A stretch of DNA of 64,000 bases, taken from positions 855,536-919,535 of the forward strand of contig NW_018407840.1 in NCBI RefSeq assembly GCF_002113885.1, read 5' to 3'. The position numbers were made by a program, and so were the translations under genes. The notes beneath the pieces are model-generated. The model was not told the DNA's origin and did no database searches. It saw only the letters and a list, made by a program, of their open reading frames with translations. This stretch comes from Mizuhopecten yessoensis. Its lineage: Eukaryota. Positions 1-64,000 of this stretch are shown in pieces. The first letter of the stretch is position 1; each line of letters opens with the position of its first letter.

Positions 1-429
1 TGTAACTCATCTCATCTGTACATGTAACCAAATATTAATCATGACTGTAATAATAATTTATCGACAGTTACAATTGATCTAAACTTCCCAGAAACACCGA
101 CATACTCGGCTGAAAAATCGTCAGTCACGAAATTTTTCTTCTTCTTTTCGAGCACTTATAACCTACTTCGTGTGTTCTGATTCTGAATTTGTGAAAGGTA
201 CTTATCAGACTATTCTTTATTAAAAGCGGATCATAGATTTGCATCAAAATATGTTATATAATTATTTATTATTTATTTAAATGTAAGAAATGTGTCTGAA
301 AACAAAATAAAATTTGATTTGATATACATCGAAAAGGTTTACAATACATATATTGATAAAAAAAAATCCCGGGTCGTAATCCACTTCCTGCATATTAAGA
401 GGACCATGACGATGGAGAGAGGCTGGCCT

Positions 430-620
430 CATCATGGGTGGTCGGTTGGCGCAATGAATAACGCACTCGCCTTTCCACCAGAGGGCAGGGTCGGGGTCCG
501 TGAAAAAGTATGGGGTCACCTGCCCGTCACGTGAGTTTTCTCCTGGTACTCCAGTTTCCACCCACATTAAGACACCCCCCTCGGGATAAGATTCTGGCCA
601 ACAAGAGTGATTAATATAAG
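430..620 (+). mobile_element. tRNA-derived SINE with V-domain-like core
   Basis: A-box-like GGTTGGCGCAATGAATAAC head, then GTTTTCTCCTGGTACTCCAGTTTCCACCCACA. A head fragment of the same family is at ~48100-48170. Confidence 0.6.
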
Positions 621-2590
621 TAATAATAAATTGTTTCATAATTATTGATATAGAAGTAAAGTCGATATTTTGTATATCAGGGGATGTGTCCATAATACAA
701 ACACACTCAAACTCGGTGCATCGACATGATGAACGAAGATCGTTCTCATCAAGAGAAAACTTCAATTTTCTTAACAGCTGCATCCGCCTCTTAGTCTTAT
801 GGACGTCACTTGCCTCATAAAACAAGCTTTTTAAACACAAACACTATAGATTGAAGCATGCACGCGCCAAGGGTATTAAAAGCAACATGAACACCCAACA
901 CATTTCTGCATCTTACTGGGGAACTTACTGAGTTTGTGTTTGCGTGAAAAGAAAATAACAAATTCATGCATCTACAAATGTATATCACTGCGTTCCTACC
1001 CAAAACGTTATCGTGACCTTATACGATCGCATGTTGCTCTGCTGACAGATCGGGCGAGGCAGTTATCTCAGTTACAGCTAATCAGTGATCATCGGGTGAG
1101 GAGTCAGGGGTCACACATAGATATGTAGATATTATATACATGTACATAACCACAATGACATTTTAAAACCGTACAACGTTACTGGCGTGTGGTTACTGTA
1201 CAGGTTGGGGTACTCTGTAAGGTAATTTACTTTTACTTTTCATTTTACGCAAAATGGGCTTCTATAATGCCTACACTTCAATTTAACATGTAATTTTTGT
1301 TGTTCACTTAAAGTAATAATGCCTTTTTGTCAAATAACAGAGATTTAATTTATATATAATATTGGTCGTAGGATATACTAAAGGTTCAATTGATAATTGA
1401 TATCAATGGCTCTTGTAGAAATTTCATGGTACCAGAAAAATAAATAGAACGCTATTTACCTATCTAGTAGTGAATTACTGTCGAAAACGATCGAAAACCT
1501 AACTTTGAAAAAAGGCGCCAAAAAAGTAATACTGAGCATGGATGCCAGTAATCGAGCGGGCATTTATAGCGAACGAGCCAGAGATCTTGTATTACTATCA
1601 ATCTAAATGTATTACTATATTTGTAAAGGTCATGACATATAGCTTTTATTTGTCAAAATCCTTGTCTGAAAAGTGTTGATATAAACACGGAATTAGACTA
1701 CTTGCTAAGCCCGTGATATAAATAACCGTTCATTAGCATATTTATAATTATTCGAAATTTAAGTGTTTGAAAAAAACCCACCTTCAGTGATCAATCTCTG
1801 GACATTTATCATTAATATCCTATACTTTTCAGCATTGCTATCCATGAATTGTAAACTAGAAAGAGAGGAATTCATTGATAGGGGAAGTAAGCCTAAGACA
1901 CAGTATTTTGTTTCGTTACTTCATATTCTGTATAGTATTTATGTAAGCATATTCCTAGACGAATAAAACATTAAAGAAGAGCTCTTCTTCGAATTTTAAT
2001 TAAATTCAAGGAGTCTGTTGTGAAAACATTTATATGCTATAGACATAACTGACTAAATTGGAAAATATACATACATGTACTAACGACTTGATTGTTAGTT
2101 ACTGTTTCAATGTATAAGACACGTTTAATGATAAAATAATATACTAATATAATTATAATCCGATAAATAGTTTTAAATGTCCATGTGACGTTAAAAATAT
2201 AAGTAAAACAAAACACGAAGACTAGTATAATCGGCTAGCGCTTTCGCTCTTGGGGCTCTTCAGGCGATTTTACTCATTGTACATTTTACTCATTACTTAC
2301 TTCCCCTGTCAATTATTTTTCTCATTTTACTCATACTACATTGTGTATAGTAACAATGATAAGTCCTTTCAAATGCAGATAAAACACATGCGTCAGTGAC
2401 ATGTAACATTCTGTCAATATTTTTCCTTTTTGTAAAATATTTCCTTGCTGTGTATTGCATATTTCGGATAAAGTACTACGTTAAAATAAAAATATTAGTA
2501 TTTCATCACTCGGAATATTTCTAGAGTTTCCATCCGCACTATGTGTTTTGTTACTGGAAATGTTTTGCATGTTGACAGATGACTGACAGG

Positions 2591-5500
2591 ATGGGAGGAG
2601 GAAAAGTTGCCCTTATCACTGGAGCTAACGCGTGAGTGTGAATGTTAATATCACGATTGATTTCCAATTAAACACCTGAAGGTTTTCATTTCGGTGTTGA
2701 AAAACGTTGTCATGTCAACACTACTGTACACTGATAACGGTGATAACATGACTGTTTTTACTCGGTTGAAACAACCCAACTAGCATAGCTAATGACGTGA
2801 TACGCGAAATCACTTGTGTTAGAGTGTCATTAATTTGAAGTATCATATTGATATTGATGATATAACGAAACATCTGTTTTTTTAAAACACATGTGCTGGA
2901 TATACACAATCTGAATAAATACAGCTGTTCATTATCACGTACCGCATGAATAGCTTTTTTTTTTTTTTTATTAACATCTGATTTTAATGAGATTGGGATA
3001 TACACATCATATTATAAATTAGAACCTTCCTCAGAATTAAGGATATTTCATAGTAAATCACATCTTGCGATGCATTATTAGAAATATAAATGGTTTTTGT
3101 TGATCATCATTTAATGATTGTTTTCAATTTGAGAAAAACAAAACCACAAGGGTCTGTCATCTGCCATTATAAATGTGTGGCTGGTTTTAATTGCACATAG
3201 GATTACGGTCGCCTTCGAGCTTGAGAGAATTTCCCTTTAGCTTAGTGGTAGAGCGTCCGACTAGGAACCTGGAGATCGAGGGTTAGAACAAATTGTTCTC
3301 TTTCCTGTTACAAATGCATAGTATCAAAATGAGAGATGTTTGTCACAAGGTAAAGGGAAGTAACTCGAAGCCAAATATTCTCTTTTTTGGTGCATATTAT
3401 GTGTTGACATTGCTCTTTACTAGGTATTTCCATTGCAATGTAATTTGTATCCAAGTGAAAAGCAGAACAAATCTATTCTTTTTTGTGTTCTTACTACTTT
3501 GAAACAGGAACAAGAAATTTGGCTTGAGCACAAAATCCATGCTTGAGCATAAGAACAGTTTCATGGATAACGTCCGACCAGGATTATATTCCTATATAGA
3601 CTCGGGAACTCCACTATGATCCTATAACTAAAATGTAAACAGCATCTTTTTGGATTTAGTTTATAGGTGTATGTTTAGACCTTTGTATGCCTGTTGTGAA
3701 GGGAGTATTTAAATATTTTATATTTAGGGCTTAAGCTAGATCAATACCAAATACAGTCGATGCCACTCGGCCCAAGGATGTTAAAGGGAATGATCTAAAC
3801 CACTAATATATATAATGTCTTTTAAAATGTCCCTAATATACAGAGTTCCACACCAACACTGTAGTCTTTTAGTTCAAGATTAGTAGATTTCAGCAAGGAC
3901 TAATGAATTAACTGTCATAACAGGGCCTTGGACATGTAAAACAAGATTTATATATGTATGTATCACAATAACAGTTGAGAGATAGATTATAAAATGAAGA
4001 TATTCCTTTTGAAAAATGGCTTCAATTACAAACATATTGCATGATTACTAATATTTATTGTAAAAAAAATCTGGAAATTTACCATAAGCAAAAAAACGAA
4101 CTGTTTTCGGTTTCCCTACGGACCCTAGATTGTTGTGCCTACCCTAAAGTTTTTATTGGCATTTAGTGACAGCACTGTTGAAGTCAGAACTCCTGCTCTT
4201 ATGATATAAGCATAAAAAAAATATTAACAACAAAAAAATTGCTTACCTACCGACTCTAATTTATTCCAAGCAGAAACAGGAAATACATTTTTTTTTTTTT
4301 CCATATCCTTATTGCTTCAGTTTTTTTTATGTCCCCTTCGTCAATTACTTTCTATGTTTCCTGCTTGGTATGTCTCCTTTATGAAATCTCGGACTAGTTA
4401 CATTGACGTAGGACTAGCAAATTACCAAAAATATCTGGGTATATTGAATCATGCGTAAGTGATATCATATCCCTGTGGACTGTTACTATTAATGTAAGCT
4501 ATGTTTTTCTCCTCTTTTTCTTTTCTCCAGGGGTATTGGCCTGACTCTTGCGGAGAGACTCCTAACTATACACAAAGACCTTCACCTTTGTTTGGCATGT
4601 CGAAACAGACAGAGGGCGGAGACTGCTCGAAAAGTCCTGCTTCTCTCTCATCCCAGATCCCAGATCTCCATAGTAACGTTAGATACCAGCAATATTCAGT
4701 CAGTCCTTTCAGCCATCAGTGATATCAAGAAACAGTGAGTTTTTTATTGGTGTCTTGATGATTAAGTCACAATAAACAGCCTATAGGTCAGTTCTTATGA
4801 TGTGTTGCAAATTTTCATAAATATATTATTGTTAACCGATTTTCTAACAATTTATGTTTTTAACTTTAATTTCCATAATCTTTAACATTCGCTGATTGAA
4901 AAATGTTACTGGAGTAATATAGCATAACATATCTACTACAAACACATGTAAATACTCCTCAATGTTTCCATCTTGAATACAATGGAGGGAGTAGGGTTAT
5001 TTTAGAGAAGGGTTCTAGATATTTGCTGGGATGTGATTTGCAGAAAAGGATGCCATATCCTCCAACATACCTTTTAAAGATTGCAAATCACTGGTATGGA
5101 CTTCAAACCCTGTAAACTTGGCCTTCTGTGCATGAGAGAGTTACACCAATTTAAATATTAAACTCATCTATGAGGAGGTTAAAGTTGGATAAATTGCATT
5201 CGGGATAGATTGGTTAAAACAACATTATAGTTGTCTCCCCTTTCCAGAAATAAGTTGATTCATGACCATGTACGGTATCATGCAAACTCTATTTAAAACT
5301 TGCCTGTATTGAATTTGAGTTTCTTATATATGCCCTGATGTTCATAAATGTTTTATAGTATTCTGTAAAATATGCAGGTTGTATCTCTAATTCTTTTACC
5401 TAAATAATAAGTTTTGTTTCTTTAGATTTTCAAGGATAGACTATCTGTACCTCAATGCTGGAAAGATGAGTGTGAAGAATTTAAACTTTTCTAACCTGTT

Positions 5501-8500
5501 TAAATCCATTCTGAAAATGTAAGTTGTCATTAGTGCCTTGTAAACTGTTTGATTTTGTGCAATAACTTTTTCACCAAAAAATACTAATTCATGATGTAGT
5601 AAATGTATACTGGATAATATTACTTGATTACCAATCTGTCCAGTTTTGTTTTAAATTTACGGATTTACCTTACATAGTTTATATATAAAACTGCTGTAGA
5701 AATATTTGAATAGTACTTAACTCATTCATCCCTGAAATTTCAAAATGAACTATTCCAACCTTTGAATTTGAAGAGTTCAAACAGGTCTTCAGGGGAGGAT
5801 GAGTTAATGAAGTAATGATACTACATTTACAAAATGTCAATAGATAATTTTGTTTGCCTACCAAATACACCAGTTCCAAAGACTGTTTTCAGATGGTAAT
5901 GTTGATAAATTTGAATATTCATGTACCTGTATGCATGCTATTGGAGTTTAAAATAACATAATAGATGTTAATAAGACGGATATGTTTATTTGATGAATCT
6001 TATAATTTCAAAATTTTGTGATGTGCATCTGCTGTTCATATATGATATCATAAGTTAAAATTCAAGAACACCTTGCTTTTTATAACACGGAATAACTTTA
6101 TCTGATTTTTAGGAACACCTTGTTTTTTATAACACGGGATAACTTTATCTGATTTTCAGGAACACCTTGTTTTTTATAACACGGGATAACTTTATCTGAT
6201 TTTCAGGAACACCTTGTTTTTGTTTAACACCGGACATGGGTTGCTAGTTCACTCAGATGAACAAACTCCAGAGGGCCTTATGAGCACATTTGCTACAAAC
6301 ACTTTTGGACATTTTGTTCTGGTAAGCTACACATTCATAAATTGTTAATCCAAATAGTGTGTAAGTCCACTACCTACTCTATAAGTTACTTTTTGATCCA
6401 GTTATTTGTTTCGTAGTTACGCCCCATTTATGAAATCATTAGCAAAATTTTATCTGCATAATTCTTCCTACAATTTTCATCTGAACTTTGCGAAACTCCC
6501 CCGATATATTCACCATACTGTGAATTTGTGAGATTGCATTTGGTTTTGGAACATACTACTAAAAACTGGAATACATGCCTTTGGAGTAAAATAATAAAAA
6601 AAATCTCAAAAACAGCATCATAAGTAGCAAGAATTTTGGAAATTCAAAATAGAAATATAACCTTTGTTAATATTTCAGCTACTGTTTACAGGGAGAATTT
6701 TGCCCAGTCAAACTATCGCCCTTCGCCCATGAGATCAATTTTTACCCTGTTTTTAGCCCACCATCATCTGATGGTGGGCTATTCAAATCACCCTGCGTCC
6801 GTGGTCCGTCCGTAAACAATTCTTGTTATCTGTATTTCTCAAGAAGTACCAGAGGGATCTTTCTCAAATTTTATATGCAGGTTCCCCTTGGTCCTTAGCT
6901 GTGCAGGGCAACTTTTGAGACTGATCGGATACACAACATGGCCGACAGGCAGCCATCTTGGATTTTGATAGTGAAAGTTTGTTATCGCTATTTCTCGAGA
7001 AGTACTAGAGGGATCTTTCTCAAATTTTATATGTAGGTTCCACTTGGTCCTTAGCTGTGCAAGGTAACTTTTGAGACTGATCAGATAAACAACATAACCG
7101 ACAGGCAGCCATCTTGGATTTATATTTTGAAAGTTTGTTATCGCTATTTCTCAAGAAGTACGGGAGGGATCTTTCTCAAATTTTAAATGTAGGTTCCCCT
7201 TGGGCCTGAGCTGTGCAGGGCAACTTTTGAGACTGATCGGATACACAACATGGCCGACAGGCAGCCATCTTGGATTTTGATAGTGAAAGTTTGTTATCGC
7301 TATTTCTAGGGAAGTATTAGAGGGATCTTTCTCAAATTTTATATGTAGGTTCCCCTTAGTCCTTAGCTGTGCAGGGAAAGTTTTGAGACTGATCGAATAA
7401 ACAACATGGCCGACAGGCAGCCATCTTGGATTTTGATCGTGAAAGTTTGTTATCGCTATTTCTCAAGAAGTACCAGAGGGATCTTTCTCAAATTTTATGT
7501 GTATATTCCCCTTGGTCCTGAGCTTTACAGTGCAACTTTTGAGACTGATCGGATAAACAACATGGCCGACAGGCAGTCATCTTGGATTTTGATAGTGTGG
7601 GTTTGTTACTGCTATTTCTCCGGTAGAACTAGAGGGATCTTTCTCAAATTTTGTATGTAGGTTCCACTTGTTCCTTTACTGTGCATGGAAACTTTTGAGA
7701 CTGATCGGATAAACAACATGGCCAACAGGCAGCCATCTTGGATTTTGATCGTGAAAGTTTGTTATCGCTATTTCTCAAGAAGTACCAGAGGGATCTTTCT
7801 CAAATTTTATATGTAGGTTCCCCTGGGGCCTAAGCTGTGCAGGGCAATTTTAGAGACTGATCGGATAAACAACATGGCCAACAGGCAGCCATCTTGGATT
7901 TTGATATTGAAAGTTTGTTATCGCTATTTCTCAAGAAGTACCAGAGGGATCTTTCTCAAATTCTATATGTAGGTTCCCCTTGGTCCTAGCTGTGCATGGC
8001 AATTTTAGAGACTGATCGGATAAACAACATGGCCGACAGGCAGCCATCTTTGATTTTGATAGTGAAAGTTTGTTATCGCTATTTACCGGGAAGTCAGGAG
8101 GGATCTTTCTCAAATTTTAAATGTAGGTTCCCCTTGATCCCTCGTTGTGTATGTTATATTTTGAGACTGATCATAAAAACAAAATGGATTAAAAGAAGAA
8201 CTAAACAGATCTTTCTCATATTGCAATGATCGATTCTATTTCTTTCACATTAAGTACTGTACTAGTCAATATGTGAAATGACAAACTCACTTTGAAGGTT
8301 GGCTTTCATACACATCAGTATTAAGTTTAGATCAAAAGTTACCTCAAGGTACATTTACTGTTAACATGACTCGATCAAACAGATTAGAGGAAAGAAGAGA
8401 AAAGGTCAAACTAACAAAGAACTAATGAAGATGGTACAAAGGTGGGCGCCAAGATCCCTCTGGGATCTCTTGTTATTTCTGTCTTCACTATTCATTACTA

Positions 8501-11500
8501 TGGATATTATAGTGTTTACTTATACATGTATTAGCTGTAATGATAAATTTGCCCTCATTACGTATACGGAGGGTGAAAAAGATGAAAAGTTAACTGCAGC
8601 AAAAATTTCCCAGTATAGAGTATTACGATAGAAGTTATCACCTAATGAGGGTATGATTTGTTGTCTAAGTGTAGTCAGGTTTTATCAGGTAAAAGAACTG
8701 GAAGACATCCTCGGAGGTACACAGTCTTCACAGATCATCTGGACATCGTCTGTGGCTGGTGTTCGTTCAGCCTTTAACCCCCGCGACATACAGGCCAGAA
8801 ATGGGTAAGTACAGGACTCAAACAGCATTAGTGGCCGTGAGTGGTATCAATTCAGACTGTGATTATTCCCACAAGTTCACAAATCATAAACTTGGACCCA
8901 GTTTAAAAAATGTCATCAAATTTCAGACTAAGCTTCTTATCTATATTATTACTTGAAGATAAACATTTTAACTTTGTACAAAAATATTCAACAAAACCAA
9001 CAACATCATTAGAAAAATCCCTTTAGGATATAAGATACATACAGTAGTGTACATGTACACTGTACAGGTGTTTTTATTCCTGGATCCGTATTCATGAAAC
9101 CGTTCTCATGCTCAAGCATGGAATCTGTGCTCAAACCAACTTTCTGGTAGCTCGCTTAGATCATGTGAAACGATCAAAAAGTCAAAGGTAAACATTGAAA
9201 ACAGTATTTGGCTATAAGTCTCTTCAAAACGTTTCCAAATCATTGACAAAATAAGATTTATTTATTGAGTTATAACCAGAACAAGAAATTAGGCTTGAGC
9301 TCAAAATCCATGCTTGAGCATGAAAATTGGTTCATAAATACGGGCCCAGGTCAGTAATTTTCCGTGGATTTGCTAAAATGGTCAGTTTCATGGGATTTAT
9401 TTTTTGCAGTTGTGTGCAAGGATTAATATGCTATTAATTTTGTGGGTTGTTTCTTTTTGAGTATTTTTTTTTGAAAATCAAAGAAAATTACCAAGTAATT
9501 CATCATATATGCTTTATGTGACCCCTATCTCCTTTTCAAATAAGCGCCACACTGAAAATCTATCAGATATCTTTTATGAATGCTGCTGTTATTTATTTGT
9601 TAGTTGATTAAGGACACATTATAAATTACAACAGAATACAAGTACGATAACACTAATTAGGCAAGGTTATGTGCATTAAAATGTTTCTAGAAGGGAATTT
9701 TTGAACCCTTAACCATGTGGTCAAGTAGTTCAGGCGTCTGACCATCTACGATCACTAGCCCTCCACCATATGGTCTCGAAACACAAACAAACCAAACCAA
9801 CTCTGAATTGCAGGTATAATGTGAACCTGGCCCATATTACCAGGTAATATCCCTGATATACAGTACTGTACCAATACTATATTTTGTATTTCAGTAAGGA
9901 TCCCTACGGATCTACTAAATGTGTGATTGATACTACAAGTTTGGTGCTGAATGAAAAATTGAAAAGAAAGGTAAAGTTACTCTAAAATTATCTGTTTGTC
10001 ACTTAATTTGAATTTTTTTTTTCTGAACTGATAAACATACTCCATAAAGTTATCATTGTTTTTAGGAAGGAGGTTATGAGAAAATAATAAATTTTCAAGG
10101 ATTTTATGACATAAGCTAGCAAAGTGAGGGTACAAATGTATTACATTTGTCCAGTGGAATTATTTCTTGACCAAATCAGATTTTGTTTGCCTTTGCGATA
10201 CCTTGGACAAATTTGAATGTAGATGTGATCAGTCTAAAGTCATGGTCACTGTTGCTAAAGATAGACATCTTTAATGTCAAGGTCACTGTCATGTTCAAGA
10301 TAAACGTTTCTAAAGTCAAGTTCACTGTTGTTCAAGATAGACACTTCTAATGTCAAGGTCATTGTTGCTCAAGATAGACATTTTTAAAGTCAAGGTCACT
10401 GTTGCGTAGATAGAATTTCACAATCATGCTCTTTTACATTTCAACAGTGTTGTTTCTTTGGTAATTTTACAGTGTTTCGTTCTTTGGAAAATAAATCATT
10501 TTTGTTGAATTTGGGATGATATTGATAAAGTTTTTATTTTGTTTTGTAGAATATCTACTCCCACACAACATGTCCCGGACTAGTCCTGACCAATATGACC
10601 AATGGTATCTTAGCATCGTGGATCTGGTGGCTCATTCTCCCCTTCCTGTATATTGTGAGTTTGTAACTCTGAATAACTGAGATCTGAAATATGTAATCCA
10701 GCCACTTGTTTCCTTATCCTATATATTTTTAGGGTTAAGTAACTCATAACTACACTGCTAAGCAAGTTGATATATACAACAGATTTACGAGCAAGCTGAC
10801 CACTTGTCCACTTGGTCAGTCTCACAGGCTTTTCCTGACACACTGACCACAGGGGTGACAGGTTACTAAGTATACTGTAAACTGTCTAGAGTAGCAGTGT
10901 TCTACTTTTCCCTTTTTTTAGCTCACCTGGCACGAAGTGCCAAGTGAGCTTATGCCGTGGCGCGGCGTCCGTCGTCCTCGTCCGTCAACTTTTCCTTTAA
11001 ACAACTTCTTCTGAAGAACGGACAGGCCTAGAGTCATGATATTTGGCTGAAAGCTTCGTTGATAGGAGCCCTACAAAGTTTGAGAACGAAAATGACCTTG
11101 ACCTGTTTTCAAGGTCACAGGGGTCAAATATGTCAAAAACTTCAAACGACTTCTTCTGAAGAACTAAAAGGTATAGAATCTTCATATTTGGCTGATGGCT
11201 TCCTGGGATGGAGCCCAACAAAGTTTGAGAATGAAAATTACCTTGACCTACTTTCAAGGTTATATGAGGCAGATATGTCAAACACTTCAAACAACTTCTT
11301 CTGAAGAACTGAAAGGTATAGAATCTTTATATTTGGCTGGTGGCTTCCTGGGATAGAGCCCAACAAAGTTTGAGAATGAAAATTAGTTTGACCTACTTTC
11401 AAGGTCACAGGGGTCANNNNNNNNNNNNNNNNNAATGAAAATGACCTCAACCTACTTTAGAGGTCACAGAGGTCAACAACATTTTAATGGATTTGTTCTT

Positions 11501-14500
11501 GAGAACTAAAAGGAATGGATTCATAAGATTTGGCTGGTAGCTTTTTGGAATAGAGCTAACCAATTTGAGAAGGAAAATGACATTGACCTACTTACAAGAT
11601 CACAGGGAAAAATATGTCAAGCAACTTCTGAAGAAGAATAAAAAAGCATAGAATCTTATAATAATATTTTGCTGGTAGTTTCAACAGATGGAGCCAACAA
11701 AGTTTGCAAGGGAAATATTTATAGTGCAATATAATATTTAATGAGAATATTTTGCTATGACTGCTTAAATATTCAGGTGAGCGATACAGGCCCTCTTGGG
11801 CCTCTTGTTACTTCCTGCTAAATGACTCGACTATAAAACTCATTTATAATGAAGGGACCAATGGTCGTTGTGTCATGCAGTTTTCAACTAGTTACCATAG
11901 CACATATAATTGATAACACAAATATTTTTATAACAGTATTGGACACTGTTCAAAATTTTAAAAAACAGTGGTTTGAAATATAGTTAAAATATTTTGAATT
12001 GAAATGAAATCTCAACACTTGTAAAACATTTAATGTTATTGTGTTCTTCTGTGTTTTTTCACGGAACTCGCTTGGATAAAGAATGAAGTTAATATTTTAA
12101 AATTAGGTCATAGATCAAACCTGAATAGTGACTTGTTTTATTGTTTATTACAACAGTTCCGGTTGGTGCTGGACCATCTAAGTATCGATACCTATCGAGG
12201 AAGTGAATCTCTGGTATGTATCAATTTTCCCTAACAGATCTATAGTCTATCAGTTCTGAGCAGCTATATAGGTACAATGTTAACCCTACTATTTTTGCCC
12301 CACTAAATCCTGTCCTCATATGACCTTGGCTGTTCCGAGAATGTTAAATATCAAACAAAGCACCACTAAATTTTCACATTGCCTCTTACAAAATGTACCT
12401 GGCATACACTCTTTTTTTTATTTGGCTCTCCCTTTTGAAATTTTATTTGGCATATTGGAATATAAAATCATCCATTTGTTGAATTGCTCTCTTAATGAAG
12501 GACAAAAATTAACTAATATTTTTAATCATATTTTATCTGAAAGTGTTTTTGTAATTTTTGTCTAATAGAGCATACATTTTGTCTAAAATTCATTTGTCGT
12601 TTTGTCTAATAGAGCATACATTTTGTCTAATAGAGCATACATTTTGTCTACATACATTTTGTCTAATAGAGCATACATTTTGTCTAATGGAGCATACGTT
12701 TTGTTTAAAATTCATTTGTCGTTTTGTCTAAGTGCACATACATTTTGTTTAAAACTAAACTTGTGTCTTTTGTTTGAAAGCTGATTTGAACCTTTCTCTA
12801 AAGAGTACATCTGTTTAGGGAGAATCATTTTTTCCGTAATGTAACCTTGGAAGTTCACAATTTTTTCGGAATTGTATTAGAAGATTCATAACAAATTCTT
12901 TGACAATGATGCTTGGTTATAATTACAGGTATGGCTGTCACAACAGGAGCCAGATTGTCTGAAGACAGGTGTTAGGTACCACAGTTCCACTGATGTTTGG
13001 GGGAGCACCACTGTTCTACCTGTACAGGTATACACAGATTTCTCTGACTAAAGTCTTTTATAGGAAAATCTCTCATTTGGGTAATCAATATATCAAGTTG
13101 AAATACCTAGAAATAAACTGTAATGGGACCATCACACAGATACATAGATAAAATTGAGTGTTCAAGATATATTTTTTTTTATGAAAAATACAGAAAAATG
13201 ATGCATATATACATTGTACTGAAATGTAAACAGCTTTATTTACATTTGCATGGCATTGTCACTATATAGCCTCTTTTAAAGCTGTGTCGTTGATGGGACT
13301 TTAATTACCATGCCGCACGAGACATACTTACCATGCCGCACGAGACACAATTCTTAGCGTATTAATTACAACACTGACCGGAACTACAATATCCAACGTA
13401 AATAAACATGACGGCTGCTGAAATATCGCTGGGCATTGTGAGATTTGATAATGTCATTTTAAATTTATGTGCAAAATAAAAAACAAAATAAAAAACACTT
13501 TTATTATAACGAAAACAAGACCAAGGTCTGCAATATCGTACAAAATGCACATCGGTTGAAATCACCAATGCCGGCAATGGAAACAATTTTAACGCTCATG
13601 CAATTTATCAGAAATATCGTCTGTTACACTGCACTGATCAACAGCGGTTCGTTATAAATGTCTGAAATACACATATTCTATAGACCTACTGACACATATG
13701 TTACAGACCTACTGATATGAGTCACAGCACACATAAACATTCGTCATTTCAGACATTTGTAACGAATCTGTGCTCCGTTGCAAGATCACTCACTTCAAAC
13801 GCTATCAGTTTCACATTCTCGGATCCACGGTTCCTTAGTTTCAGAAGACATGTCAAATATCGATGCTGTTATAGAATCTACCGACTGTTGTCGGGTTCCA
13901 ATACAATCAACAAATACATTCACGCCTGGATTCTTCACAAAATGAGCAAAGAGAAAAGTTCGAATTAACTTCCAAAAATAACTCCCTTGTGGAGGTCAAG
14001 GTCCCTCCTATTCACGGTGTTCACTGTATTTATCCATGCGCGAAATTTGTTCCGGGGGAAAATCGAAACAATTTCAAATCTAACTTTCAGCTCAGATTTC
14101 TATTGAAGAACTGGAATCACCATATAGACATATCATACGCAATTGTATTGATACTAAATTGTGGAATTAATTTGAAGTGTTTGTTAAACTGTCAAAGTAC
14201 TACTTTGTTTGCCAATCAGCACGCGACAATACGCTGTTCAAACTATTGAATGAAATTGTTTGGACTGTCGATAAGGCGGGCATTTTTAATTTTAATTATA
14301 AATTATAAGTTAAAAACGAAGATAAGAGGCAGAGAAAACGTAAATATAGCGCATTATGTTGTTTGCCTGCAAAGCTGTGTCATTCAAATAGATCATAAAT
14401 ACCATACAAAAACAGTTCAATGCTTAAGTGTACTTGTTAGTGATTCAAATTAATGAATTAATTCACAACATTCAAGACTGAAAATACAGTAAAACATTTT

Positions 14501-15681
14501 ATGCTGCCACCACTTGTCCAAATTTTGTTTGGTGTTATAAAGGCTATTAGGGGTTTGGCAATAAATTGAGGGAAATGTATAAAAGAATTCTTGAGAAAAC
14601 AAGAAAAAGGGACATTGAGATATGTTTGTGGTAAGTGAGGTGGCAAATGAAACCAGGGGCTTTACGTCACTGTTTTAATGTATGGAAACTATTTAAAGTA
14701 AGAAGTGTGACCATAACCACTCCATTATGCCCTTTCTTTAACGTTAAATGATAAACCATTGTTAACTGGAGTTTTGCCAAAAAAAACACCGCTCAATGAC
14801 AATTAAGATGAGGATGTATGAAACAACGTTATCTAATGTTATCAATAAATGCCTCCCTGTTCTTCACACCATCTGCTCAAATATTCATCTATGGAAGAAC
14901 CCTCACATAAAAGTATGAGTCTCCTGATAAGGCCAAATGAAAACAATCCCTGTGTTTCCGCTAATCGTACCTACCCTAGATTTTTGTGCCTACTCTAAAG
15001 TTTTTATTGACATTTAGAGATATGCACTGTTATAGTCAGAACTCCTGATCTATATTAGCATAGTAAAAATATTTATCAAAATAAAATTAAAAAAATATTA
15101 GGATGATGGAGGAAACACAAGAATTTGTTTTTTGTAGCCTAAGAACAATTTAGAGTGGTAGATAAACAAAAAGCTGTTCAAGAGTAGGCCTAGAGTAGAC
15201 AAGGTCAGTTGACAGGTCATTTTCATTGAAACAGGTAGAAAGGAACATTTATTTGGAGGGGAAGGTCTATTTCAGTAACAACAGCTGGTAAATACTGCTG
15301 GTCAGTACATATGATTAAACACCCTTTAATGACCTTAGTTGTTAATAGGAAGTTAAACAAAATAAAACCAAACATTGGATCAGAAATTCAATGGTTCTCT
15401 AATGTTTTCTCATTTTGATCTTGAAAACAAAGTTAAATTTTACTTCATCAGCTAATACATTTCTTGAATGCAAAGTAACTTTGATGAAAGTGAATTTTTT
15501 TCATTACACTGTATCAAATTCAATGATACAAAAATTGATAAATTATTTCTTTCTACAGGTAAATTTTACTTTGGAGGAGTCTTTTAAGGTATATGAAGAA
15601 ATGAACAACCTTTACAAAGGGTTCAAGGAGAAGTACAAGAGTCTGGATAAATGCGACAAAAGAAAGCATCTGGTGACCTAG
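2591..15681 (+). CDS. HSD17B7: 3-keto-steroid reductase / 17-beta-hydroxysteroid dehydrogenase 7 (SDR family), 10 coding exons, ~342 aa
   Basis: Exons 2591-2631, 4531-4734, 5426-5518, 6207-6321, 8689-8804, 9895-9970, 10550-10654, 12157-12213, 12929-13027, 15559-15681; all GT-AG, phases consistent, total 1029 nt. Translation MGGGKVALITGANAGIGLTLAERLL...LHLCLACRN...IDYLYLNAG...FATNTFGHFVLVKELE...QIIWTSS...DPYGSTK...TCPGLVLTNMTNGIL shows the TGxxxGIG cofactor motif, NAG and catalytic YxxxK, and is colinear with vertebrate HSD17B7 as recalled. Confidence 0.95.
3205..3290 (+). repeat. tRNA-derived dispersed repeat (not a functional tRNA)
   Basis: TTTAGCTTAGTGGTAGAGCG...GAGGGTTAGAAC; inverted copies at 40870-40952 and 59668-59773 share the upstream leader GAGRGAATTYCCTTTAGCT. 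Confidence 0.55.
5717..5807. mobile_element. ~85-bp TTAA-flanked MITE (piggyBac-like target site)
   Basis: TTAA-CTCATTCAYCCCTG...CAGGGGWGRATGAG-TTAA; further copies at 47312-47406, 50515-50605, 55969-56059 and a relative at 48730-48817. Confidence 0.75.
6066..6230 (+). repeat. 47-bp tandem repeat spanning the HSD17B7 exon-4 acceptor (3.5 copies)
   Basis: Units start 6066, 6113, 6160, 6207: GAACACCTTGTTTTTTATAACACGGGATAACTTTATCTGATTTTCAG. Confidence 0.9.
6750..8474 (+). mobile_element. Non-autonomous Helentron-type element (HINE/DINE-like) with internal 156-bp tandem array
   Basis: 5' TTTTAGCCCACC...GGTGGGCTA inverted repeat, (GTCC)n microsatellite, ~8.7 copies of a 156-bp unit (starts 6825, 6981, 7137, 7293, 7449, 7605, 7761, 7917, 8072), 3' subTIR GGTGGGC plus hairpin AGATCCC-TCT-GGGATCT ending CTTGTT; T-rich insertion site. 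Confidence 0.85.
9079..9350. mobile_element. MITE with long TIRs (GG[A/G]YCCGTATTCATGAA...; PIF/Harbinger-like)
   Basis: ~60-bp terminal inverted repeats. A second, diverged copy lies at ~22823-23090 and a right-end fragment at ~3505-3580. Confidence 0.7.
10234..10412. repeat. ~37-bp minisatellite (~5 copies)
   Basis: Recurrent TAAAGTCAAGGTCACTGTTGCTCAAGATAGACA. Confidence 0.8.
10914..11809 (+). mobile_element. Second HINE-type element with 145-bp tandem units (contains assembly gap)
   Basis: 5' TTTAGCTCACCTGG...CCAAGTGAGCT, GTCC/GTC repeats, units at 11004/11149/11294, N-run 11417-11433, 3' CAGGTGAGCG plus AGGCCC-TCTT-GGGCCT hairpin and CTTGTT. Confidence 0.85.
12556..12750. repeat. 21-bp minisatellite
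   Basis: TTTTGTCTAATAGAGCATACA repeated with interruptions. Confidence 0.8.
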
Positions 15682-17048
15682 ATATACACAATTACATTGT
15701 CTCAAGATCTTCGATTAAATTGATCCTACCTCATTTGTGTTACGGAGAAATTGTCATCACAGGTTTTAACTTTCGTCTTTTTCGCCATCCATAATTACAA
15801 GGAATTTTACATGATAACGAATATAAGTACATTGTAATCTATATAACTAATTACATCTGAAGGGCAAAATCAACACTGAGCAAATATCGATTTTACCAAG
15901 TTGAATCTTTGAAGGAACTGTGCTGTGATACATAGTGTGTTATTCATTTTGAAATGTTGTATTGATAAGGTGCTGTAACTAATTAGATATTGTATTTATA
16001 TAGAATCTAGTAATATACCAGTTAATGAGATAATATGAGACATCCACTTAGCCAAATGCTTTCAGTTTCAATAGATGTAAATTAAATGGGGACTGACATT
16101 TCATTAATAGCAAACTTGCCAACTCTCCCTATTTTGGAGGGAGACTCCCATTATTGGACCCTAAATCTGAACAGTTGAAATCAGTAAACTTGCTAAACTA
16201 TTTGTATATTCTAAGAACTAACAATTTTATCTGAACGAACAACTCAAAACATGCCAATCTAAAGTGTTATTTTGCCAGCAGTGGCTATTTTCACATATAT
16301 TCTATTTATATTTTTGATTCTGAGCATGCAGAATCTAGATCTTCCTCATCGGAAATTTCAAAACGTTGGCTAGTATGTAATAACTTAGAGGTTAAGGAAT
16401 GTAAACTGCAAGCATTACTGCTAGACAACTGATGATAGTCATACAAAGATAGACCTGGTACTATAGGTTGGTACTTGCTTTATTCACTTTAACAAAAGAT
16501 GGTGCCAAATGAAAAACCCAGCAAATATTAACACCATTTATTGCTGAATAATGATGATAAAATAACAGTTTAATATTGTATTTTGCTATATTTTCGAAAA
16601 ACGATTGTAAAATAAATCTCATCATACGAAGATCAAAGTGATCTCTCGGGTACGATACTTTTTCCTGGCCATGTTTTGCGAAATTTAATCCCGATGAAGT
16701 AGTTCTGATCAGAACACAACCGTGAAATGTTAGCCTGGCAAAATATAAACCACTATCAGTATACCATGTACTTCGCTTTTACTGGTAAAAATGTAGACAG
16801 TCAATAATTAAGTTTTATTAATGATTAAAAGATTAAATAAATATATGATAACTCAAGAGGAGAATTGCCTAATCTTAACAAGCATCAGTATGATATTTAA
16901 GATTTTGCCAAATATAACAACTGGAAAGGAAATCTTTTGTCTTTAAAGGTTGATAAAATCTCTTGCTTCCATTTATACTAATTTGTTGTAAAATATAAAA
17001 TCATCTATGTAAAACCTTGTTTTGTCATTGTATTGATATCTTTATTTA

Positions 17049-17054
17049 AATAAA
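17049..17054 (+). promoter_or_regulatory. Candidate polyadenylation signal of HSD17B7
   Basis: AATAAA followed by GT/T-rich sequence ~1.4 kb after the stop; alternatives at 16611 and 16835. Confidence 0.3.
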
Positions 17055-19616
17055 AATAGAAGAAAACTATTTCCAAAATGTGTCTTTCATCCAATTGGAG
17101 AACATTATAGAAATCATGTTAAACTTTGTTAGTTTCTGATGTTTTAGTATATTCTGTTATTTTCATTAAAGTGCTGTCTTGTCTGTCTAGTGTAAGCATG
17201 ATTTCTACATTTAGAAACGAAACATATTTATGCTCACTTAAATGATCTGACTTTGCATATGACAAAGTTGTACATTTGCTAAATATGATGAAATTATATT
17301 TTGATTGTCAAAACTTTATTCTTGTGAATCCATATCTGTTGTTTGTTTTTGTGTAGATAATTGGTCTGATTCTAAATACAATTAACTTCATTTGTATTGG
17401 ACTTAATTTATTTGTCAAATGAAATGAAACAGTTATATTTGGTTGATGAGCTTGATGTTTTGAGCTTTGGCTCGCCTGTCTTCCACAATTGGCCAGAATG
17501 AATGGAGATATTTTACTTTGAAAGTCAAATGCCATGAAATTCATTTCGGCCAAGCTTCATTACTTTCCATAGTAATACATTCATTTTTTGTTAACAGTTT
17601 AAATATACATTGTCTAGAATAATATAATTTTAAGATGAACAGTTTGTCCAGTAAAATGATACATGTATTTTAATTTTACTTTACCACAGGGACTCTTAAA
17701 AAAATATTTTATACGAAACCATTACTTTTGTTATTTAAATGGAAATAATTTGATCATTAAATGGAAACAGTTTGATTGAATGTGTTTTGTTTTGTATACC
17801 AAAATAAATGTGTGTATTGAATTTTGATCCAAATGGCAATGGTGCTCCATGTCTGTCAGCTATCAGCTTTAATGGACTACTATAGTCCATAGCATCTAAA
17901 TGTATTTCAAGTAAATTTGGCATACATTCTAGAACAAGAGAACTAAACGTGGTATAAATGAAGGGTGCTTCCCACCACCAAAATATTACGGCAGCAAGAT
18001 TGTGTCCGAACAGATATTTAAAAGACTATTCCTCAAGTACAGATGAAAGGAATTTACCTAAATCTGGCATGGATCATCTCTGAGCCAAGAAATTCCAACG
18101 TTGTATAAATGAAGAGTGTGGACCCCTTTAGACAGAGGCAGGGCATCTAAGCGTAATTACCTCCTTGTGATAGTGCTGATTTGATGCCGACTTTATAGTG
18201 CTATCTCACTGAAATACCATGCCGAAGGCACTCGGCACAGCATTCCTCGCTTTTGTGTCCCAAAATAAAGGACACAAAAACAAATCGCCAATTCTACAAG
18301 GGGTTCCCACATTTGTCGCCTCTTATGATACATGCTGTGGGTAACAGCAGGTGCATTCTTTTCTCAATCCCCCACCAGCAGGGGTGTTCGTCGGGAGAGA
18401 CCTAGTTCTAAGGAACTAAACATTGCATTATTAAACCAGGCCAGTTTCCATTGAGACAAAAGAACTGCGTCAAACATGGGAAATTTTGTAGAAATCATTG
18501 AAAAGACTACTTCGGTAGGAAGAAGTGATTTTAATTTAATTTGGTCTGGAGCGAAAATCTATGTATTCATTAATGAATGATGTAGCCCACTTGTGATCAG
18601 AAGGTTGCTCCCAATTCGACTTCTTAAATACGGGTAAAGGAATTTTAACCTGATTGGGCGTAAATTACCATTTGTCAAGAGGACTAACTGTTGTATAAAC
18701 GGAGCATCTTCTTAAGAGGCGATAAGCGAATTTTGGCAATTAAGTCCCCAAAATGAAGTTTGGTAACTTGTATAACACCGCTTCTTCTTCTTCACCTCGC
18801 CGTAAACTTGTGAGCCGCTCATTTTCTCGCAAACAACAAGTCAGATTCAGATAAAACTTAAATCTCATGATAGTTGGAGCACATACCTAGATCGGCATCA
18901 TTTTTTTATTTTTATTTTTTTTATTTTGTTGCGGCTGCGCATCCAAGATGTCCGCCACAGCATTTGGTCGCATGGTGGTCCACTGTTTTCTCGAAAACTA
19001 CTTGACAGATTTCGGTGAAACTTCACAAGAGTATCGACCATGCGTAGAGTTACCACATTTTTGTATATGACAACTGCGCATACAGGTTGGCCGCCGCAGC
19101 CTCTGATTGGTCGAAATTTATATATTGCATGACCTATTTCTGTAAATTTTCGTTTGTAGGAATATGATGCCTTTACAAGCAATACATTTGTATCGACTCT
19201 TCTTATTTAAAAAATGTTCTTTATATACTAATTGGTACAAAAATATTTAGCTGCCGAAGTGTCGAGAACCTTAATACCAACAACATTCGGATGAACTTTG
19301 GATGTTGTTCAAATATATGTTTTGTCATATAATATACACAGCTTTGAATAACTAGTAAAATCCATGATATTTTTACATGCAATATTTATTGCAAAGTTTC
19401 ACAGCTGATCCACTCAATTCACTTGAATCGGTCAAATGTTTTGATTTTGTTGTGGATTTGTTAATGTTATCAGTAATTCATGTTATATTCATCTAACTAA
19501 TCGGTCGGCTGTGGACCGACCGAGCTGTGCACGTTTAACTTGACCGCTGTTATCTATAATAGATCTTATATTCCTTACACCTGTTTCGGACTACACATTC
19601 ACAAGACGGGTTGGCA

Positions 19617-22600
19617 AGTAAGTTTCCAAGAGAATTAATATTGTCGACAATAATCAGAGCTGGTATTTCATATTATATTTTGAATTATTTCTATACTCGT
19701 ATGTCCTGTTTATATTATTAGATTTATTCTCTTTGCATGGATTTAGGGTTCAACACGCCCCCTTGAAGGCAGTATAATCACACTAAATTCTAACCACTTG
19801 ATAAGTCCTAATTAAAGACCCCAAATCGAATATTAGAATTCAGATATAAGAATTTTGATTTATTGAACTTGTGTTTTAGCTATTAAAATGGTGTATAGCG
19901 ACCTTAACTTGGTCAATAAGGCATTGGGCTAATGTAACGTCTTAATCAAAATAGTTCACAATAATTTAACATGTAAATCATTTTGCAACCTAAATAAATG
20001 CAAAGAAATGACGTATTATCTAAAGATCATTTATATACATTAGTCATGCGCAGCTTAATTTTTCCGTTTTTCCTTATTCTAGTCGCAAATCTAGTTTGGT
20101 TGATTTTGCCATACAGAAGCAGTAAAATCATAGTTAACTTCCCCTGTAATATGTTTCAGCAAAATGACAATAAGAAATCGAAAGCTAAGTAACCGAGATT
20201 TATAAATGAACTTCAGATGATTTGAGTTAGATTTGTTATAAAATTTTATAAGTCTATTTTGTCTAGCATCGATAAGTAAACATTTTCTTCACGGTAACAT
20301 GAACTTACATGTTTACATTTATATACCGGTTAAACACGTCACTGTAACATTTAATTTCCCTATAGCTATTGTTGTTCCAAAGAATCTCAAACAAATCGAT
20401 TAGAAGCGGTATACTTCTACAGCTAGTAAAAGAGAACTCAATCTCCGCTTAACCTTTGTTTCTAAGAGGACTTTTCGATAGTATGTCATTTCACTACTGC
20501 ACATATAATGAGGTTAATGGTACCAAATGCCATAAGATTGATATAAACTCACATCACATGATTGTAGATGTGAACCAGTTTCTAAGTACTCGTTCAGTTT
20601 AAACAGTGTTTTATTCAATAATCAAGCAAGGTCATTATTTACATGCAATTTCAGAGGCCTTGACATAAGATATTATGTCAGGGCCTCTGAAATTGCATGT
20701 AATATCTGTGCCAGTATTCAACAGGTAGGAGGCGAATAATATCTTTTATTGTGACAGACACTGAAATAACCCAGTTTTAAATGGATGATTTTGACAACCT
20801 TAACGTAAATTTTGTTTTTCATAAGTGGCTTTAATCATACCTGTTTTTGGATTGCTGTTTGGCTTCATCTGCTCAGGTAGGTTATCAATATGTACTTGAT
20901 TAACATTCAACGTCTGTTGCAATTGTAGTTGCTGCTTTTTCCCATGTGTTTTTGCAATCTGAAATAATAAGTGTAAATCAATCTGAATATTTTCAAAGAC
21001 ATGTCTGATAACATACAATTAATTTAACCCTGTTAACTAACCAAAGTTTTTTTTTAATCATGAATACAATGGAATATCGATATCCAGATAGACAGGAAGT
21101 CGGTCAAGAAATGATGTCGTATTTTTACCAGTAGTCCTCTTCTTGAGATTCATAAAAGTAAGGATTTTTACGCACACGCCCTTCTGTATCAACAGTAGTT
21201 CAAATCAATTTGGAATTCCAAACTAATCGTTCCTAGCAACAACGAAGAGTTCAGAAGGACGACATAACTGGACGGTTCAACGAAATTCATTTCTATTGCC
21301 AAATGTTAAAGGTGCAGCTCGATGTGTGCATCTTTGGTTCATCTTTTATTGAAACGCATCTGTTTAGGCAGTTATAATTCATTCACATTTTATAAACAGA
21401 TACGATGTCTACCATTGTTTTGATTTGGAACAGTTATTATTATATGTGTTAACCGTTGTTCTGATTTGGAACAGTTATTATTATATATGTTAACCGTTGT
21501 TCTGATTTGGAACAGTTATTATTATGTATGTTAACCGTTGTTCTGATTTGGAACAGTTATTATAATATATGTCTACCATTGTTCTGATTTGGAACAGTTC
21601 TTATTATATATGTTTACCATTGGTCTGATTTGGAACAGTTATTATTATATATGTTTACCGTTGTTCTGATTTGGAACAGTTATTATTATATATGTTAACC
21701 GTTGTTCTGATTTCGAACAGTTATTATAATATACGTCTACCATTGTTCTGATTTGGAACAGTTAATATTATATATGTTTACCGTTGTTTTGATTAGGAAC
21801 AGTTAGTATTATATATGTTTACCATTGGTCTGATTTGGAACAGTTATTATTATGTATGTTAACCGTTGTTCTGATTTGGAACAGTTATCATTATATATGT
21901 TAACTGTTGTTCTGATTTGGAACAGTTATTATTATATGTGTTTACCATTGTTATGATTTGGAACAGTTATTATTATATGTGTCTACCATTGTTCTGATTT
22001 TGAACAGTTATTATTATATATGTTTACCGTTGTTTTGATTTGGAACAGTTATTATTATATATGTTTACCGTTGTTCTGATTTGGAACAGTTATTATAATA
22101 TGTGTCTACCATTGTTCTGATTTGGAACAGTTATTATTATATATGTTTACCGTTGTTTTGATTTGGAACAGTTATTATAATATACGTCTACCATTGTTCT
22201 GATTTGGAACAGTTAATATTATATATGTTTACCGTTGTTTTGATTAGGAACAGTTAGTATTATATATGTTTACCATTACCCTTTAGTATCTACAGCTGGT
22301 CCGCAGTGCTTTGCCTGTTCATCAATTTCTGCGCTGGAGTTTTGTGATCATTCTACACAGTGTGCAACAGGAGAGGTAACGTTATTGTACCATCTTGTTT
22401 TCCATAATGTTCACATTACATGCGGTTGAAACGCCGTTTTCTCCTGGAAAATCCTTTTTTTTTCATCTGTTCCATTCTTCCATTTCTGACATCTTTTTTT
22501 GTTTTTATTGAGTCATCTGTTCACACTGTTCTCGTCTTTTGTACCGATTTTGGTTTTGGAATTTTCCATGTGAATCTGAGGACGTGGAACATTTAATTTT

Positions 22601-25600
22601 CTGCTTTGCTTTTCCGCAGTTAACAATGTGATATAGCCTCTGTTAATCAACCAAAATGTTTGTATGGTCAGAAGAGTAAACGAAATATCGAGCGGAACGT
22701 TAAACTAATGGTATTAAAATATGCCAATGGTGAATTTGATATATGTTGGAGGTTTGGGAGGTGGCTAACAAAACGTGACAAGTTGTGAAGGGGTTTAACT
22801 AGTAGTACGTCATAGTATCATCGGAGCCCGTATTCAGGAAACCGTTCTCATGCTCAAGAATGATTTCTGTGCTCAGGCCGACTTTCTTGTAACTCACTTA
22901 AATAATTGACCACGGTCAAAATGTTAAGTGTGAACGTTGAAACAGTAAAAGGCTCAAAGTCTTTCCAATTTTCTTGCATATCATTGACAAAAAGACAAGA
23001 TATGATTTTTTTACAATTTATCACTGTCAAAATGAATTGGGCTTGGACACATTATCTTGGTTTGAGCACGAGAATGGTCTCATGAATATATACAGATTAA
23101 GGCTTCTTTTTACAGATTCTTTAAACCTAATATGACATTGTCAGTAGTTTGGAATTTCCCCCGACACAAATTCAAATAACCTAATTTCTACGTTGGAAAT
23201 GCAAACAATAATAACAAAATATAACTAGATAATTACACACAATTTTGTTTATGCTGCGCCCCAGTTCACTACCAAATAATGCATAAATGTTGTCAAACAA
23301 TATTAACGATCATTCGGGAAGTATTGGAAGACACACTTTGATTAGTCAAAGTAATGAAATTATTATTCATGCACAACATAGCGTCAACAAGCTCGGAACT
23401 AAAAAAGAGAAGCAATTACAACAAATTCAGTAAAATGAGAAATATAACGCGAGTCTCCACAGAAAAGATTAAAACAATAACCAAAACAACTCAATCAAGA
23501 AATTACAAAACAAAAATCACCAAACATATTTTTAGGGACAAATTTCGGAGTGCATTTGAGTGGTGAAATAAAATGTAAGGATCGGAGGCAAAAACTGGGG
23601 TAGTTCGGGGTACTTGAAACATACAGGGTTTGGCCCTTAATACCGTAAACAGTTGTATCTTGATTCTTGTCGTTGTAAGATGTTTGCAAGTGATCAGTTT
23701 TACTTTGGTTGATATAGATTATATATCATCAAATTTGACTTGACTTTTTGTTTGTATCTCAGAAATGCTACATACATAAGACACGTACACACAACGGTCA
23801 CGACCAGTACACGTCCGGGTGTATCAGCAACCAGGTATGTCACGTATATAATGAGGGTGAACAGTGTTTATATTGAACTGTTTTCTTCTGGCATTCATAG
23901 TCAATATAAATGCGAACTGGAACGAGACAAGTTCCATAAAGTCCACAAGCGCTTCATTTTGAACTTGTTACGATCTAGTTGACATGCATAGCTTCTTTAG
24001 TCTACATACCAAAAAACAGAGATAGTCTACATCTCAATATATTGATAATCTACACACTTATAAAACAATTAAATAGATAATGTTTCAGAAATTTTTCAGT
24101 CCGGGAACTCGCTCAATATTTTTGGTAAGTGTGTGCGTTATTGTTTATAATAGCTTGAATGTACCAAATGTTACATTTTTGAACGAGGTTGATTTATTTG
24201 CGAAGTTGTTTGGGTACACCTTTTTCTTGTTTGACTCTTTCGTTCGAACATTTGTGGTTATTTTTGTTTTCACAGAGTTGCTCCCTGGGCCAAACTTTTC
24301 ATGGATTATCGCCATACGGACAGGTGACTTGTGTAGAGTGTTGTGACGGAGACATGTGTAACAACCAGGGCTGTGGGGATACGGGTTCGTAATTTTATTC
24401 GTTATGTTTTTAAAAACATGAATTTCTTCTTATGTCGTTCATTAAAGGACAACAGCTTTTTTTTCAGGCTCAATTGTTAATCAACCTGTTAATTAAAATA
24501 TTTCGCCTCTGCGTTTGGTTCAAATCTGTATGATAAATTTCGGTAGGTTGGGTAATGGCGCCCTTTGACTTTGCGCTCTAAATTACGAACATTCAGCCGC
24601 TATGTAGCACAATAGCAGGTGCTTAAACTACAAGCAGTTTGCATTAAAATCTAGGTGTCAGGCTGTGAGATTTTTTTCTATTTATCAATAAACAATCTTA
24701 TTATTCAAACAATTTAATGGAATGTATTTTATATTGTCTAGGAATTCGACGCAACAAATTGTTACGAGGCATTTGGCGATAAATATATTTAATAGCGTCC
24801 AAGATTGACGACCTCAGATTATTTCTTTCTTCTGCTCAGAGATTAACTCACTGTATTTATATCATGATATATTTATTTTCATCCTCCTCGAACGTGTTTG
24901 ACGTAAAACGTTCTCTGACGAAATATTAATTCTTGTTTAAGGATAGTCTTTGGCATTGATTAAAAGGAAATGAAATTCAAATGATATTTTCATGCGGTTA
25001 ATACTTGATTCTTACATCCTGAGAAAACACGTTGATTTATCTTGGACTGCTTTTCATGTTACTTATACAATCGTTTTAAATATTGCCTAGATCATGTCCT
25101 TAATTCTTATATTAATCGAAACTTAAATCCACGGTTGTTTCAATGTTTGCGATTTTACACACACCTCAGTAATCACCCTAATAAACAATGACCTTAGTCT
25201 ATGATGGTCTGTATTAATTATTTCTACTATGTATCCTTAATTTTTGGTCTGTGGGAGATTTACGGGTTTGTCGCATGACATCTCAACTCGAGCAAATTTT
25301 TAAAAGCCATACTCTGGTTTTATATTAGTGTATGTTAGTTTAGAGACCGTAACGTCTTAAATTGATTGGATGCAGTTAAAACCAGGTAAGATGTAAATTT
25401 GGTCTCAATGAGATTTTACATGTTCGTCACATGGCGTCTCCGATCATGCAAATTCTTAAAAGCCATACTCTTGTCTTATAATAGGATATATGAGTTTAGA
25501 TAACGAAACGTCTTCAACAGAATGAATGCAGTTTAATCCAGGTCAGATGTTTACAAACTGATCAATTGACGAGTCTTCTATCATTAAAGTTGAGATTTTT

Positions 25601-28600
25601 ACTGGATAATATCATAACATATAATCTGTTAAGGTTTGAAACACTTCTTGCTTTTGTTAAAAATGTGGATTGCTTCACACTGTTTGGGACTTGCATCACA
25701 GTATACTGTTGTTTGCTCTTGTATAGGACCACCACCCCGCGAATCCCGGGGACCATACTGTTACCAATGTCAGAACATGCCGGGCACAAGCTACTGTGAC
25801 ACACTCACTCTTTGTAGCCGAAATCAGGTAAGCATGTCAAATTTACAAGTACGTAAGACACCATTCCTGAAATAAATGATACACTGATTACAAACAATAA
25901 CACAAGACTGACTGCTTGGCTCTTTGCTTAATTGGGTTCTTCAGACGCCTGATGAAGCCAAAGAAGGCAAATATGCCTAACGGTCAGTCTTTTGTACTTG
26001 TTATTTTTCCTTCGCAAGAACTTGTTTCTTAATTATATACCATTATATGCATTTGTTTTACAATTTCGGATTTAAGTTATATTTCTTAAATCTGAACTTG
26101 AAATTTCGGCAAATTACAAAAGACCGACACTGATTGTATTATTAGTGCTTTACTTAAAAAGCCCCAATTACCAAAGCATTTTAGTAAATAAAATCAGGTT
26201 GTTGGTTCCGTTTTCTATGTAAATGTGTTCGTGTTATTTCTCGGCCACAACATTAGAATCATGTAAAGATTTCAATAAACGCTTTTATAATTTGTCAGCT
26301 ACATTGTATATTTCACGCTGACTAATCCGCGTGTAAAAATACAGCCAACTATTACTCCTCTACTGGCAAGAATGTATGATGTATATACTGTAGAGTTTTT
26401 TGAATTTTGCGGGACTAATATTTCGCGGTTGCCCCTCTCAGATCTAGTTCGCGGTAATTAAACATCGTGCTACATGGCTAGGTAAAAACATCGCGTTCAC
26501 GGGGGTACTTTTGTATTTGGGTGATGGGGTGGTTTGTTGGTTGGTTGTTTACATCATATCAACAGCTAAAGTCATTTCATGACGTGCCTCCATGTGTGTT
26601 GTGTATGTGTGCATATGTGTGTGTGTGCCGGGGGAAGGGTATATTGGTGTGTGATGGGTTGTTTTTTAAGTAAAATGCGTTATTGAATTGTTGTATTATC
26701 TTCATTATTGAGGTTAACGTTTTAAATATATCTTCCTTTGTGTCTCTAAACATATATTCACAGATATTATAATTCATGGTATTAATATTCGCGGGGTAGT
26801 ACATTTCGCGCTATCTTCGGTGACCGCGGATATAGCATAATTAAACCCGCCGCAAATATTACGAACTATACATTAGATAAACGGACAATATTTATTTAGC
26901 CTTTAACTGTTTGTCGTTATTTTTTTTACTGAACATCGGGATATATGTTTGAAGCCGACATTGGGAGCAATATTCGCAAAAATTCCAATCATTCATATGG
27001 CAAGACCGTGATATGTCAGTCCTTGTAGCGGTAATAAACTCATTTTGAACAAAAAAGCGAATATCAAGTATCTGCTTTCGCTGTTTCGTAGTTCCGTAGT
27101 GGTTTAGGAATCACCAACTTAATCATTTACTTTATATGTTATTACTAAGTTTTTGGGCTTTCAGCTTTAAAATTTGAAGTTTAACATTAGTGCCAACTGT
27201 CTTTTAGAGTCATACATACATACATGACAAATGCTTCAAAGGGTATGTTTGACAGGTTTCATGGCATACAAGAGCGCTACATGCTTCTGCTTTTGACAAC
27301 CGGAAGTTTACAAGCCAAACCGATGAAGCGGGACGGGAACACCCCTTAATTTGACCCCATATAAATCTGCCAATTAAAATTTACTTAAACTGTTCATTTT
27401 TCAAAGTTAAACATTTGTAGATTTCTTTCAATACAAAGTCTGTCAAAATCACACATTTAAATTACTCTGATACACTGCATTGAACCAGAACAAATGTTAG
27501 GTAGGGATTACAATCGTATGACACTTGCTGATTGGCTTATTTAGCTGTGAGGGTCGTTTAGGAATACCTCAAAGGCATTAGTCCTTGAAACATATTTTAT
27601 TTTTGTGTAACATACAGTTGATACAGATTCACTAGTATAATCGTAATATGATCCCAGAGTTTATTGATAATACATGTTTGTAAAATATGTTTTGTAAGCG
27701 TTACATGTGTTTTATGCTTCCATCCGTTACCTTTTTTAGGCTTGTACGATTGACGAAACGTTTTCATCTGGGCACCACTTTGCAAGCGGTTGTCGACCTA
27801 AAGGAGTAAGTGTTTCTATACTTCGTTATCTGTTTATACACATGACTCGTTTATTGTTACACAAGAGACAAAAGAAAAAAAAGCATCTAACACTTTTTAG
27901 GTGAGATTGTATGACCAATTTTGTTGTTTGTATAGTTTAACCTACAGAGAGGTTCATCAAAAACAAACGGAAACATGCTACCGCTACAATATCTTCAAGT
28001 GAAACGTTGACTTCAGCAGAACACATAAATTATCTTTTCTCGATGGTTGATGCTGTTTTGTTTTAATATCATAGTCAAATAAAGTCATTGTCAAATCCGT
28101 GTATGCAGGTACAAACGTAACTGTGCTGAATATATGATATGCCTGGCTCAGGATTTTCTTGCCTGGATGATTGATCTTTCTATTTTATTACATTTTCGTC
28201 ATTAAGGTTTGAGTTTAATTTTTTTTAACGAGATTTTCATAGCCAAGGTTATTTAAGGACGTGCCTCCATGTGTGTATGTGTGCTTTAGAAAGAGTTTGT
28301 TGGTGTATCTGCCTCCTTGAGATAGCACAGACCTGATGCCAACTTTTGAGTGTTACCTTACATTTGGAATCTTACCTTTTCTCTTCTTTATAAACAACTT
28401 TCTTCTTCCTAATGTTTCACTTGACAATGCCTCACTTTTGGCCTTTAGTTAAGCGTTCGGCCTTGTGAGGAGGGCTTCGGGTTCTGTCCCCTGGCCGAGA
28501 CATAACAGAATCTGTCAAAATGGTAGTTTCTACTCCTGTTTTACGCTCAGCAATTAATTGGAGTGGGACGACTGGTTCGCCCGTTGTCAGTAAAATGTGA

Positions 28601-31600
28601 CCGGGTGGGGTGTCCTGCTGGGTGTCTTCGGAAGCATGTTTCAGTGAGGTAGCACTATAAAGTCGGTATCAGTTCCGCGCTATCACAAGGAGACAAACAC
28701 GAACATATCGCAGCCTCCCAAAACACACACGCATACACTACACGCATGCATCTTGCACACAGGGGAGGCCGTCCTAAAATGACCATAGCTGTCGATAGGA
28801 CGTAAAAAAAATACAAAACCAAACGTTAACACTTATGTCAAGAGTAAGGTATTGCCAATCAAGAAGGTTGTTTGGAAGAAGAGAGAATTTATAAAGATCC
28901 CAAATATTGCGATGGGTGCAGCAGATTTAGCTGGTCATTGTTTTGTCCCCAAGTGGAGGGCACACATGCAAAACCCTTTTCTGCAGGGAGTTCCCACATT
29001 AGACGCCTCTTACAACATACAGTGGGTAACAACACGTGTATTGTTCTAAATCCCCGACATCAGCATTAAGTAATGCATCGAAAGCCCGAATAGCTTATAT
29101 GAAAGATAATTGGTAATTTGCAAAGTCACATCAATTTTTTTTATCCACTTCTTCGAGTTAATTGATTACAAGAGTATCAATTTATATTAGTCTTCTTTTA
29201 CCTCGACAGGAGTGTTCACACGTTGGCCCAGTGGAAGGTAGAGATGTTCATAACTTTATTGGATCTTCACGACCCTGTCATAAGTGTTGTTCTGACGACT
29301 TCTGTAATCTAGAGTGTCAGAGTCAGAATCAACAAGGTGTGTATGTGTGCCTTTAAAATATGATATTTATAAAAATCCAGCACCATTTTGTTGTCGTATT
29401 GATTTCTATGTCGCTATCTTCACTACAAACTCAGTGGTACAATGGCACAAGTTGTTGTTTTGATCTAGATCTCCATGTTCTCCAAAGTGGCATATAAAAG
29501 CTGTTGCAAACCTTCATTAGTGGATCTACAATGTAACAATAACTGATCTATTGTCTAGTTGTCGACTCCTGATAGTAACTGAAGTTGAGACGAGGCAGAA
29601 AAGATGTCCAAAACAAGATGTCAATACCACACTGGGGAAAGATAACCATTGAAGATTGCCTATCCATGAAGTAATGGGTAAACAAGCCCTTCACCTATAT
29701 AAAACAGAAACCNCATAGTAAAAAAATATAGGGGCCCCCTCCAGAAAAGAACATGCATGCAATGATAATATACAAATATTTAAATTTTAAAAAGGAAGTG
29801 CATGTGCGATTTGTTTTAATGCTCTTCTTGATTTTTAAAAAATACAGTCACATAAAACTATCAGCTTATGTTTTAAAAGAACACCTTTATTTGGTGATTT
29901 TGTAATCAAAATAGAGATTTAGATATTTAAATCTCATATAATAAAACTTAATATGACTCCCTCTCTCTCTATATATAACATGAAATAACTAAGCTTAGTA
30001 GCTTAATGTTAGTTATTTAGGATGGTTATTACTTTTTTGTTACTCTAGGACTCTAAACTTTATTTATTAGGCTAACCTCTCATTCATTTATCGTTTAAGG
30101 TCTGTGGTAGGCCTATGGGTTTACGTCTTATCATCGTTTCGACAAAAGTTGTCATGATTTTAGTAACCAATATTGTTGCTTTTACCCCGCTAAAGTGACA
30201 TATCATTTACCTTCGTATCTAAGTCCGTGGTATGACGCAGGATTCAGGCTACGCTGGCCGTTGCGAGTCTGTGTAGTTTGCCAATTAATACGCTGCCAAC
30301 CATTGTATTTCTGTCGTGAATCCATGCAACATGTTTGCCTTTTAACGTTTGCACATTTTTTTCTACATGACAATTCCAATGATAATCGCAGTAATATTCG
30401 CGAAAAAGTCTAATTAAGCCTACCGGAATCGCCTCAACCTCCGCCGCCATTTTGACATCTGGGGCATGCGCAATACATCGGTAAACGGAATCATCCATTG
30501 TGACAAGAGGGATAAGAGGAAATCTTTTGTACTTAAGTGCGAAGGTACATAATGTAAAAAGATTACTACATAATGACAAAAGACGTAGTTTTGCGTTAAG
30601 TGCTTTTAGTACTTAAGTGCAAAAGATTTGCACCTAAGTGAAAAAGTTTTTGCCATTGTGTGATTTTTTGCCATTATGTCCAGTTTTTTTCACTTCAGTG
30701 TAAATCTTTTGCAGGAAGTGCAAAAGTTTTTGCACTTAAGTAGTTTATGTATTTTATCCTAAAACGGCCGCCCATACTGAAACACTGTTAACCTGTTATT
30801 GAATGTATTTCAAATCCGGGACACAAATAACGTATTTCCGGCATATTATGATACAGGGGTGGTATCTTGGAGTGCTTGGAGTCAATGGGGTACGTGTTCG
30901 GCTAATACCTGTGGTGGTCGCGGACATCAGACTCGGAACCGACATTGCACTAGTGTTGCAGGAGGTTGTAACGGTGTATCTACTGGAGAACGCAATTGTT
31001 CCCGTGGTCTCTGTTCAGGTACACATTTTAAAACTTATCCTGATAGGTAAATATCGCATCATTTTGACAGTCTATACCGACATTCACCTAATAACCACTT
31101 TTCCCGCAAACTTGAGTGAGCATTTCATAACCTTACCATAGAATGTGACAATTTCAATGACGTTGACAACAAAACAACAGGGTTGTGGTATAGAACCTTT
31201 TTCTCGAACGAGACACAATTGTGTGATATCATCAGTGGTAGAAGTAGGAAGAATTTGTCAAGGCTTTTTGATTATTTCATGCTGTTACATTTATTGAACT
31301 GAACATTGTTTTTTGAAGTGAAATTTGTATTCGCTTATAAGAGTTGAGTATGCTTCGCCATTTATGCAATTTAGATTGTCTCAACTAGAGTTTTCATCTC
31401 GTAACCTGATCAAAATACTATTTGTCACATACAATTTATAACTCGCACTCTCTCCTTTTATTATTTTTCTGATGTAAAAAACGAAGTGCAACAAATATGT
31501 TAGTTATCTCGACCAAGCTGCTGACCATCACTCAGAATGCATCCTGAATATATTCAAAAAAGAAAAGCCGATAACTACAATTTTCACTTTTTAAGGTTGT

Positions 31601-32197
31601 GCTGAGCTGTACAACAGTGGGCAGCGTACATCAGGTGTTTACACAATAGCTCCGGCTGGACACCAACCTCTAAATGTCGTCTGCAATATGGGAGACGGAG
31701 GGGGATGGACGGTACTTCAACATAGACTCCAGGGATCCGTTAGCTTCAATCGAAGCTGGACTGATTACGTCACTGGTTTCGGTGACCTACGTGGCGATTT
31801 CTGGCTTGGATTGGAATATATTCACATGCTGACTTCGCGGGGGGTCCAGATCATCATTGATATGGTGGGAAAGCATGGATACTTGATACGGTACAGCTAC
31901 GATCACTTTGAGGTGAAGAATGCTAGTACATCGTACGAATTATTGGTTGCCAATGACAACTCTGTGAATTGCACATCATACTCCCGGCTTATGTATAATA
32001 ACGGATCAAAATTCTCCACGCCTGATAAACAGGGAAAGCACGGTTGTGCGTCTCACGGTTCCGGATGGTGGTTCAAAGAATGTTCATATTTCAACATAAA
32101 CGGAGTGATAGGTGTTGATGATAATAATTATGGAATGGCGGCGCTTTGTCACCCCGACATTGTTTCATTGAAGGAAACAATAATGAAAATAAGATAA
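19617..32197 (+). CDS. Secreted fibrinogen-related (FReD) protein: signal peptide + 2 Ly6/uPAR-like three-finger domains + TSP1 + fibrinogen C-terminal domain, ~459 aa
   Basis: Exons 19617 (A of ATG), 20826-20876, 22287(or 22296)-22375, 23763-23834, 24276-24384, 25727-25827, 27740-27805, 29210-29336, 30857-31018, 31596-32197; phases all compatible. The two Cys-rich domains start CxxC and end CCDGDMCN / CCSDDFCN. TSP1: WSAWSQWGTCS..CGGRGHQTRNRHC. FReD: CAELYNSG...GVYTI...GGGWTVLQHR...FNRSWTDYVTGFGDLRGDFWLGLEYIH...GSGWWFKEC. The 5' exons are less certain than the 3' exons. Confidence 0.8.
20639..20702. repeat. Near-perfect 30-bp-arm palindrome
   Basis: TTACATGCAATTTCAGAGGCCTTGACATAA-GATA-TTATGTCAGGGCCTCTGAAATTGCATGTAA, with one T/G mismatch. 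Confidence 0.9.
21405..22277. repeat. 41-bp minisatellite, ~21 copies
   Basis: ACCGTTGTTCTGATTTGGAACAGTTATTATTATATATGTTT; ends directly at the acceptor of the 22287/22296 exon. Confidence 0.95.
22823..23090. mobile_element. Diverged copy of the 9079-9350 MITE
   Basis: Shares GCCCGTATTCA-GAAACCGTTCTCATGCTCAAG, the internal CATTGACAAAA segment and the TTGAGCA..GAAT right end. Confidence 0.65.
28365..28825 (+). mobile_element. tRNA-derived SINE (Meta-domain-like), near full length
   Basis: tRNA-like GGCCTTTAGTTAAGCG...GGGTTCTGTCCCCTGGCCG, central AAAATGGTAG...CTCAGCA...TGTCAGTAAAATGTGACCGGGTGGGG, tail AAATGACCATAGCTGTCGATAGGACGTAAAA. The tail recurs at ~12320, ~15325, ~36345 and, inverted, at ~26540, ~28210, ~39340. 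Confidence 0.7.
30857..31018 (+). CDS. Thrombospondin type-1 repeat exon (phase 1-1)
   Basis: WSAWSQW-CS..CG.G.Q.R.R.C...C.G...E.NC...C pattern; 162-nt exon between atacag| and |gtacac. Confidence 0.88.
31596..32197 (+). CDS. Fibrinogen C-terminal (FReD) domain, encoded on a single terminal exon
   Basis: ORF 31688-32197 extends upstream in frame to the acceptor ttttcactttttaag|gt at 31595; canonical FReD motifs GGWTVLQHR, FGDLRGDFWLGLE and GWWF..C. Confidence 0.93.
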
Positions 32198-32982
32198 CCA
32201 GCCATTGTGCCTTGCACATATACTTCTTGGTTTTATACAACACGGATATTCTATATAAATGTTTATGACAATACATGAGATTGAAGTTAATACTGGGTAT
32301 TGAATTATATAAATGATAATGAAGTGATTATTATATAACACGAAACTTAGGCTGTATAAAGCTTGTCGTCTGTAACCACTGGTGTCATCAACAAAGCGAA
32401 CGTTTTTTCTTATCAACGGATTTTACAGGATGCAACAGATGCAACACCTACTTAACCGCCCCTCCATATTGGACATTATCTCCACAGAACCAAAACTTCT
32501 CTCAAAACAGTTAAGACAATACAAAATATTGATGTGATTTTTTCTCTAATATCGTGACGACTTCTGACTATAAATATGTTAATCAATCAGAGGTCACAAC
32601 GGACATGTTGGATGACCGTTCGAAACATGAAATGTGTCACGTACATTTATACATGTCATGTCCCTTTTTTTATTGATGCATATTAATTTATTCATTGTAT
32701 ACATACACTGACCCTCTACTATAGATAATAAGTAACCTAATAAATCAACTGAAGTTCCCATGGCAAATCTATTTTGTAATCATAGAACTATGAATGCCAT
32801 AAACATTGAAATAGACACAAGATTTAATTTACAAATTTACTCTTAAATATGTAGCATTAAACGGTTGTCGACATTTCCCCAGAAAACAAAACTCATTCCG
32901 TATATATACATTTGCTACCGCGACGTATTGGAGTTTATTAACTGCTATGGTATATTGGGTTAGCCTTACCGGGGATATTGAC

Positions 32983-33586
32983 GTATTCCATCCGTAATCA
33001 TACCAGTGTATTCCATCCGTGGTCATACCAGTGTATTCCATCCGTAGTCATACCAGTGTATTCCATCCGTGCTCATACCAGTGTATTCCATCTGTGGTCA
33101 TACCAGTGTATTCCATACGTGGTCATACCAGTGTATTCCATCTGCGGTCATACCAGTGTATTCCATCCGTAGTAATACCAGTGTATTCCATCCGTGGTCA
33201 TACCGGTGTATTCAATCCGTGGTCATACCAGTGTATTACATCCGTGGTCATACCAGTGTATTCTATCCGTGGTCATACCAGTGTATTCCGTCCGTGGTCA
33301 TACCAGTGTATTCCATCCGTAGTAATACCAGTGTATTCCATCCGTGGTCATACAAGTGTATTCCATCTGTGGTCATACCAGTGTATTCCATCCGTTGTCA
33401 TACCAGTGTATTCCATCCGTGCTCATACCAGTGTATTCCATCTGTGGTCATACCAGTGTATTCCATACGTGGTCATACCAGTGTATTCCATCCGTAGTAA
33501 TACCAGTGTATTCCATCCGTGGTCTTACCAGTGTTTTCCATCCGTGGTCATACCAGTGTATTCAATCCGTGGTCATACCAGTGTAC
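32983..33586. repeat. 25-bp minisatellite, ~24 copies
   Basis: TACCAGTGTATTCCATCCGTGGTCA; accounts for the repetitive ORFs at 32829-33634. Confidence 0.95.
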
Positions 33587-34191
33587 GGCATTTGTTGTAG
33601 GATCATCCGTTACCTCAAACGAAAAAAAAGATGATAACAATTTGATGACTGTATATCAAAAACAAATTAACTATGGCAATAGCTAGGTGACACTGTTTGT
33701 TGAAAATATTTTTATCGAAAAGTGACACCTTTTTTATGCACACACAAAGGCTTGCATATAACAACAACCAATACAATAACAACCATTTTCATGCACTCTT
33801 TATGTGTTCGGGTGGTGACTTTAATAGGAAACCGTCAGAAAATGCTTCAAATTTCCATAATATTTCAACTACATGTAATCATAAAGTTTAAAATGCTTTT
33901 AGCGCACGAGACTAGCCAGATCACCAGAATGAGAAACTGTTTCGTATTGTGTAAAATAAATATCTCGTATCCTTTGCAGTCCCTTTTTACATTCAAACAG
34001 CTGTGCTATTTCTTAACCGTATCTTTAAAACCTAGCACCCCTATTAAGATAATCCTCGATATTCCACGGTGTATGTGCTCTCTGCACCCCTGACATAGGT
34101 CTTAGCAAAACTGAAGGCACGCTGTTAGCTATTCGGGTGGTGTCAGGTTCGTCGAGAATGTATTTAGGCCAACCTCATATACCCGACCGAA

Positions 34192-34201
34192 GGGGAATTC
34201 C
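34192..34201 (+). promoter_or_regulatory. Candidate NF-kB (kB) site GGGGAATTCC upstream of the ZU5/death-fold gene
   Basis: Exact match to GGGRNNYYCC, ~370 bp upstream of a strong donor (cag|gtaagt at 34567/34568) that could end a 5'UTR exon splicing to the 36659 acceptor. Confidence 0.4.
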
Positions 34202-34707
34202 TAAACGTCATCGGTGTGTTTTAATTGTGTGTGACTGTCATCAGCAGGAAAGTTTACAGTTTACTGATCGAGCTTAGAATCAGATTATATTATCAGACAT
34301 ATTGGTAACTGATATTAAATAAGGTTTCATGATTCTTGCAATGATATGGCGTATTTGAAAATAGAAATTATATTGGAAGTAATGATATTCGCTGCTGTAT
34401 ATATGAATATATATATACCAACACCCATTAGTTCGGTGCACTATATTTTACCTGTGTCTTATACTTTGACTGAAAGGAATTACCTTTGTGTGAAAAGTGT
34501 TTAAAAGCAATCCTCAGACGAACACGACACGATCACTGTGTGTTGTGTTCATTACTGTCACAAGCAGGTAAGTTAACAGTTTATTTATCGACCTGAGATC
34601 AAAGGTTATTTTCAGATATATTAGTAACTGATATCGTAACCCATATGGTGCACCCCGGTGCGCTATTCAACCCCAAAAACAACAGATCATCAAACAACAT
34701 TAGATAT

Positions 34708-34961
34708 TTATTTTATGATATTTATATATATATTTGAGAGTCAAAACTTAATTTAAAATGAAAACAAATGTCTGGTTTATATTGCAAAAACATTAAACGA
34801 TATTATTTAGTCTGTACAGCAAGCTACGTTCACCTTATTTTATGATATTTGTGTATTTATTTGAGAGTCAAAACTTAATTTAAAATGAAAGCAAATGTCT
34901 GGTTTATATTGCAAAAACGTTAAACGATATTATCTAGTCTGTACAGCAAACTATGTTAACC
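34708..34961. repeat. ~126-bp direct tandem duplication
   Basis: GAGAGTCAAAACTTAATTTAAAATG at 34737 and 34863, with near-identical flanks. Confidence 0.85.
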
Positions 34962-35829
34962 CAATGGAAATACATTGGAGCTTAAAATAGAACCAATGCC
35001 ATAATGAGTAATGCTTCATTTTTTACCCTCGTCATGTTACATATTGCAACCCAAATAGAAATGACACGAGTCCTCGCAACTGCCACCCGAAACGAAGTTT
35101 ATCTTACCACACTGGGATCAGAAATAGCTCATAACATAGCAACAAGTTACTGGGTATTATGGAAACAGGTCGTTCATCTGAAGGTATATTCGGACCTATC
35201 TCGTATAGAGTTTGCATGTGTAAAAACTCGTTATGAAAAATACCTATATCAAGAATTTGTCCTTTACAACATTACAGTGATATATAAACCACTCACTACA
35301 TTTCTGACGTTTTCCCCTTTCCGCTCCCTGCGGATCGGGGTGGTTTATTCCTTGTCTTCTATTTGGGGACATTGAAGAAATTAAGAAAAGACCTGCTATA
35401 TCCCAATACATGTGTATCGTAAAAGGCGACTGATGTTGGGCCCCCTGCTCAATCTTGGGCTTTTCGTCGTGTCGTTTGCGTAGGGGAAATGGAAGAGACG
35501 AACATGTATCTGCCGTCTCCATTGCAAAACTTGGGATTTTTGTCGTTTCCTGTCTTCTGTTTTCTTTTTTATCTACTTTCTGCTAAACCACAAACAAATC
35601 CCCCTTTCCGACACATAAAACATAATGTCAGAGTCTAAGTCATATGACTTTTGGTTTATCTCTGTCTATAAATGCACATTGTGTAAACCTGTGCAAATTT
35701 AATTAAAATAATACTAAATTATGTATGTATGACTGTCCTGTTAAAACATACATAGTTTTAACCTTCAAAATATCTGTAGGAGCTAATAATTCCCCTGTAG
35801 CTTGAGGATTGAGACAAAAATACATCTGA

Positions 35830-36385
35830 TGTTATCCACTACATGGTCGTAAAAGAGGACTTAAGTGGGATTCTCTTGTAGAGTGTTGGATGGAGTTTAT
35901 GTCCTCTACTAAGGAACACAAAAGCGACCAAAATAAATCTGCTAAATCAATTGCAATTTTTAGGATCTTTATGTTATTCTCTCTTCTTCTTACCATTTGT
36001 TTGTTTGGCAATATCTCACTTTCGGCTATAATGTTGAAAGTTCGCCCAGGTGATGAAGGCAATGGGTTCTATCCCGGCGTCGGGACATACCTAATATGGT
36101 AGCTGATGTTCCCTGTCTGTTTTGGCACAATTTCTCACCCGACACGAGGGTGAGGAATCGTGTCGGGGTGAGAAATCGTACCGTATCAACGTTTACACTC
36201 AGCATGGTCTTTAAACGCGACATCACTATAGAATCGGCATCAGATCCTTGCTATCGCAAGGATGCAAAAGAACCAACATACCCTGCCTCCAGCAAACACA
36301 CACACATGCACGCATTCACTATTCACATGAAAGCATGTTTTTAAATGATCTTAGCTGTTAGGACTTTATACCCTATTCAAAACCC
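35830..36385 (+). mobile_element. Diverged composite SINE (5' CGTAAGAGGCGAC-type module + tRNA-like + Meta-like body + tail)
   Basis: The 5' part aligns by eye with the reverse complement of 28840-29035 and 18245-18350; the 3' part aligns with 28430-28825. Confidence 0.55.
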
Positions 36386-36792
36386 AATGCCGCGAGGAAG
36401 AGATACTTACCAAAAATACAACAGAGGGGAGGAATATACTTACCAAAACTCCAATGAAGGGAAGGGGGTACATACCAAAAATACAATGAAGGGAAGGGGA
36501 TACGTCATCGCGATTTAACTAAGTATTCCTCCCAAATAAGAGCGTAACTAATCTCTTGCTTTCCTGCACCTCGTCGTGTCTTTTTTTTTTTTTAGAAAAC
36601 ACCATCCATTCTTATGTCTTTCACATTCGCACTTAAAGTTATTTTGTTTTTCATTGCAGATTTTACGAGGTTTACAAAATATCTATACGGAGCGATTAGA
36701 AAAATTAAAGTACGCTATCCAATCTTCTACAATTCACCTAACCTCCTCAAAAAGATATGAATGCTACTGAAAAATAAATCCGAGGCTATAAA

Positions 36793-39700
36793 ATGAATGT
36801 TTTTAACCGTTTCAAGAAACGTCTGTTCAATAAGAACAGGATGAAAAAAACGAACAAATTAGATCAAGATGTGACGTGTTCTCCAAGCAATGCAGACAAT
36901 GAACACCTCACAGCTGATGAAAATGTTTCTACGGGCAATACCACAGAATACAACGATTTGTCAAGCAGCAACAAAGAATATAACATCAACGTATTGCCAG
37001 ATGAAACTGAAGCTAAACAACTCACCACTAAGCGTAACATCAATGCTTGGTCTAAAGTCAATAATGATCCTGGACATTATAAGAACATTTTGTCAAAGGA
37101 AGAGGTCAAAAGAATCGAGGCTTTGATGCTTGATCTTAATTCCTATACCAGAAGTGATGGCACTGAAAACAGATTATGCCTCAAAGAAACGAACATCAAT
37201 ACCTTGAGTGCAAACAAACACATTTGCGAAAATGCCGAAAGGGAATTGAACACAATATGTGTTCATGCACCGCACCAATGGCAGTTACAGGCTGTAATCA
37301 CCGAAAAGGGCGGCTTCTTCCAAACAAAACACTCTGACGTCAGACTCACGTTTCAACAAAACTCAGTTGATATAAATACAACTATTTCAGGGTCAGTTTT
37401 ACTTGACATTCCGTTTCTCAGAAGTAAATTTGAACTACAAAAAACAGACATTATAGTGGCACCCACCGTTGAATACCATTTGCATGAAGTAACACACCTA
37501 AAGTTGCATGCTTGTTTAGAACTACCCCATTGTATAGGCAGTCGAAACGTACACAAAATGCAAGTATCGTGGTGTGTAAATGTGCGTGGAAAGGTCACAA
37601 AAAACTCAAATTTCATTTATTGAAAAACCAGCACAGGAAACCCAGCGGATTCCGGATATTTACTGGACAAAGGGCACGAGAAGGAATACAATAAACGTAT
37701 TTGCTAAGCATTTCTGTGTTATTCTGTGTACTGCGTGCGAAGAAGATGTCGAGTTCAATATTCGAGCATTGCTATTTCACAAATTTGACAATATTAACCC
37801 ATTGACCCTCAGGCTCCACCTTCACCTGGGCGGACCCCTGTCAAAGATAAGAGACTTCGAACAGGTATTGTTGTCAACAATTGTCAGATATATTGTGATT
37901 AAAAGATTGATAATATCATTTATTTATGGGAATATGATACAAATATGTAGGTTTTAATATAATGGATTGTACATCGCTGAATAGTCACAAAGAAACGTTT
38001 TTGTTATTATTATTACAACGGCTGATTCAAAAGATGTTAATTCGTAAAGATTCTAAAACAGCTTACTTAAGGATCCCTGTACCATTACCAAAAACTAATT
38101 ATTGATTTTAAAAAATCCCGGCATGAATATACCTTTGATAAATTATTTCTGAAAAGAAGCATACCTTGCAGGACATTTATGACAGAAAAAATAAAGATGA
38201 AGCAAATACCAACAATGTTCTGAATGTAAAAATATCACGGAGCAAGTCTAGCATTCGAACTCAGGACCTCAGTTCATTGTGCTGTCCTTCCCAGCAACTG
38301 AGCTTCCTGGTCAACGAAAGTATAAAAGCCCAGTTGCGCTACATCCAAACGAAACTTAGGAGATGTTACTATATGTACGAGAAACTAAAGTGAAATGGTC
38401 TAGTATTTTGCCTGCAGTGGCAGAGGGATTCATACGTAAATAATCCCAAGATAATTGACATCAAGTAGATAGATCCATGTCAATATGGATAGAAAAACGG
38501 AAACTGCGTCAGCAAAATAGAAGGATATAGTTAACCTGCATATAAAACGAATACATATTAAAGTTTAGCCAATCTTATTTAATTTAAGTACATTAATGCA
38601 TAAAATGTTTCAAATTTCTATGAGTTTCGTCATTCATTTTTTATGATGAATATTGAATAAGAAGATGTTTCAATGATTTAGGCAACGATTGAAAAGATGA
38701 AGAGGGAAAACCTGATTTTCATCGAAGAAACAGACCTCAATCTTATCCCAAGATTTCAAGGTACCCTCAGATTTCGCTTGGAATTGCTAGAAATCGCCTA
38801 TGGAAAATGGGAGCATGTGAAGCGAGAAAGCACGAATCTTGTCTATGAAAGCCAACAGGTAAAGTAGAAGTCATTACATGTCGGAGTATGTAACTTATAT
38901 TCTAAAATTAGATAGATTTGTATATACATCACATGCTTTGAATAAGTTATTCTGATTTTCGTCGTCCCGCGGAAATGTCCATGTGGCAAATAAGCTCAAA
39001 CGGAGCATTTTCTTCCCTAATTTTAATCTTGTATTTAAAGGGTCAATTACTAAAGCAATTGTTAATCCCCGTTGATGTAGAAAGATCATATTTCCGTTGG
39101 TTTCTGGCCCGGGGGATTTAATCGGTTTGACCTCAAGGAAGGTTAATAATAAATGTGTAATTGTGTATCCTTTGTGTTATATACATTGTGTAAGTAGATA
39201 ATGTGTACTTGTGTACTACCTTAATGTATCCTTTGTGTTATATACATTGTGTAAGTAGATAATGTGTAATTGTGTACTACCTTAATGTATCCTTTGTGTT
39301 ATATACATTGTGTAAGTAGATACTGTGTACTTGTTTGATTGTTTGTTTATTTGGGATTTAACATCCTCGCAACAGCAAGGGTCATATGAGGAAAAATGGT
39401 CGAAAATGTAGCAAGGCCCAAGTTGGCACCCGTCCTTTATCATTAGGTTGAATGTGATATATACAAATGGGCATTGTTTGTACAGAACTTTGATGTCAGA
39501 CGCTTAGCCAAGTGTGGCAATGAACACGTCATAAATGATGGGGTGAAATTGTTGCTAAAACGTGTGACGGTTTCGACGAACACCTGCTGTTTCTGCACTG
39601 ACATCATACATGTTGGCAATGCTGAAAGCGAGGCTACGGCAACGACGACGATGCATGCAGTATTACCGGTGCCAGAAGTAAGGATAGTTAGAAAAGCTTT

Positions 39701-41516
39701 TGGATTTGGATTTGATATCCGCCTTTTTTATTTGCAAACCTTTGTTTCAACAGTCATTACCGAAACACATTTATTTCCCTTATGAGGGCAGGATTTTACA
39801 ACACAACCTTTTTCATGATAACTGAATTATTTTCAGAACATACCATGCAATCGTTCCCCAATCCATGCTTTATATTCGTAAAAAGACACATGAAAATAAT
39901 TATAGTATTAATGTTGAAAAATCATATCGATTTAGCAATTATTGTTGAAAATGGTTTTATCTTGCAGTTTAATCTACACACGCATCTAAATAAGTAATAA
40001 AACAGCTAAAAACGATCTGTCTTATAGACCTTATGACATTTTTAAGTATACAAACTGAAAAAGTCGATTAAAGACCTGCCTAATTTTAAACTTTTGCCAT
40101 CAGACCTGACGTTTCCATGTGTCAAACAGCCTCCTATTGGTAGATTTTTCATGACCCCTACTCTCCTCTTCGTGAGCTTTTACAAAGGAATAACATAAAA
40201 TGTTTGCATATCAGACGCATGTGTATATTGTATTTGGAATATTGACGTGTGTATTCAGTGTCTATCAAAATGAACACAAAAATAATAACCATATACATAT
40301 CTATCAAGATGGTATTATATTGAAAGTGGGTTTATCAGATTATTTTTTGTCATGAAAGCTTGTCTTTAGTATTTGAATCATCACTGACGTGTTAGCCTTT
40401 CGGTTAACAATAGTTTGCTGTTGATGATAAAAGGTAATCTTACTAAAATATAATTGCTTTTACTTGACAATTTATTATGTAAATTCTCAGCATATATTTG
40501 TCGTAGGCGATCCTTTATTCATATTATGTTGCATTGTGGGGAGGACTGTTGAAGGTCTCAATTGTTTAATCAATGAGATATGTTTAAACTCTGTACAGGA
40601 CCGTCCGGAGCGGAGAATCATAGAGCGTCTGAGGGTCGGATTACATGGACAAGACATCTCCAGATCCAAAGAACTGTTCGAGACGTTCGGGATGCCATTC
40701 CATGAAGAAAGTGCTACTCGGTAAGACAAAGTACTAGGGGCGTTCAGGGTCATATCCGACCTCATTAGGGATTTAGAATTAGTTGTTATACTCAAAACAA
40801 CCATATTGTGGCTATTTCTGCATAGCAAAGCAATTTTGTTGCTTTTGTATCAGGAAAGAGAATACTGTACTTCCACCGGGGATCCAATCCTCGATCTCAA
40901 GGTTCCTAGTCGGACGCTCTACCACTAAGCTAAAGGGAATTCCCTCTAGCTCATCTGTCAAACTACTCACCCATTTTTAAAATGCGTTCGCCCTCGAACA
41001 CCACAACCCAGCCTGGGTTCTAACTCCCTGTATATGTATATGAATAAGGTCCATCCATTCCCACGTTTCTTTGGTCTATGCTCCTGTTTCCTTGTGTCGA
41101 TTTTGAGCTTTGATTTTGTCTGTGTGTGTTGACTGTAGTATATATACATTTCATAAAAGGTAATCCCACACCAAGTAGTGTTTCAGATAACTTAGCTACT
41201 TCTACGCATCATTATCATTGCTTGGTTTTAATCAGTTCTGTTTTAAATGTTTCTTATTGACAGAGAGGAATACTGGCAGGGAGAACTCGGCGAATTGCTG
41301 AGGAATCGGGGCTTGGTAAACTTCCTTTCTGAACTGGAAATATTTCTATTAAGGCGTGGGGAGACAGAACTCCTTAGGGAAATCAGAACATATTGGCCGC
41401 GCCACGACTATGGGAATGCTCTCGTCAATTACACGGCGTCTGGACTTATAAACGATTCAAATTTGCCATTCATACAACCACCTAATGATATCTACAGCCA
41501 GGCAATGCCAAACTAA
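36793..41516 (+). CDS. ZU5/UPA-like domain protein with C-terminal death-fold-like helical domain (UNC5CL/PIDD-like architecture); +1 frameshift at A6 37599-37604 in this sequence
   Basis: Exons 36793-37864 (acceptor at 36659; frameshifted), 38682-38858, 39486-39677, 40599-40720, 41264-41516; phases 0,0,0,2 match. ZU5-like: ITEKGGFF...VRLTFQQNSV...APTVEY...LELPHC...VFAKHFC. C-terminal amphipathic helices end LLRRGETELLREIRTY. Could be a pseudogene allele or a homopolymer error; the death-fold call is tentative. Confidence 0.7.
39152..39333. repeat. 61-bp tandem repeat (~3 copies)
   Basis: TGTATCCTTTGTGTTATATACATTGTGTAAGTAGATA... at 39164, 39225, 39286. Confidence 0.9.
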
Positions 41517-42589
41517 ATGGAAGGATCACAATAAAAAAAAGTCGTTCTGTTGTGATCACGAATAAATCAGGCGCATACATTAATAGAATCCATCCCTGAT
41601 GTGAGGTATGGATAAGGTTATTCAAACCCAAGTTCAATATTTTATCCCGAGGGTTTGCATCACCTTATCCTTACCTCACATCGGGGATGAATTATATTTC
41701 TTGCTTATTACCCAGAACCCGTAAAAACAGCTGCTCTTCTAGTAAAGTTGTAAACTGTACGCACATTTCTCATTTGCATATGAAGCCCGGATGGCAATTG
41801 TTAGTAACGTCAATGGCCCTGACTGACCCCAAAACGATTCAATACGAAGTCTTTTTTTCTGAGTGAGTGTTGTTTTTTGTATATATATATATGAATTTCA
41901 AAAATGTAAAGATACGGAATCAACATTAGTTAGTAAATAATTCAAATACTAAGACATTCCAACAGATAATTTTGATGTCATCTCTGAAACCAAGTAAAGA
42001 TACCACAGCTAGTTTGCTGTTAGATCATATGTAGAATTCTAAATAATAACGGAGACTTTATGGTGTTGTTAATGTCATTTACTAATGACGTATCAATCAA
42101 GGTCAATCTTGATCAAATATCACAATACTTAAAGAGTTTCTCAATACTATAAATGTTGATCATTACATATGACTTTAACTGCAAAGATGAGGTAAAAAGT
42201 CTTACTTTTGATATATGGCAATAATGACCAGATTTAACAAACGTAAAGACATAGAGTTACAAATAAGTGACCCAGTGTAATTAATCGCGCTAACATTTTT
42301 TGATATAATATATTTTATTTTTGCATTTATGTGATTTAAAGAATCATATATCGTATTGAATGCAATTGTTTTTTCCACCCGAAAGGTCATAGTTGTATGA
42401 AATCAGAAATCAATTCTGTAGAGAATTATAACCTCAAAATATGAACATTAATTATATTTTTTCCCGGTTAACTAATGATATTCATTATAAATGGCACGCG
42501 GGAACAGAAATAGACATGGCTTTTTAGAATAAAATATTAGTGTATTCGTCTTTATCACATACGTATTACGACCATTAATTTGTTAATTA

Positions 42590-43280
42590 CTTCATGTTAT
42601 GTAAGACTAATAGAATGTCTTATCCCCTTAGGGCAAGATAGGGGAATACCAACGCGATGGGGGGAATTCTTAAGTTGCCAAACACCAGGCTTTGCCGAGT
42701 TTTGGCAACTTAAAATCCTTCCCCTAGTGTTGAAATACCCTATCTCACCTCAAGGGGACGAATGATTCTTTTTCTCTTACCGTATTTTGTATCATATACA
42801 TAATGTAATGGTAACGTTACATGCGTTATAAGGTTGACGTCACGTTGATGGATTGTTGACATGACGACATTATATCGTCATACCATTGTTATGAATAGGG
42901 GAATCTTTCGTCTCAACCCTAGGGTGAGACATCATTTTCTCTCATATCCGGTCATTTAAGATTATACTACTCTTTAATGCCCAGGGGTGTAGGATAGGGA
43001 AATTCTACACGAGGGATTTTCAAATCAGGTAATACCCGGTAGCCAGTCTGGACACATTTTAATGGTTTCTGAGCTTATTCTGGTAGTTGGAATGGGAGAA
43101 AAATACTCTTTCATGCCGAAGGGTGTAGGATAGGGAAATTCAACCCTCAGGATTTCAAATTTGGAAAAACCATCGGCAAAGCCTCGTGTTTGGCAACTTA
43201 AGAATCTTCCCCCTCGGGTTGAGATTCCCCTATGGTGAGAGATTCCATTTGCACCTGTCGAGTATAAGAGAAAGAAAAAG
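42590..43280. mobile_element. Non-autonomous DNA element with long subterminal palindromes (Crypton-like)
   Basis: ~70-bp-arm palindrome 42615-42768 centred on GGCTTTGCC and an inverted counterpart ~43110-43250 centred on GGCAAAGCC; related pieces at 41585-41695 and 46470-46540. Superfamily is inferred. Confidence 0.5.
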
Positions 43281-44085
43281 TCCATAATTTGTGTTCGTAA
43301 CAAGATATGTCGAAATAACATTTCTGTAATTATTATGTAGATGAAACAATATTTGTCAAGTGAGTTTATCGGGATATTAATTATCTTTATAATCATATAT
43401 TTCAGTTGGTTCCTTTCAGAAAGTTCTAGATGAGTAGAAAGTCAAAGGTGCTATTGGATAAATATTGAAACTTATTTTTTTCATTTTTATTGTATAGGTC
43501 TTAAATACAAAAACAACAACCGGTCAACAGGCAAAGCCTTCAAATTCCATCTCCGTTAAATATAAACAGTGCATACATATATGGATAGAACTATACAGCC
43601 TTATATGAAATATATAAGTATTAACGTGAAATTGTATCACGTAACTTACCCATTTTACTGCCATGCGGCCATGTCATAAATAAGGTATTGCACATGTGTA
43701 ATAAAACCTTAAGGTGCTACGATAAGTCAAACCCATGAGAACATATTCCTACGCCACTACAGGTACTACTTCTATTTACTATACCACATGATACATTTAC
43801 TGTTATTTTAAATAAATTTGAAATGTTTATTTTGTCATATCATTTTTCACTGCATGTACAACTGTTCAGTATTAATTGGTGTTTTTTTTAATCTTGAACT
43901 ACTTTGCACTGTGCGGACCGACAAAACTATGATCGGAGTACTTGGGTTTTTACCCAATGGAGTCAGCTGATAATAGACAATTGTGTTTGATATTGTTTTC
44001 AAATTATGAATGTTATGTAATAAATTTAATCTTTGTGTCATTGTGCACAAATTATTGAACGAGTTTAATAAATTTAATATGACAT

Positions 44086-45000
44086 TAATAATAATAAAAA
44101 CAATATTTATTCAGCTAAAAGCCAAATAATACACGTATATCACATTTTGCAGATTGGACATAAATATATATATATTATCACAGATGTAATTTATAAGTTA
44201 GTTATGCCATAAAACAAGTAACCAGTCAGGTGTTAAAAATGGATTGGATTAGATTAATTTAGGCCCAATGGGGTCCCTTAGATCTAAACAAGTTAATTCA
44301 ATTCATAAAATAGTTACATAATTATATAGTATATATTGATGACTTGGTAAGACTCCAAGACAGTTCTTTAATAAAAATAGATACAACATGTAACATGTGC
44401 CATAGGCTATAATCAATAAAGTAATGCTGGTAATTGAATGATATAAGATATGAAGTAATTAACCATATATTGGTATTCGAACATTTAAAGATGTAAAGTA
44501 TTAACTGAAAAAGTTACTTGCCAAAGGGCTGGTGGTTGGGCCAATCTCTACCGACCAAACTCTCAGACATTAACGTACAGTAATTGATTGGCATGTACCG
44601 GTATATAACTTAAACTAATAAAATAATTTGAAATAAATCAGATAGTAACAAGTGTATCCCGTTTGGAATAGTTAAAATCTGATACAAAGGATACATTTAA
44701 ACCAATTGAATTTTATCAAAATCTGTTTGCTTCTTGCATAAGAGGGCTGTTGGTGGTTGGGCCAGTCCCTACCGACCAAACTCTCTTACTGCATAAAGTA
44801 ATAGTAATTGACATGATGACACAACATAAAAAAAAAGGAATGTAAATAGGATTTAAGTCAAAAGTATAATGCCTGTGAATAATTCAATTGACAAATTTTA
44901 ACAAGTTTTAATTAATTTAATTGCTACTTGCAGAAGAGGGCTGGTGGTTGGGACAATCCCTACCGACCAAACTCTCAGACTGCATATAAAGTAACAATAT
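44086..45000 (-). mobile_element. Probable 3' end/3'UTR of a 5'-truncated non-LTR retroelement with three repeated hairpins
   Basis: Minus strand ends GAATAAATATTG-TTTT-(ATT)n, a LINE-like tail; three ~42-bp conserved repeats at 44524, 44741 and 44935. Confidence 0.4.
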
Positions 45001-47311
45001 ATTATAATTAAATCTTACTATGTGAACGTGAAAACGTATACACATAATTTCATTCATACTGATAAATTACGGACTAGCGGGGTTAAGGGTCATTTCCAGC
45101 CTCAACAGGGATTTAGAATGTGTTGTTACATTCGCAATCTTAGATAAATAAAGTACGCAAATATACAATTTGTTATTCATTCAACAAAGATAGATAACCC
45201 GCATTTGTCATAAGAAATTGCGTGAATAACGTCTATTGTGTTCTATTTGCGTTGAAAATCTGCCATTTTGAAGCAAATTAACTAAACACTTTTCAATTTT
45301 TGAAAGCCTCCGCATGCACCAACCAAGTAAATATCTGGTGTGCTTATGATGTGGCATCTACGTAAGAGCGATGAAAAGCATCTACTCCAGGCAAGATAGC
45401 TCCAATGAAACAATATGACGTTTAAAAAAGAAATTGGTAAATAAAGTAAAGTTGAAATTCTATTTCTTTTAATGAGGCCGTAAATGACCTACAATGCCCA
45501 AACAAAATATGTGCATTATTTGATAATTTCCATTGATATAATCCTGTGTTTATTTTAAATTGGTGATACTCTACAATACATATGTTCCTAAATTTGTAAT
45601 TTATTTACTAGTAAATGTTTATTAATCATGAAAGAAGCTGTGTTGAGTTAAACTTTGTTACTCATTTGAAATAAAATTGTTTATTGTTTTTGGTATTGTT
45701 ATCTGTATGATTGTTTTCATACCATTAAGAATATTATTTACGGCATGACAAACTGAAATGCAAAACAATGCACTACCTGGCAACACTGAGCAACAGCGGC
45801 ATGCGACGAATCGACATTCCATAGGAACAAGCTATGACGTCATGTGACGTCGTGCATTTCTGTTATTTGTTAGAATTGGAGGTATGTACAACATTAAAAT
45901 TTAGTAATAGATACAGCATGCCAAAAATGAATTACATTGCATCATACAGATGTTTCGTCCTTCTTGGACTCGTCGGTGAGGCTAGGGGCCAAAAGGTTGG
46001 AAATCCAAATAGTGGCCTAAAAAGCTATAGAGTTCCAGTGGCTGACATGCTGAAAGATATATAAGATATAATAAGATATATTTTTATGAATTGGCTTGCT
46101 ATACTCGTGAGTCGTTAATTTTTTAATTTCCATAACAGACACTCACATTAAAACTCGCTTTCTTTTAAAATATCGATAATTAATCATGTTATTAGTTTGA
46201 TTTGGATTACCATGATAGCCGGATAGATCATTTACGGAACCTACAATAAACGCCAGACACCCTTGAGTGTCCACGGAGCGATAAGCTCAGATTATTTCTC
46301 TTATTCTTGTTCGTATATAACAGAAGTGTCCGGGGTAAGACAGGGATGTAAATTTCTATCTAACAACACATTCCACTTGCGTGACGTCACAACTGGTAAC
46401 ACTTAATGGCGTGGCCACACGAAATCGGGAACATTTAGACACCGCGCGATGCAGAAATTGCGGCGCTGTGGTTTCTGACCTAATTCTGGCGATTGGAATG
46501 AGATAAAAATACTCTTTTCGTGGCAAAGGGTGTAGGACTTACAATATTCAGTGTTACAAGTATAGGCCTATTCATTGAATCAATATTAATTTAGCAAAAC
46601 TGTCACTGCCCAACACGTTCACGTTACTTGCAGCTGCAAACGGAACAAGATCAAAATGGACACACATACGATATATGCAAAACTTGTTGTCAAGTAATAC
46701 TTAGTATACTTTATAAGAAAAACTAACAATATTTACTTTCTTTTCCCTTTATTTCAACCTTGCATAAAATAATGTAACTTGCATACAAAAACAAGTATGT
46801 AATGTAAGAATAAAATATCGATCTATATATAAATCTATTAATCACTGAATCTAGTCTAGACCAGCACCAGTCACAGTTCATGGAGGTTTGGAATGGCAAA
46901 GACTATTTACCAAAAATACCACAAAATAGTCAATGCAGCAGAAATAGTCTTTAATTTATCTTTTCAATGTTCAATTAGTTTAACAAACTTTCATGTATGG
47001 TGGTGTGTTTTGGTTCTTTTTGTGTGTATTAATAATTCCCTAAACACAGATACTTTGCCATAACAAATTAAAAATAAAAACAAACTATCACATTTGTCAA
47101 CACAACAAATCTTGTCATGGACGGAACGACATAAACTTGACATCACAAACACACACAAAAAGTCAAACAAATGAGAAAAAAATCCGGAAATAGATTTAAA
47201 ATAGTCAATAAATTACATTAACACTAAAAGAATTTAACAGCATGAACATTTTAAATCAGCTTCTGGTGTCCATTAATTTATCAGCAAGTTCTGATCGAGT
47301 AGTAAGTAACA

Positions 47312-47406
47312 TTAACTCCTTCAATCACCCCTGAAGACACCTTTGAACTACTCCTATTCAAAGGTTGGAATAGTTCATTATGGAATTTCAGTGGTGGATG
47401 AGTTAA
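47312..47406. mobile_element. TTAA-flanked MITE copy
   Basis: Same TIRs and internal sequence as 5717-5807, opposite orientation. Confidence 0.7.
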
Positions 47407-50400
47407 AACAGACAATAGAAGGTTATGTTGAGAAAATGTTTATTCCATTGTCGACAGTTTTATTTCAAGCTTGAATAATCTTGCAGCAGCTAATTAGAAT
47501 TTTAGGGTCGGAAGACAACATAAAATTAGAGGTAAAGGTGTTTGGTTAGAAGGTTTCTGGTTGAAACAATTAATGTCATATCTGGTAAAACACCACATCC
47601 CACACCAAGACAGCAATCTATAAAGGATTCAAAATAATAAGTATTCTCCTCCAAGATATGTGTACAGAAATCCCGAGTCATATTACAATCACCGTTAATA
47701 GAGGTAGTGGAAGGATTTCTTGTTGTGAAGTATACTGCAAACTACTAATACAATAAGCATAAAAACGTGTTGACAGATGGCTAACAGTGTGTATTGGAAA
47801 CATGGATCGTAACCATGGTATTAATGACAAAACCATATACAGTACAATGTTGTATCTATATATTCCTGACTATTTCCAATTATTTTGAGATCAGTAGCAA
47901 TGAAACTATAGGGTGACTTGACTTTTTCTGTTTATAAGACAAAGAAAATTATCGTATCGATTTTGATAAGCATTAAGTATTTCTTAATAACCTGTGATAT
48001 AGTACCCAAATGAACTTCTGAAACAAGTTAGGACTTTGGTTATTGTCAAAATACCCTGACAGCAAGAACATTTTTGACGTACGATTACCAGGTATTGTCG
48101 AGTGGCACTTTGGATAACACACTCGCCTCCACCAAGGCGGCTGGGGTTTAATTCCCTGATCAGATGTGAACATTGTATTTTTTTTTTATACATTACGTAA
48201 AAACTTAATTATATGCAAATTACTTGCAATCCAGACAACATTAGGCTAAACAGCCCTTGGCTACAAAAAGTACAATAAATAAAAAACCCAGTAAAATTGT
48301 AAAATGCATCAGACTGCAAATTAATTTTGACATTTCACATCCATTTAAGAATTCTACAATCACCTTCAGCCACAATAAACAAAAGTTCAATTATATTCAC
48401 AAAAATAGTATATATTTCCTACTTTAAATAAATCAATGAACAAAATTTCTTTAGCATTTACATAGTAAGATAAAAACCCTGGACCAGAAAAAAAGTAAGG
48501 AAAAATAATAACAAATAAATTATAAACAAAAATTCCACTGTGAGCACAGGTAGTTTAAGCTTCTATAACAGAACACATTCCAAGAATAAAAATGGGGGAA
48601 AATATTCAAAGCTGCAGTGATGCTTCATTGTAGTAAGAAATTCACATACAGACTTGGACATTGGAAAAGAACCATGAAAAACGGACTGAAAGCAACTTTA
48701 AGCGAATTAATTATATTTTACTTAGGTCATTAATTCTTTCACCACTGTAGACCATAATGGACTCATCCATATCATACATGGTAGAGTCTATTAAAGTTAC
48801 AGGGGTGAAAGGGTTAAATACATTTATGTACGTTCTAAGTGCACTTATAAAAGGGGAATAATTACCTTCAGTTGAAATATTTGGTTCATTACTGTAATAC
48901 AATAGTTCCTTTCTAAAGATATGTTTAACTATATATATGGTTTATAGTATGATAGAATAACATTGAAAAAAAGGGGCAGCGCTGTCGTATAACGAAAGAC
49001 TAATGAAATAGTGAGTGGGCTAAAAGAATAGTTTGAAAATGTTTGAGGAAAATATAAAGACAGGAGCAATATTTGTATTACTTTGAGCAAACAAATCAGA
49101 TATCATAAATACGTACTTTCAGTGCAATTTCTCAATATTTTAAATAAATTTAACAACTTAATATATGTTAGTACCCTCTACACGATATATGCATTACATG
49201 GAAGAATTTTGTAAAACATATTTGGCAAGACATTTTTTTGTTAATAAGGCACGATATTAGTAAATTAATACTGGTTTAAAAATATATTAAATATGTCAGC
49301 ATTACAACTTTCATTCTTTGGTAAACTTGTCTGGATACTGAGTCATGGAGAGCTTTCCATGAATGATAAAGATTTCTTAGATGTCAACACATTAATACAA
49401 AATGAATGTATGATTATATTGAATGATGTATTTTAGTTTTCACTGATGCAATAGGACGTATCAATTAATGAAAACTGTCATGTACATAGATTATCACAGA
49501 TAATTTGTTTATGTTTTGATTCCGCTCAAATACTGCAAAGCATAACAGCCGTTAATGTGTCATTTGCAACTGCAAAAAACAACCCAAACTTGATAAATTA
49601 TACAAATACTGATATACACGTCAAAACCTTTAACCAATGTTTTGTACCAAAAATGGTAAATTTTAAACTTTTTGGCACAATAAGTAACAGGTAGTTAGAA
49701 ATCTAAACACATGTACAGAATATCAAGAAGCATTTGTTATTAATAGCATATCTAACTGTACAAGAATTTGAACTAAAACTAAACTAATCGTGTTTCCCCT
49801 GGGCTTCATAATAGCACGTCCAGATGATTTTTTGCAGTGGTAGGCTACATCCTAGACATTTATACAAACGACAGTTATGATGTCCAAATTTTGATTATGT
49901 GACTGTAAAAAATAATAAGAAGCTGTTCGTTCTGAGTTCCCAATATTGAATACAGGATTTTTGGTAAAGGCAAACTTGGACTGAGGACTAACCTTCAGAA
50001 TAACGTTAAAACAATACAAAACTAAAACACATGAAAAAGAAAATCAATGTTTCAATTACAAAAATTTGAAATCATAAAAAGGATTTCATCAAAATAAATA
50101 AAATTTTGATTAAATTAGATTTTTGGTTTCTTTTCATATTTATTTCAAAGGAAATGAATTTGTTTCATTTTAAAAACAGTCCTTAATAGAAAAGTATACA
50201 TGTTCATTATCTTCAGTATATTCGAGCACTTTTTAGGGAATACATTTTTTATTTGTACTTTTCAACCATTAAAGTCTATCCCAGCACTTTTTAGGGAATA
50301 CATTTTTCCGTGAAGGCCTGTATGAACCGTTAAATATAGGACAATTTCTTCAGAGTCCAAACAGTTTCAACATCATAACTGTATGTCACTGAGATCTGTT

Positions 50401-50514
50401 TTCTGCTAACAAAACCCCTGAATACCTTCTTCACAAAAAAACAACAAGATAATAGTTAATGCTATTTTGTGATCAGTGTAAAGGTTCTGAACACAAACAG
50501 ATCTGATGATACAT

Positions 50515-50605
50515 TTAACTCATTCACCCCTGCAGACACATTTGAACTCTTCCAATTCAAAGGTTGGCTTTTTTCATTATGAAATTTCAGGGGTGAATGA
50601 GTTAA
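50515..50605. mobile_element. TTAA-flanked MITE copy
   Basis: TTAACTCATTCACCCCTG...CAGGGGTGAATGAGTTAA perfect TIRs. Confidence 0.8.
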
Positions 50606-51152
50606 ACAATGCAGTGTAACCCATCCAAAGTGAATCTTGAAACTAGTATAAATCAAGATCCGTTCAAACTTTGTATATTTGTACTCTTTTCATTCAAGGG
50701 AATTTGTTTTCCAAAAAATATACAGTTTTGATTCAATTAATAACTGAAACTGAAATTTAACCTTATGGCTAAGACCTTTATCTGACACCCAGGGGCTGGC
50801 CTAGGTCCCACATTGGTATAGAACCTGTGTAATCCAGTAACAGTATTGACAGCTTTCTCCTAACTTACCTTTTATTTCCCATTTGACCTTTAATATATTC
50901 GATCTCTCTGTTAACTATTTATTTCATGTGTCAACTTGAAGTATTTTCTCATTAACATTAGATAACACTCGCCAATGAACTAGAGGAAACAAAATGAACA
51001 ACTTTTCCCCTATTTCAATAAGCGAATCAAAAATTTCAAAACTGCAGACTTAAAATTGGCCGCTTTATTATGTGATTGAACACGAGTACGATGTGTAGCC
51101 TTGTTGAGTACATGAGGTGAGTATGACTTGCAGTGTATTTCCCGTTTCTGTC

Positions 51153-54100
51153 TTAGTACTTTCCCAGCTGCTCTATCTCTTCCAAGAAAAAATCACATCT
51201 CTGAAAAATAAAATTATACAATTAAATCATGCAATTAAATTTTCTCAGAGAAAATCTACAAAAATAGTGCAGCTAATATTTGTGCACTCATTCTCAACAA
51301 GTCAAAAGCAAATTAAACAAATATCCTGCAAATATTTATATTGACACACTCAAACATAGATTTAATTTACATACTTTTATAAATGAATTATTCCTGCATT
51401 TTGGAGTAAAACAAGGAGTCTTTAATATCATCATGACAGATTCGTTTTCATCAAAAAAGCCCAGAGGAAAAGTTGATATTTTCAAAATGGTAGCCAATCC
51501 AAATTCATTTTCACAGTTTCTGAGCTTCTTCTGGTAGTTGGACTGAGAGAAAACCCTTGGGTGGAATATCCCCACATTTCACTTGCCTGAAGCCACAATA
51601 GCACAACTTCTTATATAACTCTGAGGAATAGAATGAGAGCTAGGAAACCGAGCATCCCAGCGTAAGGTCACTGCTGGTCAGGTCAGCTTTTAAATTTATC
51701 AGCCTAGCTAATTACTGGTTTTGGTAGCTCAGTGGAGCCAGGTTTTGCCTAGTCCGAATTATTCTGACGTTTTATCAACCTTTTTTTTATCGGTCTGTCG
51801 TCGATTAACCCATGACAGACCGATATAAAAAAAGTCGATAAAACGTCAGAATAATTCGGACTAGGTTTTGCCCTGCAGCATGAAAATTATCTCGAGTTTG
51901 GGGCTACTAAAGGGGTATGGAAATCTTTTATAATGATGGTCAGATCAATGTCCAGAGATTTCCATATCGAAACGGGAGAAACAGGAGATGGCTGTTTTGA
52001 TACTTCAAACTGGGAGACTCAATGATATCGGGAGACATTACATGTATGTAAAAAACATGTGTATTGTAATAATACTGTACTTTTCTTTCTGGTAAACATG
52101 GTCCCAGGAATTCCATCATCAAAGGATCTTCCTCGATCCCCTTCTTGTAGTCCTCAAACGATACTCTACCATCGTGATCGTCATCCTGCATAGAACGAGG
52201 GAGAAAAATAAAAGTTGGGGACTAAGTGGGACTGCACTGATGGTCAACTGTCACTCACTTACATCTAAACCACTGTAGAAAAAAGCTACATCATACTGAA
52301 TAATTTAAAAAAGCATAATTATATTTTGGTTTATAATTAAATGTACTCAGCAATTTATCAAACAGGTATTTTGAAAATGGAAGTCAACAGTACATTTCCA
52401 AGCAATGTTATTTGGGGGAAGCAAGCTTTTTACTAAATCCTTTTCCTCATATTTTTGAAATAAGATCTATTTGGTGTATTTCTTGTGTAAAATATATAAG
52501 GTCTGTTTTAAATTTGTGTCAAGATTTTTGGATTAGCCCCATATTTCTAAGCCAGTACAAGATAGAGAAATGCCTTAATAATTTATATCCATCTGCTATG
52601 TATCAGTCTTACCATTTTCTTGAGAGTAATTTCTACTAATTCTTTAATACTTTCATCTTGGTCTTCATCTGTAGATGTCTGTACAAAAAAATTACAAAAA
52701 CTGAATTTTATTTACTGTACTATTTATTTATCTGATTTAACATGTAATTTGGCTTTAAATTACCACTTTTTCTTTATCTGTTTATTGGTGCAAGTATTTT
52801 CCAAAATATTTCCAAAAATCCCTGAAAATTTACTATAAATGGTCTGGACCAAGGACTGGTTTTAGAATGTTCCCATTCATTGTGCACACCCCTTTCTTGA
52901 TATTATAATTTTTCTCTCTCTAAGAGTGCACTATAGTAAGCGAATACACATGGCATGCATTTATCATGAAAAAAGGAATGAAGAAAAATATTGATTAACA
53001 TATTAAAATGCACAGCCATTTCATATTATCCATTATTAAAATTTCAATAGTGAGTAGTTAAATTAATTTTGAGGACATTTTTTCTCTCTCCAAAAATGTG
53101 TTCCAAAGGCCTAATAGTAGCGCTTTGAAAATCCAGCCATCTTTGTTCCCAGAAAATGACATTGTGTGTATAAACACCAACAATTTTGCCCGCAATGTTA
53201 TAATGTCAACATATTGTATTGTGTTTTGGATGAGAAACAGCACACGACTGACACAGTACTGTTAATCAGATATCAATATTTCACACTGCTGTTCCGACTT
53301 TCCATTAACACCGGGTCAGTTTCAATAAGATATGTTTTTTGGACAATTGTGTGAGGTGAGTTAAATCTGCCATGAGGCCAAGGTCCTACTCTTGACTATA
53401 TAATACTGTATCATGCCTCACTAGCAAGCTAGCTTTTCCAGCAATGCAGTATAACCCAGGGATGCGCTCGCTAGTTCAACAACGTCAAATAAACGGAGAA
53501 AAAAACAAAGAAACGGATAACAGTAAAATTTAAGAACGCAACATAAAACTATAACAAGAACTACAATAACAGAAAACCTGCAATCATAAAACACTGCTCT
53601 AATAAAACATGCGACACTAAGTAATAATTACCAAAAGAAGACAAACACATTTGCACTATATATATGTACCAGCACTACGATAATGAATTAAGCTGCAATC
53701 ACACAAGCACTTACTAAGTAAAACAGTAAAACTAGCATGCAGACCCGTTGATAATTAGCACGAAAAGCTAAAGCAGCTATAAAATATTGATCTATTTATA
53801 AGCTTACTATAAATGGACAGCAATGCAAAAATCTATATTAATCCTAAGTGGTGAACATTAACCTAGCCCCTTATGATATCCAATGTCGTTGTAAACCAAC
53901 TTTTTGTTTTGTTTAGGTATGGTATCTAGTGTTTCCTGTAACCAACTTTGTTTAATTTTTTAGAATTGTCTAATAACAATAACCCGGCCCCTAATATATA
54001 TAGAGTGCTTTCGGAAACTGACCATAACTTTTTCATTTAGAATTGTCTAAGTATGGTAGTATCAAGTGTTTTCGGGAACTGACTTAACCATCCTACCGCT

Positions 54101-55517
54101 TTTTAGATGGGAACGAATACGGCTGGATAATACTAGCTTGACTACATAAAATATTCATAAAATGACAAACAGAGAGGAGCTCCTAAAGGCAATACAGACC
54201 CTGCTGAGTGACGTCTTAAGAAGTTGGAACATTTCTTCTCGTGATATGTAGCCGTCCCCATTGAGATCGTAGGCACAGAAACAAACTGGTAGTAGACAAA
54301 GAACAAGCATACGGACACGAATAAGTAAAGCACTGCCGGTCACACAGCAAAGCTCTTAATTAACAGATATTTCAGTGGGTAAATCGCACCAAAGTCAATA
54401 ATTAACTGGAAAAAAAATAAGGTCAGTTAAGAAGCCATTAAAAACATTCTAGAAAGTGAGTTGCACATTCATTCCCTCACAAAATAAGGGTCAATCACAT
54501 AATATAACCCTTAAAAGATATTCTTGTGGTCAGCCAAAACAGATTTATGGAATTTCAGTGCCAATTGAGAGCTATCATAAATTTGATTATGTACTTTTTA
54601 ATTGTACATATGTATGTTTTTAGTACTGTAAAATTGTCCATAATCTATCAGACAACATCAGAAGAAACATCAGTGGTCCATAGGACCTGTATCACACGTT
54701 TCTTGTGTGAATTGAATCTAAACCCAAAGGGAAGCTTTACTCTTACTGTATGCTTGAAATCAAATTTAGTTGAGATCTGTATACATGTATGTGTATTTGA
54801 TTATCGGGTGAAGCCTGAACCCTTTCTAAGTTATGACTGAAGGACTAAGTCAACTTGGGGAGGTCCAGACCTTAGAGCCAAAACAAGTAGTATCTGTGTA
54901 TTCTACTAGTTATTGCATATATATATATATATATATATGCATGTAAATGATTAAAGGGTGGGAATTTCAATCATTTCCAAATTATGACTCCAGTACTAAG
55001 TTGTCCCCCAGGGACAGGAACCAACCCTGAGGCCAATCACGGCTTTATACCCAGCAAAACCATGGAGTACCCAGGGATAGGGCAAGACCCTGGACCAATC
55101 TTGGTAGTATGGTTATACTCATCTCTTCTTACCAATACCACTGTGTGTATGTAGTTTTAAGGATATCAATGTTTTTATGAGGTAGAGTGGTACATTGTAC
55201 ATTCCCCTCCAGCCCCGGAAATCACATTATTATGCATAAATTAATACAACTTAGACAAAATTTTGTTAAAATCTCTACATATGTACAGAAGGAATGGTAT
55301 TATAAGACCCTGGCCCTCTGCCTCTAGGGTTAAATTGCCTGAGTGATTTATGCCCACCTAGCTAACTACCAAGCTATTTTGTTATCTAGCAGATAATGCC
55401 CCCTATGGGACCACACCCTCTATTTATATAACTTTGAGTCCCCTTGGCCCAATGATCCTCTAGACCAAATCTGGATTAAATCCCTTGATGACACTGAAGG
55501 TATATAAATATACGTTG

Positions 55518-55548
<31 letters not shown>

Positions 55549-58437
55549 TTGAAGGGTAAAAAGAACATATAATAATTGCTTTGTATGGCTTATTTGTTTG
55601 GCTGACAGTGAAATGATATTTGTTGGATGTATCAAAATTAATTTTCATCTCTATCTTAAAATTGTATCATTCCTTTCTAAGGTATGAATTCGCACTTTCT
55701 ACACACACAAGCAAAATTACATAAAGCAAACAACATGTTTAACATAAGTCACAACATAGAAAAAAAACAAAAATAAGCAATACATTTATTATGTCATTTC
55801 AAAACTTAGTATCATTAATGAAAGGAAAACTTCTACCTAAATTAAATACAAAAATGGACAACACTTGAAAGCAAATTTAAATGCAATGTATCATGTGAAA
55901 ACCCCCATTACTTTTAAACATGTAAACATCCAGTTATGTTGTCATACATTAATGTCACCAAAATCGTTTTACCTCATTCACCCCTGAAGACACATTTAAA
56001 TTTCTCCAATTCAAAAGTTGAAATAGTTCATTATGAAATTTCAGGGGCGAATGAGTTAAAAATGAAAAAGATTTGATTGCTTTGGATATCAGTTTTTTTA
56101 ACCAAATATGTACAATAAAATGAAAATGTATCTGTATTTATATAGATAGGTCTTTTCGATGAGAAAAACTTTGGTGATATTAATTCAGCTTGCAGTGTTA
56201 CAATATTAAGACATTTGTTCTAACATCTCACAAAACCTACAAAGAATTTTCCCTGTCCTTTTTTTGACTTTCACTCTTCTTCAATTGTGTAAAAATTGAC
56301 ATAACATCAGCTGATCCCAAAAACGAATCTAGTTTATTTTACATTCAGAATAAAGGATTTTTTTTCAGGTCTAGACATTCAAACAAAATTAAGGAAATGA
56401 AATTGTTTTTCCATTATTTTTTGGATTTATTTAAACCTGTTTCAGTACAATTTATTGAACTTAAAAAAGACTGAATGTTTTATTTTTGTATCAGAACCAC
56501 AGACTACAAAAAATAAATATGATTACAACCAAGCCAGAAATATATATATTGCAGTAAGCTTTGAGGTTTTGCCTCGATGTTAGAACCAGTTATAAATTGT
56601 GACAAAGTTTCTGTATTTGTTACAGCACAAAAAGCTACAGATTCAATGCCCACCTCAGTGAGCTCACTTTTGGCTTCTCCATACACTTACACTTGATTCG
56701 TTCCTCCTTTAGGCCCCTCAGGAACACAGACATTCCGTTGATCCACTCCTCAACATTTATATAGTTATCACTGTCTTTATCAAAAGCCCGGAACACTGAA
56801 AATAAAATTGACGTACAGCCTTTATTTATTGATTTTACATTAGATGTCGATCATTGGCATGCATACCTTTTCTGAAAGGATTTTTTTTCATACAATGTAG
56901 ATTTACTTCACTGCCATCCTCACTAACAATACCAAAACAGTGTTTGTTTTGCCTTTTGTTTTTTAGTCAAAACTTTACAACAAGATCCATTCGAAACTTT
57001 TCCATTTATTGAGAAAAATCAAATGTTCTTGTATCAGTTTTTATAATAGAAAGTAATATTTGTTCTGCAAAGAAACAAACATCAAAGCTTTTGCAGATGA
57101 TTGCCAGGAATATTGTTTTTTTCTTAAAAATATTTGTATAATTCCTGCTATGAAACTTAGGAGGCCATTATGATTTTATTTTCCATAAAGGGATTTTTTT
57201 AGAATATTACATTGATGTTATTCTGAACCCAACAAGGCTGAAGTACAAATTCTTGAAAAGTAATTATTTAAATTTGTGTTATATGTAGTAGATTTTTGTG
57301 TCCTTTTATAAATCTGATGACAATTTTGTTTACCTCTATCAAGAAGAACATCATCTGTCATACTGAAGTAATTGTAGAGAATATCCCTGAACATGCCCCT
57401 CTCCATCCTTGCAACATGGTTCTTGTCCATCAATGTCCGACCACCATGAAGATCACTAAATTTGTATATCAATTTTTCTATCTGTTGTCTGTTAACTAGA
57501 ACATAAAAATATATCTGCAAGGTAATTATATATAATACTTATCTCAATAATAACAGTGATGTGAATTTTCTGAGGATGTTTAATTTGAAAGAAACACACC
57601 AGTCACATTCCGATATATATAGGTTCACCATGACCCCATACTTCTATAACACTGGTCGGCCTTTTTTCTATCGGATATGATTTTGCCGACTGTGACGCGG
57701 AGCCTGTCAAAAGTATCTCGCCCATGTAAACCTCTAACATTGTTTGTGTACAAGATTAGACCCTCATACGATACAGCCACAAAAATTTGGCCTTATAATA
57801 AGTATATCATGCTTGGCAATAAAATACCCCGAAATATGGGATACATAAATAAACTAAATATAAGGTGTCATTTCTTAGCATTCAGTAAGATCACAAAAGG
57901 GATTGACATGTGTCCTAACGTCATCAGAAAAATATTGCATTCGTTCATGTGATGTATACATATACTCTGAAAGCAAAACTGAAGTTCAAGCTAAATTCAT
58001 TAATTAATTAACAACAAAGCTATTTCTTTCAATATCGCTGTTTGAATTTGGGTCGTAATTTTTCAGGGTGCTTGTCAACCTGTTACATCCTTCTTTAAAA
58101 CTTTAACTTACTTAACAGTTCCAAGTTCTGCACCATCAGGACATGCTCTATTTTCAATATTTCATATTTTAAAACTGACATTCATCACAAGCAGTGCATG
58201 GTATAAATATTAGATCCTGTAATTTATTATGTTTATTTATGACTAAGCTTACATGTACACACCCCATCACACACAGGTCAGGCCTGTTACAGAACAAAAT
58301 GCAGGCAGATGGTTTTCTTAGCAATGCAATTTTGTTGAAATCGAGTAACAAATTTTGTCATTATACATACAGTGAATATCCTTTTTCTTTGAGAGTTTCT
58401 CAACTAGTTTCTGCAATTCTTTCCTCTTTGAAGTCAT
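51153..58437 (-). CDS. EFCAB1: Calaxin / EF-hand calcium-binding domain-containing protein 1, 7 exons, ~212 aa
   Basis: Minus-strand exons 58437-58371, 57495-57334, 56795-56691, 54285-54200, 52678-52613, 52185-52081, 51200-51153 (639 nt, phases consistent). [15 protein letters not shown]...[29 protein letters not shown]...[16 protein letters not shown]...[32 protein letters not shown]...FLGPCLP has three EF-hand loops and is colinear with vertebrate EFCAB1 (CLXN) as recalled. Confidence 0.95.
51750..51863. mobile_element. 114-bp foldback MITE with 9-bp target-site duplication
   Basis: TAGTCCGAATTATTCTGACGTTTTATC...GATAAAACGTCAGAATAATTCGGACTA, flanked by GGTTTTGCC on both sides (51741-51749, 51864-51872). 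Confidence 0.85.
55969..56059. mobile_element. TTAA-flanked MITE copy
   Basis: CTCATTCACCCCTG...CAGGGGCGAATGAGTTAA. Confidence 0.7.
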
Positions 58438-58733
58438 TTTTGGCACACTTCTTCACACGATAGCCTCAAATTCAGCACTTTTAGGGCTACTTTGCGTTTT
58501 GTTGTCAAGCAGCCTGCTCATGCGCAATTCGATCGAAAAAAATCTCCGCATACTGAAATATTGTAGGATGTGTTAATGCTTCGCCAAACAATTATACATA
58601 AGAACCACATAATGACAAAAATATATTAAGTAGTATTTGCAACACCTTGTAATTTAATGATATAAAATATTTTTTAATAATAACCAATCAAAACGAAGTG
58701 TTATTTATACTTCCGTCTCTAAAATTAGAAAGC
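58438..58733. promoter_or_regulatory. Bidirectional promoter shared by EFCAB1 and NMT
   Basis: Divergent ATGs 296 bp apart. X-box-like GTTGTCAAGCAGC 58501-58513, NRF1-like TGCTCATGCGCA 58515-58526, CCAAT 58684-58688, ETS-like ACTTCCG 58709-58715, YY1-like CATGGCGG at the NMT start. Confidence 0.75.
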
Positions 58734-63727
<4,994 letters not shown>

Positions 63728-64000
63728 CCNNNNNNNNNNNCCCCACCCCCCACACACACACACACACACACTCCCCATATTTGTAGTAGTCCAGTTAAAC
63801 TATTGCTTTTAATCTTATTTTACTATTCAAAGATTAAACTAAAAACTTAAGTAAAATCCATTAATAATTTTTGAACTACAGAAGATATTTGATAAGTATA
63901 TAGCTATCACCTCTTTACTTTTTCTCTGATGAGCTGCGAACAGCCTACATGATATCCTAAAAATTTGATTTGAAAATAGGCCTTGGATTACTTACATTGA

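Follow-up and report, generated by a model that had tools for sequence, protein, structure and literature searches.

Among the recognition proteins of molluscs, those bearing a fibrinogen-like domain (FReD) form a major, expanded family. In AiFREP, CfFREP and the gastropod IgSF-FREPs, the FReD is C-terminal and encoded largely by one exon, the proteins are secreted and the genes have expanded in a lineage-specific manner. In bivalve and gastropod FREPs this domain is preceded by an N-terminal IgSF region, by coiled coils or by nothing. Characterised bivalve FReD proteins mostly bind PAMPs (e.g. PMC11741071). Mollusc proteins combining Ly6/uPAR (LU) domains with a fibrinogen-like domain, or with C1q, were presented as newly seen architectures in a 2026 survey that covered three-finger proteins across invertebrates (Acta Naturae 2026, PMC13719153). 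There, the LU and fibrinogen-like kind is represented by a single example gene, described without a TSP1 repeat, exon structure, family analysis or function. The scallop gene analysed here resembles that kind in that its product appears secreted, with LU domains ahead of a C-terminal fibrinogen-like recognition domain. It differs from the example in the survey by an added TSP1 exon, and the TSP1-bearing group was found here only in scallops. Compared with the FREPs, LU-LU-TSP1 stands where an IgSF region or coiled coil would be, and no Ig-family match was detected in any of the eight family members, which sets them apart from the gastropod FREPs.

The gene lies in a 64,000-nucleotide stretch of Mizuhopecten yessoensis contig NW_018407840.1 (the window). 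Translated exon by exon, ten GT-AG-bounded coding segments between 19617 and 32197 on the + strand together give exactly the sequence of a 459-aa database protein (P0152; Table 1). Two annotation pipelines have produced this same protein, as OWF45411.1 and XP_021363874.1. Exons were searched singly; P0152 was reached from the FReD exon via a second protein, P0003, and then served for the whole-protein queries. A search for contigs encoding P0003 did not return the P0003 locus. The intron phases are, in order, 1,1,0,0,1,0,0,1,1, with GT-AG at every intron. No in-frame ATG was found upstream of exon 2, and the start is placed at 19617 because the start codon is split by an intron. By sequence, the gene is intact, with all ten coding segments present in the window; its own junctions rest on annotation and homology, a limit that weighs most on the A|TG junction (19617^20826). 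The exon coordinates, phases and SP-LU-LU-TSP1-FReD order proposed in the initial annotation thus agree with the database protein throughout, including the repeated 1-0-0-1 layout of the two LU domains and the 1-1 TSP1 exon. Separately, 0.18–0.36 of the sampled words of 29100–32197 were present in runs X1–X14, a value near the exon share that is to be taken as a hint only.

Table 1 Features of the SP-LU-LU-TSP1-FReD gene in the window.
Feature	Position	Strand	Observation
Last base of 5'UTR exon, supplying the A of an ATG that a phase-1 intron interrupts (A|TG)	19617..19617	+	Donor gtaagt at 19618; A + TG at 20826-20827 gives M of P0152
Signal-peptide exon, residues 1-17 + 1 base	20826..20876	+	Identical to P0152 residues 2-17; Kyte-Doolittle maximum of the whole protein
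LU1 exon a (C-x2-C ... C ... C), entered in phase 1	22287..22375	+	Matches P0152
LU1 exon b, phase 0 to 0	23763..23834	+	Matches P0152
LU1 exon c (C-x2-CC-x4-CN-x3-C), exits in phase 1	24276..24384	+	Matches P0152; weak BAMBI N-terminal domain match
LU2 exon a (linker PPPRESRGP, then C-x2-C ...), entered in phase 1	25727..25827	+	Matches P0152
LU2 exon b, phase 0 to 0	27740..27805	+	Matches P0152
LU2 exon c (C-x2-CC-x4-CN-x2-C), exits in phase 1	29210..29336	+	Matches P0152
TSP1 repeat, single symmetric 1-1 exon (WSAWSQW, 6 Cys)	30857..31018	+	Exon 9 alone matches Pfam TSP_1 (PF00090), 25.0 bits vs cut-off 21.6
FReD, single last exon, stop codon 32195-32197	31596..32197	+	Pfam Fibrinogen_C (PF00147), 146.7 bits vs cut-off 22, E 1.2e-42, profile 5-219 of 221; PDB matches
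41-bp x 21 satellite in intron 2, non-coding context	21405..22274	.	Ends 12 bp before exon 3 acceptor

The last exon matched FReDs in the PDB at 1e-31 to 1e-21, with angiopoietin-1, tenascin-R and ficolins (1e-31 to 1e-27) about 40% identical to it. In FReD lectins of the ficolin or tachylectin-5A-like type, an acidic calcium loop, D-x-D-x-D, adjoins the ligand pocket. The window protein lacks this loop, reading D-K-Q-G-K-H against D-A-D-N-D in angiopoietin-1; across its orthologue group only the first Asp is kept and an extra Cys pair is present, features that also distinguish it from the FREPs, whilst the paralogues retain D-x-x-D. Given the degenerate loop and the additional cysteines, binding may differ from that of the classical calcium-dependent acetyl-group lectins, and the loop sequence weakens a simple ficolin-like lectin model. 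Ficolins and angiopoietins further carry collagen-like or coiled-coil oligomerisation regions; no such region was found here, residues 21–260 being taken up entirely by LU-LU-TSP1. With SCO-spondin and properdin-type TSR proteins the scallop protein shares one TSR with WxxWxxW and six cysteines. SCO-spondin is of giant size and combines numerous TSRs with LDLa, VWD and EMI modules, whereas the 459-aa window protein has one TSR and none of those modules. Its hydrophobicity is confined to the N-terminal signal peptide, and the chain ends as a FReD normally does, so the product has no transmembrane or GPI tail, as had been proposed, and looks secreted. The mature protein contains 36 cysteines, with an even count in each domain.

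The two 12-cysteine domains behind the signal peptide are, by alignment, clear duplicates. All 12 cysteines of LU1 and LU2 fall in register, the pair aligned with an hhalign probability of 96.6%, and both share the same exon layout, which bears out the domain duplication suggested initially. All 24 of these cysteines are invariant across the co-linear scallop homologues. Both domains in all eight homologues follow C-x2-C-x8-C-x5-C-x5-C-x15-17-C-x5-C-...-C-x2-CC-x4-CN-x2-3-C, and so show the N-terminal C-x2-C, at least 8–10 core cysteines and C-terminal CC-x4-CN of the LU framework. P0152 gave no UPAR_LY6 (PF00021) match at E ≤ 1, placing it below the Pfam gathering score, and the best score among the homologues was 17.6 bits against a cut-off of 24.8. 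The sub-threshold Pfam matches all belonged to three-finger families, namely UPAR_LY6 (5/8 members), UPAR_LY6_2, Toxin_TOLIP, Activin_recp, BAMBI and CD59; LU1 of the orthologue P0157, for example, scored 16.2 (Toxin_TOLIP), 15.6 (UPAR_LY6_2) and 14.6 bits (Activin_recp), each below cut-off. Among PDB sequences LU1 matched only LYPD6 (E 0.017, full length, cysteines in register), BMPR1A and GPIHBP1. A two-sequence LU profile matched only PSCA (E 9.4), and the nearest Atlas clusters were mollusc UPAR/Ly6 clusters. A family LU HMM matched three domains of the Dreissena protein P0143 (2.6e-15 to 2.8e-9), which itself passes the UPAR_LY6 cut-off (27.8 vs 24.8 bits). Homology of the scallop modules to accepted LU domains is therefore transitive via P0143 and appears of modest strength. 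AlphaFold2 models built on an eight-sequence alignment were unusable (mean pLDDT 36.4 for the whole protein, 39.1 for LU-LU of P0157), and Foldseek searches of the PDB with these low-pLDDT models gave no match at E ≤ 0.001. GPIHBP1, PSCA and uPAR occurred among Foldseek rows with E > 1 and were not counted as evidence.

On this weak, consistent sequence evidence, the 12-cysteine domains likely belong to the Ly6/uPAR (three-finger) superfamily; the cysteine framework and transitive homology favour the earlier three-finger assignment, whilst P0152 itself stays below the Pfam threshold. A different small disulfide-rich fold sharing only a CC-x4-CN-like motif would account for the sub-threshold scores, the lack of a Pfam match in P0152, the failure of LU2 alone to match any PDB sequence and the low pLDDT. 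We consider it improbable, since every weak match, from three independent resources, was to a three-finger family, at domain length and with cysteines in register, and since homology extends to the Pfam-passing Dreissena protein. In addition, the modules are bounded in phase 1, which is also seen in known LU genes. Less probable still is that the annotation has fused a small secreted LU-LU gene to a separate TSP1-FReD gene. This would fit a 273-aa Pecten maximus model (P0004) that comprises TSP1-FReD only, the introns of 1.5 kb and 0.6 kb preceding the TSP1 and FReD exons, and the fact that the junctions at this locus derive from annotation and homology. Against it, a Logan contig from a related scallop (L001, SRR19746222, 1465 nt) is intron-free and encodes the full SP-LU-LU-TSP1-FReD protein P0157, which clusters with the window protein with support of 100/99, so all domains are joined in an orthologue. 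The phases are compatible, the TSP1 exon has no preceding signal peptide or start codon, and the whole architecture is kept in at least four named species plus several paralogues. P0004 groups as an orthologue of the full-length P0156, and for that reason is probably a truncated model.

Co-linear homologues (54–85% identity) occur in Mizuhopecten, Ylistrum, Pecten and Argopecten, with annotated copies in four named scallop species, and the family includes several paralogues and tandem loci. The LU-LU-TSP1-FReD architecture was found in scallops only, and searches with the LU-LU part returned only the same scallop family; both results come from word-based searches, which are blind to distant relatives. 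Relatives without TSP1 were found in scallops and the zebra mussel Dreissena. One such paralogue, P0105, has the same exon layout minus TSP1, its LU2c-to-FReD junction being in phase 1, so that the TSP1 exon of the window gene occupies the very junction where LU2 otherwise runs straight into FReD. The symmetric 1-1 exon and this phase-1 junction agree with the exon shuffling invoked initially, although a direction of change (gain or loss) can at most be inferred from the layout. On contig C2595 of this genome, an IgGFc_binding exon is preceded by sense-strand LU-LU exons that bear the same signature; in 15/16 stretches upstream of IgGFc_binding exons, no sense-strand LU exons were detected at E < 0.1. 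The window gene belongs to a bivalve family whose members share a signal peptide and LU-LU exon cassette (three exons per LU, 1-0-0-1), with differing C-terminal heads attached to it in phase 1.

This very 459-aa protein entered GenBank, RefSeq and UniProt with the genome of 2017, under the names "Angiopoietin-related protein 7" (UniProt) and "SCO-spondin-like" (RefSeq). Both names are misleading; the former was transferred automatically from the FReD alone. Literature searches by accession and for Ly6 plus FReD in scallops returned no functional study. We read the window gene as an uncharacterised variant of the already reported LU and FReD kind, not as a new class. Of the "undescribed class" put forward in the initial annotation, what holds is the uncharacterised, TSP1-bearing variant; the class itself is weakened, as the protein was already in databases, LU+FReD and LU+C1q proteins have been published and the gene is a member of a modular family.

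Most likely, the product acts outside the cell as a soluble molecule for recognition or bridging. Its FReD head would bind the ligand, as it does in bivalve FREPs and ficolins, with the TSP1 repeat serving as a spacer or an additional binding surface, and the LU pair may provide protein–protein contacts where other FReD proteins have stalks of coiled coil, collagen or IgSF domains. We infer this functional reading in its entirety, and hold the joint account (this gene, its modular SP-LU-LU-TSP1-FReD family and a soluble recognition or bridging role) to be probable with moderate confidence. The same architecture could instead serve development, matrix or shell, either by modulating extracellular signalling in the manner of an angiopoietin or LYPD6 or as a matrix component, a less likely alternative that we take seriously. 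Among solved structures, LU1 matches LYPD6 best, a protein that modulates a Wnt co-receptor, and the FReD is nearest to those of angiopoietin-1 and tenascin-R, not to ficolins; the lectin-type calcium loop is degenerate and no immune study of the family was found in the literature searches. Nevertheless, these matches are weak or generic. The scallop LU domain aligns with LYPD6 over its full length, sharing the initial C-x2-C, the terminal C-x2-CC-x4-CN and 12 cysteines, at an E of only 0.017, and differs in having extra cysteines elsewhere (one after the CN motif), three exons per domain, no GPI anchor and fusion to other domains. Expansion into paralogues and tandem loci is a pattern more usual for recognition genes, and the PAMP binding of most characterised bivalve FReD proteins (PMC11741071) likewise argues against such a role. 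A bolder extension of the recognition or bridging reading, which we regard as doubtful, makes SP-LU-LU a general adaptor of bivalve humoral immunity, shuffled in phase 1 onto FReD, TSP1-FReD, IgGFc-binding N and C1q heads and coupling pathogen recognition to a common partner, such as a receptor or complement-like component to which the LU pair binds. If this were true, the window protein would be a single-chain ficolin/properdin-like initiator.

Because the LU domains appear neither in their public names nor in precomputed Pfam annotation, these proteins are overlooked by domain-architecture catalogues. The practical value of the finding is modest: the annotation is corrected, a scallop subfamily is defined and a hypothesis is offered for testing, rather than a new kind of system. 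For the wider family, it bears on how mollusc FReD proteins that have no collagen or IgSF stalk oligomerise or signal, and the conserved LU-LU cassette, placed ahead of FReD as well as other heads, points to a shared candidate adaptor module.

Three-frame translation of the + strand between 19.5 and 32.3 kb revealed short open pieces carrying the features claimed in the initial annotation. These included two pieces starting with C-x2-C and two others ending with CC-x4-CN, a piece containing WSAWSQW...CSANTCG and a 200-codon piece reaching a stop at 32195-32197. Exon-by-exon comparison demonstrated that ten window segments tile exactly the 459-aa Mizuhopecten yessoensis protein P0152, with all introns being canonical GT-AG. 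This bore out the proposed ten-exon gene encoding a signal peptide (SP), two Cys-rich domains (LU1 and LU2; LU, Ly6/uPAR three-finger domain; a, b and c, their three exons), a thrombospondin type-1 repeat (TSP1) and a fibrinogen-related domain (FReD). The intron phases were, in order, 1,1,0,0,1,0,0,1,1; this gives 1-0-0-1 for both Cys-rich domains and 1-1 for the TSP1 exon, with phase-1 entry into the FReD exon, matching the phases originally read for the LU and TSP1 exons. The proposed start at 19617 was also correct, as this base is the A of an ATG divided by a phase-1 intron (A|TG), with TG at 20826-20827 following an acceptor that ends at 20825. This split start codon is the junction with the least support in the gene. 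In the M. yessoensis paralogue P0105, an intact ATG lies 5 nt within the corresponding exon, and the split is therefore specific to the window gene or its orthologue group. We are highly confident in the gene model and architecture.

Exons of the gene encoding P0152 and LU-like exons on a second M. yessoensis contig
Feature	Position	Strand	Evidence
Segment 1, A of split ATG	19617	+	donor gtaagt
Segment 2	20826-20876	+	exact tile of P0152
Segment 3	22287-22375	+	exact tile of P0152
Segment 4	23763-23834	+	exact tile of P0152
Segment 5	24276-24384	+	exact tile of P0152
Segment 6	25727-25827	+	exact tile of P0152
Segment 7	27740-27805	+	exact tile of P0152
Segment 8	29210-29336	+	exact tile of P0152
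Segment 9, TSP1	30857-31018	+	exact tile of P0152; Pfam TSP_1
Segment 10, FReD	31596-32197	+	exact tile of P0152; Pfam Fibrinogen_C
LU1a, LU1c, LU2a, LU2c-like exons	L023 (G000:C2595:263834-273833), ~4874-8600	sense	12-Cys signature

Several repeats and one further ORF were observed in the window. A 41-bp satellite (21 copies, 89 % match, 21405-22274) occupies the 3' part of intron 2, stopping 12 bp short of the acceptor of exon 3; when translated, it looks similar to the open frame immediately upstream of that exon, and the tblastn alignment therefore overran the true acceptor. Long artificial ORFs at 33019-33600 with a repeat unit of ~24 residues (…VIPVYSIRGHTSVFHPWSYQCIPS…) suggest a ~72-bp minisatellite directly downstream of the gene. 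A 276-codon ORF (36793-37620, +) with a ZU5 match below threshold (18.3 bits, cut-off 21) could represent an exon from an adjacent gene of the ZU5/death-domain type. ORFs built from repeated MALIVV / GHGSNR units (62743-63423) mark a short tandem repeat near the window end, adjoined by an N run (63730-63740).

The FReD exon was searched against 1.84 billion representative proteins, and the third-best match was P0003 (462 aa, M. yessoensis RefSeq; 71 % identical in the FReD), with which every exon-like piece of the window aligned co-linearly (local tblastn). P0003 appears to be encoded on another contig, C5493. A word search with the N-terminal 263 residues of P0003 returned eight proteins, all from scallops, one of which, P0152 (OWF45411.1 = XP_021363874.1 = A0A210Q9K8), was identical to the window exons, which identifies the window as Yesso scallop DNA (contig C4513 in G000). 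UniProt calls the protein "Angiopoietin-related protein 7" and RefSeq lists it as "SCO-spondin-like"; it is already annotated, but misnamed and uncharacterised.

There is good, albeit indirect, evidence from annotation, phases, homologues and a Logan contig that all domains lie in one transcript. Two annotation pipelines agreed on a single 459-aa product, all intron phases fitted together and neither a start codon nor a signal peptide was found ahead of the TSP1 and FReD exons. Full-length co-linear homologues occurred in Mizuhopecten (three paralogues), Ylistrum balloti, Pecten maximus and Argopecten irradians. The Logan contig L001 (1465 nt, run SRR19746222) encodes a complete 473-aa SP-LU-LU-TSP1-FReD protein, P0157, without introns, and for this reason we take it to be cDNA. 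As P0157 clustered with the window protein and the orthologue from Ylistrum (support 100/99), the orthologous junctions are joined in L001.

LU1 (residues 21-108) and LU2 (residues 109-206) each contain twelve cysteines, all in register, and profile-profile comparison matched the two domains (probability 96.6 %, E 4.7e-10), clearly demonstrating the domain duplication first proposed from exon layout. All 24 LU cysteines were invariant across the family. Assignment of these domains to the Ly6/uPAR superfamily, as initially claimed, is likely but not proven from sequence comparison. Single Cys-rich exons were too short for Pfam scores, except for a weak BAMBI N-terminal match on the first CC-x4-CN exon, and the window protein had no UPAR_LY6 match at E <= 1, whilst five of eight homologues had sub-threshold matches (top 17.6 bits, cut-off 24.8). 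LU1 of P0157 matched Toxin_TOLIP, UPAR_LY6_2 (Lypd6) and Activin_recp (E 0.02-0.07), covering the whole profile each time; against 177,635 PDB sequences it matched only LYPD6 (0.017), BMPR1A and GPIHBP1 at E < 10, all three-finger proteins with aligned cysteines. The family LU HMM also matched three N-terminal domains (1e-9 to 1e-15) of P0143, a FReD protein from Dreissena polymorpha that itself exceeded the UPAR_LY6 cut-off. Language-model features were nearest mollusc UPAR/Ly6 clusters (score 0.79), a lead only. AlphaFold2 with a shallow family alignment gave mean pLDDT values of 36 and 39, the FReD being poor too, and Foldseek with these models returned nothing significant.

Applying the LU HMM to the 150 FReD proteins closest to the window protein identified several relatives lacking TSP1: M. 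yessoensis P0105 (LU-LU-FReD), Argopecten P0073 (LU-FReD), Ylistrum P0106 (partial LU) and Dreissena P0143 (LU x3-FReD). The P0105 gene (contig C5302) shares the window gene's layout, comprising a 17-residue signal-peptide exon, 3 + 3 LU exons and one FReD exon, with no TSP1 exon; its LU2c-to-FReD junction is phase 1, and the 1-1 TSP1 exon of the window gene occupies the matching junction. In the FReD tree, TSP1-containing proteins grouped together (100/99), and within this clade at least three or four orthologue groups were common to scallop genera; its sister (91/93) was a scallop TSP1-less LU-FReD clade; the Dreissena protein, on a long branch, was not placed. The simplest reading of this tree, rooted only at its midpoint, is that scallops gained the TSP1 exon once in their lineage.

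LU and FReD exons adjoin on at least five contigs of the M. yessoensis genome, with several such genes on C5493. The C5493 cluster (~542-595 kb) holds several LU + FReD exon sets on both strands, and one IgGFc_binding exon (556710-557426). Sense-strand LU exons occurred upstream of IgGFc_binding exons in one of 16 stretches (C2595). They share the motifs of the family (GPxCxxC at the start, C-x2-CC-x4-CN-x2-3-C at the end, RGP linker), with an IgGFc_binding (PF17517) exon 1.5-5 kb downstream (C2595:273834-274742); this locus is probably a LU-LU + IgGFc-binding-N gene. Dreissena polymorpha LOC127848505 (P0159 / P0143) has LU x3-FReD isoforms, the longer with an EGF-like match between the LU domains and FReD (21.3 bits, just below the 21.5 cut-off). 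LU-FReD fusions therefore occur outside scallops, with other inserted modules.

Our literature search found no paper naming the protein's accessions or linking Ly6 to FReD in scallops. Among "domain architectures not previously observed", a 2026 survey of three-finger proteins from invertebrates places one mollusc LU + fibrinogen-like protein and one LU + C1q protein (PMC13719153), its passages on these mentioning no TSP1, gene structure or function. The undescribed class envisaged initially is hence not categorically new: the window protein belongs to a modular family built on an LU-LU cassette and represents a TSP1-bearing scallop variant of the LU-FReD architecture, which was first noted for molluscs in 2026.

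Residues 1-20 were the sole hydrophobic window (highest 19-residue Kyte-Doolittle mean elsewhere, 0.86) and the C-terminus (…ETIMKIR) is an ordinary FReD end, upholding the reported lack of a transmembrane or GPI tail. The 36 cysteines of the mature protein fall in even numbers in each domain (12 + 12 + 6 + 6), leaving none unpaired for covalent multimers. Pfam matched TSP_1 (30856-31017; 25.0 bits, cut-off 21.6) and Fibrinogen_C (31595-32194; 1.2e-42, profile positions 5-219 of 221), the FReD being ~40 % identical to those of angiopoietin-1, tenascin-R and ficolin. In contrast to the D-A-D-N-D calcium loop of angiopoietin-1, the window orthologue group has D-K-Q-G-K-H; D-x-x-D is retained in paralogues. 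Together with an additional Cys pair (C385 + C444) and a short segment downstream of the NING motif in the family FReD, this loop makes a classical calcium-dependent acetyl-group pocket doubtful.

For a recognition role we consider the chances evenly balanced, the chief alternative being a role in development or the matrix. Overall, we moderately favour an SP-LU-LU-TSP1-FReD gene for a soluble recognition or bridging molecule, in which the FReD would serve as the head and LU-LU as a protein-contact module, with TSP1 acting as a spacer or providing a second surface for binding.
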